Source: an uncultured Actinomycetes bacterium (lineage in GTDB: Bacteria > Actinomycetota > Thermoleophilia > Gaiellales > Gaiellaceae). From it: DNA of 64,000 nucleotides. A program made the position numbers and the translations under genes. Location: NCBI GenBank assembly GCA_963827705.1, contig CAWHBN010000001.1, forward strand, positions 41,973 through 105,972. The letters are read 5' to 3'. The notes beneath the pieces are model-generated. The model was given only the letters and a program-made list of their open reading frames with translations, searched no databases and had not been told where the DNA came from. Positions 1 to 64,000 of the stretch are shown one piece after another. Within the stretch, counting starts at the first letter, position 1; every line of letters begins with the position of its first letter.

Positions 1-646
1 TCATCGTCTCGAGGACCGTCGCCCGGATCATGCGGGTGTAGAGGGCCGCGTAGAGAAGGGCGAACGTCACCCAGGGGAGGACGAGCGAATGCGCCCAGTC
101 CACCGGCCCTCCGCACTCCGTCGCCGGATTGAAGAAGTCGCAATAGCCGCCCAGCGGCGTCAACCCGGCCTTGTAGCCAACGAAGTAGATGAGGATCAGG
201 CCGATCCAGACCGGGTGCGCCGAGATCCCGAGAAGCACGAACCCCATCGCGGTCCGGTCTAACAACGACCGTGGTTTCAGCGCCGAGAGGATCCCGATCG
301 GAAGCGCGACCAGCATCCAGAGGAGAACTCCGCCGATGATGATGCTCGCCGTGACCGGTGCGGCCTCCTTGATGATGTCCGTCACCGGCCGGCGCGACGC
401 GTACGACCGGCCGAGCGATTGGTGCACGACGATGTTCTTGAGGAAGTCGCCGTACTGGATGTACACCGGACGATCGAGCCCGACTTCCTTCCGGACGCGC
501 TCGACCTGGTCGGGCGGGCACTGCGCGCCGCAGATCAGGCGCGCGGGCTCGGCAGGCACCAGGAAGAAGATGATGTACGACACCATGGTGACGGCGACGA
601 ACAGCACGCCGGCCCAGAGCAGCCGTCTCACGAGATACCTGAACAT
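1..646 (-). CDS. ABC transporter permease, Dpp/Opp (peptide/nickel) type; 5' part only, gene runs off the left edge
   Basis: Not in the ORF track because there is no stop in the window. Reverse translation from ATG 646-644 gives MFRYLVRRLLWAGVLFVAVTMVSYIIFFLVPAEPAR...VYIQYGDFLKNIV...LPIGILSALKPRSLLDR. This is a typical DppB/OppB N-terminus with its first TM helices. Confidence 0.8.
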   Translation of the reverse strand, partial: MFRYLVRRLLWAGVLFVAVTMVSYIIFFLVPAEPARLICGAQCPPDQVERVRKEVGLDRPVYIQYGDFLKNIVVHQSLGRSYASRRPVTDIIKEAAPVTASIIIGGVLLWMLVALPIGILSALKPRSLLDRTAMGFVLLGISAHPVWIGLILIYFVGYKAGLTPLGGYCDFFNPATECGGPVDWAHSLVLPWVTFALLYAALYTRMIRATVLETM

Positions 647-685
647 CTCTCTCCAGACAGGTGAGACTCGGCACAAGGGTCAGGG

Positions 686-1936
686 TTGGAGGTGATAAGG
701 AGCGCTAATCGCCCTGTCGAGGACGCGAGCGTCCTCTTCGTCGGCGCCGGACGGCATCAGCGCCGCGCGCTCGTGCGCCTTCGAGAGCTGGGCGTGCGGG
801 TCGTCGCGGTCGACCGGAACTCCGAGGCCCCCGGCCTGGCAATCGCCGACGTCGGTGAGGTCGTCGATCTCCTCGACGTCCCTGCCGTCATCGAGGCCGG
901 GCGCCGGCACGGCGTCGACGGAGTGATGACGTACGCGGCGGATCGTGCGGTCCCGGTCGTCGCCGCCGTCGCCGAGGCACTCGACCTGCCGGGGATCGGG
1001 AGCGACACGGCACACCTGATGACGAACAAGATCGCGATGCGCCGCCAGCTCGCCGACGCCGGCGTCCCGCAGCCGCGCTTCGCCGCCGTCCGGACCTTGC
1101 ACGAGGCACGCGCCGCCGCAGGCGCTGTCGGGTTTCCCGCCGTACTCAAGCCCGCGGACTCGGCCGGCCAGCGCGGCCTCTTCCTGTGCGAGTCGATCGG
1201 CGATGTGGAGCGCCACCTGCACGCCTCGCTCGTACAGTCGACCGAGCAGGAGGCGATTCTCGAGAGCTACCACGGGGGTAAGGAGGTGAACGGCCTGCTC
1301 GTCGTGCTCGACGGCGAGCCCACGGTCGTGACGCTGTCCGACCGGCGCCGGCCGCCCGGCCGCGGCTTCGGGGTCGCGATCGCGCACGTCTATCCCTCGA
1401 CGCTCTTCGGAGACGCACTCGAGGAAGTCCGCCGAACCGGTGTCCATACGGTCAAGGCGCTCGGGCTCCGCGAGGGCGTGGCCTATCCGCAGGTGCTCTG
1501 GAGCGAGGACGGCGTCGCGCGGCTGATCGAGGTCGCGGCGCGCATCCCTGCAGGCCAGATGGACTCGGTGGCGCGCTACGGCGTCGGCGTCGACCTGATC
1601 GACATCGCGCTCCTCCAGGCGCTCGGTCGTCCGGTGCCTGATGAGATGGTCGCGGCGAAGATGGAGCAGCCGATGGCGATCTCGTTCCTCACGGCGGAGC
1701 CCGGGCCGCTTCCGACCGGCAAGCTCGTCCGCTTCAGCGGCCTCGAGCGGGTGCGCGCGTTCCCCGGCGTCGTCGAGGCGGAGCTCTACTTCCAGGACGG
1801 CGAGACGATCCGGCCCGTGCAGCTCGACGGCGACCGACGCGGCTACGTGATCGCCTTGGGCGGAACGAACCTCGAGGCTGTCGAGCGGGCCGAGTCTGCG
1901 GCGCGGCTGCTCGACGTCGAGGTCGAGGCGGCGTGA
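686..1936 (+). CDS. ATP-grasp domain protein (carboxylate-amine ligase type)
   Basis: 416-aa ORF. It has an N-terminal Rossmann-like VLFVGAG, then MTNKIAMRRQL...GFPAVLKPADSAGQRG...IEVAARIPAG. The start (TTG 686 or GTG 692) is uncertain. Confidence 0.8.
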   Translation: MEVIRSANRPVEDASVLFVGAGRHQRRALVRLRELGVRVVAVDRNSEAPGLAIADVGEVVDLLDVPAVIEAGRRHGVDGVMTYAADRAVPVVAAVAEALDLPGIGSDTAHLMTNKIAMRRQLADAGVPQPRFAAVRTLHEARAAAGAVGFPAVLKPADSAGQRGLFLCESIGDVERHLHASLVQSTEQEAILESYHGGKEVNGLLVVLDGEPTVVTLSDRRRPPGRGFGVAIAHVYPSTLFGDALEEVRRTGVHTVKALGLREGVAYPQVLWSEDGVARLIEVAARIPAGQMDSVARYGVGVDLIDIALLQALGRPVPDEMVAAKMEQPMAISFLTAEPGPLPTGKLVRFSGLERVRAFPGVVEAELYFQDGETIRPVQLDGDRRGYVIALGGTNLEAVERAESAARLLDVEVEAA

Positions 1937-2574
1937 GCTGCACGTTCTCCATGGCGCACTACCGCGAGCTGCTCGAGGCCGCCCACGAGGGCGGACACCG
2001 CTGGACGGCCTTCGGCCAGGAGCCGCAGCCGGGCGACCTCTTCCTGCGGCACGACGTCGACCTCTCGCTCGACGCGGCGATCGCGATGGCCGAGGTGGAG
2101 GCCGAGCTCGGCGCGCGGGCCACGTACTTCCTGATGACGCAGTCGGTCTTCTACAACCTCGGCTCGTCCGAGGGTCGCCGCGCGCTGAACCGGCTCCGCG
2201 AGCTCGAGCACGGAGTCGGGCTCCACGCCGTCTGGCCCAACGTCGAGCTCGACGACCGCTTCGACGCGGTGGTCGCATGGCACAACCCGGACGCCGACTA
2301 CATGTCGGAGCCGGTCGACGGCGCCGTCAACGTGATGCAGCGGCCGTTCTTCGACCCTGACCACTACCGCTCGGATTCGAACCAGCACTGGCAGCACGGC
2401 TGCCCGCACGAGGATCTCCGCCAGGGCAGGTTCGAGTGGCTCCAGCTCCTGATCCACCCGGAGATCTGGGTCTACCCGGGCGAGACGATGGGCGAGACGA
2501 TGACGGCGATGCTCGACGCGGAGCGCGACCGGCGCCGCGCCCTGCTCGCGGAAGACCGCATCGACCTCTCGTGA
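1933..2574 (+). CDS. Polysaccharide deacetylase-like protein (NodB-related family common in glycan loci)
   Basis: 213-aa ORF whose start overlaps the upstream stop by 4 nt. Motifs LRHDVDLSLDAAIAMAEVEAELGARATYF and HGVGLH resemble the RHDVD...YF...GHEIGLH pattern. Confidence 0.55.
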   Translation: MSCTFSMAHYRELLEAAHEGGHRWTAFGQEPQPGDLFLRHDVDLSLDAAIAMAEVEAELGARATYFLMTQSVFYNLGSSEGRRALNRLRELEHGVGLHAVWPNVELDDRFDAVVAWHNPDADYMSEPVDGAVNVMQRPFFDPDHYRSDSNQHWQHGCPHEDLRQGRFEWLQLLIHPEIWVYPGETMGETMTAMLDAERDRRRALLAEDRIDLS

Positions 2575-2587
2575 GCGCCCGATGCCA

Positions 2588-2604
2588 AGTAACAACTTGT
2601 TACT
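2588..2604. promoter_or_regulatory. AT-rich perfect palindrome AGTAACAA-C-TTGTTACT (candidate operator, copy 1)
   Basis: 8-bp arms around one central base. It sits inside a 22-nt direct repeat CAAGTAACAAC(T/G)TGTTACTAG that recurs 76 bp downstream, and it is a sharp low-GC island in 70% GC DNA. Confidence 0.5.
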
Positions 2605-2623
2605 AGCTCCTAGCCACGCCGAG

Positions 2624-2647
2624 ACCCGGCTCTCCGAGCGGGTTTTC
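2624..2647 (+). terminator. Candidate intrinsic terminator after the deacetylase-like gene
   Basis: ACCC(G)GCTC-tcc-GAGCGGGT forms an 8-bp stem with one bulged G, followed by TTTTC. Confidence 0.4.
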
Positions 2648-2663
2648 AACGCTCCGAGGGGCA

Positions 2664-2680
2664 AGTAACAACGTGTTACT
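2664..2680. promoter_or_regulatory. AT-rich palindrome AGTAACA-ACG-TGTTACT (candidate operator, copy 2), overlapping the wzx start codon
   Basis: 7-bp arms. This is the second copy of the 22-nt repeat, and the GTG start of the flippase ORF (2673) lies inside it. Confidence 0.5.
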
Positions 2681-4112
2681 AGGCCGACGGCTCGGCGAGC
2701 TCGCCCGCCACTCGGCGGTGTACGGGGCCGGATCGCTCGTCTCGCGGTTCATCGCGGTCCTGCTGCTGCCGATCTACACGCGCTACCTCTCCCCGGCGGA
2801 CTACGGGTTGATCGAGACCCTGATCGCGCTGTCGGCGGTCCTCACCGTGCTCCTCGCTGCCGGCGTGAAGAGCGCCTTCTTCCGCTTCTACTTCGACGAG
2901 GCCGACGAGGCCGGGAAGCGGCGCGTGATCCGCACGTCGTTCTGGTTCACGATGGCGATGGGCACGGCGGGGCTCGTCGCCGGCCTTGCGCTCGCGGGGC
3001 CGATCTCGCAGTTCCTGTTCGACACGGGCGACCACGCAAACCTCGTGCGGGCGTCGTTCGTCGGGCTCTGGGCGCACGTGAACTACGAGCAGATGACGTC
3101 GCTCTTCCGGGTCGAGCAGCGCTCGGTCTCCTACCTGATCGCGACGCTGATCAACCTCGGGCTGACCGTGGGGGCGACCCTGCTCCTCGTCGTCGTCTGG
3201 GATCAGGGCCCGATCGGCGTCATCGTCGGGAACTTCACCGGGACGCTCGCCGTCTACGCGGGGCTGCTCCTCTACCGGCGGTCGCAGCTCGGCTTCGAGT
3301 GGGATCGCCCGCTGCTGCGGGAGATGAATCGGTTCGGGATGCCGCTCGTCCCCTCGGCCTTGTTCCTCTGGGTACTGAACTTCAGCGACCGGTTCTTCCT
3401 GGTCCGGATTGCGGGACCGCGCGAGGTCGGCCTCTACTCGATCGGCGTGCGGATCGCCTCGGCGATCATCCTGCTCCTCGCGGCCTTTCGCACGGCGTGG
3501 CCGGCCTTCGCCTACTCGATCGAGGACGACCGCGAGGCGGCGCGGACATACGCGTTCGTCCTCACATACCTCGTGGCGCTCACGTCGTGGATGGCGCTCG
3601 CGCTGGGTGTGCTGGCGCCATGGCTCGTGCAGCTGCTGACGACGGAGGCGTTCTACTCGGCCGAGCGCGTCGTGGCCCCGCTCGCGTTCGCCGCGGCCGT
3701 GTTCGGGGCCTACATCGTCGTTGTCATCGGGATCGGGCGAGCGCGGCGCACCCGGTCGAACTGGATCATCTCGGGCGTCGCCGCCGCCCTGAACGTCGTC
3801 CTCAATCTGACGCTGATCCCGGAGTTCGGAATGATGGGTGCCGCAGCCGCCACCGTCGGTGCGTACGCGACGCTCTTCCTCGGCATGGCGTGGAAGGCGC
3901 AGCAGGTGTTTCCGGTGCCGTACCAGTGGCGGCGAGTCGCGACAGCGTTCGGAACCGCGATCGCGTTGTGCGTCATCGGCCGTGCGCTGGATGTCCCGTT
4001 GGGCGCGGCGATCGCGCTCGTCGCCGTCTATCCGTTCGTGCTCTGGCCGCTCGGCTTCTACCTTCCGGAAGAGCTCAGACGGCTCCGCGTCATTACGATG
4101 CCGACCCGATGA
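2673..4112 (+). CDS. Oligosaccharide/polysaccharide flippase (Wzx, MOP superfamily)
   Basis: 479-aa polytopic membrane ORF. The N-terminus HSAVYGAGSLVSRFIAVLLLPIYTRYLSPADYG is the classic Wzx signature. Confidence 0.85.
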   Translation: MLLGRRLGELARHSAVYGAGSLVSRFIAVLLLPIYTRYLSPADYGLIETLIALSAVLTVLLAAGVKSAFFRFYFDEADEAGKRRVIRTSFWFTMAMGTAGLVAGLALAGPISQFLFDTGDHANLVRASFVGLWAHVNYEQMTSLFRVEQRSVSYLIATLINLGLTVGATLLLVVVWDQGPIGVIVGNFTGTLAVYAGLLLYRRSQLGFEWDRPLLREMNRFGMPLVPSALFLWVLNFSDRFFLVRIAGPREVGLYSIGVRIASAIILLLAAFRTAWPAFAYSIEDDREAARTYAFVLTYLVALTSWMALALGVLAPWLVQLLTTEAFYSAERVVAPLAFAAAVFGAYIVVVIGIGRARRTRSNWIISGVAAALNVVLNLTLIPEFGMMGAAAATVGAYATLFLGMAWKAQQVFPVPYQWRRVATAFGTAIALCVIGRALDVPLGAAIALVAVYPFVLWPLGFYLPEELRRLRVITMPTR

Positions 4113-4798
4113 GCGCCGTCGAAGACACGACACCCGCAGACGAAGTCCGCGAGTCCGGGCTCGTCGAGCACCTCGAGGAGCAGGCGGCCCACTTCTGGGA
4201 TGTCGTCCAGGGCGAGACACAGCGCGGCCACCGCTACAACACGGGCCGGGTCACCGGGCGCGACGGCTACGACGAGGGGCTTCGCCTCTACCGGCTCGTA
4301 CGTGAGATGAAGCCGATGGTCGCCGTCGAGACCGGGGTCTGCAATGGAGTCTCGACCGCGTTCCTCCTCCTGGCGCTCGAGCGGAACGGCACCGGCGAGC
4401 TGCACTCGATCGACCTGCCTGAGGTCGCCGGCGAGGAGTACGAGCCGGGCACCTTCTGGGACGGGAAGGGCGGCGCGGTCATCCCACCCGGCCGCGATCC
4501 GGGCTGGATGGTTCCCGACGATCTTCGGAGCCGGTGGAAGCTCGTGCTCGGCAAGAGTCAGGACGAGCTGCCGCCGCTGCTCGACCGGGTCGGCTCGATC
4601 GACTTCTTCATGCACGACAGTGAGCACTCGTACGAGTGCATGTCGTTCGAGTTCGACCATGCCTGGGAAGCGCTGAACGACGGCGGCGCGCTCGTAGCGG
4701 ACGACGTGAACGTCAACAGCGCCTGGGACGAGTTCACCCAGCGAGTCGGTCGCCGGTCGCAGCCGCTCGGGCCGAAGCTGTCGCTGATCGTGAAGTGA
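4109..4798 (+). CDS. Class I SAM-dependent methyltransferase (Methyltransf_24-like)
   Basis: ATG 4109 overlaps the wzx stop (ATGA). The sequence MSAVEDTT...MVAVETGVCNGVSTAFLLLAL...FFMHDSEHSYE has a SAM-binding glycine motif. The longer ORF 3299..4798 is an out-of-gene extension. Confidence 0.8.
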   Translation: MSAVEDTTPADEVRESGLVEHLEEQAAHFWDVVQGETQRGHRYNTGRVTGRDGYDEGLRLYRLVREMKPMVAVETGVCNGVSTAFLLLALERNGTGELHSIDLPEVAGEEYEPGTFWDGKGGAVIPPGRDPGWMVPDDLRSRWKLVLGKSQDELPPLLDRVGSIDFFMHDSEHSYECMSFEFDHAWEALNDGGALVADDVNVNSAWDEFTQRVGRRSQPLGPKLSLIVK

Positions 4799-5826
4799 CG
4801 ACGATCCTGGTCTCGGCGGCGGGGGCCCCTGGGACCGCCGCGCTCGTCAACGCGCTGCGGAAGAACGGCGAGAGCGAAGTCCGCGTGGTCGGAACGGACA
4901 TGGCCGACCGCTCTGTCGGCCGCCACATCGCCGACGCCTTCCACCTCGTGCCTTCCGGGTCGGATCCAGGTTTCGCCGACGCGATGCTGGACGTCGTCGA
5001 GCGGGAGAGCGTCGACGCCATCCTTCCGCAGTCCTCGTTCGACCTGCTCGGCCTCGCCGAGGCGAAGTCCCGGTTCGAGGGCGTCGCGGTCATGGTCTCG
5101 TCGCCGGAGGCGATCCGCCGCTCGAACGACAAGGCGGAGAGCTACGCGCTCCTGGACGAGATCGGCGTGCCCGGTCCGCGCTGGCGCCGAGTCGTCGGCG
5201 GCGATGCGGTCGCGGAGGCCGCCCGTGAGCTCGGCTATCCCGGCGAGAACGTCGCGATCAAGCCGGCCTTCTCCTCCGGTTCCCGGGGGTTCCGGATCCT
5301 CTCCGCCGGTGCCGACCGGCGCGAGCAGCTGCTGAAGAACCGGCCCGGCGTCGCCGAGGCGCTGCGCCTCGAGGAGCTGGTCGAGCTCCTAGGCGACGAC
5401 GAGACGCCGTTGCTCGTGATGGAGCTCGCCTCCGGCCTCGAACGGACGATCGACGGGATCGCGGAAGGCGGCCGCATCCTCCTCGGCCACCCGAAGACGC
5501 GCGAGTCGATGCGCGCCGGCCTGGCCATGTACTTCGCGACCCTCGACGAGCCCTGGCTGATGGAGATCTCGGCCACGATCGTGGAGGCGCTCTCCATCGA
5601 CCACTTCTTCAACATCCAGCTCGTCGGCGACAAGGTGATCGAAGTCAACCCGCGGATCTCGACGATCGTCTACCAGGAGGACCTCAACCTCCCCTGGCTC
5701 GGCGTGAAGCACGCACTCGGGGAGATCTCGGCGGAAGAGCTCGCCGGGTACCAGGCGCGCATCCGGTCCACGCGCCGCGCGCTGCGCTACTTCGACCAGG
5801 TCGAGTGGGACGAGCCCTCCGCGTAG
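4795..5826 (+). CDS. ATP-grasp domain protein (second, PylC/CarB-like)
   Basis: GTG 4795 overlaps the upstream stop (GTGA). Sequence: VTTILVSAAGAPG...NDKAESYALLDEIGVP...VAIKPAFSSGSRGF...IEVNPRIS. Confidence 0.8.
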   Translation: MTTILVSAAGAPGTAALVNALRKNGESEVRVVGTDMADRSVGRHIADAFHLVPSGSDPGFADAMLDVVERESVDAILPQSSFDLLGLAEAKSRFEGVAVMVSSPEAIRRSNDKAESYALLDEIGVPGPRWRRVVGGDAVAEAARELGYPGENVAIKPAFSSGSRGFRILSAGADRREQLLKNRPGVAEALRLEELVELLGDDETPLLVMELASGLERTIDGIAEGGRILLGHPKTRESMRAGLAMYFATLDEPWLMEISATIVEALSIDHFFNIQLVGDKVIEVNPRISTIVYQEDLNLPWLGVKHALGEISAEELAGYQARIRSTRRALRYFDQVEWDEPSA

Positions 5827-6743
5827 TCCACACGCCGCTGAACGTGGCGGGGATCCCGTGGACGAACGTGGAGGCGCTCCGGCGCAAGGGTGTGGACGCG
5901 CAGCTCGTCGTCGTCGAGCGGCAGAAGCTCCACCCGGAGGCGGACCGATCGCTCGACCGGCCCGCCGGTTTCTGGGGACGGCAGGCTGTCCAGTGGCCGG
6001 CGTTCCTTCGCCTCTTGCCGAAGACCGATGTCTTCCACTTCTACTTCGGGTGGACACTCGTGCCGCGGAAGGCGACCTGGCCGATCCTGAAGGCGACGCG
6101 CAGGAAGTCGGTGCTCCACTTCCTCGGCTCGGACATCCGCGGCAAGACGCCCGACGAGCTCCGGTACGCGGGCGGCGCCGATGCGCGCATCGTCGGTTCG
6201 TACGATGCACTGCGCTGGGTGCCCGACGCCGAGGTGGTCCCGCCCGGCCTCGACCTGCGCGAGTACGAAGCGCCGCAGCCTGAGGAGCGCACGCGCCCGA
6301 TCGTCCTGCACGCGCCGTCGAGCCGGCGCCGAAAGGGCACCGAGCACGTGGTCGAAGCATGCGAGGGCCTCGACGTCGAGCTGGACATCGTCGAGGGCCT
6401 GCGCCACGACGAGGCCCGTCGGCGGTACGAGCGCGCCGACATCGTCGTCGACCAGCTCAACGCCGGCTGGTACGGGATCTTCGCGCTCGAGGCGATGGCG
6501 CTCAGCAAGCCGGTGCTGAGCTACCTGCGGCCCGAGGCCGTGCAGGAGACCGAGCGCGAGCTCGGCGTCCCAGTGCCGATCGTCCGCGTGACGACGAAGA
6601 CGCTTCGCGAGCGGATTGCGGAGCTGGCGGCGTCCCTTGAGGAACGGCAGCGGATCGGCGCGCTGTCCCGCGCCTACGTCGAGCGTGTCCACGACGCGGA
6701 CAAAGGCGCCGATCGCCTGCTCGAGGTCTACCGCTCGCTGTAG
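5805..6743 (+). CDS. Glycosyltransferase, GT-B fold (GT4-like)
   Basis: 312-aa ORF. The C-terminal half HAPSSRRRKGTEHVVEA...DIVVDQLNAGWYGIFALEAMALSKPVLSY matches the GT4 EX7E-type region. Confidence 0.7.
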   Translation: MGRALRVVHTPLNVAGIPWTNVEALRRKGVDAQLVVVERQKLHPEADRSLDRPAGFWGRQAVQWPAFLRLLPKTDVFHFYFGWTLVPRKATWPILKATRRKSVLHFLGSDIRGKTPDELRYAGGADARIVGSYDALRWVPDAEVVPPGLDLREYEAPQPEERTRPIVLHAPSSRRRKGTEHVVEACEGLDVELDIVEGLRHDEARRRYERADIVVDQLNAGWYGIFALEAMALSKPVLSYLRPEAVQETERELGVPVPIVRVTTKTLRERIAELAASLEERQRIGALSRAYVERVHDADKGADRLLEVYRSL

Positions 6744-6783
6744 GAGGGCTTGGCGCAAAAGCGGCTTGTGCCGCCAGGCCCTC

Positions 6784-8289
6784 CTAGCGCCGGTAGACGA
6801 TCGTGCGACTGATGCCGGCGAGGTAGCCCGGGCCGGCCTGGTTCACGCTCATCACGATTCGGAGCCGGGACCTGCCTCTCCTGAGTTTCACGCGAAAGGT
6901 CGCAGCCGAGCGGTTCTTCAGCCGAACTCGCTTCACCGTCACCCAACGGCCGCCCGCCGTCAGGCGCTGGAGCTTCACGCGACGGCCGCGGAACGAGCGC
7001 GCCGCGATCACCCGCGTGGAGAAGCGAGCCGTTCCGATCCGCCGGAACCTCACTCTCGGCCGAACGCCGATCGCGACCCCACGGCTCGTCAAGCCGTTCC
7101 AACTGGCGATGTAGGAGGTGAGGATCGGCGGCCTCGCAAGGTACTGCCACACTCCGCCGGCGGCGGTCACGAGCGTCGCAACCGACGTGGGAGAGCCTCT
7201 GCCGAACACCTCGGCGAACAAGGTCACCGTCTCGCCCGCCTTTCCGCTCGGCACGCGGCCCGAGAGCATGACGGCACGGCCGTAGACAACTATCTGTGAC
7301 CGCACCGCAAGCGTCATCCCGGCTGTCGTGAACGTCGCATTCGCCCCTCGCCTCGTCCCCGCAGAGTTCATCGCGACGAGCCGGTAGTGGTAGGTGGTCG
7401 CCGCACGGAGTCGTGTGAGTGCGACCGAGACATTCCCGGGCCTCGTGCCTTTGCCGGCGCTCCGAGTAGTGGTCTTGGCGCCGTAGCGCGTGCTCGTCCC
7501 ATACTCGAAGTACCAGTTCGTCGCCAGCCCGTTGGCGGTGACCTTTCCGTTGAGCCTCGCCGAGCTATGCGTGAGCGTTGACGCAGGCGCCGTGACCACT
7601 GTTGGTGGACCGAAGGTCGAGAATGTGCGGTCCGCCCCGCGGCTCGTGCCTGCGTCGCTCGTCGCGACGAGCCGATAGTGGTAAAGCCGTCCCGGCCTCA
7701 GGCGCGAAACCGCGGCCGCGACGCCGGTCGCCGTCGTTCCCGAGCCGGCGCTTTGCGCGGGCGTCCTCGAGCCGTAGCCCGTGCTCGTGCCGTACTGGAA
7801 GTGCCAGGTCGTCGCGCGGCCGTTCGGGTCGACCGTTCCATTGAAGGTCGCGGAGCTGACGGTGACGCTCGTCGAGGAGCCGGTAACCGCACTCGGCGCT
7901 GACGGAGTGGTGAAAATCCCGTCGCCACCTCGCGTCATGCCGCCGCCGTTCGCTGCGACCAGCCGGTAGTGGTAGGTCGTGCCCGGCGAGAGAGCCGTGA
8001 GTGCTCCGGAAACCTGGACGTTGGCAGTTCCGGAGCCGGCGCTCCTGGACGAGGTCTTCTTGCCGTAAGTCGTGCTCGTGCCGTACTCGAAGTACCAGCT
8101 CGTCGACTGGCCGTTGGGGTTCACCGTTCCACTCGCCGTCGCGGAGGTCGGGCCTACCGCGCTCATCGGGCCTGTGATGGCCGTCGGCGCGGCGAGTACG
8201 GCGGCCACCCCGGCACCGGTCGTCAGAAGCACGAGGCCGGCCAGAAGGAGGGTTGCCCCGAGACACCTGCTCGGACGTCGCGTCCTCAT
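6784..8289 (-). CDS. Secreted protein with three tandem 97-aa Ig/FN3-like repeats and a C-terminal beta-rich domain
   Basis: Signal peptide MRTRRPSRCLGATLLLAGLVLLTTGAGVAAVLAAPTA. It is followed by three copies of the pattern NPNG..T.W.FEYGTST.YG..T...SAG.G....V...L..L.PGT.YHYRLVA.N..G...G....F.T. Confidence 0.8.
   Translation of the reverse strand: MRTRRPSRCLGATLLLAGLVLLTTGAGVAAVLAAPTAITGPMSAVGPTSATASGTVNPNGQSTSWYFEYGTSTTYGKKTSSRSAGSGTANVQVSGALTALSPGTTYHYRLVAANGGGMTRGGDGIFTTPSAPSAVTGSSTSVTVSSATFNGTVDPNGRATTWHFQYGTSTGYGSRTPAQSAGSGTTATGVAAAVSRLRPGRLYHYRLVATSDAGTSRGADRTFSTFGPPTVVTAPASTLTHSSARLNGKVTANGLATNWYFEYGTSTRYGAKTTTRSAGKGTRPGNVSVALTRLRAATTYHYRLVAMNSAGTRRGANATFTTAGMTLAVRSQIVVYGRAVMLSGRVPSGKAGETVTLFAEVFGRGSPTSVATLVTAAGGVWQYLARPPILTSYIASWNGLTSRGVAIGVRPRVRFRRIGTARFSTRVIAARSFRGRRVKLQRLTAGGRWVTVKRVRLKNRSAATFRVKLRRGRSRLRIVMSVNQAGPGYLAGISRTIVYRR
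7306..8178 (-). repeat. Three coding tandem repeats, period 291 bp
   Basis: Antisense ORFs starting MLVPY(S/W)KYQ recur at 7490, 7781 and 8072, exactly 291 bp apart. The protein repeats are listed in the CDS entry above. Confidence 0.75.
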
Positions 8290-8393
8290 TGCCCGAGTGC
8301 GTCATAACCAAGTGCTGTTAGCAAGGTGCTAGGAAAACGGAAGGATTCTGCTTTGGCCGGGGGGCGAGCCCCAGGCCCGCCCCCCGACCTGTC

Positions 8394-9287
8394 CTACGGC
8401 GTCATCACGTTCGCCGCCTCCCGTGTGACCGTCGTGGTGAACGCCCAGTCGGACGACGCATCGTTCGTGTCCTTGCCGTTGGGGTTGCGGATCAGCGAGC
8501 CCGACACCGTGTTGGAGTCCTCGACGGTCGCAGCGAGGGCAGTTCCCTCGACCAGGTTGTACGTCTGGCCGCCGATCGTCGCCGCCGTGATCGCGCCTTC
8601 GTACGACAGTGCGTCGACGAGCGTCGTCCCATCCAGCAATGCGAGCCCGTCGGGCGCGCCGTTCTGCAGCTCGATCGCCACGGCGAGGTAGCCGCCGGCC
8701 GCGAGCGAGCCGGTCAGCGCGACCCGGTCGTACTCCGAGCCGTCGCCGCCGTTGACGGCGACGAGGTCGACGTTGGACAGATCGGCGGCGGCTCCGCCGG
8801 TGTTGTGGATCTCGACGAAGCCGTTTTCGTCCGCGCCGACCTGGTCGTAGTCGACCTCGTTGATCACGAGCTTGGCGTTCCCGCCCGGAGGAGGCGGAGG
8901 CGGCGGCTGGTCGGGGGCGGCCTCGCACGTGAGGGTCACGTCGCCGCTCGCACCGATCGTCACCTTGATCTCGCCGGCGGCGGAGTCCTCGGCAACACAC
9001 GGGACTCCCTCGAGCGTCTTCAGCCCGGTGATCGCCGTCCCCGGATCGCCCTTGTCGCCTTTCGGTCCCGGCGCTCCGGGGTCGCCCTTCGGCCCCGCGA
9101 TGTTCCAGCTCACAGGCGTCTCGCGGCGGCGGCACTGAGCCGACTCCGATACCTGGCGGAGCCAGCCGCCGGACGGATGCTTGCAGGCGAAGATCGTCTC
9201 GGACGCGCCGCCCGAGCTCGCGGCGAGCGCGACACCCGCGGCGACCGACGTCGCCGCGGCGAGCACGGCCAACAGAATCGTCTTCAT
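8394..9287 (-). CDS. Secreted lamin-tail-domain (LTD) protein with a short collagen-like G-X-Y stretch and a poly-Pro linker
   Basis: ATG 9287 is preceded by GGGAGGA. Signal peptide MKTILLAVLAAATSVAAGVALA, then GPKGDPGAPGPKGDKGDPG (6 triplets), then PPPPPPP. The stretch KLVINEVDYDQVGADENGFVEIHNTGGAAADLSNVDL fits the LTD pattern. Confidence 0.75.
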   Translation of the reverse strand: MKTILLAVLAAATSVAAGVALAASSGGASETIFACKHPSGGWLRQVSESAQCRRRETPVSWNIAGPKGDPGAPGPKGDKGDPGTAITGLKTLEGVPCVAEDSAAGEIKVTIGASGDVTLTCEAAPDQPPPPPPPGGNAKLVINEVDYDQVGADENGFVEIHNTGGAAADLSNVDLVAVNGGDGSEYDRVALTGSLAAGGYLAVAIELQNGAPDGLALLDGTTLVDALSYEGAITAATIGGQTYNLVEGTALAATVEDSNTVSGSLIRNPNGKDTNDASSDWAFTTTVTREAANVMTP

Positions 9288-9371
9288 GGTCCTCCCTCGG
9301 TTGCTTGACCAGAAGGAGATAGATGCGTCGGCTCCGCTCCGGCTAGTGGCCATCACAGTTTCGGAACGCTC

Positions 9372-10061
9372 TTGGCGCGGAGTAGGCTGGAAGGCACGTT
9401 GCCGCCGCAGGTCGCGACCCTCAATGCCTCGCTGACCGAGGCCAAGCGGGCACAGCACCGCGCTCGCCTCGCCTGGCAGAAGGCCCTCCGGCGGCTCCCG
9501 AAGAACGACCCGCAGGTCAAGGACGCCCTCGCCGCCTACAAGGCGGCCAAGGCGGTCCGCCAGCGCCTCGACGCACAGATCGCGCGCGCGCAGAGCCCGA
9601 CGACGATGTCGGCGAAGGGCCTCGACTTCCTCGTCGCGCAGGAGGGCTTCATCCCCTACGCCTACAACGACTCACAGCGGCACGCCACGTTCGGCGTCGG
9701 GCACCTGCTGCATCGCGGACCGGTGACCGCCGCCGACCGCGCCGAGTGGGGGACGAAGGCGAATCCGAAACCGCGGGCTCTCGTCCTCGGCGTGCTGCGC
9801 AAGGACCTCGCCGATCGCTTCGAGCCGGCGGTACGCGAGTCGGTCAAGACACAGCTGAAGCAACATCAGTTCGACGCGCTCGTCTCGATGGCGTTCAACA
9901 TCGGCGCCGGCGGCTTCCGCGGGTCAACGGTCGTCAAGCGGCTGAACGCGCGCGACTTCGGCGGCGCAGCCGACGCCATGCTCCTCTGGCGCCGCCCGCC
10001 GGAGATCATCCCGCGTCGCCGCCGCGAGCGCGAGCTGTTCCTGAACGAGACGTACCGCTAG
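9372..10061 (+). CDS. GH24 (T4-type) lysozyme with a 78-aa coiled-coil-like N-terminal extension
   Basis: In GLDFLVAQEGFIPYAYNDSQRHATFGVGH, the Glu-(9)-Asp-(6)-Thr spacing is identical to T4 lysozyme E11/D20/T26. I see no signal peptide or TM segment. The start is uncertain (TTG 9372; an internal ATG lies at 9607). Confidence 0.8.
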   Translation: MARSRLEGTLPPQVATLNASLTEAKRAQHRARLAWQKALRRLPKNDPQVKDALAAYKAAKAVRQRLDAQIARAQSPTTMSAKGLDFLVAQEGFIPYAYNDSQRHATFGVGHLLHRGPVTAADRAEWGTKANPKPRALVLGVLRKDLADRFEPAVRESVKTQLKQHQFDALVSMAFNIGAGGFRGSTVVKRLNARDFGGAADAMLLWRRPPEIIPRRRRERELFLNETYR

Positions 10062-10762
10062 CGGCCGACGAGCTTGAAGACGCGGCGGCCGGCCCGCTCC
10101 ACCGGGCCCGGGAGCCACCCGCGCCGCTTCTTCAGCACGCGCGTCACCGAGCCGAAGATCGCCTTCATCGCCTGCACGCGCCGTGCGTGGAGCCGGTCGT
10201 ACGGCGTGTTGTGGGCGACCTTCGAGGCAATCGTGGTGGAGCCGATCACGAACCGGACGTCGCGGAAGTTCCGCGAGGCGTAGATCTTCTCCGCGACGAC
10301 CTTTCGGACCCCCGGATGCCACGTCGTGTCGTGGAAGGCGACCGTGCCGCCCTCCACGACCTTCGGGACCCACGTCTCGAAGTCGTACCGCACGTCGTCC
10401 TCCTCGTGCGACCCGTCGACGAAGAGCAGCTCGATCGGCTCGTCGAAGTCGTCCACGACGTCCTGGGACAGCCCCTTCACGGGCGTGACGAGATCGGCGA
10501 TCCCGGCCCGCTCGACGTTCTCCTTGAATTCACCATGCCGGTAGTCCGCGTGAGGGTCGACGGCGAAGATTCGAACGCCCTCGCCCGCACGCGAGCCGAG
10601 CCCGAGGCAGATCGTCGACTTGCCCTTCCACGATCCGATCTCGACGATCACGCCCCGCCCGGTGCAGTCCTTCGCGAGCTCGTAGAGCGCCTCGCCCTCC
10701 TCGTCGGAGAGCCAGCCCGGGACGTCTTTGATCAGCTCCTTGACCGGAGCGAAGTCGCTCAC
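10058..10762 (-). CDS. Class I SAM-dependent methyltransferase (Methyltransf_24-like)
   Basis: 234-aa ORF with GWLSDEEGEALYELA...VIVEIGSWKGKSTICLGLG...LLFVDGSHEEDDV. Its start overlaps the upstream cupin stop by 4 nt. Confidence 0.8.
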   Translation of the reverse strand: MSDFAPVKELIKDVPGWLSDEEGEALYELAKDCTGRGVIVEIGSWKGKSTICLGLGSRAGEGVRIFAVDPHADYRHGEFKENVERAGIADLVTPVKGLSQDVVDDFDEPIELLFVDGSHEEDDVRYDFETWVPKVVEGGTVAFHDTTWHPGVRKVVAEKIYASRNFRDVRFVIGSTTIASKVAHNTPYDRLHARRVQAMKAIFGSVTRVLKKRRGWLPGPVERAGRRVFKLVGR

Positions 10763-11232
10763 GTCTCGCGGTCGTAGTAGTCGACATGGCTCTCCCGCCG
10801 CACCATCACGTGATCCCCGTGGTGCTCCTCTCCCGGGAACACCCCGATCTTGTCGCTGTCCGGATACACCGCCAGCGCGGGGTCGACCATGGTCGAGAGC
10901 AGCAGCACGCGCACGGTCTCGTCGGTCTCGTTCGTGAAGTTGTGGGCGCCCTCCGGCCCGACCGGGAAGCAGATCACGTCCATCGGCTCAACCGCCTCGT
11001 CGCCGTCTGGATTGCGAAGCGTCGGCCTGCCCTGCAGGACGAGCGCCCACTCCTCGTTCCCGTATTCGTAGTGGTACGGACCCACGCACTGGCCCGGCGG
11101 AAGCTCGTAGAGCGTCGCGCCGAGCATCGCGGCGCCGATGGACTTCCCGAAGCTTGCAATGCCGGCCTTGTAGCCCTCCGGACGGGCCTCGTACCACTCG
11201 AACTCGAGGTCGCCGAGGTTGATCTTCTTCAT
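10759..11232 (-). CDS. Cupin domain protein (paralog 1)
   Basis: ATG 11232. The sequence MKKINLGDLEFE...PYHYEYGNEEWALVLQGRPTL...MDVICFPVGPEGAHNFTN is about 70% identical to the next gene. Confidence 0.8.
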   Translation of the reverse strand: MKKINLGDLEFEWYEARPEGYKAGIASFGKSIGAAMLGATLYELPPGQCVGPYHYEYGNEEWALVLQGRPTLRNPDGDEAVEPMDVICFPVGPEGAHNFTNETDETVRVLLLSTMVDPALAVYPDSDKIGVFPGEEHHGDHVMVRRESHVDYYDRET

Positions 11233-11236
11233 GCGC

Positions 11237-11710
11237 CTACGGCTCGCGATCCCAGTAGTCCACCTGGCTCTCGCGCCGGACGAGGATGTGGTCGTCGCGG
11301 AACTCAGGCCCCGGCCAGGCGCCGATCTTGTCGCTGTCGGGGTAGACGGCAAGCGAAGGATCGACCTTCGTGGACAGCAGCATCACCCGCACGGGCTCGT
11401 CCGTGTCGTTCGTGAACTTGTGCGCGCCTTCCGGCCCGTTGGGAAAGCAGATGACGTCCATCGGCTCCACGGCCTCTTCGCCGCCGGGATGCCGCAGCGT
11501 CGGCCGTCCCTGGAGGATCAGGGCCCACTCCTCGTTCCCGTACTCGTAGTGGTAGGGGCAGATGCTCTGACCAGGCGGGAGCTCGTAGACGCTGGCACCG
11601 AGCATGGAGGCGCCGATCGACGGCCCGAAGCGCGCCATCGCCGCCTTGTAGCCCTCGGGATCGCTGTCGTCGGTCTCGAACTCGAGCGAGTTGAGATTGG
11701 TCTTCTTCAA
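11237..11710 (-). CDS. Cupin domain protein (paralog 2)
   Basis: 157-aa ORF MKKTNLNSLEFE...PYHYEYGNEEWALILQGRPTL...MDVICFPNGPEGAHKFTN. It is a tandem duplicate of the previous gene, 4 nt away. Confidence 0.85.
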   Translation of the reverse strand: MKKTNLNSLEFETDDSDPEGYKAAMARFGPSIGASMLGASVYELPPGQSICPYHYEYGNEEWALILQGRPTLRHPGGEEAVEPMDVICFPNGPEGAHKFTNDTDEPVRVMLLSTKVDPSLAVYPDSDKIGAWPGPEFRDDHILVRRESQVDYWDREP

Positions 11711-11730
11711 GGCCTCGATTGAACCAGAGG

Positions 11731-12936
11731 CTAGGCGACGAGCAGGCCCGTGACGTACATCACCGCCACGCCGGCGAGGAAACCGAGCAGGACGTGGGGC
11801 GACGACAGCCCGCCCGGCGCCTTCCGCGCGACGTAGCGCCCGACCTCGACGACCACCTCGAACGCCGCCCCCGCCGCGGCCGCGAAGAACACGACTCCGA
11901 GCAGGTCACTCGTCAGGAATCCGCCCAGCCAGGCGCCGAGAATCGCCGGAGCGCCTGCGACGAGCGTCAGCACCACGAGCCGGCCCCTCGAGACCGCCTT
12001 GCCCTCGGAGAGCGGCGCGGCGATGCCGAGCCCCTCCGTGATGTTGTGGATCATGAAGCCGACGACGAAGAACGTTCCGAGCGCGAGCTCCCCGAGCGCG
12101 AATGACGACCCGATCGCCAGGCCCTCGCCGAGGTTGTGGACCCCGATGCCGATCGCCACGAGCGTCGCGAGGGCGAGCCCGGCTATCCCCGCGCCGCCGC
12201 TGCCGCCGCCCCGTCCGAGCCGAGACGAGATCGCCGTCAGGATCAGATAGCTCGAGGCCACGCCGAGCAGGACGAGCCCGGCGCCGCCCAGCGCGCTCGG
12301 CAGCTGCGCCTGGAGCTCGAACGCCTCCGAGAGCGCCTCGACCGCGAGGAAGGTCAGGAGCCCGGCTGTGAGCGCCATGAACGCCGCCAGCCACTCAGGC
12401 GAGGCGCGCCGGAGGGACGGCAGCCAGAGCAAACCCAGCGCGATGGGCACGATCCCGACGAGGAATCCGATCACCGCGTACCCGAAGAAGCTCCGCGCCG
12501 AGGCTGTCGGTGTCTCAACGGCGGCGGCGATCTCCTCCACGGTCTGGATCCCCGTCGAGCTCGTCACGCCCACCGAGATCGGCTCGTGCTCGACCCAGTC
12601 GTACTGGACGACGATCTCGCTCGAGCGGAGCCGCCCGAGGGTCTGAGGCCCGTCGACCTCGAACGGCAGGATCGCGTCATCCACCGTGACTGCAGCGATC
12701 GTCAGGTCATCGCGCTGCGGATTGGTGACCCGGATCCGGATCTCGCCGGGGTGGAACTCGACGCGGCGGATGTCGAACTCGTCGACCGGCGGCGGGTTCT
12801 CGCCCAGCAGCCCGGTGATCGACGATCCGCCCGCCGTGAAGAGCGCCACGACGCCGGTCAGCAGGATCAGCGGCACGAACGCCCAGAGCCGCCAGCTGCG
12901 ACCCGCGCGAACGGCTGCGACCGACTCGGACATCAA
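11731..12936 (-). CDS. ZIP-family divalent metal transporter with an approximately 130-aa N-terminal extracytoplasmic domain
   Basis: 401-aa ORF with ZIP signatures GVHNLGEGLAIG and MIHNITEGLG and a Gly-rich loop. Its ATG overlaps the stop of the upstream oxidase (ATGA). Confidence 0.85.
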   Translation of the reverse strand: MMSESVAAVRAGRSWRLWAFVPLILLTGVVALFTAGGSSITGLLGENPPPVDEFDIRRVEFHPGEIRIRVTNPQRDDLTIAAVTVDDAILPFEVDGPQTLGRLRSSEIVVQYDWVEHEPISVGVTSSTGIQTVEEIAAAVETPTASARSFFGYAVIGFLVGIVPIALGLLWLPSLRRASPEWLAAFMALTAGLLTFLAVEALSEAFELQAQLPSALGGAGLVLLGVASSYLILTAISSRLGRGGGSGGAGIAGLALATLVAIGIGVHNLGEGLAIGSSFALGELALGTFFVVGFMIHNITEGLGIAAPLSEGKAVSRGRLVVLTLVAGAPAILGAWLGGFLTSDLLGVVFFAAAAGAAFEVVVEVGRYVARKAPGGLSSPHVLLGFLAGVAVMYVTGLLVA

Positions 12937-13934
12937 TCGGTCACGTTGAAGAAGCCCATCCAGCCGAGCTCGGCGAACTCGGACTGGTGCGCGTGGAACA
13001 TGAACAGGCCCTTGTTGGCGAAGTCGATCTCGATGATCCCGCGCTGGCCCTGCGACTGGACGACGGTGTCCGTGTACTCGAAGTGGTCGCCCGTCCCGGT
13101 CGGGTAGTAGCGGAAGAAGTCCCCGTGGAGGTGGAACGAGTTGATGAGATCGAACTCGGTCAGGTTCGCGAGGTAGATCCGGACGGTCTTCGACTTGCTG
13201 ACCCGGATCGGGTACTTCGCGTAGTAGAACGCCTTGCCGTTGACGGTGTAGAAGTTGTTCTCACCGTCGCCGTCCGTGTCGTAGCCGTTCATCACCATCA
13301 CGAGCTCCTGCGCCGGCTTGCGCGGCTTGGCGGGATCGATGATGAAGGCGCCGTAGAGGCCCTTGTGGATGTGCTTCTTCAGCGGCGTGGAGTGACAGTG
13401 GTAGAGGTGGAAGCCCGCAGGCCGAGCGGGAAACTCGTAGGTGAAGTCGTCGCCCGGCTCGACGATCTGGAAGACGCCGTCCATGTTCGCCGGGTGGATC
13501 CCATGGAAGTGGATCGTGTGCGGGTGGGATCCGCCGTTCGTGAACTTGACGCGGAGCAGGTCGCCCTCGGTGGCGCGAACGATCGGGCCTGGAACCGTCC
13601 CGTTGTACGTCCAGGCGTTGAACTCGACTCCCTGCGCGACCTCGATCGTCCTGTCGAGCGCGACGAGCTCGTAATCGCGGACACGGCCCGGCTTGTGCGG
13701 CAGCGCAGGCGTCGGCAGGAGGAGCTTGTCCAGAGCGCGTGGGCCGCCGGGCGCCGGGACATCGGGGCCGATCATCGCCGCATGGCCCATCGCGGCATGC
13801 GAGTGGTCGTGACCCAGGTGCGTCACGCTCGGGTCAGCCTGTGCTTCGGTCGGCCAGGCGACCTTCACAAAGGGCGAGGCCGCGGCTGCCGCTGCAGCCC
13901 CACCGATCAGACCCTTCCGAGTAAACTTAGGCAT
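12933..13934 (-). CDS. Two-domain multicopper oxidase / NirK-like cupredoxin protein, probably exported
   Basis: ATG 13934 (MPKFTRKGLIGGAAAAAAA, Tat-like). A His/Met-rich stretch HLGHDHSHAAMGHAAM follows. Copper motifs are HTIHFHG, LYHCHSTPLKKHIHKGL, HLHG and HAHQSEF. Confidence 0.8.
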   Translation of the reverse strand: MPKFTRKGLIGGAAAAAAASPFVKVAWPTEAQADPSVTHLGHDHSHAAMGHAAMIGPDVPAPGGPRALDKLLLPTPALPHKPGRVRDYELVALDRTIEVAQGVEFNAWTYNGTVPGPIVRATEGDLLRVKFTNGGSHPHTIHFHGIHPANMDGVFQIVEPGDDFTYEFPARPAGFHLYHCHSTPLKKHIHKGLYGAFIIDPAKPRKPAQELVMVMNGYDTDGDGENNFYTVNGKAFYYAKYPIRVSKSKTVRIYLANLTEFDLINSFHLHGDFFRYYPTGTGDHFEYTDTVVQSQGQRGIIEIDFANKGLFMFHAHQSEFAELGWMGFFNVTD

Positions 13935-13945
13935 GTCTAAACTAT
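13927..13945. promoter_or_regulatory. Candidate DtxR/IdeR-type operator in the divergent MCO/DtxR intergenic region
   Basis: TTAGGCATGTCTAAACTAT contains the near-palindrome TTAGnCATGnCTAA. It matches 13 of 19 positions of the TTAGGTTAGCCTAACCTAA consensus as I recall it, and it overlaps the oxidase start codon. Confidence 0.4.
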
Positions 13946-13956
13946 AACTGAGCCTC

Positions 13957-14607
13957 ATGGAACTGACGGACGCGATCCAGGACTACGTCAAGGAGATCTA
14001 CAAGCTCCAGGCCGCGGGCGCGCGGGTCACGACCTCTGCCCTCGCCGGCCGCCTGGGAGTCTCCCCGCCTTCGGCGACGGCGATGGTGAAGAAGCTCGCC
14101 TCGCTCGGCCTCGTCGAGTACGAGCGGTATCGCGGCGCTCGGCTGACGCGGAAGGGCGAGAAGGTCGCCCTCGAGGTGATCCGCCACCACCGCCTGCTCG
14201 AGCAGTACCTCTCCCAGACTCTCGGCCTGCCGATCGACGCGCTGCACGACGAGGCCGACCGGCTCGAGCACGCACTGTCGGAGGAGCTCGAGGCGCACAT
14301 CGATCGCACCCTCGGCTTCCCGACGCACGATCCCCACGGTGATCCGATCCCCGGCCCCGACTTGAAGCTCGTCCTCAGCCAGGCGACGCCGCTCTCCGCA
14401 CTGGAGCCGGGGGCCAAGGCGACCGTCTCTCGCGTCCCGGACGGAGACGGCGAGCTCCTCCGCTACCTCTCGGAGCTGAAGCTGACGCCCGGGAGACGCA
14501 TCGAGGTGCGCGAGGCGGCGCCGTTCGAAGGCCCGCTGACCGTCCGTGTTGCCGGTGCGGACCACGCGATCTCGCGCGAGCTGGCCGCCCGGATCGCCGT
14601 CAGCTAG
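13957..14607 (+). CDS. DtxR/IdeR/MntR-family metal-dependent transcriptional regulator with a C-terminal FeoA/SH3-like domain
   Basis: 216-aa ORF with DYVKEIYKLQ...TSALAGRLGVSPPSATAMVKKL...IRHHRLLEQYL...HDPHGDPIP. Confidence 0.9.
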   Translation: MELTDAIQDYVKEIYKLQAAGARVTTSALAGRLGVSPPSATAMVKKLASLGLVEYERYRGARLTRKGEKVALEVIRHHRLLEQYLSQTLGLPIDALHDEADRLEHALSEELEAHIDRTLGFPTHDPHGDPIPGPDLKLVLSQATPLSALEPGAKATVSRVPDGDGELLRYLSELKLTPGRRIEVREAAPFEGPLTVRVAGADHAISRELAARIAVS

Positions 14608-14669
14608 GTTCGGGCATCACGTAGCGCAGCCAACGCACCCGGCGCGCGTCTCCAGGCGCGTCGGAGGAA

Positions 14670-15155
14670 TCACCGCGTGACGTAGGGCTCGAGCAGCTTC
14701 TCCATTTGCGCGTCCAGTTCAGCGGCCTCCTCGACCGTCATCGTCATCCGGGCATTCGAGTGCCCGGAAACCCGCAGCCAGTCCCCGTCCAATCGGGGCT
14801 CGTCCTCGGCCATCCACCGCCTGGGCAGCTCGTCGGCGCGCAGGAACAGCAGTCTTGCGAGTGCCCGGTATGCGGCCTGGCTTGCATCGTCGTCGGCCGG
14901 CTCGAAGTGGATGCCGGAACCGACGGCCTCCCAGATACCGTCGCTCCCCGCGACGAGCCCGTGCTGCGCCAGCTGGCGCAAGTGCCGGCCGGCCGCAGAA
15001 GGGGTGGTCCCGGCGTCTGCCGCCAGCTCGGCGACCGAGGCCGGACCGTGCCGCTGCAGCCGCTCGAAGATGGTCAGCCGCACGGGATGCGCCAGGGCGC
15101 GCATGGCGCGCGGATCGGAGATCTCGAGGTCCCCAAGCTCGTTCACCCGCGGCAT
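14670..15155 (-). CDS. ArsR-like winged-helix transcriptional regulator
   Basis: 161-aa ORF with DPRAMRALAHPVRLTIFERLQRHGPASVAELAADAG. Confidence 0.75.
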   Translation of the reverse strand: MPRVNELGDLEISDPRAMRALAHPVRLTIFERLQRHGPASVAELAADAGTTPSAAGRHLRQLAQHGLVAGSDGIWEAVGSGIHFEPADDDASQAAYRALARLLFLRADELPRRWMAEDEPRLDGDWLRVSGHSNARMTMTVEEAAELDAQMEKLLEPYVTR

Positions 15156-15173
15156 GCGACAAGCCTAGAGAAA

Positions 15174-15205
15174 GTAACTTGACAGTTACGTAACTGCTCA
15201 GTTAC
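15174..15205. promoter_or_regulatory. Two abutting GTAACT-N4-AGTTAC palindromes (candidate ArsR/SmtB operator pair)
   Basis: GTAACTtgacAGTTAC (15174-15189) is directly followed by GTAACTgctcAGTTAC (15190-15205), between two divergent ArsR-type genes. Confidence 0.55.
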
Positions 15206-15208
15206 TCT

Positions 15209-15532
15209 TTGCCGGTGAGCGCATTCGAGGCCCTCGCGGATCCGACGAGACGACGCATCGTCGAGCTCGTCTCCGAAGGCGAACGCTCGGCCGGTGAGAT
15301 CGCGTCCGCGTTCGCAATCTCACGGCCGGGCGTGTCGAAGCACCTCCGCGTTCTGCGGGAGCACGGTGTAATCCGCTCCCGGTCGGACGGCACGCGCCGC
15401 CTGTACTCGCTCGAGGGTGAGGGCCTCGTGGAGCTCGACGAATGGATCCGGCGGTTCTGGACGAACCGGCTGGACGCCCTGGAGACCGAACTGAGGAGAG
15501 GACGGCGTGATCGAGGGAAAGCTGAGATCTGA
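15209..15532 (+). CDS. ArsR/SmtB-family transcriptional regulator
   Basis: 107-aa ORF with FEALADPTRRRIVELVSEGERSAGEIASAFAISRPGVSKHLRVLREHG. Confidence 0.9.
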   Translation: MPVSAFEALADPTRRRIVELVSEGERSAGEIASAFAISRPGVSKHLRVLREHGVIRSRSDGTRRLYSLEGEGLVELDEWIRRFWTNRLDALETELRRGRRDRGKAEI

Positions 15533-16007
15533 AGGCGACCGGGCCGGAGTGCGGTTCGAGAGGCGGTACGACTTCGCGCCGGAGGAGGTCTGGTCGGCGC
15601 TGACCGACCCCGACCGGCTCGGGCGCTGGCTCGCGAACGTCGTCGAGCTGGAATTGCGAGTCGGTGGCCGCTTCCTGCTGGTCTGGAACGAAGACGATGG
15701 CGACCAGCGCACGGACGGACTGGTCCGCGCACTCGAGCCCGGCCGCGTGCTCGAGCTCGACTGGACCTACCCGGGCGAGCCGGACAGCGTCGCCCGCTTC
15801 GAGCTGCAGCCCGACGGCGACGGAACGCTCCTCGTCCTCGACCATCGCGGCCTGCCTCCAGCAGCCATCGCGGGCTACGGCGCGGGCTGGCATTCGCATC
15901 TCGACTCGCTCGAGGCGCACCTCGCGGGCCGCGAGGCCGACTGGTCGGCACGGTTCGAGGAGCTTGGCCCGGCGTACGAACGACAGGCGGCAGCTGTCAG
16001 CGGTTGA
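15507..16007 (+). CDS. SRPBCC/AHSA1 (Aha1-like) domain protein
   Basis: 166-aa ORF with the FAPEEVWSALTDPDRLGRWL pattern. ArsR followed by SRPBCC is a common gene pair. Confidence 0.85.
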   Translation: MIEGKLRSEGDRAGVRFERRYDFAPEEVWSALTDPDRLGRWLANVVELELRVGGRFLLVWNEDDGDQRTDGLVRALEPGRVLELDWTYPGEPDSVARFELQPDGDGTLLVLDHRGLPPAAIAGYGAGWHSHLDSLEAHLAGREADWSARFEELGPAYERQAAAVSG

Positions 16008-16052
16008 GCGCCGGCACGCGGAGCGGCGGCCGCGGGACGGTCGCCGCTGCGC

Positions 16053-16751
16053 TCACGCCACGACCCGATAGACCTCGAACACCTCGGCGTACTCGCGATT
16101 CACGTTGATCCCGTGCGTCCGGGCGACGTTCCAGATGTACTCGGGGTCGGAGTACCGGCGGTGCTGCTGCGATTCGTACTTCGCGAGCGCGCGCACCTTC
16201 CGTTCCACGTGCTCCTTCTCGAGCGCAAAGTAGGCCTGGTAGTCGAAGTTGAAGTTGTTCCACGGGATCTCGTACCCGAGGATCGTCGTCCGCTTGAAGG
16301 CGCGGAGGCCCTCGGCGGCAATGACCTGGTGATCCTGGTGGATGTCGCGCAGGCTCGGCTGGAGCACCGCGTCGGGCTTCCACTCCTCCCACAGCCCGAT
16401 CAGGAGCTCGAGGATCTCCTGGCGGCGCTCGGGAAAGGTGCGCACTTCGAAGTCGTGGACGTCGAGCCGCTCTTCGGAGATACCGAGCTCGGCTGTCGCC
16501 TCGCGCACCTCCCGCGCGAGCGTGTCGGGAGGGAAGCCCTCCGGCAGCGAGCGGGTCGCGATCGAGAAGGCGACGTAGCGGACGTCCGTCCCGCCGTCCA
16601 CCAGACGCGCGAGCGTGGCGCCGCATCCGAACTCGCCGTCGTCCGTGTGCGGCGCGAGAACGAGGACGCGCTTCCAGGCTGTGATCACAGGTGCCCCGTC
16701 CGGTAATGCCGCTGGATTTCTGGGTCGCGAGCACCAAGCCAGAGGCCGCAA
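16053..16751 (-). CDS. PIG-L/LmbE-family N-acetylglucosaminyl deacetylase
   Basis: Motifs VLVLAPHTDDGEFGCGATL and HQDH. The true start may be the internal GTG (VITAWKR). Confidence 0.85.
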   Translation of the reverse strand: MRPLAWCSRPRNPAALPDGAPVITAWKRVLVLAPHTDDGEFGCGATLARLVDGGTDVRYVAFSIATRSLPEGFPPDTLAREVREATAELGISEERLDVHDFEVRTFPERRQEILELLIGLWEEWKPDAVLQPSLRDIHQDHQVIAAEGLRAFKRTTILGYEIPWNNFNFDYQAYFALEKEHVERKVRALAKYESQQHRRYSDPEYIWNVARTHGINVNREYAEVFEVYRVVA

Positions 16752-16896
16752 TCCGACGAGCCAAGGTCAGAAGACCTTGGTGAGGAGGAGGGTGGGCTCT
16801 GGCGCAGCGTGATCGCGGGCCAGAAACCGGCATGCATTGCTGGATGGGGCACCGAGTCAACCATTCGACGGAGGGACGTAGTATCCGGCTCCGGGG

Positions 16897-18429
16897 ATGG
16901 ACGAAGCCGGACTGGCGGAGCTCGCTGGGATCGTCGGCGCCGGCGGCGCCGCGCTGGCCGTTCTGGCCGGGCGAAGAGCCACCCTCCTGGCCGGGTTCGG
17001 GCTGCTCGCCCTCGCCGAGGCGTTGCTCGCTGTTTCGATCGCCGGTACCGGCGCGCTGGACAAGGCCGCGTCGGCTGCCGCGGTCGGCGCGGGGGCCGGC
17101 GGCCTCGTCGTCGTGGCCTTGGCGGCCGCGGTCTTCGTGCGCTTTCCGCTGCTGACGATCCCGGCGCTCGTTGTGGCGGCGCCCTTCCGGCCGCCCCTCG
17201 ACTTCGACCGCGAATACCGGTTCTTCTTCGCGCTCGCAGAGGGAGGCCGGCTCGGACGGCTCATCCCGCTCTACGCGGTGCTCACGGCCTCGGCAGCGGC
17301 GTTCCTGTACCGAACGCTGCGTCGCAACGAGATCGTCGCCCCACCGCGGCTGATCGCCGTGCCGACAGCGGCGTTCCTGGCGTTCGCCTCGCTGTCACTG
17401 CTGTGGTCGCACGACATCGAGGCGGGAGCGAACCTGCTCGCGTTCTTCCTCCTTCCTTTCGCCGCGCTCGTCGCGATCGTCGCCCGGGCCGACCTTGCTC
17501 CCTGGCTACCGCGCGCGCTGGCGGTGATCGCGATCGGCCTCGCGTCTGCCTTCGCGGCCTTCGGCCTCTGGCAGCAGGTGACGAAGGATCTCCTCTTCTA
17601 CGAGCCGAAGCTCGAGGTCGCCAACGCCTACTCCCCGTTCTTCCGCGTGACCTCGTTCTTCACCGATCCCAGCCTGTACGGCCGGCACGTCGTGCTCGGG
17701 TTCGCGGTGCTCCTGGTACTGCTCTGGGCGGGCAAGATCAGCGTCGCCCTCGCCGCGCCGCTGATGGTGCTGCTCTTCGCCGGCCTCTACTTCTCCTACT
17801 CGCAGTCGAGCATGGCCGCGCTCTTCGTCGTCACAGCGGCGGTGACGATCGTCGCCGGGGATCGCCTCGCGAGGCGCATCGTGCTCGTCGCCACCGCGGT
17901 CGCCGTGCTCGTCGCCGCCGGATTCGTGGGCCTGCAGGCGCGCGACAAGTCGATCCGCGAGCTGACGAGCGGCCGGTGGCAGCGGGCAGAGTTGACGATC
18001 GACGTCGTCCGCGAGCAGCCGCTGCTCGGCGTCGGACTGGGCGCACAGCCGAAGGTCAGCCGCGAGCTCGGCGCCGGGCAGAACGCCCGCGAGGCGAGGT
18101 TCGTGTCGCACACGACGCCGCTCACGGTCGCCGCGGAGCTCGGCCTCGTCGGCTTTGCGCTGTACCTGGTGCTGCTGCTGGCGGCGATCAGGATGCTCGC
18201 GCTGCTCCGCGAGACCCTGCCGACGCTCGCGCTGGCGCTCGGGGCTGTGCTGCTCGCGCTCTTCACGCACTCACTTGCCTACAGCGGCTTCTTCGAGGAC
18301 CCGATCACCTGGCTCACACTCGGTGTGGGCGCCGCGTATCTCGCAGTCCCGGCGCCTGCCCGGGAACCGGCGCCGGCCCCCGCCGACAGCGGGACGATCG
18401 CGAGCCCACAACCCGTGCCGAGCAAGTGA
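16897..18429 (+). CDS. O-antigen ligase/polymerase-like (Wzy_C) membrane protein
   Basis: 510-aa polytopic ORF with YFSYSQSSMAAL and HTTPLTVAAELGLVGF. The overlapping 979-aa ORF 16809.. is a frame artefact upstream of 18426. Confidence 0.8.
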   Translation: MDEAGLAELAGIVGAGGAALAVLAGRRATLLAGFGLLALAEALLAVSIAGTGALDKAASAAAVGAGAGGLVVVALAAAVFVRFPLLTIPALVVAAPFRPPLDFDREYRFFFALAEGGRLGRLIPLYAVLTASAAAFLYRTLRRNEIVAPPRLIAVPTAAFLAFASLSLLWSHDIEAGANLLAFFLLPFAALVAIVARADLAPWLPRALAVIAIGLASAFAAFGLWQQVTKDLLFYEPKLEVANAYSPFFRVTSFFTDPSLYGRHVVLGFAVLLVLLWAGKISVALAAPLMVLLFAGLYFSYSQSSMAALFVVTAAVTIVAGDRLARRIVLVATAVAVLVAAGFVGLQARDKSIRELTSGRWQRAELTIDVVREQPLLGVGLGAQPKVSRELGAGQNAREARFVSHTTPLTVAAELGLVGFALYLVLLLAAIRMLALLRETLPTLALALGAVLLALFTHSLAYSGFFEDPITWLTLGVGAAYLAVPAPAREPAPAPADSGTIASPQPVPSK

Positions 18430-19748
18430 CGCGACGCGAGGCCGGCGCCGTCCTCGGCGTCCTGGGGATCCTCGTCGCGATCACAGTGCCGGAGCTTGGA
18501 TCAGAGGCTTGGCCCTTCAGAGTGCGCTCGGGCGTCACGGATCCACAAGGGCCGTTCGGCTGGCTGGTGAGGGCAGCCGACCGGGACTTCGACATCGCGC
18601 TGCTGCGGTCCGGTGCGCTGGTGGCGGGGCTGGTCGTCGCGCTCAGCGCGGCGGTAGTCCTTGCGCGCCGCACCGTCCCACGAGCGGCCGTATTCGCAAT
18701 CTGCGCAGCCGTCGTCGGGCTCCTGATCCTGCCGGCGACCTTCCTCCAGGTCGGCCTGCGCGACGCGACCGAGCCGTGGTACCACGTCAATGACTCGACG
18801 TACCAGATCGAGATCGCCGGCGACCTGGTCCTTGACGGCGAGAACCCGTATGGGCACGACTACCGCGACTCCGGGCTCGAGCGCTGGTACCCGGCCGCCC
18901 AGCCGGAGGTGAGGATCCCGCAGGTCGCGCTCGACCACTTCGCGTACTTCCCCGGTACTGCAATGACGGCTGCGGCTTGGCGGCTCCTTCCCGAGCCGTT
19001 CGACGACTACCGGCTGCTCGTCCTGCTCTGCACGCTCGGCCTCTTCGGCGCCGCGCTGCTCTTCGACGCACCATTCCACTGGCGGCTCGCCGCCGGCGCC
19101 GCACTCGCCGCCAACCCGCTGGCGGTGACCGCTGCATGGTTCGGGACCGCCGATGCGCCGTCCCTGCTCCTGACCGTGTTGGCGTTCGTCTTCGTGGCCA
19201 GGACGCGCTACCTGGCGGCCGCAGCGTGCATCGCGGGCGCCATCCTCCTGAAGCAGTTCGCGCTGATCGCCCTGCCCTTCCTTGCCGTGATGATGCTGAC
19301 CCGCGGCGCTCCGAGGCGGGTGCTCTGGCAGTCGGCGGCGCTGTTCGCGGGCATCGTCGCCCTCGGGATCCTTCCGTTCGCGATCTGGGATCCGGGCGCG
19401 CTCTGGGACGACACGATCGCCTACGGGGCTCAGACCTACCGGATCATCGGCTACGGGCTCGCCGGCGTGCTGCTCGAGATCGGCATTCTCGACGACCGGT
19501 TCGGGCCCTACCCGTTCCTCCCGCTCGCCGTGGTGCTCTGGCTACCGGTCACGGCGTGGCTGCTGTGGACGCAGTGGCGCTCTCGCCGGTTGTGGATCGG
19601 CGCGGCGGCGTTTGCGGCGTCGATCTTCGGCCTGCTCTACCTTGGCCGCGTTTTCCAGAACTCGTACTTGATCTGGCCTTTGACTGCCGTGCTCGTTGCC
19701 TTCTTGCTTGCCTACGCTGAGCGCGACGATTCTTCGGTGCAAAGCTGA
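18426..19748 (+). CDS. Polytopic membrane protein, GT-C-like glycosyltransferase (DUF2029/GT87-like)
   Basis: GTG 18426 overlaps the upstream stop (GTGA). It has more than 9 predicted TM helices and a periplasmic loop YHVNDSTYQIEIAGDLVLDGENPYGHDY. The family assignment is tentative. Confidence 0.6.
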   Translation: MTRREAGAVLGVLGILVAITVPELGSEAWPFRVRSGVTDPQGPFGWLVRAADRDFDIALLRSGALVAGLVVALSAAVVLARRTVPRAAVFAICAAVVGLLILPATFLQVGLRDATEPWYHVNDSTYQIEIAGDLVLDGENPYGHDYRDSGLERWYPAAQPEVRIPQVALDHFAYFPGTAMTAAAWRLLPEPFDDYRLLVLLCTLGLFGAALLFDAPFHWRLAAGAALAANPLAVTAAWFGTADAPSLLLTVLAFVFVARTRYLAAAACIAGAILLKQFALIALPFLAVMMLTRGAPRRVLWQSAALFAGIVALGILPFAIWDPGALWDDTIAYGAQTYRIIGYGLAGVLLEIGILDDRFGPYPFLPLAVVLWLPVTAWLLWTQWRSRRLWIGAAAFAASIFGLLYLGRVFQNSYLIWPLTAVLVAFLLAYAERDDSSVQS

Positions 19749-21174
19749 AGACGCGCGAGCGCCCGACGATGTAGAGATGCTGGCTGTCGGCGATGGCGGG
19801 ACTGAAGACTCCGTCGGGCCAGCGCCAGACGAGCTTCCCGGTGAGGGCGTTCAAGGCGTAGGTGCCGCGGTCGCCGCTCCTGGACGACCGGGAGGCGTTG
19901 CGGCCACAGCGGGGGCAGGCGGCGAAGTAGACGAGACCGTCGATGACGCTCGGCGCGCCGTGGATCGCGGACGAGGCCTGGAAGCGCCACAGCCGGTCCC
20001 CGGTCGCCGCGTTGAACGCCATGAACTGACCGTCGTACGTGCCGACGTAGACCCGCTGCCGCCAGACCGCGGCCGCCGTGTAGATGTAGTTGCCGGCGCG
20101 CTGGGCCCACAGCAGCCGGCCGCTCGAGGCGCCGAAGGCGTAGAGCGTGCCGTCCGTGTTCCCGACGAAGACGCGGCCGTACGCGATCGTCGGCGTGGCG
20201 TAGAAGAACTCGCGGCGCCCGAAGCGGGAGAGCGCTTGAGCGCGCCAACGAAGGCGTCCCGTGCGGGCGTCAAGCGCGTAGACGCTGCCGCCGTCCGTTC
20301 CGAAATAGACCTTCCCGTTCGCGAACGCCGGAGAGCTGTTGACCTCGGCGTCGGCGGTGAACGTCCAGCGGGCCTTGCCGGTGTAGATGTTGACCGCATG
20401 GAGCTTGTGGTCCCACGACCCGACGTAGAGCGTCTTGCCCACGACGAGCGGTGACGACTCGAACACGCCCGCCCGGTAGCGCCAGACGATCTTCCCGGTG
20501 CGAGCCGCCATCGCCACGACCTGTCCGGGCTGGTTCCGCGGGAACCGGTTGCAGGGCAGCGGCTGCATCCACGAGTGGTAGACGACGCGGTAGGCGATCG
20601 TCGGCGAGGCCGCGGAGCAGTGGTTGAACCGCCGCTGCCAGACGACCTTGCCGGTGCGGTGGTGGATGGCGAAGAACCGACCGCGCTGCTGGGCGAAATA
20701 GAGACGGCCGTACGCGATCGAGGGCGGGAACTCGAGCACGTGGCCCGCCTTGAACGTCCAGCGCAGCCGGAACGGCGGGCGGATCTTGAAGTCCTCGGAC
20801 GTGTGCGTGCGCTGCACGCGCAGGCCGTACGTCGGCCAGGGGAGGCGGAGGACGACGCGGCGCGGCCGCGGCGCCTCGGGCGCCTTCGCCTTCTGCGTCG
20901 TCACGAACTCCTCCGTCGACGAGCCGCGCTTGTACTCGATCGTCGACTCCTCGTGGAGCCAGACACCGGCCAGGAAGCCCGGGATCGCGGCGGCGAGCGC
21001 GATCCCGGCGATGGCGAAGATCCGGTTCCCGTTCAGGGCCTCCGCACCACCACGAGCGCGGAGTCGCGCCGACCAGAGACCTCGACCACGAGCGGGTAGC
21101 GACCCGGAGTGGCAGGCGCCCGCAGCCGCAGGATGCGGACCCGGGCGGACCCGACGCGGCGTCCCAGCCGCCAC
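19549..21174 (-). CDS. PQQ-like beta-propeller repeat protein (BamB-like fold) with an N-terminal membrane anchor; both ends uncertain
   Basis: Repeated G.lyvg..dg.lyA.d..tG...W units (GKTLYVGSWDHKLHAVNIYTGKARW, GKVYFGTDGGSVYALDARTGRLRW, and others). Its only canonical start (ATG 21174) overlaps the upstream gene by 142 nt, and its 3' tail overlaps the convergent gene by 200 nt. Confidence 0.7.
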   Translation of the reverse strand: MAAGTPRRVRPGPHPAAAGACHSGSLPARGRGLWSARLRARGGAEALNGNRIFAIAGIALAAAIPGFLAGVWLHEESTIEYKRGSSTEEFVTTQKAKAPEAPRPRRVVLRLPWPTYGLRVQRTHTSEDFKIRPPFRLRWTFKAGHVLEFPPSIAYGRLYFAQQRGRFFAIHHRTGKVVWQRRFNHCSAASPTIAYRVVYHSWMQPLPCNRFPRNQPGQVVAMAARTGKIVWRYRAGVFESSPLVVGKTLYVGSWDHKLHAVNIYTGKARWTFTADAEVNSSPAFANGKVYFGTDGGSVYALDARTGRLRWRAQALSRFGRREFFYATPTIAYGRVFVGNTDGTLYAFGASSGRLLWAQRAGNYIYTAAAVWRQRVYVGTYDGQFMAFNAATGDRLWRFQASSAIHGAPSVIDGLVYFAACPRCGRNASRSSRSGDRGTYALNALTGKLVWRWPDGVFSPAIADSQHLYIVGRSRVFSFAPKNRRAQRRQARRQRARQSKARSSTSSGKRGQGRAGRRSTPQTPPRRSTTGESATASTAATP

Positions 21175-21947
21175 GAGTAGCGCCGTGCGTCGGTCGAGAC
21201 GCGGACGGAGAAGCCGGCGCGGGGGCGGGCGCGGATCACCTCGGCCGCGATGTCGACATAACGGATGCGCACGTCGAACGGCCCGGTCGGCGGGCTGCGG
21301 TTGCCGGCGGCGTCGACCGCTGCGACCGAGAGGCGGTACGGCCCGCGGCGCCGTCCCTTGGGCGACCAGACGATCGCCCCGTTCCGCCGCAGCGCTGTCT
21401 TGATCTCCTGCCGACCGTCAACGAGCAGCAGCGCGTTCACCGGCTCGGACGCCCGGTACCGGATCGTGAGCTCGTCGGCGCGCCCGTCGTCGTCGGGCGA
21501 GATGACCCGCGGCCTCAACCGCGTGATCTCGAGCTCGGCCGGGGTCGTGTCGACGCGCATCCGGCGCGGAAACTCGATCGCACGGTCGAGCTTGGCGAGC
21601 TCGATATGCGGCCGATAGTTCCCCTCCGGTACGACCTGGCCGGAATCGTTCCGGCCGTCCCAGCCGAAGGCGTGGCTGCCGCGTCCGAAGCTGACGTCCC
21701 GAAGCAGGGTGCGGACGACCTGGCCGTCCTCGTCCAGGACCGTGAGGGTGAGCCGGTCCGACTGGCGGAGCCTGAACGCGATCTGCGCGGTCTGGCTCTC
21801 GCATCGACAGGTGGGGGAAAACGTCGGCGTGATCCGCGGCCGCGCGATCGGATCGGGCTCCAGCTTCAGCTCCTCCGTGACGACGAATGCCGCGGCCGTC
21901 CCGGCAAGCAGGAGCAGAACGAGGATCGTGCGCAGGTGCCGGGCCAC
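21033..21947 (-). CDS. Membrane-anchored protein with FlgD-Ig-like domains
   Basis: GTG 21947 (VARHLRTILVLLLLAGTAAAF). FGWDGRNDSGQVVPEGNY is the FlgD_ig hallmark. Confidence 0.7.
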   Translation of the reverse strand: MARHLRTILVLLLLAGTAAAFVVTEELKLEPDPIARPRITPTFSPTCRCESQTAQIAFRLRQSDRLTLTVLDEDGQVVRTLLRDVSFGRGSHAFGWDGRNDSGQVVPEGNYRPHIELAKLDRAIEFPRRMRVDTTPAELEITRLRPRVISPDDDGRADELTIRYRASEPVNALLLVDGRQEIKTALRRNGAIVWSPKGRRRGPYRLSVAAVDAAGNRSPPTGPFDVRIRYVDIAAEVIRARPRAGFSVRVSTDARRYSWRLGRRVGSARVRILRLRAPATPGRYPLVVEVSGRRDSALVVVRRP

Positions 21948-22017
21948 GCCCGCCGAGTGTAGAGACGGGTTGTTCGGGGCCAGTGAAGGACCGGAGCGCC
22001 TGGCTACCATCCACGCC

Positions 22018-23745
22018 GTGACGAAGCTTCTGGTCGCAGGGGTCGCGGCGCTCGCGCTCTTTGCCGGAACAGCACAGGAGGCGCGAGCTGCGGACGCGTG
22101 CGGCCTGCCGAAGAGGGGGGCTGCTACTGCGTGGGTCGACTTCGCCGACGGCTCCGTGCCCTTCTGGTACCGCTTTGCGCGGCCCGGGGTCATCGCCGCC
22201 GCCTCGAACTTCATCTACCCGCCGAAGCTCCGGAGTGCCGGCGCGAAGACCGTCTACTTCGACCTGTATATGAACAGCCGCACGGGGACGCCGGCCAAGC
22301 CGACGACGGCACAGGAGACCGTCGACTGGGCGCAGCGGATCTTCTACCGGGCCGTCGCGTCGGCGGATTGCGCTCGGCCGTGGATGGCGCTGAACGAGCT
22401 CTTCGGCGCGCACACGACGACCCCGTGGACGACGAACAACGCCCAGTACCGGGGCAACGTCCTCCTGTTCGCGAAGACCCTTCGCGAGCTCGGCGCCCGG
22501 CCGTTCATCCTCATCTCGAGCAAGCCGTACACACAGGGCGACGCCGGAAACTGGTGGCGCGAAGCGTCGCACTATGCCGACCTCGTCCAAGAGGTCTACT
22601 TCACGGGCCGACTGATCCATCGCCAGGGCACGGTGGCGGGCAGCCGCACGATCAGAAACCGCTTCAGGGAAGCCGTACGGACGTTCACGGACATCGGGAT
22701 CCCGTCGCGCAGGATCGGGATCATGCTCGGCTTCCAGGCCTCGAACCGCGGGTCGATGCCGCCGATCGCCTGGTTCGAGCACGTCAAGCTCCAGGCGCTC
22801 GCAGCGAAGCAGGTCGCGCGGGAGGCGCGGATCGGCACCGTCTGGTCGTGGGGCTGGCAGGCGCGGAACACGGCCCAGGCCGATCCGGACAAGGAAGTCG
22901 GCGCCTGCATCTGGCTCTGGACGCGCGATCCGCGGCTGTGCGCCGGCCCTGAGGCCGCCGGGCCCGACTTCGACAAGACGCTGACGCAGGGGCAGATCAC
23001 GTTGCCGCGCGGCGTGCGCTGCGAGGTGGCCGGCAACGCGATCAGCTACGGCAGCGTCCGCCGGCTCTCGCGGGTGATCGGAGACGGAGGGGTGGCCTTC
23101 TCGGCCGCCTATTCGCAGGCGGTGCTCGCCGGTCTCGTCGAGGTCCCGCGCGCGGATGTCCTCGCCGCCGTCCGAGGGATCATTCGGTCGCGATTCCGAG
23201 GCAGTAGAGCGGCCTACCGCAGAGCGCTTGCCCGGGCGGGCGCCACGGAGGGCCTCGCGCGGGGGATCATCGCCGACGAGCTCCGCCAGCAGCGGATGGG
23301 CCGCCGGTTCCGGGCGCCGAGCCCGACGGGACAGCAGATCCTCGAGTATCACGAGAACTTCTCCGCCCAGCCGGCGCGGATGGTCGAGGTCAAGCCTCGC
23401 GCGTGGTGGCTCGGCGAGCGCCGCAGGGGTCTCGCGATCGGGTCGATCGCTCCGCCGCAGGTGTTCAGCCTGCCGGCGGGCAAGAAGGTGAAGATTCGGA
23501 CGGCCGACGGCGTCTACCAGGTGAAGGCGGAGGACGAGACCATGCCGCTCGGCGCCTTCCCGGTCGGCATCGCGCGAAACGCCGTCGTGTCCGCTCTGCG
23601 CGAGACCGCGCGCCGGCAGCTCTTCGAGCGCTGGTTCAACCGACCGCTGAACGACCAGCTGAAGAACCTGCGCTGCGCGGACGACCAGCTGCCGGCCGTG
23701 GCAGTGGTCGACATGACGACCTTCCTGCCGTTCTTGACGCTCTGA
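22018..23745 (+). CDS. Secreted hypothetical protein
   Basis: GTG 22018 with signal peptide VTKLLVAGVAALALFAGTAQEARA. The 575-aa coding frame is consistent throughout, but I recognise no family. Confidence 0.65.
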   Translation: MTKLLVAGVAALALFAGTAQEARAADACGLPKRGAATAWVDFADGSVPFWYRFARPGVIAAASNFIYPPKLRSAGAKTVYFDLYMNSRTGTPAKPTTAQETVDWAQRIFYRAVASADCARPWMALNELFGAHTTTPWTTNNAQYRGNVLLFAKTLRELGARPFILISSKPYTQGDAGNWWREASHYADLVQEVYFTGRLIHRQGTVAGSRTIRNRFREAVRTFTDIGIPSRRIGIMLGFQASNRGSMPPIAWFEHVKLQALAAKQVAREARIGTVWSWGWQARNTAQADPDKEVGACIWLWTRDPRLCAGPEAAGPDFDKTLTQGQITLPRGVRCEVAGNAISYGSVRRLSRVIGDGGVAFSAAYSQAVLAGLVEVPRADVLAAVRGIIRSRFRGSRAAYRRALARAGATEGLARGIIADELRQQRMGRRFRAPSPTGQQILEYHENFSAQPARMVEVKPRAWWLGERRRGLAIGSIAPPQVFSLPAGKKVKIRTADGVYQVKAEDETMPLGAFPVGIARNAVVSALRETARRQLFERWFNRPLNDQLKNLRCADDQLPAVAVVDMTTFLPFLTL

Positions 23746-23780
23746 GGTGAGTGCGCCGGGGGAAACCCGGCGCACTCACC
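23746..23780. terminator. Bidirectional terminator hairpin between convergent genes
   Basis: Perfect 15-bp stem GGTGAGTGCGCCGGG / CCCGGCGCACTCACC with loop GGAAA. Confidence 0.6.
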
Positions 23781-23789
23781 GTCGAGCCC

Positions 23790-24578
23790 CTAGAGGCCGT
23801 ACCTCGAGAGGAACGCCCGCGCGGACGGAGTGTCCGTACGCGAGGACACATTCGTCGAATAGCACGGGACGTCACCGGTGGAGGTGACGGCGAGCACGAC
23901 GTCGCCGTCGTTCGGTGCTGCGCCGAGGAACGTGGGGCCGCCGGAGTCGCCGTAACAGGCCCCGCTGTCGCCGTGTGCCGCGTTCTGGCTCATCTTCAGC
24001 GCATCCGTTGTGAGCGCATTGAAGCCGCCGATCCCGTATCCGCGGTCACCCTCGAACGGGAACTGCGGGCCGTTCTCGCCCTTGACGATGATCTTCTCGC
24101 TCGTTCCGTACCCGACGACGGTCAGCTTCGTCTTCTGGTTGAGCCCGAGCGTGTCGAGGTAGCCGACCGTGGTCGGAACCTGCGCAAGCGGAATGGACAC
24201 CGGCGCAGCGGTCTTGAGCACCATCACGGAGACGTCGCTCTTGTAGCCGCCGCGATAGGCCGGGTTCGTCACCGCCGTCGCCTCGATCAGCCCGCTCGGG
24301 AACGGCTCGATGTCCGTCTCATCGAAGGTGACGTAGTCGGGCCGCGGATCGGCCTCCAGGAACGCGGTGCAGTGGCTCGCCGTCAAGAAGATCGTGCGCG
24401 AGACCAGGGTCCCCGAGCAGACCTCCGCGTAGCCGACTCCGCTGCGCGCCGGAACCATGATCGCTCCGACGTTCGGATGCAGACCGTTGTCCGGGAAGCC
24501 GTTCGTGGTCACCGCCTGGGCGCCGGCGGCCCACACGCTGCAAGCGGCGAGAGCCGCGACAAGCAGCAATTTCTTCAC
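23790..24578 (-). CDS. Secreted trypsin-like serine protease (S1 family)
   Basis: GTG 24578 follows AAGGGGGGA. Signal peptide VKKLLLVAALAACSVWAAGAQA; catalytic motifs TASHC and GDSGGP. Confidence 0.85.
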   Translation of the reverse strand: MKKLLLVAALAACSVWAAGAQAVTTNGFPDNGLHPNVGAIMVPARSGVGYAEVCSGTLVSRTIFLTASHCTAFLEADPRPDYVTFDETDIEPFPSGLIEATAVTNPAYRGGYKSDVSVMVLKTAAPVSIPLAQVPTTVGYLDTLGLNQKTKLTVVGYGTSEKIIVKGENGPQFPFEGDRGYGIGGFNALTTDALKMSQNAAHGDSGACYGDSGGPTFLGAAPNDGDVVLAVTSTGDVPCYSTNVSSRTDTPSARAFLSRYGL

Positions 24579-24613
24579 GTTTCCCCCCTTCCTGCGATTG
24601 GAAGGGGCGGATC

Positions 24614-25576
24614 CTAACTCCGATATAGAGAGTTCTGTACTTCTCTCGTCGCCACGAAGACCTGGGAGCCTTCCTCGAGCTCGAGCTGCTCGGCTTCCGA
24701 CTTCGTCATCTGCACCCACACCTCTCGGCCGTCCTCGAGCGCGAGGTCGGCGCGCACCTCGAAGCCGAGGTGGACGACCCGCTCGACCGTCGCACGCTCG
24801 GCCGACCCGTTCGGCTCGCGCCGCACCTCGATGTCGTGCGGGCGGACGAGCTCCTCGCCGAAGCTCGAGACGGGCCCGATGAACGTCATCACGAACTCGT
24901 TCGCCGGCCGCTCGTAGAGGTCGCGCGCACCGCCGATCTGCTCGACACGGCCCTCGTTCATGAGGACGATCTGGTCGGCGATCTCCATCGCCTCTTCCTG
25001 GTCGTGCGTCACGAAAATGGTCGTCACGTGCACCTCGTCGTGGAGGCGGCGGAGCCAGGCGCGGAGCTCCTTGCGAACACGCGCGTCGAGGGCGCCGAAC
25101 GGCTCGTCCAGGAGCAGCACCTTCGGCTCGACGGCGAGCGCCCGTGCGAGCGCCATCCGCTGTCGCTGTCCGCCCGAGAGCTGCGCCGGATAGCGCTTCG
25201 CGAGCCCGCCGAGCTGGACGAGGTCGAGGAGCTCGCCGACGCGCTCCTTGATCTCCGCCTTCGGCCGCTTGCGGATGGTCAGGCCAAACGCGACGTTGTC
25301 CCAGACGGTCATGTGCTTGAAGGCCGCGTAGTGCTGGAAGACGAAGCCGACGCCCCGCTTCTGCGGCGAGACGGTCGTCGCCTCCTCGCCCGAGATGAAG
25401 ACCTCGCCGGCGTCGGGCTGCTCGAGCCCGGCGATCACGCGAAGCAGCGTCGACTTCCCGCTGCCGCTCGGCCCGAGCAGCGCTGTCAGCGAGCCACTCT
25501 CGACCTCGACGGACACGTTGTCGATCGCCGTGAAGTCGCCGAAGCACTTCGAGACGTTGCGGACCTCGATCGCCAT
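24614..25576 (-). CDS. cysA: Sulfate/thiosulfate ABC transporter ATP-binding protein
   Basis: [15 protein letters not shown]...[12 protein letters not shown]...LSGGQRQR...LLLDEP, with a CysA-type C-terminal regulatory domain. The start overlaps the cysW stop (TGATG). Confidence 0.9.
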
Positions 25577-26364
25577 CAGTGCTCGTCCTTTCGGAGCAGA
25601 GTCATCGCCAGCAGCGTCATGACGGCAAGGAGCGCGAGCACGACCGAAGCCGCGTACGCATCCTGCACCTCGAACGCCTGGAACCGCTCCTCGACGTGGA
25701 GCGTCATCGTCTCCGTGCGGCCGGCGATCCGCCCGGAGACGACGCTGACCGCGCCGAACTCGCCGAGCGCACGAGCGGTGGTCAGGACAACGCCATAGGC
25801 AACTCCCCAGCGGATCGCGGGAAGCGTCACGCGCCAGAAGGTCTGCCAAGAGGACGCACCGAGCGTGGCGGAGGCCTCCTCCTGCTCGTCGCCGATCTCA
25901 CGCAGGACGGGGACCACCTCACGGACGACGAACGGCAGCGAGACGAAGATGGTCGCCAGCACCATCCCGGGCAGCGCAAAGATCACCTGGAAGCCGTTGT
26001 CGATCAGCCAGCCGCCCCACCAGCCCTGGCGTCCGTACACGAGAACCAGCGCGAGCCCGACGACGACCGGCGACAGAGCCAGCGGCAGGTCCACGATGCT
26101 GTTCACGAGCCCGTGGCCGCGGAACTTCCGGCGAACGATCGCGAGCGCGCACATGATCCCGAAGACGGTGTTCAGAGGCACCGCGATCAACGCGATCAAG
26201 ATCGTCAGCCAGAGGGCGTGCAACGCCTCCGGCGTCGTGATCGCCGCGAAGAACTCTGCAATCCCGTCCTCGAACGCACGGAACACGACCAGCCCGACCG
26301 GGACGATGAGCAGCGCGGCGAGGTAGCCGAGCGCGGCGAATCTCAGGACGTACCTAGAGGTCAT
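25576..26364 (-). CDS. cysW: Sulfate ABC transporter permease
   Basis: 262-aa ORF with the EAA-loop region [22 protein letters not shown] and [15 protein letters not shown]. Confidence 0.9.
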
Positions 26365-27176
26365 GCCTCGTGGCCCAGCGGCGCACGCCGCCGATCGCGA
26401 GCAGAACTCCGAGCGAGGCGACGAGCAGGACGACGGACACGGCGGCCGCGCCGGTGACGTTGTCGCTCTCGATCTGCCCGAAGATGTAGACGGACGCGAC
26501 CTCGGTCTTGAACGGCTGGTTGCCCGGAGATCAGGACGACGGCGCCGAACTCACCGAGCGCTCGGGCGAACCCGAGCGCCGTCCCCGACAGGATCGCCGG
26601 GAACAGGTTCGGGAAGACGACTCGCCTGAAGGTCTGGAGCGGTGTGGCGCCGAGCGAATGCGCCGCCTCCTCCATGTCGCGGTCGAGCTCGAGCAGCACC
26701 GGCTGCACGGTGCGGACGACGAACGGCAGGGTCACGAACAGCAGCGCGAGAACGAGCGCCCCCGTCGTGTACGCGACGTTCACTCCGATCGGGCTCCGCG
26801 GGCCGTAGAGCGCGAGCAGCGTCAGGCCGGCGACGATCGTCGGAAGCGCGAAGGGCAGGTCGATTAGCGCGTTCACCAGGCTCTTGCCGCGGAACGAGTC
26901 GCGGACGAGCACCCAGGCGGTCACCGTCCCGGCGACGGCATTGATCAGCACCACGCCGAGCGAGATCGCGAAGGTGAGCTTGAGCGCAGCGACCGCCTGC
27001 GGCTCGGTGATCGCATCCCAGAAAGCCTGTGCTCCGCCCTCCATGGAGCGGAGCACGAGCGCTGCGAGCGGGATCAGGACGATCACGCTCAGGTATCCGG
27101 TCGTCACGCCCAGGCTGAGCGTGGCTTCACGCCGCCTCCGGAGCGGTTTGGCGACCGGTTGCGCGACGCTACTCAA
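26354..27176 (-). pseudogene. cysT: Sulfate ABC transporter permease CysT interrupted by a +1 frameshift (extra G in a G-run at 26523-26525)
   Basis: The listed ORF ends in an Arg-rich tail (..VLISGQPAVQDRGRVRLHLRADRERQRHRRG). Shifting one base after ISG restores [55 protein letters not shown]. This is collinear with the E. coli CysU C-terminus as I recall it and ends at TAG 26354. Confidence 0.8.
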
Positions 27177-28170
27177 GGGCTGCGCCGACCTCCCTCTGAA
27201 TGCCCGCCATGATCCCGTCCTCGCGGTCGAAGAACGTCTTCTGCACCTCGTCCCAGCCGCCAACGTCCTCGATCGTGAAGAGGTCGGGCGGGGTAGGGAA
27301 CTGGAACTCGCCGGCGACCGCCTCGTTCACCGGCCGGTAGCCCGCCTTGCCGAAGACGCGTTGCGCCTCCTCCCCGCGGATGTAGTCGAGGAAGCCAGCC
27401 GCCTGTTCAGGCGTGTCCTTCGTCACCGCGACGGGGTTCTCGATCAGGATCGTCTGGTCCGGCACGACGTAGTCGAGGTCCTCGCCCTTCTCCTGGGCCA
27501 GGATCGCCTCGTTCTCGTACGCGAGCAGGACGTCGCCCTTCCCGCCGGTGAAGGTCTGGAGCGATTCGCGCGCGCTCTTGTCCTGGACGGAGACATGCTT
27601 GAAGAGCTCGCCGAGGTACTCGACTGCCTGCTCGTGCGTCTTGCCGAGCTTCCTCTGCGCGCCGTAGGCCGCCATGACGTTCCACCGCGCTCCGCCCGAG
27701 GTGAACGGGTTGGGCTCGATCACCTCGACGCCGTCCTTGACCAGGTCGTCCCAGGTCTTGATGCCCTTCGGGTTCCCTTTCCGGACTGCGAAGACGACGA
27801 CCGAGTTCGTGACCATGCCGTTGTACTGGTCATCGGCCCAGGTCTCGGCGACCTGACCGGACTCGACGAGCCGATCGACGTCCGGCGCGAGCGAGAAGGC
27901 GACGACGTCGGCCGGCAGTCCTTGCTCGACGGCGCGGCTCTGCTCGCCCGAGCTGCCGTACGACTCGTCGAACGAGACGCCCTTGCCGGCGTCCGTCTTG
28001 GCGAAGTCCTTCGTCAGCTGCGCATAGACCTCGCGCGGTGTCGAGTACGCGACGAGCGTCAGCTTCGCGCCGTCGGAACCGGCTTCCGCCGACTCCTCCG
28101 ACGTCCCGCCGCACGCCGTGACCAACGCGGCTACGGCAATGGCGGCGAGTGCCAGAATAAGAGAACGCAT
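27169..28170 (-). CDS. sbp: Sulfate/thiosulfate-binding lipoprotein
   Basis: ATG 28170 follows AGGAGG. Lipobox LVTAC. Sbp-like sequence LVAYSTPREVY...GSSGEQSRAV..G..ADV... Confidence 0.9.
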   Translation of the reverse strand: MRSLILALAAIAVAALVTACGGTSEESAEAGSDGAKLTLVAYSTPREVYAQLTKDFAKTDAGKGVSFDESYGSSGEQSRAVEQGLPADVVAFSLAPDVDRLVESGQVAETWADDQYNGMVTNSVVVFAVRKGNPKGIKTWDDLVKDGVEVIEPNPFTSGGARWNVMAAYGAQRKLGKTHEQAVEYLGELFKHVSVQDKSARESLQTFTGGKGDVLLAYENEAILAQEKGEDLDYVVPDQTILIENPVAVTKDTPEQAAGFLDYIRGEEAQRVFGKAGYRPVNEAVAGEFQFPTPPDLFTIEDVGGWDEVQKTFFDREDGIMAGIQREVGAALE

Positions 28171-28191
28171 GGGGCCTCCTGAGATTGGAAA

Positions 28192-28212
28192 CGCTAATTT
28201 CACGGATTAGCG
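28192..28212. promoter_or_regulatory. Palindrome CGCTAAT-N7-ATTAGCG upstream of sbp (shared motif, copy 1)
   Basis: 7-bp perfect arms, 22 nt upstream of the sbp ATG and 2 nt downstream of a candidate -10 element. The same GCTAAT-N7-ATTAGC occurs at 34064-34082. Confidence 0.5.
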
Positions 28213-28214
28213 GT

Positions 28215-28243
28215 TTCTATCCGGGAGGCCTCTGCGCTGTCAA
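28215..28243 (-). promoter_or_regulatory. Candidate promoter for sbp-cysTWA
   Basis: On the minus strand: TTGACA (28243-28238), a 17-nt spacer, then ATAGAA (28220-28215). Confidence 0.35.
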
Positions 28244-28249
28244 GTCGCA

Positions 28250-29398
28250 TCAGGCGCGGTAAGCCTCGATCAGCACCTCGGCGACCTCGGGCCGCGAGAA
28301 CTCCACGGGCGGGACCTCGCCGTTCGTCAGCATCTCCCGCACCTTCGTTCCCGACAGGAACACGTGGTCGTCGCCGCCGTGCGGGCAGGTCTTCGGCGAG
28401 ACCATCGCCTCGCAGCGCTTGCAGTAGACGGCGTGCTCGAAGAACATCGGCTCGATGTCGAGCTCGTGCGGCTCGAACTCGTCGAAGATCTGCTGCGCGT
28501 CGTAGGAGCCGTAGTAGTCGCCGACGCCGGCGTGGTCGCGGCCGACGATGAAGTGCGAGCAGCCGTAGTTCTTGCGGCAGATCGCGTGCCAGATCGCCTC
28601 CCGCGGGCCCGCGTAGCGCATGGCCGCCGGGAAGGCGGAGACGACGACGCGGTCGGCCGGGTAGTAGTTGTCGACGAGCACGCGGTAGCAGTCGACGCGC
28701 GTCTTGGCCGGAACGTCGTCCTGCTTCGTGTCGCCGACGAGCGGGTGGATCAGAAGGCCGTCGACGGTCTCGAGCGCCGTCTTCGTCAGGTACTCGTGCG
28801 CCCGGTGGATCGGGTTGCGGGTCTGGAAGCCGACGATGCGCTTCCAGCCACGCTTCTCGAACTCCGCGCGGGTCTCCGCGGGATCGAGCGCGAGCTCCGG
28901 GAAAGGCGGCACGGCCCGCTCGAAGACCGTGACCCGGCCGGCGAGGTAGAGCGGCTTCTGCGCGTAGAGGCGCGCCACTCCCGGGTGGGCGTCGTCGGTG
29001 GTGCGGAAGCACTGCTCGGCCTCACGTTCCTTGTCGTACTCGTAGGTCTCCTCGACCTCGAGCACCGCGACGAGGCGGCCCGATTCGTCGGCGAGCGCCA
29101 CGCGATCGCCCTCGGGCGCCTTGTCGACTGCAAGGCAGACCGGCAGTGCCCACGGGAGGCCGCTCACGAGGCGCATCTCCTCGACCACGCGCTCGTAGTC
29201 CTCTCGGCCCATGAAGCCCTCCAGCGGGCTGAGAGCGCCCGAGGCGAGCATGTCCAGGTCGGACAGCTCGCGGGACGTCAGCGTGACGACCTCGAGCTGC
29301 TCGACGTCGTCCGGCCGCTCGCCGGTGCGGTCGACGAGCTCCCCGCCGTGTGGCTCGATCAGACCTGTCCCAGTGACTGTCACTGAGGCGTGGCTCAT
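28250..29398 (-). CDS. sat: Sulfate adenylyltransferase (ATP sulfurylase)
   Basis: 382-aa ORF with [18 protein letters not shown] and [10 protein letters not shown]. Confidence 0.92.
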
Positions 29399-29947
29399 GC
29401 GGCCACCTCGGCCGGGACGAGGCCCAGCTCCTCGAGCTTGGCGACGACGATCTGCGCGGACTCCTCCGGCTCGTGCTCCTCTGTGTCGATCCGAAGCTCC
29501 GGGCTCTCCGGCTCCTCGTACGGATCCGACACCCCCGTGAACTCCTTGATCTCGCCGCTGAAGGCCTTCTCATAGAGGCCCTTGACGTCGCGGCGGGCGC
29601 ACTCCTCCACCGAGGTCGCAATGAAGACCTCGACGAAGCGTCCATGCCCCTCGACCATGCTCGCGGGCGTGCCGCCGCGTCTCCTCGTAGGGCGAGATCG
29701 CGGAGACGAGCACCGCGGCGCCGTGTCGCGTCAGCCGCGAGGCGACCCAGCCGATGCGCTCGATGTTGGTGTCGCGGTCCTCCTTCGAGAAGCCGAGGCC
29801 CTTCGAGAGGTGGGTGCGGACGACGTCGCCGTCGAGGTACTCGACGAGGTGGCCGCGGCGCTCGAGCTCGGGGCCGACGATTTCCGCGATCGTCGTCTTC
29901 CCGGCCCCCGAGAGCCCGGTGAACCAGAGCGTGAATCCGTCAGGCAT
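29395..29947 (-). pseudogene. cysC: Adenylylsulfate (APS) kinase split by a +1 frameshift (extra base at about 29659)
   Basis: The N-terminal part [19 protein letters not shown]...[12 protein letters not shown] is in ORF 29570..29962. The C-terminal part [29 protein letters not shown]... is in ORF 29395..29658. The junction reads CGC GAG C ATG GTC, and removing one base joins them seamlessly. Confidence 0.85.
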
Positions 29948-30653
29948 TGGTCTCCTTCGCATCGATGGGTGTGTCCAGATGGATGCCGCACTCGAGCTTG
30001 TCCGAGCCGGCCCAGCGTCCGGCCCGCTCCTCCTCGTCGGGCGCGGTCGGGCGGGTGCAGGGCATGCAGCCGATCGACCGGTAGCCGGCGTCGTGGAGCG
30101 GGTTGAACGGGATCTCGTTGACGTGGATGTAGAGCCAGACCTTGCGCTCGTCCCAGTCGGCGAGCGGGTGCACCTTCCAGACGCCGTAGCGCTCCGACCA
30201 CTGCAGCTTCGGCGTGGTGGCGCGGCTCGGCGACTGGTCTCGCCGAATCCCGCTGATCCAGGCGTCGTACGGCTTCAGCGCGTCGAGGAGCGGCTCGACC
30301 TTGCGGATGTGGCAGCAGCGGTCGGGATCCCGCTCCCAGAGGTTCGGGCCCTCTTGCTTGTGCTGCTCGGCGACGGTAATCACCGGCGGGGGCGGCAGCA
30401 GGCTCAGGCCGTAGCGCTCAACGAGCCGGTCACGCGTGTCGTAGGTCTCGCGGAAGAAGAGATGCGTGTCGAGCTCGACGATCGGGACGTCGAGGCCGAG
30501 CTCCGAGACCATGTGGACGAGGACCGACGATTGCTTCTGCCAGGAGCAGGTGAGGCAGAGCTTGTCGCCGTACTCCTCGTGGGCCCAGCGGAGCAGGTCC
30601 TCCGCGGACATGGCTTCGACGTCCTGTTCAGGAAGCGGGGGCGCGGTCGCCAA
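29940..30653 (-). CDS. cysH: APS/PAPS reductase, Fe-S (APS reductase) type
   Basis: Cys pairs RCCHIRK and SIGCMPCT plus the catalytic ECGIH tail. As far as I recall, this CC...CxxC set marks 4Fe-4S APS reductases such as those of M. tuberculosis and P. aeruginosa. Confidence 0.88.
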
Positions 30654-31374
30654 GGAGCACCTCCTTCAATGTGTCGGCGCGAAGCCCGCGCCGGAGTGTC
30701 TCGAGCGGGATGGCTTCCTCGGGCGGGATGTTCCCGAGGTTCACGGTCGGCCCGAAGCGCTTCACGAACCAGGCCTGCGCGGCCTTGGTCGGCGCCTCGA
30801 AGATGACGTCGTCGAGGTCGACGGCGGAGCCGATCTCCTCGACCAGGTCGGTGCGCATGGCGCCGTCCGACGTGAAGATCCCGGAGCTCGCGCCCTCGCG
30901 CGCTTCGGTGATCACCTTCCAAGCGCCGGCGTCGAGCTCCTCGCGGAGCCACTGCGTCCACTCCTCGGACGTGAACTCGACGGAGGAATCCTTCGAGCCG
31001 ACCTCGGAGAGGACCGTGAAGTCGCGAGCCAAGTCTGCGATGAGCTCCAGCTTCTGCTCGCGCGGAATCTCGACGGCGCCGTCCGAGACCTCGACGTGGT
31101 CGAGCCCGAGGTCGGCGAGCCACTGCTTGTAGCGGTCGAGCTGGCCGGTGGCCCAGACGGCTTCGAAGAACGTCCCGCCGACGACGACGCGCTTCTCGCG
31201 CAGGACGTCGAGCTTCTTCCGGAGGTTCGCCGTGACGAAGGCGGTGCCCCAACCGAGCTTGACGACGTCGATGTAGAGGCCGCTCGTCTCGAGCACGTCC
31301 TCCCAGGCGCGCGGCCCGAGACCCTTGTCGAGGACATGCGTCAGCCCGCCTTCGGGCGCCTCAAAGCTCAGCAA
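30628..31374 (-). CDS. comA: (2R)-phospho-3-sulfolactate synthase (ComA family)
   Basis: Collinear with my recollection of M. jannaschii ComA: GLTHVLDKGL, DVVKLGWGT, GGTFFE, VEVSDG, EVGSKD, LDAGAWKVITEAREG, VIFEAPTKAAQAWFVKRFGPTVNLGNI, PLETLRRGLRADT. Confidence 0.85.
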   Translation of the reverse strand: MLSFEAPEGGLTHVLDKGLGPRAWEDVLETSGLYIDVVKLGWGTAFVTANLRKKLDVLREKRVVVGGTFFEAVWATGQLDRYKQWLADLGLDHVEVSDGAVEIPREQKLELIADLARDFTVLSEVGSKDSSVEFTSEEWTQWLREELDAGAWKVITEAREGASSGIFTSDGAMRTDLVEEIGSAVDLDDVIFEAPTKAAQAWFVKRFGPTVNLGNIPPEEAIPLETLRRGLRADTLKEVLLGDRAPAS

Positions 31375-31945
31375 GGATCTTCTCCAGGCGCTCGTTCGCC
31401 GCCTCGTTGACGTCGTGGAACATCGAGTTGCCGTGCGAGTCGATCCCGACCCAGAGCGGGCCGAAGTCCTTGACGCGGAACTTCCAGAGGCACTCCGGCA
31501 TCAGCTCCTCCCAGGCGACCTCCTCGATCTCCTCGATCTGGGTCGTCTCGAGTGCCGCGGCGCCGCCGACGATCGCGAAGTAGACCATCCCGTGCTCGCG
31601 CATCGGCTCGATCGCCTCGTCGGGCAGGCCGCCCTTGCCGCAGATCGCGCGGACGCCGTAGTCGCGGCCGAGCGGCTCCGTGAAGCGCACCATGCGCGCG
31701 CTGGTCGTCGTGCCGATGCAGACGGGGTCGTAGCCGCCGTCGTCCCGCTTGCGGACTCCCGGCGCGGTGTGCAGCAGAAATGCGCCGTTCAAGTCCATCG
31801 GCGGCGCGATGCCCTGGTCGAAGATCCGGATCTGCGTGCGGTCGCGGATCCCGATGATGTGCCCGTCCACGGTGACAAGGTCGCCGGCGCGAAGCTTGCG
31901 GGTGTCCTCTTCCGAGGCCGGGAATGTGAGTCTGTGCTCGGCCAT
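31361..31945 (-). CDS. Fe-S hydro-lyase beta subunit (class I fumarate hydratase / tartrate dehydratase beta-type, Fumerase_C)
   Basis: ATG 31945 follows GGGAGG. The sequence GDLVTVDGHIIGIRDRTQ...TTTSARMV...AICGKGGL...YFAIVGGAAAL is typical of FumB/TtdB-like beta subunits. Confidence 0.8.
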   Translation of the reverse strand: MAEHRLTFPASEEDTRKLRAGDLVTVDGHIIGIRDRTQIRIFDQGIAPPMDLNGAFLLHTAPGVRKRDDGGYDPVCIGTTTSARMVRFTEPLGRDYGVRAICGKGGLPDEAIEPMREHGMVYFAIVGGAAALETTQIEEIEEVAWEELMPECLWKFRVKDFGPLWVGIDSHGNSMFHDVNEAANERLEKILAEL

Positions 31946-31947
31946 TC

Positions 31948-32850
31948 CTATGCCTCCCGGTCGTACTCGACGGAGCCGTCGGCGCCGATATGCGCGGAGG
32001 CGCGCCGCGCCGCCCAGCACTGGTAGTTGACGGCCACCGGGTTCAGCGTCATGTGCGTGTCGGCATGCTCGATGTGGCACTGAAGGACAGTGACGTCGCC
32101 GCCGAGCCCCATCGGGCCGATCCCGGTCTCGTTCAGCAGCCGGTAGAGGTCATCCTCCAGCTCCGCGACCAGCGGGTCGGGGTTCCGGGTGCCGACGGGC
32201 CTGGCGATGGCCTCTTTCGCGAGGTGCATCGCGTAATCGGCCGAGCCGCCGATCCCCACTCCGACGATTCCGGGCGGGCAGGGCTTCCCGCCGGCGCCGA
32301 CGATCGACTCGAGCACGAACTGCTTGATCCCCTTCACGCCGTCGGCGGGGACGCACATCTTGAGGAAGCTCATGTTCTCCGAGCCCGATCCCTTCGGGAC
32401 AGACTTGACGTCGAGGCCGTCCCAGTCCGAGACGAAGTCCCAGTGGACGATCGGGACCCTGTAGCCGACGTTCGGCCCCGTGTTCTCGCGCGTGAGCGTG
32501 TGGACGATGTTCGAGCGCAAGGGGTGGTCGAGCGTCGCGCGCATCGTCCCGTCGTAGAGCGCCTGGTAGATCCGGGCGGGGTGGAGCGGAAAGTGCTCGC
32601 CGACCCGGCAGTAGTAAACGGCGATCCCGGTGTCCTGGCAGACCAGGTTGTTCTCGCGTTCTGCCACCTGGACGTTCTTGAGGATCGTCTGGAGGACGCG
32701 CTGACCGGGAATGGACGTCTCCTTTCGGGACGCGTCCGCCAGGGCGTCGCGGAGGTCCTGGGGGATGTCCTTCAGCGCCCAGACGTAGAGGTGCGCCGCG
32801 GCATCCTCGACAGATTGCTGCAGCGTACCTAGGGCGCGTAGCGCGCTCAT
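31948..32850 (-). CDS. Fe-S hydro-lyase alpha subunit (class I fumarate hydratase / tartrate dehydratase alpha-type)
   Basis: ATG 32850 overlaps the flavoprotein stop (ATGA). Motifs LVCQDTGIAVYY, VPKGSGSENMS and PPGIVGVGIGGSAD. Confidence 0.8.
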   Translation of the reverse strand: MSALRALGTLQQSVEDAAAHLYVWALKDIPQDLRDALADASRKETSIPGQRVLQTILKNVQVAERENNLVCQDTGIAVYYCRVGEHFPLHPARIYQALYDGTMRATLDHPLRSNIVHTLTRENTGPNVGYRVPIVHWDFVSDWDGLDVKSVPKGSGSENMSFLKMCVPADGVKGIKQFVLESIVGAGGKPCPPGIVGVGIGGSADYAMHLAKEAIARPVGTRNPDPLVAELEDDLYRLLNETGIGPMGLGGDVTVLQCHIEHADTHMTLNPVAVNYQCWAARRASAHIGADGSVEYDREA

Positions 32851-34061
32851 GCCGCCGCCTTCTCCGCCGCCGCCTTGCCGGCGCGACGGCCGAACACCGT
32901 GCACTCGAGCAGCGAGTTGCCCATCATCCGGTTCCTTCCGTGCGTGCCGCCGGCGATCTCGCCGGCCGCGTAGACCCCTTCCAACGTCGTCTCTCCCTGC
33001 TCGTCGATCACGAGCCCGCCGTTCTGGTAGTGGAGCACCGGGTAGGTCAGGATCCGCTCCTTTAGCGGGTCGATCCCGCCTGCGCGGTAGCGGCGGAGCA
33101 TGTACGGGAGCGATACCTCCGCGTCAGCCTCAGCGATCCGGGTCGTGTCGAGGTAGACCGCAGGGCGGCCGTCCTCGGTCTCGACGCCCCTCCCGTTCTC
33201 GACCTCGTCGAAGATCGCCTGAGAGACCTCGTCGCGCGGCCCGAGGGAGTCCGTGAACTCCTCGCCGTCGGCGTTGAGCAGGACCGCGCCGTAGGCACGC
33301 GTGGTCTCCGGGATCGAGTAGCCCTGCATGTTCTCGGGCCAGGCGCCGCCGTTCGGGTGGTACTGGAGCGCGTCAAGGTCCCGCGACTCGGCACCCAGAG
33401 CAAGCGCGAACTGCGTCACCTCGCCCGTCGCTCCCGGATGGTTCGTCGAGAGCTCGCCGCGCTCCTTCGCCTCGCGGAAGCAGCGGCCGCCTGCGGCGAG
33501 GACGACGGTCGCGGCCTCGATGTCGTGTTCCCCGCACCGCGCTAACCAGCCGTTCTCGATCTCCTTGAGCTCCGTCAACGGCGACTTCGGAAACGCGGTG
33601 CCGGAGCCCGACTCGAACGCGTCCTTCAGCGCAGACGTAATCGCGAGACCGGTCCGGTCGCCGACCTGGAGCAGACGCTTGCGAGTCGCGCCGCCGCAGC
33701 GTGCGAGCCGGTAGCCGCCGTTCTCGCGCGTGAACTGGACGCCGAGCTCCTCGAGCCAGTGGATCGCCGGCGGCGCCTCCGACGTGAGGATCTCGACGAG
33801 GCGGCGATCGGCGGTTTCGTGCGAGCTATGCCAGACGTCCTCGGCGTGGATCTCTGGGGTGTCGTCCTCGCCGAACGCGGCCTGGATCCCGCCCTGCGCC
33901 TTGGCCGAATTGCAGGACTGAAGCGCGCCCTTGGTTGCCAGTGCGACCCGCGCGCCGGCCCGCTCGGCGGAGACGGCGGCCGCGAGGCCGGAGGCCCCCG
34001 ATCCGATCACGAGCACGTCGAAAGAGAGCTTGCCGCCCACGACTGCGATCCTACCACCCAT
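32847..34061 (-). CDS. Short (about 400 aa) FAD_binding_2 flavoprotein related to fumarate reductase/succinate dehydrogenase flavoprotein and L-aspartate oxidase
   Basis: Motifs DVLVIGSGASGLAAA, SAKAQGGI (no His at the covalent-FAD position), QYHPNG (compare QFHPTG) and GRNRMMGNSLLE (compare ANRLGSNSLLE). It lacks the C-terminal helical domain. The start may be GTG about 21 nt downstream. Confidence 0.8.
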   Translation of the reverse strand: MGGRIAVVGGKLSFDVLVIGSGASGLAAAVSAERAGARVALATKGALQSCNSAKAQGGIQAAFGEDDTPEIHAEDVWHSSHETADRRLVEILTSEAPPAIHWLEELGVQFTRENGGYRLARCGGATRKRLLQVGDRTGLAITSALKDAFESGSGTAFPKSPLTELKEIENGWLARCGEHDIEAATVVLAAGGRCFREAKERGELSTNHPGATGEVTQFALALGAESRDLDALQYHPNGGAWPENMQGYSIPETTRAYGAVLLNADGEEFTDSLGPRDEVSQAIFDEVENGRGVETEDGRPAVYLDTTRIAEADAEVSLPYMLRRYRAGGIDPLKERILTYPVLHYQNGGLVIDEQGETTLEGVYAAGEIAGGTHGRNRMMGNSLLECTVFGRRAGKAAAEKAAA

Positions 34062-34063
34062 GC

Positions 34064-34082
34064 GCTAATCGCACGTATTAGC
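34064..34082. promoter_or_regulatory. Palindrome GCTAAT-N7-ATTAGC upstream of the flavoprotein gene (shared motif, copy 2)
   Basis: 6-bp perfect arms, 2 nt downstream of the A/T hexamer TAATGA on the minus strand. The geometry matches the sbp copy. Confidence 0.5.
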
Positions 34083-34119
34083 ATTCATTATTCTGCTCGC
34101 TCTTGCCGATACATGTTCC

Positions 34120-34407
34120 ATGGTCAAGACGATCGGCCTCGTCGGGATCCTCTGCGCTGCGGCAATCCTCGGGATGACCTGGGCGCGCCAGAGCTTCCAG
34201 GCGACGGAGAAAGCGCCCGCTGCCATCCTCCAGGCGGCTGCGACGGTCCTCGAGTTCAATCACCGGACGACCGGCACATACGACGCAGGGAAGGTCGAAA
34301 CCGTCACGCTCGCCTGGGCGGACCAGTCCCGGTACTGCATCGAGTTCGGCGGCCAGCACATCGCCGGTCCCGGCGGCACGCCGACCACCGGCGACTGTCC
34401 GCGCTAA
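34120..34407 (+). CDS. Small membrane-anchored or secreted hypothetical protein
   Basis: 95-aa ORF with an N-terminal hydrophobic segment MVKTIGLVGILCAAAILGMTWA, divergent from the sulfur operon. Coding status is plausible but unproven. Confidence 0.5.
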   Translation: MVKTIGLVGILCAAAILGMTWARQSFQATEKAPAAILQAAATVLEFNHRTTGTYDAGKVETVTLAWADQSRYCIEFGGQHIAGPGGTPTTGDCPR

Positions 34408-35354
34408 TAGATCGACTGGAACAGCTCGGCGATCTCGGCCGGTGACGCAGGCCTCGGGTTCGCCTTTGCCCCAGCGCGCTGGGCGGTCGCCTCGGCGACG
34501 ACGTCCAGCTCCTGCTCAGGGACGTCGAAGTCGCGCAGCCGCTCGAAGCCCCCGAGCCGCGCCAGCTCCTCCACGCGATCCGCCGCGTGGTCGGCGCCGA
34601 TCGACTTCCCGAAATCGTCGATCGCCTCCGTCGCAACCGGCTCGTTGAACCGGAGCGCGGGCGGCAGGCACAGCGCGTTCATCGCGCCGTGCGGAAGGCC
34701 GTAGCGGCCGCCGAGTGCCTGCGCCATCGCGTGGCCGAGACAGAGGCCGGAAAGCCCGAGCGCTTCGCCCGCGCGTGCGGCTCCTTTCAGCAGGGTCTTC
34801 CGAGGGCCGAGCGCCCCGAGGTTCTCGAGCACGGCGGGTAGCGAGCCGTTGATCAGCTCTGCGCCTTCGTGCGCGGCCCGATCGGACTCGGGGCTCCGTG
34901 CCGGGTGGTACAACGCCTCGGCGGCGTGGGCCAGCGCGTTGAGCGCGGTGCCCGCCGTCTCCTCCCGGAGCAGGTCGAGCGTCAGCTCCGGGTCGTAGAC
35001 GATCGCCGCGAGCTTCGCGTCGCCTCCGCCGCCGACCATCCGCTTGTCGGGGTCGCGAACGCCGTAGAACGGCGTCCACTCCGAGCCCGAGTACGTCGTC
35101 GGAACCGAGACGAGCGGCAAACCGCTCGCCGCCGACGCCGCCTTGGCCGTGTCGATGGCGCTGCCGCCGCCCACCGCGAGCACGCCGTCGACGCCCTCCG
35201 GCACCTCGATCCGGTGCGACGGGATCTCCTCCCAGCGTGCCGCCGCGGGAAGTTCCAGTGGGCTCCACCGCGGGCTTGCGACCAGAAAAGGCCGCTCGAT
35301 CCCCAACTCGCGGAGGACGCCCGGTAGCTCCTCCAGGCCCCAGCGGACGATCAC
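34404..35354 (-). CDS. Iron-containing alcohol dehydrogenase family protein (maleylacetate reductase-like)
   Basis: 316-aa ORF with AVGGGSAIDTAKA and the His-rich site LCLGHAMAQALGGRYGLPHG. Confidence 0.8.
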   Translation of the reverse strand: MIVRWGLEELPGVLRELGIERPFLVASPRWSPLELPAAARWEEIPSHRIEVPEGVDGVLAVGGGSAIDTAKAASAASGLPLVSVPTTYSGSEWTPFYGVRDPDKRMVGGGGDAKLAAIVYDPELTLDLLREETAGTALNALAHAAEALYHPARSPESDRAAHEGAELINGSLPAVLENLGALGPRKTLLKGAARAGEALGLSGLCLGHAMAQALGGRYGLPHGAMNALCLPPALRFNEPVATEAIDDFGKSIGADHAADRVEELARLGGFERLRDFDVPEQELDVVAEATAQRAGAKANPRPASPAEIAELFQSIY

Positions 35355-36241
35355 GGGATTCGCTCGCGCGCGAAGGCGACGAACGCCTCCGCGACCCTGC
35401 TCGGCGTCCGGCCGGTCGAGCGGACCAGCGAGATCTCGCGAGTCGGCGCCAGCCCCTCGACTGTCGCAGCCGCGAGGGTGCCCGCCGCCAGCTCCGGCTC
35501 GATCGAGGACCTGGAGATGAACGTGACGCCGTGACCGGCGGCAACCGCCGCTTTCACCGACTCCTGCAGCCCCAGCTCGAGCTTCACGTCGAGGTCGCGG
35601 AGCCGCACGCCGCCGGCCCGCAGCTCGTCCTCGACCATCTGCCTGACCCCGGCTCCCTCCTGCATGAGGATCACCGCCTCGGCGCGAAGATCGTCGAGCT
35701 TCACGGTCGCGCCGGCGAGCTTGTGGCCCGGCGGGACGGCGAGCACGATCTGGTCCTGGAAGAACGGCTCGAAGGTCACGGCTCGATGGCGTGGCGCCGC
35801 CCCGACGACGCCGAGCTCGAGCCGCCGCTCCGCCACGAGGTCGATCACGTGCAGCGTGTCGTTGACCGAGAGCGAGATCGCGACGTCAGGGTTCTCGCGC
35901 TGGAACTCGCAGAGCAGGAGCGGAAGGACGGTCGCGCCGGGGCCGGTCGAGCAGCCGATCTCGAGCCGGCCGCGCAGTTCGTCGCTCTCGCCGGAGACCT
36001 CCTCCAGCAGCTGCTGCTCGAGCGCCAGCATCCGCTGAGCGCTTCGGTACAGCCGCTGGCCGGCCTCGGTCGGCTCGACCCGCCGCCCGGAGCGGTCGAG
36101 GAGCCGCTCGCCGAGCCGCTTCTCGAGCGAACGGATCTGGAGACTGACCGCAGGCTGGGTGACGCCGAGCTGCTCGGCCGCGAGCGAGAAGCTCTTCCGG
36201 TCGACGACGGCGCAGAAGGCCGCAAGCTGACGAGTGTCCAT
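35351..36241 (-). CDS. LysR-family transcriptional regulator
   Basis: MDTRQLAAFCAVVDRKSFSLAAEQLGVTQPAVSLQIRSLE is a textbook LysR helix-turn-helix. The 3' end overlaps the Fe-ADH start by 4 nt. Confidence 0.9.
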   Translation of the reverse strand: MDTRQLAAFCAVVDRKSFSLAAEQLGVTQPAVSLQIRSLEKRLGERLLDRSGRRVEPTEAGQRLYRSAQRMLALEQQLLEEVSGESDELRGRLEIGCSTGPGATVLPLLLCEFQRENPDVAISLSVNDTLHVIDLVAERRLELGVVGAAPRHRAVTFEPFFQDQIVLAVPPGHKLAGATVKLDDLRAEAVILMQEGAGVRQMVEDELRAGGVRLRDLDVKLELGLQESVKAAVAAGHGVTFISRSSIEPELAAGTLAAATVEGLAPTREISLVRSTGRTPSRVAEAFVAFARERIP

Positions 36242-36346
36242 AAGTCAGCATGATACGTAGGCCAAAACTCATAAGGGTTGAGGTTTGGGAGAATCAGGTA
36301 CGAGAGACACATGCGGCCGTTCTTTTTAGGGGAAAGGGGAGACATC

Positions 36347-38125
36347 GTGGATAGCTCGAGATCCGTGAACAAGCGCCGCCGCACGGCTGGAGTGGCCGTG
36401 GTTGGCGTACTGGCGCTTGCCATCGCAACCATCGCCATGCCGGCGGCGGCTCACAAGGGCAAAGGGAAACCGCATCACGCCGGCTTCAAGACGTCCCAGG
36501 CGGCAATGCTCGATCCTGCCGTGCCCGGCGCGACGGTGACGCCGTTGATCACCGTCGGCGAGACACTGCCCGGCTCGTCCTACAAGTTCGAGTCGATTCC
36601 GGACGGGATTGCCCTTCGCAAAGGAAAGGGCTGGAAGGTCGAGGCCTACGTGAACCACGAGACCTCGACGGTCCCGTTCCCGTTCACGCCCGGGACACCG
36701 CCGGTCCAGGGAACCGGGTTCAACGACTTCACCAACGCACTCCTCAGCAAGCTGACGCTCAGCCGGCACGGCGGGGGCGTGCTCAGCGGGAAGTACGTGA
36801 TCCAGAGCGAGCAGAACTACCAGCGCTTCTGCTCGAACACGATCGTTTCCCGGCGGGAGGGCTTCAGCCGGCCACTGCTGTTCACGAACGAGGAGGCAAC
36901 CGACCTCGTCAACCGGACGGGCACCGCGTGGCCCGCCGGCGCCAATCCAGAGCAGGCGGGCGTCGTCGCTGCACACGACGTGAAGAGCGGCCAGACGCGG
37001 TCGATCTACGGCATGGGCCGTCACAACCACGAGAACAGCGTGGGCGTGCCGGGGTACGGCTACCCGGTGGTCCTCTCGGGCGACGACACGTTCACCGCGC
37101 CCGCATCGCAGCTGTACATGTACACGGCGCGGAACGGTCGAGCCGTCTGGAACGACGAAGGCGAGCTGTGGGCGTTCCGGTCGACCCAGGCGAACGACTA
37201 CGGCGACCTGAGCGGGACCATGTCGGTCAGCGGCGAGTTCATCCAGGTGCCGCGGATCATCGCGACGGGCAAGAAGGCCGACGGGACGGACGCGAAGTCG
37301 GCAGACGTCGGCTTCCCGACGCCACCGGCGAGCGCCGGGCTCCCCGACGGGCCGCAGTGGCTCCTCGAGCACTGGAGCAACACCAACAACGTGTTCCAGT
37401 TCATCCGTGTCGAGGACATCCAGTACGACCGGCACCACCGGAACGTCGTGTACTTCGCGGACACCGGTGAGCCTCGGGCACTTCCGGATCCGGCCACCGG
37501 CCGGCTTCGTCGCGGCCCGGCCGGCACGATCGGCCCGTGGCCGAACGGCCGGATCTTCAAGATGGTCCTCGACCGCAAGGATCCGAAGAAGGTAAGCAGC
37601 CTCTCGATCCTGGTAGACGGTGATGCCCGCGGCGCCGCCGGCTCCGGGGCACTGGACCTGATCCACCAGCCGGACAACGTCGAGACGACGAAGGACCTGG
37701 TGTTGTGGCAGGAGGACCCGGGCAGCCACAACCAGTACCCGCTCGGGACCGGCACCACGGCTCGAATCTGGGCCTACGACCTGAAGAGGGGCGGCGCGCC
37801 GTTCGTGGTGGCCCGCGTCAACCAGTCGGCCGACGAGGGCCCGACGGACGTCGATGCGAGCACGACGAAGGCGAACGCAGGCGCATGGGAGTCGAGCGGC
37901 ATCGTGGACGCGTCGAAGTTCTTCGGCAAGGGCGCGTTCCTGGTCGACATCCAGGCGGGCTCGCTGATCGTCCAGGAAGAGGTCCGAGTCGAGGGCAACA
38001 ATCGCCTCACCTACCAGCGTGAGGGCGGCCAGCTCCTGCTTCTGCGCATTCCGGGCGCCGGAGACAACGGCCATCACCACGGTCACGACAAGGGCAAGGG
38101 CCACGGAAAGAAGCGCGGCCGCTAG
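36347..38125 (+). CDS. Secreted DUF839/PhoX-like beta-propeller protein with His/Lys-rich termini
   Basis: GTG 36347 follows GGGGAG, and a signal anchor is present. FCSNT...LLFTNEEA, GRHNHENS and FIRVEDIQYD resemble the PhoX/DUF839 pattern. The tail is GDNGHHHGHDKGKGHGKKRGR. Confidence 0.6.
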   Translation: MDSSRSVNKRRRTAGVAVVGVLALAIATIAMPAAAHKGKGKPHHAGFKTSQAAMLDPAVPGATVTPLITVGETLPGSSYKFESIPDGIALRKGKGWKVEAYVNHETSTVPFPFTPGTPPVQGTGFNDFTNALLSKLTLSRHGGGVLSGKYVIQSEQNYQRFCSNTIVSRREGFSRPLLFTNEEATDLVNRTGTAWPAGANPEQAGVVAAHDVKSGQTRSIYGMGRHNHENSVGVPGYGYPVVLSGDDTFTAPASQLYMYTARNGRAVWNDEGELWAFRSTQANDYGDLSGTMSVSGEFIQVPRIIATGKKADGTDAKSADVGFPTPPASAGLPDGPQWLLEHWSNTNNVFQFIRVEDIQYDRHHRNVVYFADTGEPRALPDPATGRLRRGPAGTIGPWPNGRIFKMVLDRKDPKKVSSLSILVDGDARGAAGSGALDLIHQPDNVETTKDLVLWQEDPGSHNQYPLGTGTTARIWAYDLKRGGAPFVVARVNQSADEGPTDVDASTTKANAGAWESSGIVDASKFFGKGAFLVDIQAGSLIVQEEVRVEGNNRLTYQREGGQLLLLRIPGAGDNGHHHGHDKGKGHGKKRGR

Positions 38126-38147
38126 GCCCGCGCACGAGCTGACGATT

Positions 38148-38182
38148 CCGAGGGCCGGCAACATGCCGGCCCTCGGTCTTCC
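38148..38182 (+). terminator. Intrinsic terminator
   Basis: Perfect 12-bp stem CCGAGGGCCGGC / GCCGGCCCTCGG with loop AACAT, followed by TCTTCC. Confidence 0.65.
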
Positions 38183-38205
38183 TGCGAGCGGACTACCATC
38201 GGCCG

Positions 38206-38892
38206 GTGCAGACTCGGTCGCAGAGCTCGCTTACCGAGAGCTTCATCCGGCGCGCCCGCGAGAGCCCGCGGCGCAACCGTGTCGACGCCGTCCTGCGCGG
38301 CCTCGACATCGGCCTCTCGCTCGTCTTCGCCGCACTCGCGCTCATCCCGGTGGCGTTGATCTCGCTCGCCATCGTCCTGTCGAGCGGTAGGCCGGTGCTC
38401 TACCGCGGCACGCGGGTCGGGCGGGGCGGCGAGTTCTACACGATGCTCAAGTTCCGAACGCTGCGCCGAGGCGCCGAGCAACGGCTCGGCGCGCATCTCG
38501 GCGAGGAGCTCGTCTTCCGGACGAAGGAGGAGCGGACGACCGTCGGGGGCTGGCTGCGAGCGACGCAGCTGGACGAGCTCCCGCAGCTCCTCAACATCCT
38601 CCGCGGCGACATGAGCTTCGTCGGGCCGCGGCCGATCCGGCCGATCTTCTTCGAGCAGCTTGCGTCGGACTTGCCGGCGTACTGGCAGCGCCTCGTCGTG
38701 CGCCCGGGTCTGACGGGGTTCGCGCAGGTGCGGCGCGGCTACGAGACGTCGATGGCCGAAAAGCTCGCGCACGACATGGAGTGGATCGCCGACCGCTCCG
38801 TCGGCCTCTACCTGCGGACGCTCGCCGCCACCGGCTGGCGCGTGCTGCGCCAGTCGCTGCGCGGGGCGGTCCGACCGACGCGCGTAGAGTGA
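38206..38892 (+). CDS. Polyprenyl-phosphate sugar-1-phosphate transferase (bacterial sugar transferase, WbaP/EpsL-like)
   Basis: 228-aa ORF with one TM helix, KFRTL, DELPQLLNILRGDMSFVGPRP and RPGLTGFAQV. Confidence 0.85.
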   Translation: MQTRSQSSLTESFIRRARESPRRNRVDAVLRGLDIGLSLVFAALALIPVALISLAIVLSSGRPVLYRGTRVGRGGEFYTMLKFRTLRRGAEQRLGAHLGEELVFRTKEERTTVGGWLRATQLDELPQLLNILRGDMSFVGPRPIRPIFFEQLASDLPAYWQRLVVRPGLTGFAQVRRGYETSMAEKLAHDMEWIADRSVGLYLRTLAATGWRVLRQSLRGAVRPTRVE

Positions 38893-38898
38893 GGCGCC

Positions 38899-40779
38899 GT
38901 GTGTGGGATCTGCGGACTCGCAACTAAGAGCGGGCCGGTCGACCCCGAGCGCCTGCGCGCGATGAGCGCCACGCTCGTCCACCGCGGCCCCGATTCCGAC
39001 GGCGAGCTGCTCGACGGTCCGGTCGGGCTCGCCGCGCGCCGGCTCTCGATCATCGACCTGGAGGGCGGCGACCAGCCGATCGCGAACGAAGACGGCACCG
39101 TCCACGTCGTCCAGAACGGCGAGCTCTACAACTTCCGGGAGCTGCGGGCGGAGCTGGAGCAGGCCGGGCACCGATTCTCGACCCGCTCCGACACCGAAGT
39201 GCTCGTCCACCTCTACGAGGAGCACGGCGAGAACTTCGCCGAGCGGCTTCGCGGGATGTTCGCCGTCGCGATCTGGGACTCGCGCCGCCGCCGGCTCGTG
39301 ATCGCGCGGGACCGGTTCGGCATCAAGCCGCTCTACTACCGGGACGAGGCCGGCGAGCTCGCGTTCGCGTCCGAGCTGCGCGCCCTCCCCCGCGGCGAGG
39401 TCGACCCGGACGCGCTCGAGGCGTTCCTCGCCTTCAACTCGGTGCCGGCGCCGTATTCGATCTTCACCGGAACGCGCAAGCTGCCCGCCGGGCATCTCCT
39501 CGTCTGGGAGGACGGCGAGACGCGGGTCGAGCGATACGCACGGCCGATGCCGGCCGAGGTGCGTGACGAGGATTCCGCCGAGCTGGCCGAGGAGCTGCGC
39601 GCTCGTCTCCGGGACTCCGTGCGGGCGCACCTGATCGCCGACGTCCCCGTCGGGGTGTTGCTGTCCGGCGGCGTGGACTCGTCTCTCCTCGCGGCGCTCG
39701 CCGCCCAGGAGAGCGGCGAGGAGGTGCACACGTTCTCGATCGGGTTCGAGGAGCGCTCGTTCGACGAGCTCGACGACGCGCGCTCCGTCTCGTCCATGTA
39801 CGGGACGCGCCACGAGGAGCTGACGCTCAGGCCCGACGCCGCGCTGCTCCTGCCGCGACTCGCCGAGACCTTCGACGAGCCCTTCGCCGACTCGTCGGCG
39901 CTTCCGACCTACCTCGTCTCGGAGCTGGCGGCGCGGCACGTGAAGGTCGCGCTCTCCGGGGAGGGCGGCGACGAGCTCTTCGGCGGCTACTACACCTACG
40001 CCGCCGACCTGCTGGCGCTCCGCGTCGGCCGTTTCGCCCCAGGGGTCAGGCCCCTGGTGGAGCGGCTGCCGAGCTCGAGCCGCCGGGCGAGCTTCGACTA
40101 CAAGGCGAAGCGGTTCGTCCGCGGGGCCGCGTTGCCCCCGCTCGAGCGGCACCACGCCTGGAAGGAGATCTTCTCCCCGGACTTGCGAGCCGAGCTGACC
40201 GGCCGTCGGTCGGCTTTCGATCCTGTCGACCTCCTCCGCGCCCGCTTCGAGGAGACGGAGGGCGCCGAGCTGTTGACGCGACTCCAGGACGTCGACCTCG
40301 GCACCTACCTCGTCGACGACCTGCTCGTAAAGACCGACCGGGCCTCGATGGCGCACTCGCTCGAGGCGCGCGTGCCGTACCTCGATCCCGTCGTCGCCGG
40401 TCTTGCGCAATCGCTGCCGACCCGCCTCAAGGTCCGAGGGCTGCGGAAGAAGGTCCTGCTGCGGAAGGCCGCGGCGCCGCTCCTGCCACGGCGAATCGTC
40501 TACGGCCGCAAGCGCGGGTTCTCGATCCCGGCCGCGGCCTGGCTCCGCGGCGAGCTCGAGCCGTTCGCGCGTGACGTGCTCGCTCCGGGCACGCTGCGCC
40601 GGCAGGGCTTCTTCAGGCCCGAGCCGGTCGAACGGCTGATCGACCGCCACGTCGCGGGCGAGGAGGATCTCTCGCGCCAGCTGTGGGGGCTGCTCGCCTT
40701 CACGCTCTGGCACGAGCACCACGTGGAGCGCACGCCCGGCCCGCTGCGCGAGCCGCGGCTCGCCGCAGCCGTCGCTTGA
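38899..40779 (+). CDS. asnB: Asparagine synthase (glutamine-hydrolysing) family amidotransferase
   Basis: MCGICG N-terminal nucleophile and the SGGVDSS PP-loop, 626 aa. Confidence 0.9.
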   Translation: MCGICGLATKSGPVDPERLRAMSATLVHRGPDSDGELLDGPVGLAARRLSIIDLEGGDQPIANEDGTVHVVQNGELYNFRELRAELEQAGHRFSTRSDTEVLVHLYEEHGENFAERLRGMFAVAIWDSRRRRLVIARDRFGIKPLYYRDEAGELAFASELRALPRGEVDPDALEAFLAFNSVPAPYSIFTGTRKLPAGHLLVWEDGETRVERYARPMPAEVRDEDSAELAEELRARLRDSVRAHLIADVPVGVLLSGGVDSSLLAALAAQESGEEVHTFSIGFEERSFDELDDARSVSSMYGTRHEELTLRPDAALLLPRLAETFDEPFADSSALPTYLVSELAARHVKVALSGEGGDELFGGYYTYAADLLALRVGRFAPGVRPLVERLPSSSRRASFDYKAKRFVRGAALPPLERHHAWKEIFSPDLRAELTGRRSAFDPVDLLRARFEETEGAELLTRLQDVDLGTYLVDDLLVKTDRASMAHSLEARVPYLDPVVAGLAQSLPTRLKVRGLRKKVLLRKAAAPLLPRRIVYGRKRGFSIPAAAWLRGELEPFARDVLAPGTLRRQGFFRPEPVERLIDRHVAGEEDLSRQLWGLLAFTLWHEHHVERTPGPLREPRLAAAVA

Positions 40780-41144
40780 GCGACCTGCCGCCGTTCGAGC
40801 TCGGGTACGCCCGGACCGAGCTGCGCCGCAGGCTCGTCGAAGCGGTGCTCGCCGGAAGGAAGACGGCGACCGCGGGACTGGCCGAATCGGGCGAGCCGGA
40901 GGACAAGCCGGGCGAGCGCTATGCGCTTCTCGGCTACGACGACGAGCCGGTCGGCGTCGTCGAGGTCACCGAGGCGCGAGTCGTACCGGCGTCGGAAATC
41001 GACGAACAGTTCGCCCGCGACGAGGGCGAAGGTTTCGAGTCCGTTGAGGAGTGGCGAGTCGACCACGAGCGCTTCTTCGAGCGGCCGATCGAGCCCGACA
41101 CGCTGATCGAGGCCGTGCGCTTCCGGCTCGTCGAGGACGGCTGA
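40776..41144 (+). CDS. ASCH domain protein
   Basis: TTG 40776 overlaps the asnB stop (TTGA). The sequence LVEAVLAGRKTATAG...YALLGYDDEPVGVVEVTE...FARDEGEGF fits the ASCH fold pattern. Confidence 0.65.
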   Translation: MSDLPPFELGYARTELRRRLVEAVLAGRKTATAGLAESGEPEDKPGERYALLGYDDEPVGVVEVTEARVVPASEIDEQFARDEGEGFESVEEWRVDHERFFERPIEPDTLIEAVRFRLVEDG

Positions 41145-42148
41145 TGCGGGTCTGGATGGACATGACCGCACCGGCCCACGTGCTCGTGTTCCGGCCGCTG
41201 ATCCGGATCCTGCGCGACCGGGGCGACGAGGTCCAGATCACAGCGCGCGACTACGCGCAGACGCTCCAGCTGCTCGAGCTCCACGGGATCGAGGCCGAGG
41301 TGTTCGGCAGCCACGGAGGCCGCTCGCGGCTGGGCAAGGCCCGAGCGCTCACGTCCAGGCTCGGCCGCCTTCGCGACTGGGCGAAAAGCCGTGACTTCGA
41401 CGCAGCCCTCGCCCACGGGTCCCACGAGCTGACGATCACCGCGCGGAGGCTCGGCATCCCGAGCTCGACGACCTTCGACTACGAGTTCGCCTGGCTCCAG
41501 CACCAGCTCGGCCTCAGGGCGGCGACGTTCGTCGTCGTCCCCGATGCGATTCCGCCCGAGCGCCTGCGGCCCTACGGCGTCAAGAGTCCGAAGCTACGGC
41601 GCTACCCCGGCCTGAAGGAGGAGTACTACCTCTCCGACTTCGAGCCCGACCGCTCGGTGCTCGACCAGCTCGGTCTCGACTCCGAACGGACGCTCGTCGT
41701 GGTCCGGACGCCGCCCGACGTCTCGCTCTACCACCGCACCTCGAACCCGCTCTTCCCCCAGGTGCTCGACCACCTGGGGCACCAGGAGGGCGTTCAGGTC
41801 GTCGTCCTACCGCGCACCGCCGAGCAGGGCGCCTACGTCCGGAGCCTCGAGCTTCCCGCGGTCGTCGTACCCGAACGCGCCGTGGACGCTCAGAGCCTGA
41901 TCGGCCTCTCGGATCTTGTCGTCTCGGCAGGAGGGACGATGAACCGAGAGGCCGCGGCGCTCGGCATCCCCGTCTACACGACGTTCGGCGGCCGGCTGGG
42001 CGGCGTGGACGAGGAGCTGATCCGCCAGCGACGGCTGGTCCCGATCACGGACCCGCGCGCCCTCGTCGTCTCGAAGCGCGACTCAGGAGAGGCGACTCGG
42101 GTCCGCCGCGACCCCACCGAGATGCTCGACCTGCTGCTTCCGGTCTAG
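41144..42148 (+). CDS. DUF354-family protein (GT-B-like, common in glycan loci)
   Basis: ATG 41144 overlaps the upstream stop (TGATG). Sequence: MRVWMDMTAPAHVLVFRPLIRILRDRGDEV...SAGGTMNREAAALGIPVYT. Confidence 0.65.
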   Translation: MRVWMDMTAPAHVLVFRPLIRILRDRGDEVQITARDYAQTLQLLELHGIEAEVFGSHGGRSRLGKARALTSRLGRLRDWAKSRDFDAALAHGSHELTITARRLGIPSSTTFDYEFAWLQHQLGLRAATFVVVPDAIPPERLRPYGVKSPKLRRYPGLKEEYYLSDFEPDRSVLDQLGLDSERTLVVVRTPPDVSLYHRTSNPLFPQVLDHLGHQEGVQVVVLPRTAEQGAYVRSLELPAVVVPERAVDAQSLIGLSDLVVSAGGTMNREAAALGIPVYTTFGGRLGGVDEELIRQRRLVPITDPRALVVSKRDSGEATRVRRDPTEMLDLLLPV

Positions 42149-43994
42149 CGCCTTCGCGCTTCGGCACCCGCACCATCGTGGAGAGCCGCGAGACGGCCTC
42201 CAGCGTCTCGCCCTCCTCGACGAGGCGCTCCAGGTCCACCAGCTCCGCGTCGAGCCATTCGGCGACGATTGGTGCGCGCCGGGCACGCGAGATCTTCGCG
42301 TGGGCGGTCGGGGCGATCTCCTCGTCCGGGCCCCAGAGCTCCTCGTGCAGCTTCTCCCCCGCCCGAACGCCGATGAAGTCGATCGGGATGTCGCGCTCGG
42401 GCTCACGGCCCGAAAGGCGGATCATGTCCCGCGCCAGGTCGAGGATCCCGACGGGGTCGCCCATGTCGAGAACGAAGATCTCGCCGCGGCCGCCGATCGA
42501 GCCGGCCTGGACGACGAGCGACGCCGCCTCCGGGATCGTCATGAAGTAGCGGGTCATGTCCGGGTGCGTGATCGTCACCGGGCCGCCTTTGGCGATCTGG
42601 CGCCGGAAGATCGTGATCACGCTGCCGGCGGAGCCGAGCACGTTGCCGAAGCGGACCGCCATGAACCGGGTTGCGACATCCTCGCGGCAGCCGTAGGCCT
42701 CGGTGATCCATTCGGCGAGCGCCTTGCACTGGCCGTAGACCGCCTTCGGGTTGAGCGCCTTGTCGGTCGAGACGAGCACGAAGCGCTTGGCGCCGAACCG
42801 GACGGCCGTGTCGGCGACGACCTTCGTCCCCAAGACGTTGTTGCGGATCGACTCCAGCGGGTTCGCCTCCATCAACGGCACGTGCTTGTAGGCCGCCGCG
42901 TGGAAGACGACGCCCGGCCGGTAGCGCTCGAAGACCTGTGCCAGCTTCCGCCGGTTGGAGACGTCGGCGAGGACGGGGATGCTGGCCGTGAACTGCCGCT
43001 CGTCCACGAGCTCGCGCTCGATCTCGAAGAGCGGCGTCTCGCCCTGGTCGAGGAGGATCAGCCGAGCCGGGTTCGCGCGGGAGATCTGGCGGCAGAGCTC
43101 CGATCCGATCGAGCCGCCGGCGCCCGTGACCAGCACGGTCTCGCCCTCGAGATACGACGAGATCGCCTCCAGGTCCACTTCGACCGGCTCGCGGCCGAGG
43201 ACGTCCTCCACCTGGACCGGACGGATCTGCGCCGCGAGGTTGTCCTCGTCGGCGATCAGCTCGTAGAGGCCCGGCAGGGTCTTGACCGGAACTCCCTCCC
43301 TGCGTGCGACCTCGACGACCCGCTGGCGCTGCTCACCCGACGCCGAGGGAATCGCGATCAGGAGCTCGTCCGGCCGGTTGTCGCGCAGGACGTGCGGGAG
43401 CTCGTCCGTCGTCCCGAGAACGCGGACGCCGTGGACGCGGAGGTTCTTCTTGCGCGGATCGTCGTCGACGATCCCGATCGGCGTGTAGCCGAGCTGGCGC
43501 GAGCGTTGCATCTCCTTGATCACGAGCTGGCCTGCATCGCCGGCTCCGACGACGATCACTTCCTTGCCGCGGGCGACCAGTCGCGACGCGGACGGCCGCT
43601 CGAAGATGCTCCGCGCCAGGAGGCGCGAGCCGGCGACGAGGCCGAGGAGCAGCACGCCGTCCATCAGCGCGACGCCTCGCGGAAGCCGGCGCTCGAACGG
43701 ATCGATGAAGTAGATCGCGTACGCAGCGATCACCGAGGCGACGACGACGCCGAGCGCCGCCCGCCACATGTCCTTCGTGGACACGTAGCGCCACCAGCGG
43801 TTGTAGAAGCCGAACGCGACGAAGACGGCGAGCTTGATGGCGACGACGATCGCGACCGTCGTCCAGAGGCCGTCTCGGAAGTTCGCAGGGACGTCGAAGT
43901 CGAACCGGAGCTGGAACGCGAGCCACCAGGCGAGCGCGATCAGCCCAGCGTCTGCCGCGATCTGCCACAGCCTGTGTCGGTTGACAGGGAGCAC
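42045..43994 (-). CDS. Membrane-bound nucleotide-sugar 4,6-dehydratase (CapD/PglF/WbpM family)
   Basis: GTG 43994 overlaps the DegT stop. Four N-terminal TM helices, then VIVVGAGDAG and VLVTGAGGSIGSEL, YKH, STDKA. The last approximately 35 codons overlap the convergent DUF354 gene. Confidence 0.85.
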   Translation of the reverse strand: MLPVNRHRLWQIAADAGLIALAWWLAFQLRFDFDVPANFRDGLWTTVAIVVAIKLAVFVAFGFYNRWWRYVSTKDMWRAALGVVVASVIAAYAIYFIDPFERRLPRGVALMDGVLLLGLVAGSRLLARSIFERPSASRLVARGKEVIVVGAGDAGQLVIKEMQRSRQLGYTPIGIVDDDPRKKNLRVHGVRVLGTTDELPHVLRDNRPDELLIAIPSASGEQRQRVVEVARREGVPVKTLPGLYELIADEDNLAAQIRPVQVEDVLGREPVEVDLEAISSYLEGETVLVTGAGGSIGSELCRQISRANPARLILLDQGETPLFEIERELVDERQFTASIPVLADVSNRRKLAQVFERYRPGVVFHAAAYKHVPLMEANPLESIRNNVLGTKVVADTAVRFGAKRFVLVSTDKALNPKAVYGQCKALAEWITEAYGCREDVATRFMAVRFGNVLGSAGSVITIFRRQIAKGGPVTITHPDMTRYFMTIPEAASLVVQAGSIGGRGEIFVLDMGDPVGILDLARDMIRLSGREPERDIPIDFIGVRAGEKLHEELWGPDEEIAPTAHAKISRARRAPIVAEWLDAELVDLERLVEEGETLEAVSRLSTMVRVPKREGARPEAAGRASRWGRGGPESPLLSRASRRRGRAGP

Positions 43995-45079
43995 TACGAG
44001 ACTGGCGCTCCGACGGCTGAACGGACGGTCTCGACCACGCGCTCCTGGACCTCCGCCGCAATGCCGGGCCACAGCGGCACCGAGAAGTTCTCCGCAGCGG
44101 CGCGCTCGGTCTCGGGCAGCGATCCCGGCTCGTAGCCGAGGAAGCTGAGCGCGGGCTGGAGGTGAAGCGGCGTGACGTAGTACGTCGCGGAGGCGATGTC
44201 GGCCGCGCTCAGCGCGTCGCGGATCCGGTCCCGCTCGGGCGAGCGCGAGACGATCAGGTGGTAGACGTGTCCGGGCTCGTCCTCGGGCAGCTCGACCAGG
44301 TCGCCGAGGCCGAGGTCGGCGTACCGGGCTGCGGCCTCGCGCCGGCCGCGCGTCCACTCGTCGAGATGCTCGAGGAAGACGCGCAGGAATGCAGCCTGGA
44401 GCTCGTCGAGGCGCGAGTTGTAGCCGACGAAGTCGAACGTGGTCTTGTCGCGCGAGCCGTGGAAAGCGAGCATGCGGATCCTCTCGGCGAGGTCTTCGTC
44501 GTTGGCGGTCACCAACCCTCCATCGCCGAGACAGAAGAGATTCTTCGTCGGATAGAAGCTGAACGTGGATACGACGCCCGTCTTGGCGATGCCGGGGGCC
44601 CCGAACGCCTGGGCTGCGTCCTCGATCAGTGGGACACCGAGGGAGGCGAGCTCGGCCGTCGGCGCCGGCCGGCCGAACAGGTGGACGGGCATGATCGCCT
44701 TCGTCCGCTCGGTGATCCGGCCGGAGACGTCCTCCGGGTCGAGGTTCAGGGTCGCGGCGTCGATGTCCGCGAAGACCGGTGTCGCGCCACGCCGAGCGAT
44801 CGACTCGGCGGTTGCGTAGAACGTGAACGCGGGGCAGATCACCTCGTCGCCGGCCCCGATGCCCATCGCGTCGAGGACGAGCACGAGCGCGTCAGTCCCG
44901 TTCGCGACTCCGACCGCGCGCCTGACACCGAGGTAGGCAGCGGCCTCCTCCTCGAAGGCCTTCACATTCGGGCCGCGGATGAACTGCGCGGACTCGAGGA
45001 CCCCCTCGAACCGGTTCCGCAGCTCCTCCGTCAGCGGCGCGTACTGCGCCTGGACGTCAACCAGCGGGATCTTCGGCAC
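43994..45079 (-). CDS. DegT/DnrJ/EryC1/StrS-family PLP-dependent sugar aminotransferase
   Basis: 361-aa ORF with FIRGPNVKAFEEE, NGTDAL and SFYPTKNL (PLP lysine). Confidence 0.9.
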   Translation of the reverse strand: MPKIPLVDVQAQYAPLTEELRNRFEGVLESAQFIRGPNVKAFEEEAAAYLGVRRAVGVANGTDALVLVLDAMGIGAGDEVICPAFTFYATAESIARRGATPVFADIDAATLNLDPEDVSGRITERTKAIMPVHLFGRPAPTAELASLGVPLIEDAAQAFGAPGIAKTGVVSTFSFYPTKNLFCLGDGGLVTANDEDLAERIRMLAFHGSRDKTTFDFVGYNSRLDELQAAFLRVFLEHLDEWTRGRREAAARYADLGLGDLVELPEDEPGHVYHLIVSRSPERDRIRDALSAADIASATYYVTPLHLQPALSFLGYEPGSLPETERAAAENFSVPLWPGIAAEVQERVVETVRSAVGAPVS

Positions 45080-45749
45080 GCCGATTCATCCTAGCCCCTC
45101 GCCTGTGACGCCAGATTCCGGCCGCGATCAGGACGAGAATCGCCGCGGCGACGACGTATTCCGCGTAGCGGAAGCTGTGGTGGAAGTCCTCCCACTGGGA
45201 GCCCGCCGCCCAGCCGGCGCCCGCAAATGCGAATGCCCAGACCACCGAGCCGGGGATCGTCAGCAGCGTGTAGCGGCCGAGCGGCATGCGGAAGACGCCG
45301 GCCGGGATCGCGATGAACGAGCGGACCACGGGCGTCACGCGTCCGATCGCGACCGCCCAGTCGCCGAAGCGCTCGAACCACGCCTCGGCCCGGTTGAGCG
45401 TGTGCGGCGTCACGTGCAACCACCTTCCGCGCCGCTCGACGAACGGCCGCCCGCCGTAGTAGCCGATCGCCCACCCGGCGATCGAGCCGAGGATGTAGCC
45501 GAGGGCGCCGGCCGAGGCCATTGCGACGTACGCCCAGAAGTTCGACTCGATCGGCTCGCCGAACAGGACGACGCTCTGCCCGGCGAACGCGCCGGCCGCG
45601 ACGGCACCGGCGTAGACCATCACGAGCTCGCTTGCGGCGGGCAGGACGGCGTCCACGAACATCAGGACGAAGACGGCGTAGATCCCGTGGTCGCCGATCA
45701 GCTCGGTGAGCGCGTCCGTGATCGCGCTCAGGATCGAGGCTTCGAGCAC
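45057..45749 (-). CDS. DedA-family membrane protein
   Basis: 230-aa ORF with the pattern ...FVDAVLPAASELVMVYAGA... and RVTPVVRSFIAIPAG. Confidence 0.85.
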   Translation of the reverse strand: MLEASILSAITDALTELIGDHGIYAVFVLMFVDAVLPAASELVMVYAGAVAAGAFAGQSVVLFGEPIESNFWAYVAMASAGALGYILGSIAGWAIGYYGGRPFVERRGRWLHVTPHTLNRAEAWFERFGDWAVAIGRVTPVVRSFIAIPAGVFRMPLGRYTLLTIPGSVVWAFAFAGAGWAAGSQWEDFHHSFRYAEYVVAAAILVLIAAGIWRHRRGARMNRRAEDPAG

Positions 45750-45767
45750 CGGCCGAGTGTACGGACG

Positions 45768-47504
45768 CTAGCGGCGTCTCACTCGGAACGAACGCGCCAG
45801 CTCGGCGCGACCGACCGAGTTGGTGGCCACGACGCGAGCCACGTACGTGCCCGAGAAAACGGGCTTCCCGTTGGGGTACTTGCCGTTCCAGAGGACGACG
45901 GTCTTGCCGGCGCGAGCGTTGAAGTTCCGCACGACGCGAAGGAGCTGCCCCGTCTTCGACGTGATCGTGACGCTGGCACGCGCCGGGCGGGTGAGCGTGA
46001 AGCCGATCAGGAGCCGTCCGCCCCGCTTCCGTCCCACGGTCATGCGGGACGGCTGGACGGAGATGAACCCGAGCGTGTTGTTGAGGCTGAACGAGCGCTC
46101 GGCGGTCGAGCGGCGCCCGTCGGCGTCCACGGCAGTGATCGACCAGCGATAGCGCCCTTCGGGCTCGGCGGCGCCGGCCCGGTTCGACCGGGTGCCGCCG
46201 GCGAACGCGAACTTGTAGAGGCCGGGCTTGCGCTCACCCGAGTCGATCGTGCGGCCGACACCATCGGGCCCGGTGAGGGTCGCCGTGACGGTCGACGGCT
46301 TCACGACCTTGTACTCGAGCCGCTGCCGTTCGCCTGCGCCGTCGCCGTTCGGCGAGAACGACGGCTCCGTTGCGGGCGCGTACACGCCGTAGTACATGAC
46401 GAGAAGCGCCTCCGAGACGAGCCGCTCGCCGCCGGTGTCGGAGGGACGGCTGAGGAGCTGCCCGCCGAACGCCATCGTCGACGAGCCTCCCGCGTCGAGC
46501 GCGGAGGCCGTGACGACGCCGAGCCGTGCCATCGTCTGCGCCAGCTCGAAGTTCGTCATTCCCGAGGAGTAGCCGGGCCGCCGTCCGTCGACCACGAGCA
46601 TCACGATCCGCCCGTCCGAGCGCTGCCCCACGGCCGTCCTCGGGTGGCGGCGGTTGAGGTGGTAGGTGCCGAAGTCCTCGGCGGGCCGGAAGATGGGACG
46701 TCCCTGGCGGATGAGCTCGGGACCGCCGCCGAGCGCTTCGGGCACGTCGCGCCACTCCGGCCGCAACACGAGCCGGACGGTGATCGTGTCCGCCGTGACC
46801 GCTTCGACGGCCATCCGCTGGGCCTGCGTCCCTCGGGCGACCAGCACGGCGCCGCCGGGCGGGATCGGCGTCCCACCGCGCCTGTTCTCCGAGACGAAGC
46901 CGACCAGGTCGGCGTTCGGCGTTGCGGACGGGAAGGGCGAGAGCACGGCCTCGAACACGCCGTTGCCGGTCGGCGTCGTCGTCCCGTACGAAGGTGTGTA
47001 GAGCGTCGTCCCGTTGGGACCCGGAGGCCGGTTGACGAGGTGGATCGGCCGCCGCGGGCCGGAGCCCTGCCAGGTGCCGAGCATCGAGATCCGGTCGACG
47101 CGCAGGTTCCCCGCCACGTCCACGCCGAGCATGGAGCGCTTCGGGTGCGGCGTCGTGCGCAGGACCCCGTCCTGGATCAGCCCGCTGGAGGGGATGCCGT
47201 CGGCCCAGGTGAAGAGGTCACCGTTCACGCCGGCGACCGTGGCGCTCGCCTCGGCGCGCCGCTGCATCGAGGTCACTCGCTCGCGGCCGGTCGCCGCCCC
47301 GTTCGAGAGCACGGGCTTGAGCCCGTACAGGCCACCGGCGGGCTTCGGCGCCGTGAGGATGTGCATCGTCTGTGGGCCGAACCGGGTGAACTGGAGCCGC
47401 TTCTCGTAGGTGACGCCCGGCATCAGGAGTTGCTGAGGCGCCCCCGCCGCCGGAGAAGCAAAAATGCCTGCGAGCAGGCCGAAAAGAATCGCCTTCCTCA
47501 GCAT
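45768..47504 (-). CDS. Secreted phosphodiester glycosidase (NAGPA/DUF2233) with C-terminal FlgD-Ig-like domains
   Basis: Signal peptide, then VAGVNGDLF...GLIQDGVL and PRTAVGQRSDGRIVMLVVDGRR...GMTNFELAQTMARLG...LDAGGSSTM. The tail carries VVLWNGKYPNGKPVFSGTY. Confidence 0.75.
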   Translation of the reverse strand: MLRKAILFGLLAGIFASPAAGAPQQLLMPGVTYEKRLQFTRFGPQTMHILTAPKPAGGLYGLKPVLSNGAATGRERVTSMQRRAEASATVAGVNGDLFTWADGIPSSGLIQDGVLRTTPHPKRSMLGVDVAGNLRVDRISMLGTWQGSGPRRPIHLVNRPPGPNGTTLYTPSYGTTTPTGNGVFEAVLSPFPSATPNADLVGFVSENRRGGTPIPPGGAVLVARGTQAQRMAVEAVTADTITVRLVLRPEWRDVPEALGGGPELIRQGRPIFRPAEDFGTYHLNRRHPRTAVGQRSDGRIVMLVVDGRRPGYSSGMTNFELAQTMARLGVVTASALDAGGSSTMAFGGQLLSRPSDTGGERLVSEALLVMYYGVYAPATEPSFSPNGDGAGERQRLEYKVVKPSTVTATLTGPDGVGRTIDSGERKPGLYKFAFAGGTRSNRAGAAEPEGRYRWSITAVDADGRRSTAERSFSLNNTLGFISVQPSRMTVGRKRGGRLLIGFTLTRPARASVTITSKTGQLLRVVRNFNARAGKTVVLWNGKYPNGKPVFSGTYVARVVATNSVGRAELARSFRVRRR

Positions 47505-47583
47505 GGACCCCGGCTGAGGCTATCGAAGACCGGGAAACGTCAAGGCCGCCTTTACAGCATTCGTACACGGGTAGTGTGCGGGG

Positions 47584-48558
47584 GTGGAACAGGCGATCGA
47601 AGTTCGCGGCCTGGTTCGCGAGTTCAAGGGCGGAATTCATGCGGTTGCAGGAATCGACCTCGACGTCGCGCCGGGCGAGATCTACGGCTTCCTCGGCCCC
47701 AACGGCGCCGGCAAGTCGACGACCGTGCACATGCTCACGACACTGCTTCCGCCGACGGCGGGCACAGCCAAGGTCGGTGGGCACGACATCGTGTCGGAGG
47801 GGCCGGCGGTGCGGAGGACGATCGGCGCAGCACTCCAGGAGGCGGCGCTTGACCCGCTCCTGACGGGCCGCGAGCACCTGAAGCTCCAACTTGCGCTGCA
47901 CGGAATCCCGCGGGGCGAGCGGGACCGGCGCACCGACGAGCTCCTCGAGCGTGTCGGACTTCGACTGGCCGCCGACCGGAAGATCGGCGGCTACTCGGGC
48001 GGCATGAAGCGCCGCCTCGACCTGGCGCTCGCGTTGGCGCACCGCCCGCGCATCCTCTTCCTGGACGAGCCGACGACAGGGCTCGACCCGCAGAGCCGCA
48101 GCGCGCTCTGGGACGAGGTCGTGCGGCTGAAGCGGGACGAGGGCGTCACGGTCTTCCTGACGACGCAGTACCTCGAGGAGGCCGACGTGCTCGCCGACCG
48201 AGTCGGGATCATCGACCACGGAAAGATCGTCGCCGAGGGCACACCGGCGGCACTGAAGGCGGAGATCGGACGGCCGACCGTCGAGGCGGTCCCGACCGAG
48301 GAAACCGAGCCGGCCAAGCTCGAGGAGATCTTCGGGCGCTTCGGCGAGCTCCAGCCGTCCACTGCCGGCGTGGCCGTTCGCCTGGACGGTAAGGGCGGGC
48401 TCGCCGACGTCGTGCGCGCGCTCGACTCGGCGGACGTGACCGTCGCCGCGCTCAACCTGCACGCACCGACGCTCGACGACGTGTTCCTGGCGAAGACCGG
48501 CCGCTCACTGGAGGGCGAGGAGGAGGAGCCCTCCGAGCCCGAGCCGGCTCCCGCTTGA
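47584..48558 (+). CDS. ABC transporter ATP-binding protein (DrrA/ABC-2 type)
   Basis: GPNGAGKSTT, YSGGMKRRLDLA, LFLDEPTTGLD. Confidence 0.9.
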   Translation: MEQAIEVRGLVREFKGGIHAVAGIDLDVAPGEIYGFLGPNGAGKSTTVHMLTTLLPPTAGTAKVGGHDIVSEGPAVRRTIGAALQEAALDPLLTGREHLKLQLALHGIPRGERDRRTDELLERVGLRLAADRKIGGYSGGMKRRLDLALALAHRPRILFLDEPTTGLDPQSRSALWDEVVRLKRDEGVTVFLTTQYLEEADVLADRVGIIDHGKIVAEGTPAALKAEIGRPTVEAVPTEETEPAKLEEIFGRFGELQPSTAGVAVRLDGKGGLADVVRALDSADVTVAALNLHAPTLDDVFLAKTGRSLEGEEEEPSEPEPAPA

Positions 48559-49328
48559 GCCTCGCGAACCAGGTCCTCCATCTCGCGCGCCGGTCGGTGA
48601 TCCGGACGCTGCGCCAGCCCGCCAACTGGATCACGCCGCTCATCTTCCCGCTGGCGCTCATGGCGGTGAACTCCGGCGGCCTCCAGGCGGCGACGAGCCT
48701 GCCGGGCTTCCCGACCGACTCGTACGTCGCGTTCTTCCTCGCCTTCCCGTTCATCCAGGGCGCGCTCTTCTCGACCGTCAACGCCGGGGTCGACCTGGCG
48801 CGCGACATCCAGACCGGGTTCCTGAACAGGCTCGCCCTGACGCCGATGCAGAGCACCGCCCTGCTCGTCGGCCACCTGGGCGGGGTGATCGTGATGGGCT
48901 TCGTGCAGGCGATCTGGTACCTCGCCGTCGGCCTGGCGATCGGCGTGCGCATCCAGGCAGGCGTCCTCGGTACGGTCGTGCTGCTCGTCCTCGCCGTCCT
49001 GATCGTCACCGCCTTCGGGTCGTTCGGCGCGCTCGCCGCACTGCGCACCGGCTCGACCGAGGCCGTGCACAGCCTCTTCCCCGTCTTCTTCGTGTTCCTG
49101 TTCATCTCGTCGATGAACCTGCCGCGGAACCTGATCGAGACGGACTGGTTCCAGGTCGCGGCGTCGGCGAACCCGGTCTCCTACCTGATCGAGGCGATCC
49201 GCAGCCTCGTGATCCAGGGCTGGAACGAGGAGGCGCTGGCGCTTGGCTTCGCCATCGCGATCGGCCTTTCGATCGTCGGCCTCACGCTTTCGTCCCTTTC
49301 GCTGCGGACGAGGCTGGCACGGACATGA
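48555..49328 (+). CDS. ABC-2 type transporter permease
   Basis: 257-aa six-TM ORF with a 4-nt overlap onto the ATPase gene. Confidence 0.8.
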   Translation: MSLANQVLHLARRSVIRTLRQPANWITPLIFPLALMAVNSGGLQAATSLPGFPTDSYVAFFLAFPFIQGALFSTVNAGVDLARDIQTGFLNRLALTPMQSTALLVGHLGGVIVMGFVQAIWYLAVGLAIGVRIQAGVLGTVVLLVLAVLIVTAFGSFGALAALRTGSTEAVHSLFPVFFVFLFISSMNLPRNLIETDWFQVAASANPVSYLIEAIRSLVIQGWNEEALALGFAIAIGLSIVGLTLSSLSLRTRLART

Positions 49329-50101
49329 GGAGCGTCGTCAGCGTGGCGCTCGCCGTCGGGTGGCGGATGCTGCACAACAACTTCACGACCCCCTCGCTTC
49401 TGATCCCAGGCATTGCCTTCCCGATGTTCTTCTTCATCGCCTTCGCGGGAGGGCTCTCACGGGTGAACGACGTCCCGGGCTTTCAGTTCCCCGTCGGGTA
49501 TACGGCGTTCCAGTTCGTCTTCGTGCTCCTCCAATCAGCTGCCTTTGCAGGAGTTTTTACAGGATTTGGGATCGTCCGCGACTTCGAGACCGGGTTCGCG
49601 CGGCGCCTGATGGTGGCGGCGCCCGACCGGCGAGGCATCCTGCTCGGCTACGGGATCGGCGCCATCGGCCGCTGGGCGGTGACTGCGACCGTCCTGACCT
49701 CGGTCGCGATGCTCGCGGGGATGGAGGTGGGCGGAAACGGCGTCGACGTCTTCGCGCTCTATACGCTCGCCGCCCTCGTCAACGTCATCGGGCTCGGGTG
49801 GTCAGCCGGCGTGGCGATGCGCTTCCGGTCGCTGCAGGCCGCGCCGCTCATGCAACTGCCGGTATTCCTCTCGCTCTTCTTCGCTCCGGTCTTCGTGCCG
49901 GTCGAGCTCCTGGCGGGCTGGCTGCAGACGATCGCGCACCTGAACCCGGTGACGCTGATGCTCGCAGCCGGCCGGAGCCTGATCGCCGGCGAGCCTGCGC
50001 ACATCGCCGGCGCGTTCGGCGCCGCCTTCGCGCTGATCGCGCTGTTTTCGATCTGGGCCTTGCGCGGCCTGCGCCGAGCCGAGGCCGCCGGCGCCGGTTA
50101 G
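49325..50101 (+). CDS. ABC-2 type transporter permease (second subunit)
   Basis: 258-aa six-TM ORF with a 4-nt overlap onto the previous permease. Confidence 0.8.
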   Translation: MRSVVSVALAVGWRMLHNNFTTPSLLIPGIAFPMFFFIAFAGGLSRVNDVPGFQFPVGYTAFQFVFVLLQSAAFAGVFTGFGIVRDFETGFARRLMVAAPDRRGILLGYGIGAIGRWAVTATVLTSVAMLAGMEVGGNGVDVFALYTLAALVNVIGLGWSAGVAMRFRSLQAAPLMQLPVFLSLFFAPVFVPVELLAGWLQTIAHLNPVTLMLAAGRSLIAGEPAHIAGAFGAAFALIALFSIWALRGLRRAEAAGAG

Positions 50102-50118
50102 AGGCTTAGAGTGGACGC

Positions 50119-50475
50119 GTGAACGTCCGGACCGCGCTCTTCTGGTTGGGAACGATCACCGGCATCGCCTATCTGCTGATCGGCGCACTCGGCGCCTGGT
50201 GGCCGGGTCACTGGGACGATACGGGAGCGAGTGACCAGATCCTGTGGGGAGCCCTGCTCATGGGCGGCGGCGTGGCGCTTCTCGCCGGTCTCCGGATCAT
50301 CGAACGCTCACCTCGGTGGGGCGCGGTCCTCGTCGCGGTCGGCGCGGTTGCCGGCGCGCTCGTGATCTTCTGGACGGTGATCGTGATCGTCGTGGCCCTG
50401 ACCGTTGTGGTCCTGGCCGTGGTCTACGCCCGGCGGCTCGCCTCGCCCTCGACAGCTTCGGACACCAGCGCCTGA
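50119..50475 (+). CDS. Small integral membrane protein
   Basis: 118-aa ORF with four hydrophobic segments. Its 3' end overlaps the convergent oxygenase gene by about 50 nt. Confidence 0.5.
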   Translation: MNVRTALFWLGTITGIAYLLIGALGAWWPGHWDDTGASDQILWGALLMGGGVALLAGLRIIERSPRWGAVLVAVGAVAGALVIFWTVIVIVVALTVVVLAVVYARRLASPSTASDTSA

Positions 50476-51452
50476 AACGCAGCGACCAGCTGCTCGCTCT
50501 CAGGTAGGAGCCGGCCGTCGGGGATGGCGCCCGACCCGGCGCCGCGCTGCACCGACTCCACGAGGCGAGCGTCCTCCCGCCCGACCTGATCGTCGAACTC
50601 GAGGAACTCGGCGATCCAGGCGCCGTCCTCGTCCGGAGCGAAGAAGTAGTCGAGGACCCGGCGGGTCCGGTCGGGGGCAATCGGCAGGATCGGGCCGATC
50701 GAGAGGTTCGGCCTGCCCGGGAAGACGTTGATCCCCGTGTTGGGCCAGATGAGGTGGAACTGGCCCTCGGGCAGCGGTGCCCCACTCGGGTCCTTCAGCC
50801 GTCCGAACTGGCTCAGGTGCCACGGCCTGCGCTCGAGCCGGTAGTCGCCCGGCGAGGTCTCGACCATTGCCGAGAAGCCGGGATGCGCGACGGCGCAGTG
50901 GTAGCACTCGAGGAAGTTCTCGGTCGCGATCTTCCAGTTCGCCGAGACCTCCCAGTCCACCCGGTGGTGAAACGCAAGGCCGTCGACGTCGATCCCGCCC
51001 TCGGCCAGCATCGCCGGCACCTCGCCGAGTACCTCGTCGAGCGGCGGCGCCTCGCCGTCCAGGTTCACGAACCGGAACGGGCCCCAGGCACCGAGGCGGA
51101 TCTCGACGAGCCCGAGGTCCCCGGCGCCGGAGAGCTCCTCCGACCGGGGCGCCGACCGCAGCGATCCGTCCAGCCCGTACGTCCAGGCGTGGTAGGCGCA
51201 CTGAAGTGTCTTCCGGCTCCCGGCCTCCTCGACGACGACCGAGCCGCGGTGCCGGCAGACGTTGACGAACGCGCGCTCGGCCCCCTCGTCTCTCACCACC
51301 ACGACCGGGACCCGACCGGCCGAGCCGGGAACGACGTTGTGCTCGCCGAGAACGCCGACGTACTGCCACGTCCGCGCGAAGATCGCCTTCTCCTCCCGCT
51401 CCAGCACCGCGGGATCGCGGTACCAGGCCCAGGGGGTGGTGGCGAGCGTCAC
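50424..51452 (-). CDS. Rieske [2Fe-2S] non-haem-iron oxygenase alpha subunit
   Basis: Rieske motif CRHRG...CAYHAW, followed by a catalytic domain with ENFLECYHCAVAHP. Confidence 0.85.
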   Translation of the reverse strand: MTLATTPWAWYRDPAVLEREEKAIFARTWQYVGVLGEHNVVPGSAGRVPVVVVRDEGAERAFVNVCRHRGSVVVEEAGSRKTLQCAYHAWTYGLDGSLRSAPRSEELSGAGDLGLVEIRLGAWGPFRFVNLDGEAPPLDEVLGEVPAMLAEGGIDVDGLAFHHRVDWEVSANWKIATENFLECYHCAVAHPGFSAMVETSPGDYRLERRPWHLSQFGRLKDPSGAPLPEGQFHLIWPNTGINVFPGRPNLSIGPILPIAPDRTRRVLDYFFAPDEDGAWIAEFLEFDDQVGREDARLVESVQRGAGSGAIPDGRLLPESEQLVAAFQALVSEAVEGEASRRA

Positions 51453-51830
51453 TCCGGTTGCGGCTCGTAGTCTGCGGGCGGCTCGAAGAACGTCACGAGG
51501 TTCCCGTCGTGGTCGACGACGGCGAACTCACGGAAGCCCCACGGCTTCTCCTCGAGCGGTGCGTTCGGGTGGAGGATCTCCTTGGCGCGGCAGTGCTCGT
51601 ACAGCTGGTCGATGCCGCGGACACCGACACGGATCATCGTGTCCGACTTCTCGGGCGGGATGCCGCTCGGTCCCCAGAAGTGGATCCAGGTCTCCCCGCG
51701 ACCAACGATCCCGTACTCGTCCTCGGTGTGGAAGATCGTGAAGCCGAGCCGGTCGCGGTACCAGACCGTACTCTGCCTCGATGTCGCGCGCCGGGATGAT
51801 CGGGACGGCCGAGATGAACTCGGTGCTCAA
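51449..51830 (-). pseudogene. Glyoxalase/bleomycin-resistance (VOC) family protein with a +1 frameshift near 51772-51775
   Basis: The N-terminal frame (TTG 51830) reads LSTEFISAVPIIPARDIEA. The remainder, TVWYRDRLGFTIFHTEDEYGIVGRGETWIHFWGPSG...MIRVGVRGIDQLYEHC...PWGFREFAVVDHDGNLVTFFEP, is one base out of frame. Total length is 3n+1. Confidence 0.75.
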
Positions 51831-53197
51831 GTCAAGAACGATGGCGGGTCGTCCATGACCCCGTCCGCAATCAGCGCGATCACATAGCCGAGGATCAGCA
51901 GGACGCCCGTCGCCAGATGGAGCTGGATGTTCTTTGCCATCGCCGGCATGAGGGCGTAGGGCTGGTCGTACGACGACTTGAGCGCCCGGTAGACGGGGAG
52001 AGCGAGGGGCGCTGCGGCGACCGCGATGATCGCCGGCCGCACGATCCACCCTGCGACGGCGAACACGACGATCAGCGCGAACGTCAGCGCGACGGCGGCG
52101 GCGTACCCATTGATGATTGCGTCCTTCGAGAACCGCACCGGGAGCGTGCGCTTCCCCGCCGCGGCGTCGGCCGGGCGGTCCGGCACCTCGTTCACGTAGA
52201 GCACGAGCGCGATCAGGATCCCGACCGGGATCGAGGCGAGGAGCGGCTCGAGATCGAACTCCTGCGCCTGGACGAAGTAGGCGCCCAGGGCCATGATCGG
52301 GCCGAAGCCGAGGAAGACGTCGATCTCACCGAGCCCGCGGTGAACGAGCTTGAGCGGCGGCGCGGTGTAGAAGACGCTGAGCAGCGCGCCGGCGGCGCCG
52401 AGCCAGAAGAGATCCCAGCCGCGCGTCGCGCAGAGGTAGAGCCCGATCCCGATCCCCACGGCGTAGAACGCGGCGGAGAGCAGCGTGATCTGCCGCAGTG
52501 TCAGCAGCCCGTAGTGGACGACGCGCGATCCGCCGCTGAACTGCGTGGGGTTGACGTTCTCCGCATCGGCGCCGCTCGTCGTGTCGAAGACGTCGTTCGC
52601 GACGTTGAGGCCAAGGTGGATGCTTGCGCCGCCGAAGAGCGTCAGGAGCGCGAGCCACCAGCTGAAGCCGTTCGTCCAGGCAGCGACCGCGATGCCGAGA
52701 AGAATCGGCACGAAGGTCGCCGTAAGGAACGGCAGCCGCGTCGTCCGTAGGAAGAGCCAGCCGAACGACAGCTTCGGCCGCACCTCGCGGCCAGTCTCCT
52801 CCGAGACTCGCTCGAGATATCGCCTGGCCTGCGGGACGCCGCGCTCGGAGTACTCGAAGAACGACATCTCCTCCTCGTCCCAGTGCTGGACGTCCTCCGG
52901 CGAGAACTCGAGCCCGCCCTCCGTCCGCATCAGCGGCCCCCAGAGCGAGACGTAGCGGCGCTCGTCGTAGCCGACGCCCGGCTGGGGGTGAATGTGGCTG
53001 AAGACCACGTTGACCCGCTCGCCCTGCGGCGGCTGCGCGTCGCCGGCGACGGCTCGCAGCGAGACGATCCCACGCTCCTCGTCGACCTCGAAGTCGGTCG
53101 CGACCGACATCGGGTAGCCGTCAACGTCGACATAGGCGATCACCGCGTGGCCGAAGCGCTCTTCGAGCTTGGCGATCAGCTCCGGTGTCGGTTTCAC
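51827..53197 (-). CDS. Fusion protein: PNPOx-like (FMN/F420-binding split-barrel) N-domain plus UbiA-family prenyltransferase (MenA-like)
   Basis: Residues 1-140 (HAVIAYVDVDGYPMSVATDF...) look PNPOx-like. They are followed by 8-9 TM helices with NVANDVFDTTSGAD and YVNEVPDRPADAAAGKRTL, the two Asp-rich UbiA/MenA motifs. Confidence 0.75.
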   Translation of the reverse strand: MKPTPELIAKLEERFGHAVIAYVDVDGYPMSVATDFEVDEERGIVSLRAVAGDAQPPQGERVNVVFSHIHPQPGVGYDERRYVSLWGPLMRTEGGLEFSPEDVQHWDEEEMSFFEYSERGVPQARRYLERVSEETGREVRPKLSFGWLFLRTTRLPFLTATFVPILLGIAVAAWTNGFSWWLALLTLFGGASIHLGLNVANDVFDTTSGADAENVNPTQFSGGSRVVHYGLLTLRQITLLSAAFYAVGIGIGLYLCATRGWDLFWLGAAGALLSVFYTAPPLKLVHRGLGEIDVFLGFGPIMALGAYFVQAQEFDLEPLLASIPVGILIALVLYVNEVPDRPADAAAGKRTLPVRFSKDAIINGYAAAVALTFALIVVFAVAGWIVRPAIIAVAAAPLALPVYRALKSSYDQPYALMPAMAKNIQLHLATGVLLILGYVIALIADGVMDDPPSFLT

Positions 53198-53679
53198 GCG
53201 AGCACCGGGTCGACGTCGAAGACCTGAGGCGGCCGGTCCGTGCGTCCGTCCTCCCAGAGGAATGCCTTCCGCGGCCGGATCTCGATCACCGAGCGCTCGA
53301 AGAAGAGGGGAAGCGCGACGCGCTTACCGAGAAAAAAGTCGATGGCGGGCTCCTTCTTCCGCCAGAGCGGGAGCACGCGCTCCCAGCCGGCGTGGAGATC
53401 CGAATCGTCGACCTCGGCGTCGCCCTGGATCGTCGCCCGGGCGACCTGGCCCGGCTCGAGCGCGGCGGGGTCGGTGATCGAGAGCGACACCTTCGGGTTG
53501 GCCTTGATGTGCTCGAGCTTCTTGGAGAAGAGGATGCTCGAGGTGAGGTAGATCAGCTCCCCGTCGTAGAGCGGGATCAACGGATGCGTCACGGGCCGGC
53601 CCGACGGGTCAATGACCGTGAGCTCGCTCACGAGCGCCGTCTCGAGCAGTGCTTCGACCGGTTCCGGAAGGATCCCCAT
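53194..53679 (-). CDS. Pyridoxamine 5'-phosphate oxidase-family (FMN/F420-binding) protein
   Basis: ATG 53679. Sequence: MGILPEPVEALLETALVSELTVIDPSGRPVTHPLIPLYDGELIYLTSS...KANPKVSLSI. Its 3' end overlaps the downstream fusion gene by 4 nt. Confidence 0.7.
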   Translation of the reverse strand: MGILPEPVEALLETALVSELTVIDPSGRPVTHPLIPLYDGELIYLTSSILFSKKLEHIKANPKVSLSITDPAALEPGQVARATIQGDAEVDDSDLHAGWERVLPLWRKKEPAIDFFLGKRVALPLFFERSVIEIRPRKAFLWEDGRTDRPPQVFDVDPVLA

Positions 53680-53703
53680 CAGCTTCGGGGGAAGATATCC
53701 CCT

Positions 53704-53865
53704 GGAGGGTTTGGCGGGATAGTGCTCGTTGCCAGGGCGTGATGCTCGTTCCCAGGCAAGGACGCAGGGAGCGCCCGTATTCCTGATACGGGCGCGACTG
53801 AGGACGCAGTCCTGGGGGCGAGCAGCGCGGCCTGGCGACACAGCCGCTATTTCGCCAAACCCTCC
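53704..53865 (-). other. 162-nt structured intergenic element closed by a 13-bp perfect inverted repeat (unclassified RNA structure or MITE-like element)
   Basis: GGAGGGTTTGGCG (53704-53716) pairs with CGCCAAACCCTCC (53853-65), extended by ATAG/CTAT. Inside is the perfect hairpin GCGCCCGTAT-tcctg-ATACGGGCGC (53771-53795), flanked by direct repeats of AGGACGCAG. Confidence 0.4.
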
Positions 53866-54779
53866 TAGCTTCGTCTCTCGACGACGATGTGCGTCAGCGC
53901 CTCGAGCTCCGGGCAGTGAGCGGTCCGCCCGAGGTGCGAGCGCGCCTCGGCGGCGTAGCGCAGTGCGATCTCGCGGGCCTGTTCCAGCGCGCCCGTCTGG
54001 GCGACGCGGATGAGCGCGCCCTCGAGCGGCCCGCCGGCGAGCGCCTCGCGCACGACCGGGTCTTCACGGGCGGCGAAGATCAGCGGCAAGGTCGGCGTGC
54101 CTTCCCGGAGGTCGTTCCCGGCGAGCTTCCCGGTCTCGATCGTCGTGCCTGTGCAGTCGAGGATGTCGTCGGCGATCTGGAACGCGATCCCCAGCGCGAG
54201 CCCGAAGCGGCCGATCGCCTCGTCGCGGCTGCCGAGCAGGCACGCGGCGCGGAAGAGCTCGGCCGTCTTCAGCGTGCAGCGCCGGAGGTACTCCTCCTCG
54301 GTCGTTTCCGGCTTGTGCGCCTGCCCGTGCTGAATCGCCTCGCCACGGACGAGGGCGAGCGCAGCGGCGGCAAGCAGCTGCACGCCCTCCTCGTCTCCGG
54401 TCGAGGACAGCTCGGAGAACGCCCGCGCGTACAGATAGTCGCCCGTCGTGCGCGCGCCGACCGAGCCGTGCGTGCGCCACGCGGTTTCGTGACCGCGGCG
54501 CAGCGCAGCCCGGTCGATCATGTCATCGTGGACGAGGCTCGCCATGTGGACGAGCTCGACCGCGGCTCCGGCCGGCACCGGGTCGCGGCCGTCCCGGGCG
54601 GTGAGGAAGACGAGCAGCGGCCGCAACCGCTTCCCGCCGGCGGCGAGCGCCTGGGCACCGGCGTCGGCGACCGTGCCTGGATGGCTCGCGACGGACTCGC
54701 GGAGACGATCCTCCAGCGCCGCCATGTAGGCGTCGAGCCCGGGAGCCTCCTCGACGGCGGCGAGCGCCGGGCGGTTCAT
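53865..54779 (-). CDS. Polyprenyl diphosphate synthase (trans-IPPS, HepT/IspB-like)
   Basis: ATG 54779 follows GGGGAGG. Motifs GGKRLRP, the first DDxxD in LVHDDMID, the second in IADDILD, and GKLAGNDLREG. Confidence 0.85.
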   Translation of the reverse strand: MNRPALAAVEEAPGLDAYMAALEDRLRESVASHPGTVADAGAQALAAGGKRLRPLLVFLTARDGRDPVPAGAAVELVHMASLVHDDMIDRAALRRGHETAWRTHGSVGARTTGDYLYARAFSELSSTGDEEGVQLLAAAALALVRGEAIQHGQAHKPETTEEEYLRRCTLKTAELFRAACLLGSRDEAIGRFGLALGIAFQIADDILDCTGTTIETGKLAGNDLREGTPTLPLIFAAREDPVVREALAGGPLEGALIRVAQTGALEQAREIALRYAAEARSHLGRTAHCPELEALTHIVVERRS

Positions 54780-55460
54780 CTGCGCCTCCCCGACGACGAG
54801 GACGACGATGCCGCCTCCCAGCAGGCGGTGCGCCGCCGGGTGGAAGCCCGCCGCGCGAACACGTTCGGTGAGCTCGGCCGGGCCTGGGAATCGACGCACG
54901 CTCGCAGGAAGGTAGCCGTACGCGGCGCCGCCGGGGATCACCTTGCCGGCCAAGGGGACGAGCACGTCGAACCACGCCCTGTAGAAGAGGGCCAGCGGGC
55001 CTTTCGGCCGCACGATCTCAAGGATCGCCAGCCTGCCGCCCGACTTGAGCACCCGCCTGAGCTCGCGGAGCGAGAGGTCGAGATCGTCGACGTTTCGCAC
55101 GCCGAAGCCGACCGTCGCCGTGTCGAAAGAGCCGTTCCCGAAAGGCAGGTGCAGCAGGTCACCCTCGACCCACTCGATATCGGACGACTTGCGACGAGCT
55201 CGTTCGAGCATCGCCTCGGAGAAGTCGAGGCCGGTCACGGTCCCGCCCGCCGACCTGGCGGCCAGCGCGAGGTCGCCGGTCCCGCAGCAGGCGTCGAGCA
55301 CCCGGTCGCCCTGCGCGACCACGGCGTCGGCGGCGAGCCGCCGCCAACGCCGGTCTAGGCCGGCCGTCATCGCGTGGTTCATGGTGTCGTAGACCGGTGC
55401 GATCCGGTCGAACATCGTCCGGACGCCTTCGGCCGGGAAATGGCCGGTCCGCGCCGTCAC
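54776..55460 (-). CDS. menG: Demethylmenaquinone methyltransferase (UbiE/MenG); no in-frame stop before the next gene as sequenced
   Basis: GTG 55460. Motifs MFDRIAPVYDTMNHAMTAG, VLDACCGTGDL, FGVRNV. The frame runs ...LLGGGIVVLVVGEAQ directly into ATG 54779. Removing one G from the GGGG run would give VVGRRR-TGA with an ATGA overlap. Confidence 0.8.
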
Positions 55461-55465
55461 CGAAT

Positions 55466-56290
55466 CTACCCGGGGCCCTTGGAGGCCTCGAGGAAGGCCG
55501 CGATCTGCCCCAGCTGCTCCTCGCTCAGCGTCTCGCCGTAGACCGGCATCACCTGGTTGCCGAACTCCCGCGGGTTGGCGATGTACGCCTCCAGCCGCGC
55601 CGCGTCCATCTCGTTTCCGATCTCGGACAGATCGGGTGCGCCGAGGTTCGCGACGCCCGAGCCCAGGTAGATGTGGCAGTTCGTGCAGCCGGACTCGGCG
55701 AAGAGCTGGGCGCCCTCCTGCGCCTCCCCCTCCGGAATGTTGTTCTCCTCGATCCAGCGCGCCACGTCGCCCGTCGCTCCGGTGCCCTCCTCCGCGACCG
55801 CACCCTTGTAGGTCAGGACGCCCATCGTGACCACGGTGAGGAGCGCCGCGATCACGGCCACAGGCCGCCGGGAGAGCCGCCGCTCCTGCCGCCTGTCGAG
55901 GAACGGAAGCGCCAGCAGCAGGATCAACGCGATCGTCGGAATCCCGACCGTGCCGAGCACGACCGAGTCCGGCCACTTGAAGATCCGGAGCAGGTAGAAG
56001 AGGAAGTAGAAGTACCAGTCGGGCCGCGGGATGAAGCTCGTGGTGCCGGGGTCGGCCTTCTCCTCGTAGAGCACGCCGAGCCGCCCTGAGCCCGACGCAC
56101 CTTCCGGATCCGTCGCCTCCTCGGCCGTGAAGTACCACACGCAGGCGAGCCCGACGATGACCGTGACCACGACGAGGCTCATGACCACGTCGTGGAACAT
56201 CGCGTACGGGTGGAACTGCTTCCCGCGGGTCTCGACGTCCTCCTTGTAGCGTTTGAACTGCGCGCGGCGTTCGTCGGTCGCGCTACTCAC
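55466..56290 (-). CDS. qcrC: Menaquinol-cytochrome c reductase subunit IV fused to a mono-haem cytochrome c (Bacillus QcrC-type)
   Basis: GTG 56290 overlaps the qcrB stop. PRPDWYFYFLFYLLRIF is the cytochrome b C-terminal half (subunit IV) motif. The C-terminal CTNCH is followed by a Met in NQVMPVY. Confidence 0.85.
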   Translation of the reverse strand: MSSATDERRAQFKRYKEDVETRGKQFHPYAMFHDVVMSLVVVTVIVGLACVWYFTAEEATDPEGASGSGRLGVLYEEKADPGTTSFIPRPDWYFYFLFYLLRIFKWPDSVVLGTVGIPTIALILLLALPFLDRRQERRLSRRPVAVIAALLTVVTMGVLTYKGAVAEEGTGATGDVARWIEENNIPEGEAQEGAQLFAESGCTNCHIYLGSGVANLGAPDLSEIGNEMDAARLEAYIANPREFGNQVMPVYGETLSEEQLGQIAAFLEASKGPG

Positions 56291-57053
56291 TTCGCGGCCT
56301 CCCCCCACGCGGGCGAGGGCTGAGCAGCCCGCCGTCGCCGGTCGGCTGCGGCTCGGGCCGTTCCCGCCCGGCCTCCTCTTCCGACCACGGCGGCGAGACG
56401 ACACCGAGCCGGACGACGAGGTAGAGGTGCAGGAAGATCAGGCCGATGAGCGCCCCGGGGAGAAGGAGCATGTGCGTGGCGTAAAAGATCGTCAGCGTGT
56501 TCCCGCCGATCTCGTCACCCCCACGTAAGAACTGCGCGAGGAACGGGCCGACGAACGGCCCCGTCCCGTTCAGGTTGATGCCGACCTCGGTCGCCCAGTA
56601 CGCCGTTTGATCCCACGGGAGCAGGTACCCCGTAAAGCCCATGAGCAGCGCCAGCGGCAGGATCAGGACGCCGACGATCCAGTTCAGCTCACGCGGGTAC
56701 TTGTAGGCCCCGAACAGGAACACGCGGCCCATGTGGAGGAAGAGCAGGATGATGAAGACGCTCGCGCCCCACCGGTGCATCCCGCGAACGAGCCAGCCCA
56801 GCGTCACGTCGTGCGTGATGTGGCGGATCGACTCGTAGGCCTCGTCCGGCGTCGGCTTGTAGTACATCGCCAGGATTACGCCCGTCCCCAGCTGGACGAG
56901 AAATGCCGTCAGCGTCGCGGAGCCGAGCGTCTGGAACCAGTTGATGTCGGAAGGGACCTTCCTGAAGAGGAAGTACTTGACGCCGCCGGCGACCCCCGAC
57001 CGCTCCTCCAGCCAATTGACTGGGGCCATCACGATCTGGCCGACCTTGGCCAT
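56283..57053 (-). CDS. qcrB: Cytochrome b6-type subunit (N-terminal half of cytochrome b)
   Basis: Haem-ligand His pairs lie in RGMHRWGASVFIILLFLHMGRV and FYATHMLLLPGALIGLIFLHL. The PWDQ motif is present. The start is ATG 57053 (after AAGGGGA) or 57098. Confidence 0.85.
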   Translation of the reverse strand: MAKVGQIVMAPVNWLEERSGVAGGVKYFLFRKVPSDINWFQTLGSATLTAFLVQLGTGVILAMYYKPTPDEAYESIRHITHDVTLGWLVRGMHRWGASVFIILLFLHMGRVFLFGAYKYPRELNWIVGVLILPLALLMGFTGYLLPWDQTAYWATEVGINLNGTGPFVGPFLAQFLRGGDEIGGNTLTIFYATHMLLLPGALIGLIFLHLYLVVRLGVVSPPWSEEEAGRERPEPQPTGDGGLLSPRPRGGRPRSE

Positions 57054-57103
57054 GATCCCCTTGTTGCGGTGCCTGCTCGGAGGGGGGACGACGGCCACGA
57101 GCT

Positions 57104-58024
57104 CTAGTACTCCAGGTCTTTGGGCTGGATGGGGTACAGAAACGCGGAGAGGCCGTCGACGTGCTCGCCCGGCCCCTGCTTCTGATACGCGATGATCTTG
57201 GCGTCCGCCCCCTTGCCCTCGACCTCGCCGACGCTGTATGGCAGGAGCAGCTTGAGATTGCCGCCGGAGATCTCGAACGTGTAACGGTCGAGGGCGCGAA
57301 CGGGCGGCCCGGCGATCCGGTTGCCCTCGAGGTCGTACGCGCCGCCGTGGCAGGGGCAGCTGAAGTTCGCAGGCTGGACCGGGGTCACCGTCAATTCGCC
57401 CCCCTCGGTCTCACTCTCGACCGTCTCGGCGCGCTCGTCCTCGCGGGGGCCGCCGGCTTGGACCGGGCAGCCGAGGTGGACGCAGCGGTTGGAGAGGATG
57501 GTCATGTTCGGGGTGCCGTCCACGTCGCCGTTGGACCGGACGAACGCGGTCCGCCTCGACACCTCGCCCGAGCCCGGGTCGAGCAGGAACGTCGACTCAC
57601 GCCACTCGTTCTCCGGGTAGAGGTCCAGCGGCCCGAGGTCGGCCGGCTCCAGGTCCACTTTCTCGAAGGCCGGCAGGACGGCGAAGCCGAGGACCGGGAG
57701 CGTGACGATGCCCGCGATGACCGCACCGAGACCGAGCGTCGTCAGCTCGAGAAAGACGTTCCGCGGGTACTTCTCCTGCTCCGGCCCGTCGTCGGCGACG
57801 GCCGGAGCTTCGGGCTCGGGCCCGGGAGCCGGCTCGCGATCGGGCGCCATCACGTCGCGGGCCCAGAGGAAGCCGAAGATCACCGTGATGATCACGCCGG
57901 CGATGAGGGCGGGCCTGCTGACGACGAGCCCTACGAGGACACAGGCGATGCCGACGGCGAACCCGACCGGCCAGATGCTCGGCGATGGCAGATGCGGCTT
58001 GTTGTCTCCGCCGTGCGGATCCAG
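57104..58024 (-). CDS. qcrA: Rieske iron-sulfur subunit of the menaquinol-cytochrome c reductase; start probably non-canonical
   Basis: CVHLGCP ... CPCHGG. The frame is open to a TAG at 58058-58060 and encodes an N-terminal TM helix (PSIWPVGFAVGIACVLVGLVV) upstream of the first ATG/GTG/TTG (57895). CTG 58024 sits 6 nt after GAGGAGGG. Confidence 0.75.
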   Translation of the reverse strand: MDPHGGDNKPHLPSPSIWPVGFAVGIACVLVGLVVSRPALIAGVIITVIFGFLWARDVMAPDREPAPGPEPEAPAVADDGPEQEKYPRNVFLELTTLGLGAVIAGIVTLPVLGFAVLPAFEKVDLEPADLGPLDLYPENEWRESTFLLDPGSGEVSRRTAFVRSNGDVDGTPNMTILSNRCVHLGCPVQAGGPREDERAETVESETEGGELTVTPVQPANFSCPCHGGAYDLEGNRIAGPPVRALDRYTFEISGGNLKLLLPYSVGEVEGKGADAKIIAYQKQGPGEHVDGLSAFLYPIQPKDLEY

Positions 58025-58068
58025 TTCGAGCCCTCCTCGCTCTCGTCCGCGGCGAGTCTACGAGACGG

Positions 58069-58098
58069 ATTACAGCGGCGCGCAGCTCTCGGTGTCAA
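58069..58098 (-). promoter_or_regulatory. Candidate sigma-70-type promoter of the qcr-men operon
   Basis: On the minus strand: TTGACA (58098-58093), an 18-nt spacer, then TGTAAT (58074-58069), about 45 nt upstream of the proposed qcrA start. Confidence 0.35.
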
Positions 58099-58120
58099 CG
58101 ACGCAACAAACGCTGCAAGT

Positions 58121-60571
58121 TCAGTCTGGGGAGAGCGCGAGGTCGACGGCGTCCTCCAGCGAGAGCAGCCGGCCGGCTTCGCGTCCCGCTTCGAGCTCGG
58201 CGTCGGCGTGGGCGAAAACCATCCGCTCGTACTGCTCCCGCTCGTTTTCCCACTGGCCGATCGCGCCGCGCTCCTCCTCGGCCTCGACTGCACCCCAGAG
58301 CTGTCCCGCCCGTTCGCCATGTCCTCGCTCTGCCTCGAGTGCCGCGAGCATTGCCAGTCCGTATACGAGGAGCTGCCGGTCGCGGAGCGGCAGGAGGACG
58401 GCAAGCCCGTCTCGGATCCAGCCCTCGGCATCCTCCGAGCGACCTGCCTCGACGGCCAACTCGGCGAGGTCGAGAAGCCGCCCGCCCTGCCACCAGGTGA
58501 AGCCAACCTCAGCGGCAACCTCGACTGATTGCTCGAGGAGCTCGATGGCCTGGTCGGTGTTCCCCTCCTCGAAGGCGATCGATCCGAGGGTTGACAACGC
58601 AAATGCCTCCTCCCGCCGCGCCCCGAGCCCTGCAGCCATCGAACGTGCCTCCTCCGTTAGCACTCGGCCTCGCTCGAGATCTCCGATGCGGACGGCGTCG
58701 ACTGCCAGGCGGTGGAGCATGTGTGCGACGCCCAGCTCGTCTCCGAGGCTCCGGTAGAGGGCCAGACTCTCCTCGTAGAGGGCCATCCCCCGATCGAACT
58801 GACCGAGGATGTAGACCGCGCCGCCGTGGTCGCGCAGCGCGTCGGCACGAAGGCCCTGATCCACGTTGCCGGCGCCGGCGAGCAAGGCCCCGAACCACTG
58901 GTCGCCTTCGAATGGAGCCTCGGAGACCCAGAAGCGTGCAAGCGCGACGGCCAGCCGCAGCCCGAGCTCGATCTCGCGATTGTCGACGGCCCATTGGAGC
59001 GCGCCGCGGAGATTCGCCTGCTCCAGCCGGGCGATTTCCGGAGCATCTGGACCATCGTCGTCGCTGCCGAGCTTCGCTGACTGAGCGACGGCCAGGAAGT
59101 GCTCAGCGTGCCTCCGTTTGACCTCGCCGTCCTCGCCGGCTTCGCTCAGTCGTTCCGCCGCGAACTCGTGGATCGTCTCCAGCATCCCGAAGCGTCCACT
59201 CCCCCAGCGGCGAACGAGGCTCTTGTTGGTCAGCGACTGCAGGACGTCGAGATCGACGCCGCCGACCGGCGACACAGCACCAAGGTCGAAGCTGCCCGCG
59301 AACACCGCGAGCGAGCGGAAGGCGCGCTGCTCCTCCTCGGTCAGGAGCTCGTAGCTCCACTCGATCGCCGCGCGAAGCGTTCGTTGCCGTTCCGGGACAT
59401 CCCGCGCGCCGCCGGTCAGGAGCGGAAGCGCGCGCTCGAGCCGCGAAGCCAGGTCCTCCGCCGACAGGACGGACACTCGTGCGGCTGCGAGCTCGAGCGC
59501 GAGCGGAAGGCCATCGAGGCGGCGGCAGATCTCGCCCACCGCCGGGCTCGCCGAGAACCCGGGGTCGACTGCTCGAGCCCGCTCCAGGAAGAGGGTGATC
59601 GCGTCGTCGTCGGGCAGCGGGTCGACAGGAAACCGCTGCTCGCCGGCGAGGTTGAGCGGCTCGCGGCTGGTCGCGAGCATCTTTACGCCGCTCGTCTCAC
59701 GAAGCAGCGCGGCGAGGCCCGGCGCGGCCGCGAGGACCTGCTCGAGGTTGTCGAGGAGCAGAAGGGCCTTGCGGCCGCGAAGGAACTCAGCCGCCCCGTC
59801 CCTGGCCCCGACGTTCTGCGCGATCGTCGACTCGACGAGACGCGAGTCTGCGACGGCTTGGAGGGGCACCCAGAAGACACCACCCTCGAAGTCCTCGACT
59901 GCCTCGGCGGCAAGCTGGAGGGCTAGACGGGTCTTCCCCGAGCCGCCTGGGCCGACGAGCGTTACGAGTCGGTTCCCGCGAAGAAGCGCGCCGGCCTCCG
60001 CGAGCTCGCTGTCCCTGCCGACCAGCGGCGTCGGCTGTACGGGCAGATTCGTCTGGTGGAGCGTCTTGAGGGCCGGGAACTCTCCAGAGCCGAGTTGGAA
60101 CAAGCGCTGCGGCGCGGACAGGTCCTTGAGTCGATGCTCGCCGAGGTCCTGGAGCTCGAACGCCTCGTCCAGGAGGTCACGGGTCGTCTGCGAGAGCACG
60201 ACCTGGCCGCCGTGCCCCGCGGACATCACCCGAGCCGCCCGATGCACGTCCATCCCGATGTAGCCGGTGTCCGCCAGGAGTGGCTCACCCGTGTGGATCC
60301 CCATCCGCACACGAAGCCCGGTGTCCGCAAGTGCCTCCTGCGCTGAGGAGGCGGCGGCGACCGCGTCCGAGGCTCGGGCGAACGAGACGAAGAAGGCGTC
60401 GCCCTGCGTGTCGACTTCGACGCCACTGTGCTCCTCGATCGCCTTGCGGACGACGCGGTGGTGCTCGGCCAAGACCTCCGCGTAGCCTTCCCCCAACTCG
60501 TCGAGCAGCCGCGTGGAGCCCTCGATGTCCGTGAAGAGGAATGTGACGGTTCCGGTCGGCAGCTCCCGCAC
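58121..60571 (-). CDS. Class III adenylate/guanylate cyclase domain + STAND (NB-ARC/AAA) NTPase + TPR protein
   Basis: VTFLFTDIEGST...QGDAFF...GMDVHRAARV (cyclase fold), P-loop GPGGSGKTRLA, LLLLDNLEQV (Walker B), then TPR-like helices to the C-terminus. I see no LuxR helix-turn-helix. Confidence 0.85.
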   Translation of the reverse strand: MRELPTGTVTFLFTDIEGSTRLLDELGEGYAEVLAEHHRVVRKAIEEHSGVEVDTQGDAFFVSFARASDAVAAASSAQEALADTGLRVRMGIHTGEPLLADTGYIGMDVHRAARVMSAGHGGQVVLSQTTRDLLDEAFELQDLGEHRLKDLSAPQRLFQLGSGEFPALKTLHQTNLPVQPTPLVGRDSELAEAGALLRGNRLVTLVGPGGSGKTRLALQLAAEAVEDFEGGVFWVPLQAVADSRLVESTIAQNVGARDGAAEFLRGRKALLLLDNLEQVLAAAPGLAALLRETSGVKMLATSREPLNLAGEQRFPVDPLPDDDAITLFLERARAVDPGFSASPAVGEICRRLDGLPLALELAAARVSVLSAEDLASRLERALPLLTGGARDVPERQRTLRAAIEWSYELLTEEEQRAFRSLAVFAGSFDLGAVSPVGGVDLDVLQSLTNKSLVRRWGSGRFGMLETIHEFAAERLSEAGEDGEVKRRHAEHFLAVAQSAKLGSDDDGPDAPEIARLEQANLRGALQWAVDNREIELGLRLAVALARFWVSEAPFEGDQWFGALLAGAGNVDQGLRADALRDHGGAVYILGQFDRGMALYEESLALYRSLGDELGVAHMLHRLAVDAVRIGDLERGRVLTEEARSMAAGLGARREEAFALSTLGSIAFEEGNTDQAIELLEQSVEVAAEVGFTWWQGGRLLDLAELAVEAGRSEDAEGWIRDGLAVLLPLRDRQLLVYGLAMLAALEAERGHGERAGQLWGAVEAEEERGAIGQWENEREQYERMVFAHADAELEAGREAGRLLSLEDAVDLALSPD

Positions 60572-60622
60572 AGCCGTCCAAGTGAAGCGCCTTGGGGGCG
60601 AGAGTTCCAGTCCAGAGAGAGG

Positions 60623-61324
60623 CTAGGGCGCCCGCGCTGCCTCCGCGCGGTAGTGGCGCCAGCGACGGATGACCCAGACCGTCCCGACCAGCGCGTTGGC
60701 GCGGATGAGAAGGCCGTAGGCGACGTTGAAGGTCGTCAGCTCCGCCCCGGTCGGCCGGCCGATCCACTCGTCGGTCGCGGGCCAGCCGGAGTCCCATCCG
60801 TCTCCGGCCAGGCCGCGCGCGATCACGATCGCCCATCCGTACGTGGAGTCCCACGCCGCGTGCAGAGCGACAACGCCTGCGAACGTCCAGACGACTGGGG
60901 AGATCGGCGCGAAGCCGCCGCCACACCAGGCGGCGAAGATCGCGCCGCCGAGCAGGGAGGTCCAGGTCAGATGACCGAAAGGCGAGACGACGGCCCGCTG
61001 TGTCTCTACTCGAAAAGGCCGACGGCGACGAACGTCCCAGCCGCGTTCGGCAGGAAGTACGTGTCCGTTACCCCGCGAACACGGTTCCCAGAAGGCCGCC
61101 GCCGAGGAAGTCGACGATCACATGCTCCACCCTCAGATAGCCGTCGCCCGTTCGCGCCAGCGCGAAGAGGACGAGCGAGACGGGAACGAGAAAGCTGCCC
61201 AGCAGGACGACGTTCGGGATCAGGTGGTCGAGGTCGGTAAGGCCGGTGGCGACTGCGGTGACGAGCCAGATCGCGGCCCCGACGACCAGAACCCACGCCC
61301 AGAGCCAAAGAGGGCATCGGACAT
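60623..61324 (-). pseudogene. Decayed membrane-protein gene (PrsW-like intramembrane protease remnant, tentative) spread over at least 3 frames
   Basis: Four fragments: (1) MSDALFG; (2) LWLWAWVLVVGAAIWLVTAVA...LLGSFLVPVSLVLFALAR...FLGGGLLGTVFAG then TAA; (3) VTDTYFLPNAAGTFVAVGLFE then TAG; (4) ETQRAVVSPFGHLTWTSLLGGAIFAAW...VWVIRRWRHYRAEAARAP. All are hydrophobic and collinear but in different frames. The GFGF..EN-type middle region expected for PrsW is missing. Confidence 0.5.
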
Positions 61325-61400
61325 GGAGTCACGGCACGCCGCGCGGCGGCGTCCCTCGTCATCCCAACCGGACGATCTGGGCCGACGCTGCTAGCGCAGG

Positions 61401-63974
61401 TCAGCTCGGTGCGAGGGCCTCGTCGAGGGCGTCGGCTTGGCTGAGCTCGTGCCCTTCGGCCAGCCCCGCGACGAAGGCCGGGTCCGTGACATACGGGCCG
61501 AGCGTTCGCTCGTACCGCTCGCGCTCGAAGGGAAGAATCCGCAGGCCGCGCCGCCGCTCGATGCTCTCCACGGCCGCCCAGAGGTGTCCGGCCCGGGTCA
61601 GGTCGCCGGACGCCGCCGCGACGCAGGCGAGACCGGCGAGCGTCAGGAGGACGACGTTCGGCGTGTCGAGCTCCAGCGCCAGCGTCAGGCTCTCGCGATA
61701 GCGCTCGGAGGCCGCCGCGAGGTTCTCCGAGTCCAGCTCCAGGTCGCCCAACCCGTGCAGGGAGGCCATCACGAAGGACTTGTCCCCGAGCTCGCGCATC
61801 ACGTCGAGGCTCTCCTCGAACGCACGACGGGCTCCGGCCCGGTCGCCGGTGTCGCGTGACTCCTCCCCGATGTAATGCAGCGTCCGCGCGACGCCGCGCG
61901 GGTCCCCGAGCTCCCAGCAGAGCCTGATCGCCTCCTCGCGCAACTTCAGAGTCCGCTTTCGATCGCCGAGGGCCCAGGTGGAGTTGCCGAGCGTGTTGGC
62001 GAGCTCCGCGACCCGGCGTCGGTCACCGGCCGCGCGGGAGAGCGCGAGGCTCTCCTCGAGGGCACGGGCGGAACGCTCGAACTCTCCCTCCCAGAACAGG
62101 AGCGCGCCGAGCACGTGGAGCCCCGCGGCCCGAGCCGTCGGAGAAAGGCTGTCGGGCGCTTCGAGCGCCCGCTCGACCCAGCGGCGCGCCTCGGCCTCGT
62201 GTGCCCGCAGATGCCAGAAGGAGAGCAGGGACTCGGCGATCCGAAAGCCGAGCTCGACGTCCACCTCGAGGCTGCAGTCGAGCGCTGACCTGAAGTTGTC
62301 GAGCTCGGCCTCGACGCGGTCGAGCCACTCGCGCCCTGGACCGCGGAGGTGCGGCTCCGCAGCTTGCCCGAGCCGGGCGTAGAACTCCGCGTGGCGTCGA
62401 CGCAGGTCCGTGAGCTCACCGCGGAGATCGAGGCGCTCGCGTGCGTACTCCCGCACCGTTCCGAGCATCCGGAACCGCTCTCCGTCCTCGCGAACGAGGT
62501 TCTTGTCGACGAGCGAGGTAAGGGTGTCGAGGTCGGCGTCGCACACGGCCTCGGCGGCGTCGACGGTCCACCCACCTCGAAAGACCGCCAGCCGGTCGAA
62601 GAGGAGCCGCTCCTCCGTGGTGAGGAGCCCGTAGCTCCACTGGATCGTTGCGCGCAGCGTCTGCTGTCGAGCCGGCACGCCGCGATTCGCGGCGGCCAGG
62701 ACGGAGAGCCGGCGGTCGAGCCGCTCGAGCAGGACGTCGGGCGAGAGGACCTTCATGCGCGCCGCGGCGAGCTCGATCGCGAGGGGCAGGTTGTCGAGCC
62801 GTTCGCAGATCGCGGCGAGCTGGCGATAGTCGGCCTCGAAGTCGTACCTCGCGGCCTGTGCGCGCTGACGGAACAGCTCCACGGCCGGCGCTTCGGGGAG
62901 CGGGCGGATCCGGAACTCGCGCTCGCCTGGGATCCGCATCGGCTCGCGGCTCGTCGCGAGCACCGCGACGCCCGGAGCCGCAACCAGGAGCCGGGCGATG
63001 TCCGGAGCTGCATCGACGACCTGCTCCACGTTGTCGAGCACCAGCAGGTGCTGCCTGGTCCCGATCTTGGTCGCGAGGTCGCCCTCGATCCCGAGGGCAT
63101 CCGCGATCGTCGGCAGGACCACCTCGGGATCGCGGATCGGCGCCAGGTCGACGAAGGTGACCCCGTCGTCGTACGACTCGACGAGCTCCTGCGCCGCGGC
63201 GGTCGCGAGACGCGTCTTCCCTACGCCTCCCGGCCCCGTGATCGTCACCGCGCGAGCCCGGTTCCTCCCGAGCATGCGCACGAGGTCGCCGAGCTCGCGC
63301 TTGCGGCCGATCAGCGGGGACAGGTCGATCGGGAGCCGGGCCTGGTCGAGGCTCCGCAACGGCGGGAACTCTCCGGTGCCCAGCTGGAAGAGCCGGAGCG
63401 GCACCGGGAGGTCCTTGAGCCGGTGCTCACCGAGGTCGCGAACGTCGAAGGCGCCTTCGACCTGGTCTCCGGTCGGTTGCGTGAGGAGCACCTGGCCGCC
63501 GTGCCCCGCAGCCATCACCCGCGCGGCTCGGTGGACGTCCATGCCGACGTAGTCGTCGTCGGCGACGATCGGCTCGCCGCTGTGGATTCCCATCCGCACC
63601 CGGACACCGATCTCGGCCAGGGCGTCCTGCGCGGCGACCGCGGCCTCAACGGCGTCGGACGCTCGCTCGAAGGCGGCGAAGAACGCGTCGCCACCGGCGT
63701 CGACCACGACGCCACTGTGCTCGGCGATCGCCGAACGCATGACGCGGTTGTGCTGTGCGAGGAGCGCGGCGTAGTCGTCTCCGAGCTCGTCCAGCAGCCG
63801 CGTGGAGCCCTCGATGTCGGTGAAGAGAAAGGTGACTTTTCCCGTCGGGAGCGCAGCCGGTTGGTCAGGCGAGTGCAATCTCCACCGCCTCGTCGACGCC
63901 GAGCCGCCGGCCTTCGTCGTACTGCTCGGGATGGAGAGCGGCAGGCGGACCGCACCGCTCCTCGTAGAGGACAC
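61401..63974 (-). CDS. Class III cyclase domain + STAND NTPase + TPR protein (paralog of 58121..60571)
   Basis: KVTFLFTDIEGSTRLLDELG...GGDAFF...GMDVHRAARV, P-loop GPGGVGKTRLA, LLVLDNVEQV, then TPR-like repeats. By analogy with the paralog, the likely start is TTG 63878 rather than ATG 63974. Confidence 0.85.
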   Translation of the reverse strand: MSSTRSGAVRLPLSIPSSTTKAGGSASTRRWRLHSPDQPAALPTGKVTFLFTDIEGSTRLLDELGDDYAALLAQHNRVMRSAIAEHSGVVVDAGGDAFFAAFERASDAVEAAVAAQDALAEIGVRVRMGIHSGEPIVADDDYVGMDVHRAARVMAAGHGGQVLLTQPTGDQVEGAFDVRDLGEHRLKDLPVPLRLFQLGTGEFPPLRSLDQARLPIDLSPLIGRKRELGDLVRMLGRNRARAVTITGPGGVGKTRLATAAAQELVESYDDGVTFVDLAPIRDPEVVLPTIADALGIEGDLATKIGTRQHLLVLDNVEQVVDAAPDIARLLVAAPGVAVLATSREPMRIPGEREFRIRPLPEAPAVELFRQRAQAARYDFEADYRQLAAICERLDNLPLAIELAAARMKVLSPDVLLERLDRRLSVLAAANRGVPARQQTLRATIQWSYGLLTTEERLLFDRLAVFRGGWTVDAAEAVCDADLDTLTSLVDKNLVREDGERFRMLGTVREYARERLDLRGELTDLRRRHAEFYARLGQAAEPHLRGPGREWLDRVEAELDNFRSALDCSLEVDVELGFRIAESLLSFWHLRAHEAEARRWVERALEAPDSLSPTARAAGLHVLGALLFWEGEFERSARALEESLALSRAAGDRRRVAELANTLGNSTWALGDRKRTLKLREEAIRLCWELGDPRGVARTLHYIGEESRDTGDRAGARRAFEESLDVMRELGDKSFVMASLHGLGDLELDSENLAAASERYRESLTLALELDTPNVVLLTLAGLACVAAASGDLTRAGHLWAAVESIERRRGLRILPFERERYERTLGPYVTDPAFVAGLAEGHELSQADALDEALAPS

Positions 63975-64000
63975 GCCGCCGCAACGTGAAGCGGAGCCGC

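Follow-up and report, generated by a model that had tools for sequence, protein, structure and literature searches.

What becomes of sulfite that is made next to a ComA-type synthase, where no sulfite reductase gene lies nearby? The question is raised by a conserved minus-strand operon from a soil actinobacterium of the order Gaiellales, contained in the 64-kb stretch of DNA analysed here (the window). An earlier note on this DNA had supposed that sulfite from Sat, CysC and CysH is passed to ComA, and that a hydro-lyase and a flavoprotein then handle the product in an undescribed C3-sulfonate route. The comparative tests that we ran support this hypothesis and extend it. On balance, the locus is probably a regulated operon that makes a C3 sulfonate, 3-sulfopropionate, from sulfate and phosphoenolpyruvate (PEP) via sulfoacrylate.

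Gene content and layout of the operon

Gene identities were assigned by a Pfam profile search of the window ORFs, and further scores were compared with NCBIfam cutoffs (Table 1). On the minus strand, the genes for the flavoprotein, the Fumerase alpha (FumA) and beta (FumB) subunits, ComA, CysH, CysC and Sat are followed by sbp-cysTWA. The flavoprotein and alpha genes have an ATGA in common (32847-32850), alpha and beta are spaced by 2 nt, the beta/comA, comA/cysH and cysH/cysC frames overlap by 14, 26 and 8 nt, respectively, and cysC and sat again meet in a common ATGA; for comA and cysH, TTG is the inferred start codon. The sat stop and the sbp ATG (28170) are 79 nt apart, and sbp, cysT, cysW and cysA lie downstream on the same strand. 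Pfam and sequence thus confirmed the seven-gene co-directional string, the junctions and the gap described in the earlier note, which was right on order and identities but had missed frameshifts in cysC and cysT, detected by frame translation and comparison with relatives.

Table 1. Features of the operon and its surroundings (window coordinates).
Feature	Position	Strand	Evidence
CysA, ABC ATPase	24614..25576	-	read from translation, Walker A and ABC signature motifs
CysW permease	25576..26364	-	read from translation
CysT permease, frameshifted, start codon uncertain	26354..27167	-	BPD_transp_1 7e-18
Sbp, sulfate-binding lipoprotein	27169..28170	-	read from translation, lipoprotein signal peptide
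Second putative operator copy, GCTAAT-N7-ATTAGC	28193..28211	.	~22 nt upstream of sbp ATG
Sat, ATP sulfurylase	28250..29398	-	Pfam PUA_2 and ATP-sulfurylase 5e-102
CysC, APS kinase, frame-interrupted	29395..29947	-	Pfam APS_kinase, two ORF pieces
CysH, APS/PAPS reductase, sulfite-making	29940..30653	-	Pfam PAPS_reduct 5.5e-49
ComA, phosphosulfolactate synthase (PEP + sulfite)	30628..31374	-	Pfam PF02679 1e-78
Class-I Fe-S hydro-lyase beta subunit (FumB), divergent	31361..31945	-	Pfam Fumerase_C 5e-28
Class-I Fe-S hydro-lyase alpha subunit (FumA)	31948..32850	-	Pfam Fumerase 3e-89
Minimal fumarate-reductase-like flavoprotein, 404 aa	32847..34061	-	Pfam FAD_binding_2 8e-64, residues 15-384
Putative palindromic operator, GCTAAT-N7-ATTAGC	34064..34082	.	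2 nt upstream of flavoprotein ATG
Short iron-type alcohol dehydrogenase (Fe-ADH), 316 aa	34404..35354	-	Pfam ADH_Fe_C 4.5e-32, Fe-ADH 4.7e-14
LysR-family transcriptional regulator	35351..36241	-	Pfam HTH_1 and LysR_substrate

The supply genes are readily recognized. CysH (NF002537, score 257.5, cutoff 154) carries a CC...CxxC motif in its translation, Sat, with a score of 540, exceeds the NF003166 cutoff of 387, and Sbp, CysW and CysA are 88-91%, 92-97% and 95-97% identical, respectively, to their counterparts in the related loci L005 and L007. As the earlier note had observed, the surroundings lack other outlets for sulfite: no sulfite reductase, CysK, ComB, ComC or ComDE domain was detected among the ~60 ORFs scanned across the window. 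The same ORF domain scan found no ComB-type phosphatase in the window or the operon, and no electron-donor partner for the flavoprotein is encoded.

Compared with locus L009, cysC has a single additional base near 29655-29660; this +1 frameshift separates an N-terminal piece covering APS_kinase profile positions 2-95 from a C-terminal piece covering 99-152 in another frame; relatives have an intact CysC of 199 aa. Three-frame translation places the cysT frameshift near 26520, beyond which the C-terminus continues in another frame; L005, L007 and L073 have one base fewer here. Two +1 frameshifts within ~3 kb, in genes intact in relatives, could be real and indicate that the operon is decaying and the pathway non-functional in this genome. 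We consider this doubtful, since both shifts are single-base insertions, the cysT one in a C/G run, and the remaining operon genes have unbroken frames and high GC3. Moreover, the closest relatives are MAGs with an 'MFD' name prefix, which we take to be long-read assemblies, and some of them also have broken genes (FumB in L084, flavoprotein/FumB in L079).

Upstream on the same strand lie the LysR and Fe-ADH genes, the LysR stop overlapping the Fe-ADH start; 342 nt, holding a small opposite-strand ORF (34120-34407), divide Fe-ADH from the flavoprotein gene. The LysR protein (NF040786, score 262.6, cutoff 250) is likely the regulator of the operon, and a LysR gene precedes that of the flavoprotein in all three Miltoncostaeaceae loci and in most of the Gaiellales ones. 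Fe-ADH, 316-317 aa long in relatives, is a Gaiellales-specific accessory gene, missing among the loci compared from several Gaiellales, from Miltoncostaea and from all cassettes of other phyla. An identical putative operator precedes both the flavoprotein-led and the sbp-led transcription units. Allowing up to 2 mismatches, the motif has two matches in 64 kb, both perfect, compared with a chance expectation of 0.17. In ~40 related loci, a site of the [GAT]CTAAT-N7-ATTAG[CG] type precedes the flavoprotein gene by 15-65 nt, and in L005, L007 and L073 the GCTAAT-N7-ATTAGC site also stands before sbp.

Conservation of the core and related cassettes in other phyla

The comA-hydrolyase-flavoprotein linkage on which the earlier note relied is conserved in other genomes: the order flavoprotein-FumA-FumB-ComA, an arrangement far beyond chance, recurs in 69 of 71 informative Gaiellales loci, at flavoprotein identities down to 57%. 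Flavoprotein and ComA occur without an adjacent eliminase in the Gaiellales loci L044 and L081 and in three Miltoncostaeaceae loci, the Miltoncostaea version lacking FumAB. Around the constant core, the sulfite-supply module differs between Gaiellales loci, being Sat-CysC-CysH, a different CysH with CysC, CysH-CysD-CysN (L028) or a TauE permease only.

The window ComA is canonical. It matches B. subtilis YitD (1U83) and M. jannaschii ComA (1QWG) with phmmer E-values of 5e-53 and 8e-46, respectively, and an alignment of 16 sequences, XcbB, YitD and MjComA among them, contains 34 invariant residues. In a neighbour-joining tree without bootstrap support, all the ComA-linked flavoproteins (405-428 aa) from Gaiellales, Miltoncostaeales and contigs of other phyla form one clade, outside which fall relatives of ~460-480 aa, including those of flavoprotein-FumAB modules without ComA. 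The ComA tree mirrors the flavoprotein tree.

The Gaiellales operon appears to belong to a wider type of cassette, in which ComA is paired with a short flavoprotein. Nine contigs of low to mid GC from other organisms (L085, L086, L166-L169, L173-L175) carry a flavoprotein of the same clade next to a Lyase_1 protein; ComA is also present in eight of them, none being seen in L167. These cassettes combine an XcbC-like lyase with an ATP-grasp or AMP-binding (adenylate-forming) ligase inside glycan clusters. The L085 and L086 lyases, the only two compared directly, are 33-36% identical to XcbC (Xaut_5053; E ~1e-95), which forms sulfoacrylate from phosphosulfolactate (PMC9457059). The L086 protein shows only 21% identity to XcbD. 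An XcbC-like lyase and FumAB next to the same flavoprotein suggest that two unrelated eliminases fill one slot by non-homologous displacement, and the shared slot points to the route PEP + sulfite -> phosphosulfolactate -> sulfoacrylate -> 3-sulfopropionate. We regard these cassettes, together with the flavoprotein clade that spans phyla, as the decisive evidence for the route.

Another reading is that the ComA homologue joins sulfite to fumarate instead of PEP, yielding sulfosuccinate, with FumAB, Lyase_1 and the flavoprotein as fumarate suppliers. It is suggested by inference from the three partner families, which are classically fumarate-forming. The invariant residues that ComA shares with named phosphosulfolactate synthases, and the closeness of the two compared lyases to XcbC when the L086 protein has its best true ArgH plasmid matches at only 1e-44 to 1e-56, make it highly improbable.

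The hydro-lyase pair and the flavoprotein

FumA scores 304.5 with NF004885, above the curated 'fumarate hydratase' cutoff of 276, matches the M. jannaschii fumarase alpha subunit (7XKY_A) at 1.8e-73 and conserves all three cluster cysteines. FumB matches the MjFH beta subunit at 3.9e-34 and keeps the Arg, Thr-Thr, Arg and Lys substrate contacts; with a score of 159, it fails the fumarase beta equivalog cutoff of 269. Its lineage-specific changes fall at otherwise conserved positions (RDxAH to RD[RA]TQ, GPTTS to GTTTS, PEA to PEC). Of the nine substrate contacts, five come from the beta subunit, the one in which the changes at conserved positions lie. The pair resembles MjFH (PDB 7XKY), a two-subunit class-I fumarate hydratase, in its cysteines and contacts, and differs from it in the divergent beta subunit, whose frame overlaps comA, and in an alpha gene joined to that of the flavoprotein. 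We propose FumAB as a sulfolactate (or phosphosulfolactate) eliminase; judging by sequence, malate may be the substrate, since none of the ten known fumarase active-site residues is lost and FumA exceeds its cutoff.

These features could also describe an ordinary fumarase together with a soluble fumarate reductase (malate -> fumarate -> succinate) that have only the operon and its regulator in common with a B. subtilis-like Sat/CysC/CysH/ComA module, the end product being sulfolactate or phosphosulfolactate. Flavoprotein-FumA-FumB modules without ComA, present in many unrelated contigs (e.g. L107, L112, L122), agree with this. However, those modules carry the longer flavoproteins of the different clade, whereas the ComA-linked clade is found beside ComA at almost all loci examined, which represent at least three lineages, and its pairing with ComA persists where the neighbour is an XcbC-like lyase and not a fumarase. 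Together with the overlapping or abutting frames that link all seven genes and the divergence of FumB, this leads us to consider an ordinary fumarase and fumarate reductase unlikely and to retain the eliminase assignment.

The flavoprotein comprises FAD and capping domains only. Its AlphaFold model (pLDDT 92) has E. coli FrdA as best fold match, with a TM-score of 0.88 over the query and 0.62 over the target. It shares with FrdA, Fcc3 and NadB the fold, the His/Arg/His/Arg substrate site and the Glu-Arg-Arg proton path, keeping the fumarate reductase (FRD) catalytic set His235, Glu252, Arg255, Arg276, His344 and Arg378. Unlike them, it is ~400 aa long and has no C-terminal helical domain, no flavinylation His and no Fe-S or cytochrome partner; NadB Glu121 is replaced by Cys, and a Thr in the xTE loop has changed to Pro across the clade. 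It is proposed to be a sulfoacrylate reductase.

The protein might instead oxidise or dehydrogenate a 2-substituted sulfonate, converting sulfolactate to sulfopyruvate in place of ComC, or attacking cysteate as L-aspartate oxidase attacks aspartate; the product would be sulfopyruvate, cysteate or a new coenzyme M (CoM) route. NadB is its best NCBIfam match (2e-72, below cutoff, as for every NCBIfam model), FRD/SDH flavoproteins can slowly oxidise malate, and a substitute is imaginable where ComB, ComC and ComDE are absent. Nevertheless, the loss of Glu121 argues against an oxidase, and an adjacent eliminase, FumAB or XcbC-like, makes an enoate, the natural FRD substrate. Since XcbD, XcbE, XcbA, ComDE and CoM-dependent enzymes are lacking in the window and related cassettes, whose partners are carboxylate ligases in glycan clusters, we find this improbable and keep to a reductase.

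Predicted route and relation to known pathways

In the following scheme, we infer all substrates and the electron donor, as well as the direction in which the flavoprotein works and what becomes of the product. Sulfate would be imported by Sbp-CysTWA and activated by Sat, and the Fe-S-type CysH, with CysC alongside, would take APS to sulfite, which ComA would join to PEP to form (2R)-phosphosulfolactate. The FumA/FumB-like class-I Fe-S hydro-lyase may then yield sulfoacrylate. Its substrate would be either the phosphoester itself or, if a phosphatase encoded elsewhere acts first, (2R)-sulfolactate, which corresponds stereochemically to L-malate. This elimination would fall to an XcbC-like phosphosulfolactate lyase in other phyla. 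Finally, the minimal flavoprotein would reduce the sulfoacrylate C=C bond to give 3-sulfopropionate.

In favour of this proposal we count the conserved core with its swapped supply, the canonical ComA, the single flavoprotein clade, the eliminase displacement, the FRD catalytic set, the FumAB cysteines and contacts with beta-side changes, and the paired operators. Against it count the missing ComB-type phosphatase and electron-donor partner, the retained fumarase residues, the eliminase-free loci, the frameshifts in the window copy and the lack of bootstrap support in the neighbour-joining tree.

The B. subtilis yit sulfolactate operon comprises Sat, CysC, a CysH-like protein, ComB and ComA. 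The window likewise joins a dedicated sulfate-activation and reduction set to ComA; it differs in lacking the ComB phosphatase and in its additional hydro-lyase pair and flavoprotein. With the methanogen coenzyme M pathway (ComA-ComB-ComC-ComDE) it shares the first enzyme, ComA, and lacks the others. In the bacterial coenzyme M biosynthesis of Xanthobacter autotrophicus Py2 (XcbA-E), the ComA homologue XcbB forms phosphosulfolactate, which is then eliminated to sulfoacrylate (PMC9457059). The window operon resembles that cluster in its ComA-type start and adjacent LysR gene, and the cassettes of other phyla do so in their true XcbC-like lyase. In contrast, the window eliminase is unrelated to XcbC, XcbD, XcbE and XcbA are absent, the constant partner is an FRD-like flavoprotein that the Xcb cluster lacks, and the predicted product is 3-sulfopropionate rather than CoM. 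The earlier note had seen here a third way of processing a ComA-derived sulfonate. The literature searched yielded no paper describing the flavoprotein-FumAB-ComA gene set or assigning it to a characterised pathway; the independence of the route was overstated, as phosphosulfolactate and sulfoacrylate are most likely common to it and the Xcb pathway, with the branch point at sulfoacrylate.

The carboxylate ligase next to the cassette in glycan clusters of other phyla suggests that the acid is probably ligated to a surface-glycan amine, or exported. The product may possibly decorate a cell-surface sugar polymer.

Gene organization and putative regulation of the comA locus

The comA operon and the features surrounding it are listed in the table. 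The window has a G+C content of 67–71%, and the nearest public DNA is the Gaiellales MAG CAVTCN010000039.1, which exhibits approximately 90% nucleotide identity over the operon and 88–100% identity at the protein level; the named protein matches are annotated as 'Gaiellaceae bacterium'. An earlier note on this DNA had described a string of co-directional genes running from the flavoprotein gene to cysA. Its genes stand, and the junctions quoted, read directly from the sequence, are correct, but the note had overlooked that cysC is broken by a +1 frameshift near 29655–29660 and cysT likewise near 26520. Each frameshift corresponds to one surplus base relative to intact relatives (where CysC has 199 aa), that of cysT being located inside a C/G run. 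Since some of the nearest relatives, MAGs with the 'MFD' prefix that we take to be long-read assemblies, also carry broken genes, an assembly error is probably likelier than real decay, pseudogenization being the alternative. The reported lack of sulfite reductase, CysK, ComB, ComC and ComDE was also borne out, as none was detected in about 60 ORFs domain-scanned across the 64 kb.

Features of the window, in order of position
Feature	Position	Strand	Remarks
L-amino-acid-ligase-type ATP-grasp	686–1936		Related to ligases of cassettes L086, L166, L167 and L173 (E down to 2e-39)
Glycan genes	686–6743		
ATP-grasp	4636–5826		Matches the L174 cassette ligase (36% identity, E 1.7e-84)
PIG-L	16053–16751		50% identical (E 5e-83) to the L174 PIG-L
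Glycan genes	16053–18429		
Secreted trypsin-like serine protease	23790–24701	-	Directly downstream of cysA
sbp, cysT, cysW, cysA	down to 24614	-	sbp, cysW and cysA read from translation; cysT by BPD_transp_1
Palindrome copy 2	28193–28211		Just upstream of sbp
Sat	28250–29398	-	Pfam, NCBIfam
CysC	29395–29947	-	Pfam, NCBIfam
CysH	29940–30653	-	Pfam, NCBIfam
ComA	30628–31374	-	Pfam, NCBIfam
Fumerase_C beta (FumB)	31361–31945	-	Pfam, NCBIfam
Fumerase alpha (FumA)	31948–32850	-	Pfam, NCBIfam
FAD_binding_2 flavoprotein, 404 aa	32847–34061	-	Pfam, NCBIfam
Palindrome copy 1	34064–34082		Just upstream of the flavoprotein ATG
95-aa ORF	34120–34407	+	No Pfam family
Short Fe-ADH, 316 aa	34404–35354	-	Pfam, NCBIfam
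LysR regulator	35351–36241	-	Pfam, NCBIfam
Glycan genes	38206–45079		
757-aa ORF	53865–56138	-	UbiE/COQ5 methyltransferase and polyprenyl synthetase domains
Tandem large genes	58121–60571 and 61401–63974	-	Adenylate/guanylate cyclase domain, STAND NTPase (NB-ARC), TPR repeats

The 342-nt gap located 5' of the flavoprotein gene contains an opposite-strand ORF of 95 aa whose N-terminus resembles a signal peptide and whose GC3 is high, and the LysR and Fe-ADH genes are therefore regarded as a separate transcription unit. The slot of this ORF is occupied by a 93-aa gene in the related locus L004 and by an MFS transporter gene in L001–L003. Elsewhere in the window, the long ORFs listed around the protease gene are high-GC artefacts, and the single 757-aa ORF may be either a real fusion or a reading-frame artefact.

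A perfect 19-bp palindrome (GCTAAT-N7-ATTAGC) is present in exactly two copies in the window, the chance expectation being 0.17 at up to two mismatches. In about 40 related loci, a palindrome-type site precedes the flavoprotein gene by 15–65 nt, and such sites were also identified upstream of sbp in L005, L007 and L073. The palindrome thus links the sulfate importer with the operon running from the flavoprotein gene to sat under a single regulator, and we infer that it is likely the operator of the adjacent LysR protein. No RNA, riboswitches included, was detected in the window with Rfam, a σ70 promoter scan found nothing, and terminator matches were at chance level.

Conservation in Thermoleophilia and related cassettes in other phyla

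A genome scan covering one genome per species was performed with the query alignment A2, the alignment A1 of 15 distant flavoproteins being too divergent. The scan yielded 80 loci, which belong without exception to Gaiellales or other members of Thermoleophilia; 71 of them were long enough to be informative. The linkage of ComA, hydro-lyase and flavoprotein noticed previously proved to be conserved, since the order flavoprotein-FumA-FumB-ComA was found in 69 of the 71 loci; in the remaining two (L044 and L081), ComA directly adjoins the flavoprotein without FumAB. The module downstream of this core varies, comprising Sat-CysC-CysH with or without sbp-cysTWA, a different CysH (42–47% identical) together with CysC, CysH-CysD-CysN in L028, or solely a TauE-family permease. 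A TauE/SafE-family permease (PF01925) is encoded downstream of the operon in 43 related loci (e.g. L004, L020, L028 and L053) and DUF4395 in 13, and the window carries sbp-cysTWA in the slot held elsewhere by the permease, which may import sulfate or sulfite or may export the sulfonate. This swapping of the sulfite-supply module around a fixed core constitutes good evidence for consumption of sulfite by the core.

In the sister order Miltoncostaeales, including the cultured Miltoncostaea marina (complete genome CP064655.1), the arrangement is LysR-flavoprotein-ComA-Sat, with no adjacent eliminase. For Miltoncostaea, as for L044 and L081, a housekeeping enzyme could suffice, or the eliminase gene could be located elsewhere in the genome.

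A metagenome scan with distant short flavoproteins, followed by the contexts of relatives of the L086 protein, led to nine contigs from other organisms (L085, L086, L166–L169 and L173–L175), with 31–59% G+C. One of them is a Magnetovibrionaceae MAG, and L086, L166 and L167 carry both type IX secretion sorting-domain genes and a PAPS reductase gene. In these cassettes a flavoprotein of 403–425 aa adjoins a Lyase_1 protein and an ATP-grasp or AMP-binding enzyme, and ComA is present in eight of the nine, none having been seen in L167. The Lyase_1 proteins of L085 and L086 show 33–36% full-length identity to Xaut_5053 (XcbC; E 2e-94 and 1e-95), the L086 protein being only 21% identical to XcbD. 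The best plasmid matches of the L086 protein comprise, besides the Methylocystis plasmids, which score highest, the lyases of coenzyme M pathway plasmids (Xanthobacter, Nocardioides JS614 and Mycolicibacterium NBB4). XcbC converts phosphosulfolactate to sulfoacrylate by phosphate elimination (PMC9457059).

Predicted functions of the core proteins

The ComA protein reaches 264.5 bits with Pfam PF02679 (gathering score 25.2) and 226 bits with the NCBIfam archaeal equivalog TIGR03849, below its cutoff of 280; bacterial ComAs may also score under the cutoff of this archaeal model. Phmmer matched the protein to B. subtilis YitD (E 5e-53) and M. jannaschii ComA (E 8e-46), and 34 columns are invariant in a 16-sequence ComA alignment that includes MjComA, YitD and XcbB. 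From these matches and invariant residues, ComA is taken to be a phosphosulfolactate synthase, with predicted activity on PEP and sulfite.

The flavoprotein consists of FAD and capping domains only, and its AlphaFold model (pLDDT 92) superimposes on E. coli FrdA with a Foldseek E-value of 3e-36 and a TM-score of 0.87–0.88, at an FrdA coverage of 0.62. Residues His235, Glu252, Arg255, Arg276, His344 and Arg378, which we take to correspond to the residues that bind substrate and deliver protons in soluble fumarate reductases, are kept across the clade. The protein thus has both the fold and the site of FrdA/SdhA, the His-Arg-His-Arg set (His235, Arg276, His344 and Arg378) being invariant in the clade; a Thr to Pro change beside the conserved Glu is found throughout. 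It falls below all curated cutoffs and does not show the full-length architecture of FrdA/SdhA. The covalent-FAD His is missing, since the sequence reads SAKAQGG at the expected position of the flavinylation His, and no FrdB/SdhB-like gene was detected among the window ORFs scanned. By analogy, an FRD-type enzyme would be the natural reductase for sulfoacrylate, a fumarate analogue. An identification as L-aspartate oxidase (NadB) was rejected, as the protein is short, lacks the C-terminal helical domain, scores 244 with TIGR00551 (cutoff 452.75; profile positions 2–390 of 489), and carries a Cys aligned with NadB Glu121.

In a neighbour-joining tree of 93 flavoproteins, the ComA-linked sequences from Gaiellales, Miltoncostaeales and the other-phylum cassettes form one clade. 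Relatives of about 460–480 aa fall outside it, among them those from gut and sediment contigs that have FumA-FumB but not ComA as neighbours. The same grouping, apart from XcbB, YitD and MjComA, is seen in the ComA tree. The ComA-less flavoproteins of about 460–480 aa adjoining class-I FumA-FumB (L106, L107, L112, L122, L126, L127, L134–L136, L144 and L148) probably represent a soluble malate to fumarate to succinate module. Inheritance of the Gaiellales flavoprotein-FumAB trio from such modules was rejected, as the two sets of flavoproteins fall into different clades.

Regarding the hydro-lyase, FumA is a canonical class-I alpha subunit (7XKY_A match at 1.8e-73) and exceeds the cutoff of the curated equivalog NF004885 (304.5 versus 276). 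The pair shares this alpha assignment and the active site with two-subunit class-I fumarate hydratases, but its beta subunit does not reach the equivalog cutoffs: FumB scores 159 versus 269 with NF004708 and 154.9 versus 264 with the TtdB model NF006082, and passes only the generic domain model TIGR00723 (150.8 versus 145.15). All ten class-I fumarase active-site residues (bioRxiv 10.1101/2022.09.03.506457) are kept in FumAB. The [4Fe-4S] cysteines in CQDTG, KPCPP and QCWA align with LmFH Cys133, Cys252 and Cys346, and the malate-contacting residues of MjFH (Arg, Thr-Thr, Arg and Lys) are retained in FumB. Furthermore, at positions that are conserved among archaeal fumarases and the ComA-less modules, FumB exhibits changes specific to Gaiellales. 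The genomic context argues for sulfolactate/sulfoacrylate as the substrate over malate/fumarate. From CIP priority rules, we reason that (2R)-sulfolactate has the spatial arrangement of L-malate. We lean towards dehydration of sulfolactate over direct action on the phosphoester, because the alpha contacts to the C2 hydroxyl (Asp62 and Gly147) and the cluster cysteines are unchanged.

Proposed route, possible fate of its product and significance

In the proposed route, sulfate would be imported, sulfite would be made by Sat and CysH, and ComA would convert PEP and sulfite to (2R)-phosphosulfolactate. Elimination would then yield sulfoacrylate, FumAB acting either directly on the phosphoester or via sulfolactate, in which case an unlinked phosphatase would be required, and the flavoprotein would reduce sulfoacrylate to 3-sulfopropionate. 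A hidden phosphatase or ligase was sought in the Fe-ADH/flavoprotein gaps of relatives and none was found, these gaps containing only MFS transporter, regulator, GTPase, methyltransferase and peroxidase genes. The strongest argument for the route is that two unrelated eliminases, XcbC-like and FumAB-like, take up the same position between ComA and members of a single flavoprotein clade.

We regard the locus as a variant of ComA-based sulfonate biosynthesis that would share phosphosulfolactate, and probably also sulfoacrylate, with the Xcb pathway before diverging from it. The Xcb pathway employs XcbC (Lyase_1), XcbD, XcbE (PLP) and XcbA, whereas none of these is encoded in the window and XcbC-like proteins are found only in the other-phylum cassettes. 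A new coenzyme M route was rejected, as XcbD, XcbE, XcbA and ComDE are not present among the window ORFs scanned or in the related cassettes. The B. subtilis-type sulfolactate operon has a ComB phosphatase, and the methanogen coenzyme M pathway has ComB, ComC and ComDE, in contrast to the window ORFs scanned, which contain none of them. Consistent with the earlier note, which had matched the hydro-lyase and flavoprotein partners to neither of two known routes, the literature searched contained no description of the gene set, nor of an enzyme reducing sulfoacrylate or of glycans bearing sulfopropanoyl or sulfolactyl groups.

All nine other-phylum cassettes are situated amid polysaccharide genes (glycosyltransferases, DegT aminotransferases, sugar dehydratases/epimerases, Wzy, flippases, NeuB, PglD and PIG-L), with a carboxylate-activating ligase adjacent in every one. 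A carrier-protein gene lies nearby in L169, and a PIG-L de-N-acetylase and an ATP-grasp gene directly precede the flavoprotein in L174. Sulfotransferase genes are found in the glycan clusters of L167 (1522–2268) and L175 (12794–13735), whose glycans may bear sulfonate groups as well as sulfate esters.

Glycan genes also surround the operon in Thermoleophilia. Among the 54 loci of at least 18 kb, DUF354 was found within 10 kb of the operon in 45, and neighbourhoods included an FlgD_ig protein in 39, a PglF-like dehydratase in 32 and Wzy in 25. A DegT-DUF354-dehydratase trio is located near the flavoprotein-ComA genes in Miltoncostaea too, and in the deep-branching loci L074–L077 an ATP-grasp gene is divergently adjacent to the core. 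In the window, the glycan genes flanking the operon encode two ATP-grasp ligases, a flippase, GT1, a PIG-L deacetylase, Wzy_C, Bac_transf, an AsnB-like amidotransferase, DUF354, a PglF-like dehydratase and a DegT aminotransferase. The link of the ATP-grasp and PIG-L genes to the operon is suggestive only, because they are located 8–30 kb from it. Export of the free acid is an alternative fate of the product, given that an MFS transporter gene lies just upstream of the flavoprotein gene in several Gaiellales loci.

We tentatively propose a phylum-spanning pathway from PEP and sulfite to 3-sulfopropionate, consisting of ComA, an eliminase and a clade of minimal FRD-like sulfoacrylate reductases, whose product ATP-grasp or adenylating ligases would couple, as a sulfonated acyl group, to amino sugars in glycans of the cell surface, and for which Gaiellales would have recruited a class-I Fe-S 'fumarase' as a (phospho)sulfolactate lyase. 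Taken jointly, these elements form a possible but still rather doubtful whole.

To our knowledge, few biogenic sulfonate routes are known, among them those of coenzyme M, sulfolactate, cysteate/taurine, sulfoquinovose and sulfonolipids. The locus adds a likely new branch, from sulfoacrylate to 3-sulfopropionate, based on two undescribed and predicted functions, namely the reduction of sulfoacrylate by an FRD-like flavoprotein and the handling of a sulfonate by a class-I Fe-S hydro-lyase. The family is large, with at least 8000 candidates at E ≤ 1e-20; identity is 85% or more for the best 120, and the few named candidates are Gaiellaceae MAGs. The recurrence of the cassette in glycan clusters of marine and other bacteria hints at a new anionic glycan decoration. 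Moreover, Gaiellales are very abundant in soil metagenomes, and where the large sulfonate share of soil organic sulfur comes from is poorly understood; if the proposal is true, sulfonate sulfur in soil could have a sizeable biological source in this pathway.

What the first reader, a model, noticed from the sequence alone, without database searches (positions are those of the whole stretch)
28192..28212. Identical GCTAAT-N7-ATTAGC palindrome in front of both sulfur transcription units (second copy at 34064-34082)
- The sbp copy (28192-28212) reads CGCTAAT-ttcacgg-ATTAGCG. It lies 22 nt upstream of the sbp ATG.
- The second copy (34064-34082) reads GCTAAT-cgcacgt-ATTAGC. It lies 3 nt upstream of the listed ATG of the flavoprotein gene, or about 24 nt upstream of an alternative GTG.
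- Both sit 2 nt downstream of an A/T-rich hexamer on the coding strand (ATAGAA and TAATGA). The sbp copy also has a perfect TTGACA 17 nt further up.
- Two 6-7-bp-arm AT-rich palindromes with the same spacing are unlikely by chance in 70% GC DNA.

This places transport and the comA-containing unit in one regulon. The position overlapping the transcription start fits a repressor operator, although a conserved 5'-UTR hairpin (6-7 bp stem, 7-nt loop) is also possible. The nearest candidate regulator is the LysR gene at 35351-36241.
Basis: seen in the sequence. Interest (0 to 1): 0.6.

Follow-up and report, generated by a model that had tools for sequence, protein, structure and literature searches.

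The report
Shared operator of a sulfur regulon
The two identical palindromes are real, occur nowhere else in this soil actinobacterium's genome, and are conserved across its whole family in front of the same two sulfur operons, so they are almost certainly the DNA docking site of one regulator (probably the neighbouring LysR protein): a solid but ordinary kind of gene switch.

Summary
Observation confirmed. GCTAAT-N7-ATTAGC occurs exactly twice in the 2.98-Mb genome (a Gaiellaceae MAG), at 28193-28211 and 34064-34082. No other site exists, even with relaxed patterns.

The element is conserved across Gaiellaceae, and in one genome of another family of the order. Almost every genomic copy lies directly upstream of the flavoprotein-fumarase-comA-cysH-cysC-sat operon or of sbp-cysTWA.

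It behaves as a DNA site, not an RNA stem. The arms are fixed in sequence, and the common CTTAT/ATTAG variant is uncompensated in 18 cases against 3 compensated.

The flavoprotein gene starts at GTG 34040 on a leaderless promoter (TGn-TAnnnT, start codon 6-10 nt later). The site lies a fixed 10 nt upstream of that -10, at about -41 to -23. At sbp it covers about -4 to +15.

The palindrome is the inner part of a larger array, ATAA-N7-TWAT-N7-ATTA(-N7-nWAT), which reads as two adjacent T-N11-A boxes. The syntenic LysR gene carries an invariant ATAA-N7-TTAT box over its own start in 46 of 46 species.

Best reading: operator of the cluster's LysR-type regulator, probably repressive.

Extra finding: the sbp copy is the apex of a conserved ~58-nt hairpin that pairs the Shine-Dalgarno sequence with the promoter spacer.

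No binding or expression experiment exists.

The parts
28192..28212 (-). Palindrome copy 1 (CGCTAAT-N7-ATTAGCG), between the sat stop (28250) and the sbp ATG (28170). It spans about -4 to +15 of the predicted sbp promoter.
   Evidence: Conserved at the orthologous position in 13 same-genus loci and in other genera.
34064..34082 (-). Palindrome copy 2 (GCTAAT-N7-ATTAGC), upstream of the flavoprotein gene. It spans about -41 to -23 of the leaderless promoter, so its 7-nt spacer lies where a -35 hexamer would be.
   Evidence: A recognisable site is present in 75 of 80 Gaiellaceae species loci. Spacing to the -10 is exactly 10 nt in 54 of 75 loci and 8-10 nt in 67 of 75.
34077..34091 (-). Distal box at the flavoprotein promoter. 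In gene orientation it reads ATAA-tgaatgc-TAAT (T-N11-A type). It shares its proximal half with the left arm of the palindrome.
   Evidence: In the profile of 66 distinct loci, ATAA is as conserved as the palindrome arms and sits at a fixed distance. It appears on the + strand as ATTA-N7-TTAT at 34077.
34048..34056 (-). Extended -10 of the flavoprotein operon promoter: TGG-TAGGAT in gene orientation.
   Evidence: TAnnnT is present in all 75 loci and is preceded by TGn in 64 of 75.
34038..34040 (-). True start codon (GTG) of the flavoprotein gene, 7 nt after the -10, implying a leaderless mRNA.
   Evidence: A start codon lies 6-10 nt after the -10 in 70 of 74 loci (GTG 56, ATG 14, TTG 4). RNA contigs identical to the window stop at 34038, 34029 and 34026. 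The ATG at 34061 is not conserved.
28238..28243 (-). TTGACA, the predicted -35 of the sbp promoter.
   Evidence: Invariant in the same-genus sbp loci with a palindrome (TTGACG in two other-genus loci). Also present in genera whose sbp leader lacks the palindrome.
28214..28220 (-). GATAGAA, the -10-like element of sbp (TAGAAA lies 18 nt after TTGACA). It would also be the first half of the distal box ATAG-N7-TAAT.
   Evidence: Conserved in all same-genus sbp loci. The homologous element is TAG(T/G)AAT in other genera. The generic sigma-70 scan does not call it, because T is missing at position 6.
28184..28198 (-). Proximal box at sbp: ATTA-gcgtttc-CAAT. Its last AT is nearly invariant in relatives.
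   Evidence: Profile of 18 sbp sites.
28173..28230 (-). Extended inverted repeat with the palindrome at its apex. In RNA, GGCCUCC (28230-28224, the promoter spacer) pairs with the Shine-Dalgarno region GGAGGCC (28179-28173).
   Evidence: MFE -37.3 kcal/mol against -25.0 +/- 3.6 for shuffles (z -3.4) over 28150-28250. Thirteen of 14 relatives give the same single long hairpin and the 14th (L153) a related one with the apex kept. Duplex energy of the flanks alone is -23.5 against -11.7 +/- 3.4 for a shuffled right arm, with covarying pairs.
28175..28180 (-). Shine-Dalgarno sequence AGGAGG of sbp.
35351..36241 (-). LysR-type regulator gene, the candidate binder.
   Evidence: Pfam HTH_1 plus LysR_substrate. 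NCBIfam NF040786 at 262.6 bits against a cutoff of 250. Syntenic with the operon in at least 60 of 80 species.
36240..36254 (-). Box over the LysR gene's own -10 and start codon: ATCA-tgctgac-TTAT(G) in gene orientation.
   Evidence: The consensus ATAA(K)-N5-CTTATG is conserved in 46 species. A-13, T-12, A-10, T-2 and T-1 are invariant in 46 of 46, and C-3 in 44 of 46.
32847..34040 (-). First gene of the regulated operon (FAD_binding_2 flavoprotein). It is followed by fumarase-like alpha and beta subunits, comA, cysH, cysC and sat, down to 28250.
24614..28170 (-). The second regulated unit, sbp-cysT-cysW-cysA.

Best explanation
**What it is.** The 19-bp palindrome is a double-stranded DNA operator. 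It is the conserved core of a composite site made of AT-rich half-sites spaced 11 bp apart:
- flavoprotein promoter: ATAA-N7-T(A/T)AT-N7-ATTA;
- sbp: ATAG-N7-TAAT-N7-ATTA-N7-CAAT.

**Who binds it.** The most likely binder is a tetramer of the LysR-type regulator encoded at 35351-36241. That gene travels with the operon throughout Gaiellaceae, and a single ATAA-N7-TTAT box lies over its own promoter and start codon.

**What binding would do.**
- At the flavoprotein operon, the array covers about -50 to -23 of a leaderless, -35-less, extended -10 promoter.
- At sbp, it covers the -10 to about +25.
- At lysR, it covers -13 to +2.

All three positions would exclude RNA polymerase. The simplest model is therefore repression, including autorepression, relieved by an unidentified small-molecule signal of sulfur status. 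This would couple sulfate import to the sulfate-activation/ComA operon.

**Second layer at sbp only.** The same DNA lies at the tip of a ~58-nt hairpin that can form only in read-through RNA coming from sat. It pairs the sbp ribosome-binding site with upstream sequence. This should silence or terminate read-through, so that sbp expression depends on its own operator-controlled promoter.

**Shown:** uniqueness, conservation, positional specificity, lack of covariation in the arms, promoter geometry, synteny, the box at lysR, and the conserved extended pairing.
**Inferred:** the identity of the binder, the sign of regulation, the effector, and the function of the hairpin.
For: **Uniqueness.** There are two sites in 2.98 Mb and none elsewhere under relaxed patterns.

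**Positional specificity.**
- In the same genus, 27 loci carry the motif, all upstream of flavo or sbp. Genomes often hold two copies 6-7 kb apart.
- In 25 other Gaiellaceae genomes, 19 exact CTWAT-N7-ATTAG sites were found: 13 at flavo, 6 at sbp, none elsewhere. The control pattern gave 2 hits.
- The composite ATAA-N7-TWAT-N7-ATTA occurs in 32 of 77 Gaiellaceae genomes, against 0 control hits there. Of 25 retrieved loci, 21 are at flavo.
- It also occurs with the same -10/GTG spacing in a genome of another family of the order.

**DNA rather than RNA.**
- The AT/TA inner pairs are invariant in 71 of 71 distinct sites.
- Position 4/16 is T.T in 18 sites, against 3 compensated T-A.
- All five inner pairs can form in only 36 of 71 sites.
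- The flavo region has no fold beyond shuffles (z +0.30).
- There is no Rfam match.

**Promoter geometry.** 10-nt spacing to TGn-TAnnnT and a start codon 6-10 nt later. RNA contigs of the identical strain end at 34038, 34029 and 34026.

**LysR link.**
- Synteny.
- An invariant box at its own start in 46 species.
- Half-sites also lie at the promoter of the 54%-identical ortholog in the other family, which is not directly adjacent to the operon there (about 11 kb beyond its sat end).

**Precedent.** The LysR-type repressor CcpC uses boxes ATAA/TTAT/TATT as a full dyad plus a half dyad (PMC8514465). T-N11-A and 4-N7-4 boxes are the LysR-family norm (PMC11495319).
Against: - No experiment shows binding, the transcription starts or the regulatory response.
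- Classical LysR-type sites have the strong dyad near -65 and a divergent regulator gene. Here the boxes centre near -43 and -21, and the regulator is co-directional and 1.3 kb upstream.
- Read as a dimer site, the palindrome itself is T-N13-A, not T-N11-A.
- The fourth half-site is absent at the flavoprotein promoter.
- At sbp, the outer half-sites could be conserved because of the -10 and the RNA pairing rather than protein contacts.
- In some genomes LysR is not within 4-5 kb of the site.
- The sbp -10 lacks the canonical T at position 6.
- One RNA contig of a 92%-identical relative runs across the whole flavo-orf95 intergenic region. Transcription over the flavo copy is therefore not excluded.
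- RNA evidence comes from assembled contigs, which cannot show absence.
Confidence: 0.6

Rival explanations
1. The site is a DNA operator, but of a different transcription factor encoded elsewhere (for example a TetR-, MarR-, Rrf2- or ArsR-type dimer that reads CTAAT-N7-ATTAG as a simple palindrome). The neighbouring LysR would then regulate something else, such as the divergent 615-aa gene.
For: - The best-conserved unit is a clean 5-N7-5 palindrome, typical of many dimeric repressors.
- LysR is divergent from orf615, the classical LysR arrangement.
- LysR is missing within 4-5 kb of the site in some loci.
- The site positions are unusual for the LysR family.
Against: - No other regulator gene recurs near the cluster.
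- The regulon is tiny and local.
- ATAA, 7 nt upstream of the left arm, is as conserved as the arms.
- The same ATAA-N7-TTAT box covers the LysR start in 46 of 46 species.
Confidence: 0.22
2. The binder is the same LysR protein, but it acts as a classical ligand-dependent activator of the flavoprotein operon by the 'sliding dimer' mechanism. Without ligand a dimer sits on the palindrome region over -35. With ligand it shifts one helical turn to the ATAA-N7-TWAT box centred near -43 and recruits RNA polymerase to a promoter that has no -35 element.
For: - The promoter lacks a -35 and the site keeps a rigid 10-nt distance from the -10, which is more typical of activators.
- The two overlapping dyads are centred 11 bp apart.
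- Most LysR-type regulators are activators (PMC11495319).
Against: - The sbp copy lies across the predicted transcription start, where activation is not possible.
- An extended -10 promoter does not need a -35 or an activator.
- No upstream anchoring dyad near -65 is conserved at a fixed distance.
Confidence: 0.25
3. The 19-mer acts mainly as an RNA hairpin, such as a 5'-UTR stabiliser, protein-binding stem-loop or terminator, in both transcripts.
For: - The sbp copy folds at -9 kcal/mol (z -4.6) and is the tip of a conserved long hairpin with covarying lower stem.
- A relative's RNA contig spans sat to sbp, so the sbp copy is transcribed at least in read-through RNA.
Against: - The arms never covary, and the frequent CTTAT/ATTAG variant breaks the short stem.
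- The flavo copy lies upstream of the conserved -10 and leaderless start. It is not part of the local minimum-energy fold, and the region scores z +0.30.
- There is no U-tract and no Rfam family.
- An RNA role cannot explain the conserved unpaired ATAA at flavo or the box at the lysR start.
Confidence: 0.07

Closest known systems
LysR-type regulator binding sites (regulatory site plus activation sites, T-N11-A boxes such as BenM ATAC-N7-GTAT)
   Same: - 4-N7-4 dyads with T-N11-A.
- Two boxes centred about 22 bp apart on one face of the helix.
- A better-conserved box next to a half-conserved one.
- A box over the regulator's own promoter.
- The regulator gene is linked to its target operon (PMC11495319).
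   Different: - The boxes centre near -43 and -21 (flavo) or over -10 to +25 (sbp), instead of near -65 and -35.
- The regulator is co-directional with the target rather than divergent.
- The target promoter is leaderless.
CcpC of Bacillus (LysR-type repressor of citB/citZ)
   Same: - Box letters ATAA / TTAT / TATT.
- A full dyad plus a half dyad, both needed.
- Two dimers bend the DNA and block RNA polymerase.
- A metabolite relieves repression (PMC8514465).
   Different: - The CcpC dyads are at -66 and -27, further apart.
- The pathway (TCA cycle) and phylum differ.
- The protein here is not a CcpC ortholog. Its best NCBIfam model is NF040786, 'selenium metabolism-associated LysR'.
Sulfur-responsive LysR regulators YeiE (sulfite sensor), CysL and CysB/Cbl
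   Same: - A LysR-family protein linked to sulfate or sulfite metabolism.
- YeiE regulatory-domain structures are the closest PDB match to the regulatory domain alone (E about 1e-19). For the full-length protein CbbR (5y2v) ranks first.
   Different: - Six of the eight YeiE sulfite-pocket residues are changed here: S97T, N126D, S127T, R191M, S195A, T197V.
- E145, which discriminates sulfite from sulfate, is Gly here. Only S96 is kept (PMC8931317).
- The YeiE NCBIfam score of 164 is far below its cutoff of 480.
- No binding motif for YeiE turned up in term searches of the two papers consulted.
McbR / CysR / SsuR sulfur regulons of Corynebacterium (from memory, not tested here)
   Same: An actinobacterial palindromic operator in front of sulfate-assimilation and transport genes.
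   Different: The regulator families differ (TetR, ROK), as does the motif (TAGAC-N6-GTCTA for McbR). No such regulator is linked to this cluster.

Membership tests
LysR-type regulator operator | Imperfect dyad containing T-N11-A | tested here: met
   ATAA-N7-TWAT (flavo), ATAG-N7-TAAT and ATTA-N7-CAAT (sbp) and ATAA-N7-TTAT (lysR) all place T at position 2 and A at position 14. The 19-mer read on its own is T-N13-A.
LysR-type regulator operator | A LysR-family gene genetically linked to the target | tested here: met
   The LysR-FeADH pair lies upstream of the operon in at least 60 of 80 species. It is co-directional, not divergent.
LysR-type regulator operator | Box over the regulator's own promoter (autoregulation) | tested here: met
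   ATAA(K)-N5-CTTATG is conserved in 46 species (A-13, T-12, A-10, T-2 and T-1 invariant in 46 of 46), while nothing further upstream is conserved. This is motif evidence only.
LysR-type regulator operator | High-affinity site near -65 with activation sites near -35 | tested here: not met
   The boxes centre at about -43 and -21 of the predicted flavo promoter, and over -10 to +25 at sbp.
LysR-type regulator operator | Direct binding of the protein to the DNA | not testable with these tools
   This needs EMSA or footprinting.
Structured cis-regulatory RNA (hairpin or riboswitch) | Base pairs maintained by compensatory changes | tested here: not met
   For the 19-mer there are 18 uncompensated T.T against 3 compensated, and all five inner pairs form in only 36 of 71 sites. 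For the longer sbp hairpin the lower stem does covary, but RNAalifold on the MAFFT alignment recovered only 10 pairs.
Structured cis-regulatory RNA (hairpin or riboswitch) | Match to a curated RNA family | tested here: not met
   No relevant Rfam hit appears, even at E up to 10.
Intrinsic terminator | GC-rich stem followed by a U-tract on the transcribed strand | tested here: not met
   No U-tract follows the stem on the minus strand, and the tail is not conserved. A U-independent terminator cannot be excluded.
YeiE-type sulfite-sensing LysR regulator | Conserved sulfite pocket (S96 S97 N126 S127 E145 R191 S195 T197) | tested here: not met
   The aligned residues are S T D T G M A V (residue list from PMC8931317).
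Leaderless actinobacterial promoter | TAnnnT -10 (often TGn-extended) 6-8 nt upstream of the start codon, with no Shine-Dalgarno sequence | tested here: met
   75 of 75 loci have TAnnnT, 64 of 75 have TGn, and the start codon follows after 6-10 nt in 70 of 74. RNA contigs end at the GTG. No 5'-end mapping exists.

The most novel reading that the evidence does not exclude
One stretch of DNA works at two levels. As duplex DNA it is the operator of a LysR-type repressor. As RNA, made only when transcription reads through from the upstream operon, it is the tip of a 58-nt hairpin that hides the sbp ribosome-binding site, or terminates transcription. The sbp promoter lies inside the left arm of that hairpin. 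Promoter-derived mRNA therefore lacks the inhibitory arm and is translated, whereas read-through mRNA is silent. This would be a built-in insulator between two co-regulated operons.
Probability: 0.3. Interest if true: 0.55.

Novelty: new member of a known kind. Interest (0 to 1): 0.4.

Why it matters
- **Testable regulon.** It defines the first regulon that can be tested for the uncultured soil family Gaiellaceae, with exact half-sites to mutate and one candidate protein to purify.
- **Pathway context.** It shows that sulfate uptake and the unusual ComA/fumarase-like/flavoprotein operon are controlled together. This supports the view that the operon is a dedicated sulfate-to-sulfonate route rather than a chance gene neighbourhood.
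- **Annotation.** It corrects the start of the flavoprotein gene (GTG 34040) and shows that the operon and the regulator gene are probably leaderless. This matters for annotation and for heterologous expression.
- **Ligand discovery.** The regulator's ligand would probably reveal the pathway's signal or end-product.
- **Kind of element.** As a type of element (an operator for a local LysR-type regulator) it is ordinary.

Tried and rejected
- **Rfam scan** of 24-37 kb at E up to 10: nothing relevant.
- **Generic sigma-70 and terminator scan:** it called no promoter at either site. Its only terminator-like hit at the palindrome is on the non-coding strand.
- **Metatranscriptome contigs**:
  - They suggest a 5' end at the GTG for the flavoprotein gene.
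  - They could not place the sbp start, because contigs break or read through.
  - Depth falls about 5- to 30-fold from sat to sbp, but this is confounded by the lower conservation of sbp.
- **RNAalifold on 14 sbp regions:** it recovered only the apex and GGAU/AUCC because indels misalign the outer stem. I therefore used per-sequence folds and flank duplex energies instead.
- **A fixed upstream anchoring dyad near -65 at flavo:** the conserved (T)ATCGGC block lies 13-30 nt from ATAA. It is therefore not at a fixed distance, and it probably belongs to the divergent small gene.
- **A full palindrome at the lysR promoter of this genome:** none was found, only ATCA-N7-TTAT plus a CTTAT near -35.
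- **YeiE-like sulfite sensing:** rejected on pocket residues.
- **Chance or repeat-element origin:** rejected on genome-wide uniqueness and positional conservation.

Full report
**1. The observation**

Both copies are in the sequence as described. CGCTAAT-ttcacgg-ATTAGCG lies at 28192-28212 and GCTAAT-cgcacgt-ATTAGC at 34064-34082.

All genes concerned are on the minus strand:
- a FAD_binding_2 flavoprotein (32847-34061 as an ORF);
- fumarase-like alpha and beta subunits;
- ComA, PAPS/APS reductase, APS kinase and ATP sulfurylase (stop at 28250);
- then, after 79 nt, sbp-cysT-cysW-cysA (28170 down to 24614).

Upstream lie a small divergent ORF (34120-34407, + strand), an Fe-ADH-like gene (34404-35354) and a LysR-family gene (35351-36241).

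In the whole 2,975,205-bp assembly (69% GC, 90% complete) these are the only two matches with up to one mismatch. They are also the only matches to CTWAT-N7-ATWAG, TAAT-N7-ATTA or CTAAT-N6-8-ATTAG. Composition predicts about 0.014 exact matches per genome (my calculation).

**2. Organism and conservation**

Relatives of the flavoprotein are named Gaiellaceae / Thermoleophilia MAGs from soil.

- **Same genus.** Twenty-nine of 36 other genomes have the motif with up to 1 mismatch, often as two copies 6-7 kb apart. All 27 loci that carry the core motif place it either between the small ORF or Fe-ADH gene and the flavoprotein gene, or between sat and sbp.
- **Twenty-five further Gaiellaceae genomes.** Exact CTWAT-N7-ATTAG gave 19 sites in 16 genomes: 13 upstream of the flavoprotein gene, 6 upstream of sbp, none elsewhere. 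The control pattern gave 2 hits.
- **Species-level loci.** Of 80 species-level loci of the flavoprotein gene, 75 have a recognisable site.

The operator is therefore primarily that of the flavoprotein operon. sbp carries it in the lineages examined where sbp follows sat, and at sbp paralogs in a few others.

**3. DNA site or RNA stem?**

Across 71 distinct flavoprotein-gene sites the arms are fixed in sequence rather than in pairing:
- the two innermost pairs are A-T and T-A in 71 of 71;
- position 4/16 is T.T in 18 sites, against 3 compensated T-A and 2 G-C;
- position 3/17 is A.A in 10 sites;
- all five inner pairs can form in only 36 of 71.

The promoter-proximal arm ATTAG is nearly invariant, and the distal arm is CT(A/T)AT. 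The region around the flavo copy folds no better than shuffles (z +0.30). Rfam has no match. This is the pattern of protein recognition of duplex DNA.

**4. Promoter geometry at the flavoprotein gene**

In 75 loci:
- a TAnnnT hexamer follows the 19-mer after exactly 10 nt in 54, and after 8-10 nt in 67;
- it is preceded by TGn in 64;
- a start codon follows 6-10 nt after the hexamer in 70 of 74 (GTG 56, ATG 14, TTG 4).

In the window this reads TGG-TAGGAT (34056-34048), then 7 nt, then GTG 34040. The ATG at 34061 that the ORF list gives is not conserved.

This is the signature of an extended -10, leaderless actinobacterial promoter (interpretation from general knowledge of actinobacterial promoters). 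It puts the palindrome at about -41 to -23, with its spacer where a -35 would be.

Rhizosphere metatranscriptome contigs identical to the window stop at 34038, 34029 and 34026. A contig from a 92%-identical relative runs on through the intergenic region. This is suggestive, not proof, because contigs cannot show absence.

**5. Promoter geometry at sbp**

TTGACA-N18-TAG(A/T/G)A(A) is conserved upstream of sbp throughout the family. This includes genera whose leaders lack the palindrome. With TAGAAA at 28219-28214 as the -10, the palindrome spans about -4 to +15.

The hexamer lacks the canonical T at position 6, and the generic scan does not call it. The assignment rests on conservation.

**6. 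The palindrome is part of a larger array**

- Aligned on the 19-mer, 66 distinct flavoprotein-gene loci show ATAA, 7 nt upstream of T(A/T)AT, as conserved as the arms.
- The 18 sbp sites show a nearly invariant AT 7 nt downstream of ATTA, in C(A/T)AT.

The arrays are therefore ATAA-N7-TWAT-N7-ATTA (flavo) and ATAG-N7-TAAT-N7-ATTA-N7-CAAT (sbp). Half-sites are spaced 11 bp apart, giving two adjacent 15-bp boxes, each with T at position 2 and A at position 14.

The composite pattern ATAA-N7-TWAT-N7-ATTA occurs in 32 of 77 Gaiellaceae genomes sampled, with 0 control hits there. Twenty-one of the 25 retrieved loci are at the flavoprotein gene.

In a genome of another family of the order, the same array precedes a 60%-identical flavoprotein-fumarase-comA-cysH-cysC-sat cluster, with the same 10-nt / TACGAT / 7-nt / GTG spacing.

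**7. Link to the LysR gene**

- LysR-FeADH lies upstream of the operon in at least 60 of 80 species, and no other regulator gene recurs there.
- Upstream of the LysR start codon, nothing is conserved except ATAA(T/G)-N5-CTTATG. A-13, T-12, A-10, T-2 and T-1 are invariant in 46 of 46 species, and C-3 in 44 of 46. This is an ATAA-N7-TTAT box over the probable -10 and start of a leaderless gene. It is a perfect ATAAG-N5-CTTAT palindrome in several species.
- In this window it reads ATCA-N7-TTAT at 36240-36254, with a further CTTAT near -35.
- In the other family, the 54%-identical ortholog lies about 11 kb beyond the sat end of the operon and has CTTAT-N8-ATAAG in its promoter.
- The 4-N7-4, T-N11-A architecture is the LysR-family norm (PMC11495319).
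- The LysR-type repressor CcpC uses the very boxes ATAA/TTAT/TATT, as a full dyad plus a half dyad (PMC8514465).
- The protein passes the NCBIfam model 'selenium metabolism-associated LysR' (262.6 bits against a cutoff of 250). YeiE regulatory-domain structures are the closest PDB match to its regulatory domain; for the full-length protein CbbR (5y2v) ranks first.
- Seven of the eight YeiE sulfite-pocket residues differ, including Glu145 to Gly (PMC8931317). The ligand is therefore open.

**8. Mechanism proposed**

All three array positions overlap core promoter elements:
- flavo: about -50 to -23;
- sbp: -10 to about +25;
- lysR: -13 to +2.

The same protein at all three would exclude RNA polymerase. 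I therefore favour repression relieved by a sulfur-status ligand. Classical LysR activation at the flavoprotein promoter (the sliding-dimer mechanism) is a live alternative. The rigid 10-nt spacing argues for it, and the sbp position argues against it. Neither is tested.

**9. An extra layer at sbp**

- The sbp copy is the apex of a longer inverted repeat, 28173-28230. As RNA, the interval 28150-28250 folds at -37.3 kcal/mol, against -25.0 +/- 3.6 for shuffles.
- Thirteen of 14 relatives give the same single hairpin, and the 14th (L153) a related fold with the apex kept. In it the promoter spacer (GGCCUCC) pairs with the Shine-Dalgarno region (GGAGGCC).
- With the palindrome removed, the flanks still pair at -23.5 kcal/mol on average. 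A shuffled right arm gives -11.7 +/- 3.4, and non-cognate arms give -19.8.
- The paired segments covary: GGCC/GGCC, GGUC/GACC, GAGCC/GGCUC, GAAAC/GUUUC and GAAGUC/GACUUC.
- The left arm contains the sbp -10, so only RNA reading through from sat can form the hairpin. One relative's RNA contig does span sat to sbp.

I infer an insulator. Read-through RNA is terminated or untranslatable, whereas promoter-derived RNA has a free ribosome-binding site. The flavo copy has no such context, which again points to the shared 19-mer being a DNA element.

**10. Verdict**

The finding is real and well supported as a conserved operator that joins sulfate transport and the ComA operon in one small regulon. 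The binder is probably the cluster's LysR protein.

It is a new member of a known kind of element. The dual DNA/RNA use at sbp and the leaderless architecture are the less ordinary aspects.

Noticed in passing
window 29658: The extra base that frameshifts cysC (APS kinase) is absent from RNA contigs in all four metatranscriptome runs (depth with the base missing: 7.1 of 15.1, 5.25 of 5.25, 25.1 of 25.1 and 10.7 of 10.7). The frameshift may therefore be an assembly error or specific to this strain.
   Followed up: partly
window 34038-34061: The flavoprotein ORF is listed from ATG 34061, but relatives show the conserved start is GTG 34040. The gene, and also the LysR gene, appear leaderless.
   Followed up: yes
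loci L113-L131 (sbp leaders of other Gaiellaceae genera): Where the palindrome is absent, the sbp leader carries a different conserved element, (T)CTA(C)-N7-9-(G)TAGACAAA. Several also have an anti-SD/SD hairpin (for example CUCUCCC...GGGAGAG, z about -3). This is probably a different operator or leader structure at the same position.
   Followed up: partly
window 695-709: This is the genome's only other ATWAG-N5-CTWAT dyad (ATAAGgagcgCTAAT). It lies at the 3' end of a 532-aa ORF (680-2278, minus strand), about 20 nt upstream of an ORF whose product contains MFRYLVRRL, the N-terminus typical of ABC permeases. About 0.5 such dyads are expected by chance, so it may be a further weak site or coincidence.
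   Followed up: no
L191 4499-4535 (genome G271, another family of the class): A perfect four-half-site array, ATAA-N7-TAAT-N7-ATTA-N7-TTAT, lies upstream of a gene for a CCG (cysteine-rich, HdrB/LutA-like) domain protein. That genome has a 50%-identical LysR ortholog on another contig. The same regulator family may control other genes there.
   Followed up: partly
L181, L182 (genomes G528, G193 and G521, genus g98): Several of these genomes carry a second composite site. In L181 it lies upstream of a cysH paralog (47% identity to the window's CysH), and L182 carries the same type of site at a contig end. This suggests the regulon has expanded in that genus.
   Followed up: no
window 34095-34112 and relatives: A conserved block (T)ATCGGC lies 13-30 nt upstream of the ATAA half-site, wherever a small divergent membrane-protein gene (the orf95 family, in 25 loci) is present. 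It is probably part of that gene's promoter or leader.
   Followed up: no
window 35351-36241: The LysR regulatory domain aligns with YeiE, but Glu145, the residue that excludes sulfate in YeiE, is Gly here, and Arg191, Ser195 and Thr197 are Met, Ala and Val. The ligand is unlikely to be bound in the YeiE manner.
   Followed up: partly
window 28016-28523: Summed RNA contig depth falls from 28-169 (sat 3' end) to 5-11 (intergenic region and sbp 5' end) in all four runs. This is compatible with termination at the long hairpin, but it is confounded by the lower sequence conservation of sbp.
   Followed up: partly
palindrome spacer, position 10 of the 19-mer: The central base is T in gene orientation in 54 of 71 flavo sites (A in 11) and in most sbp sites. 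This asymmetry is unexplained for a symmetric dimer site. It fits an oriented, asymmetric complex.
   Followed up: partly
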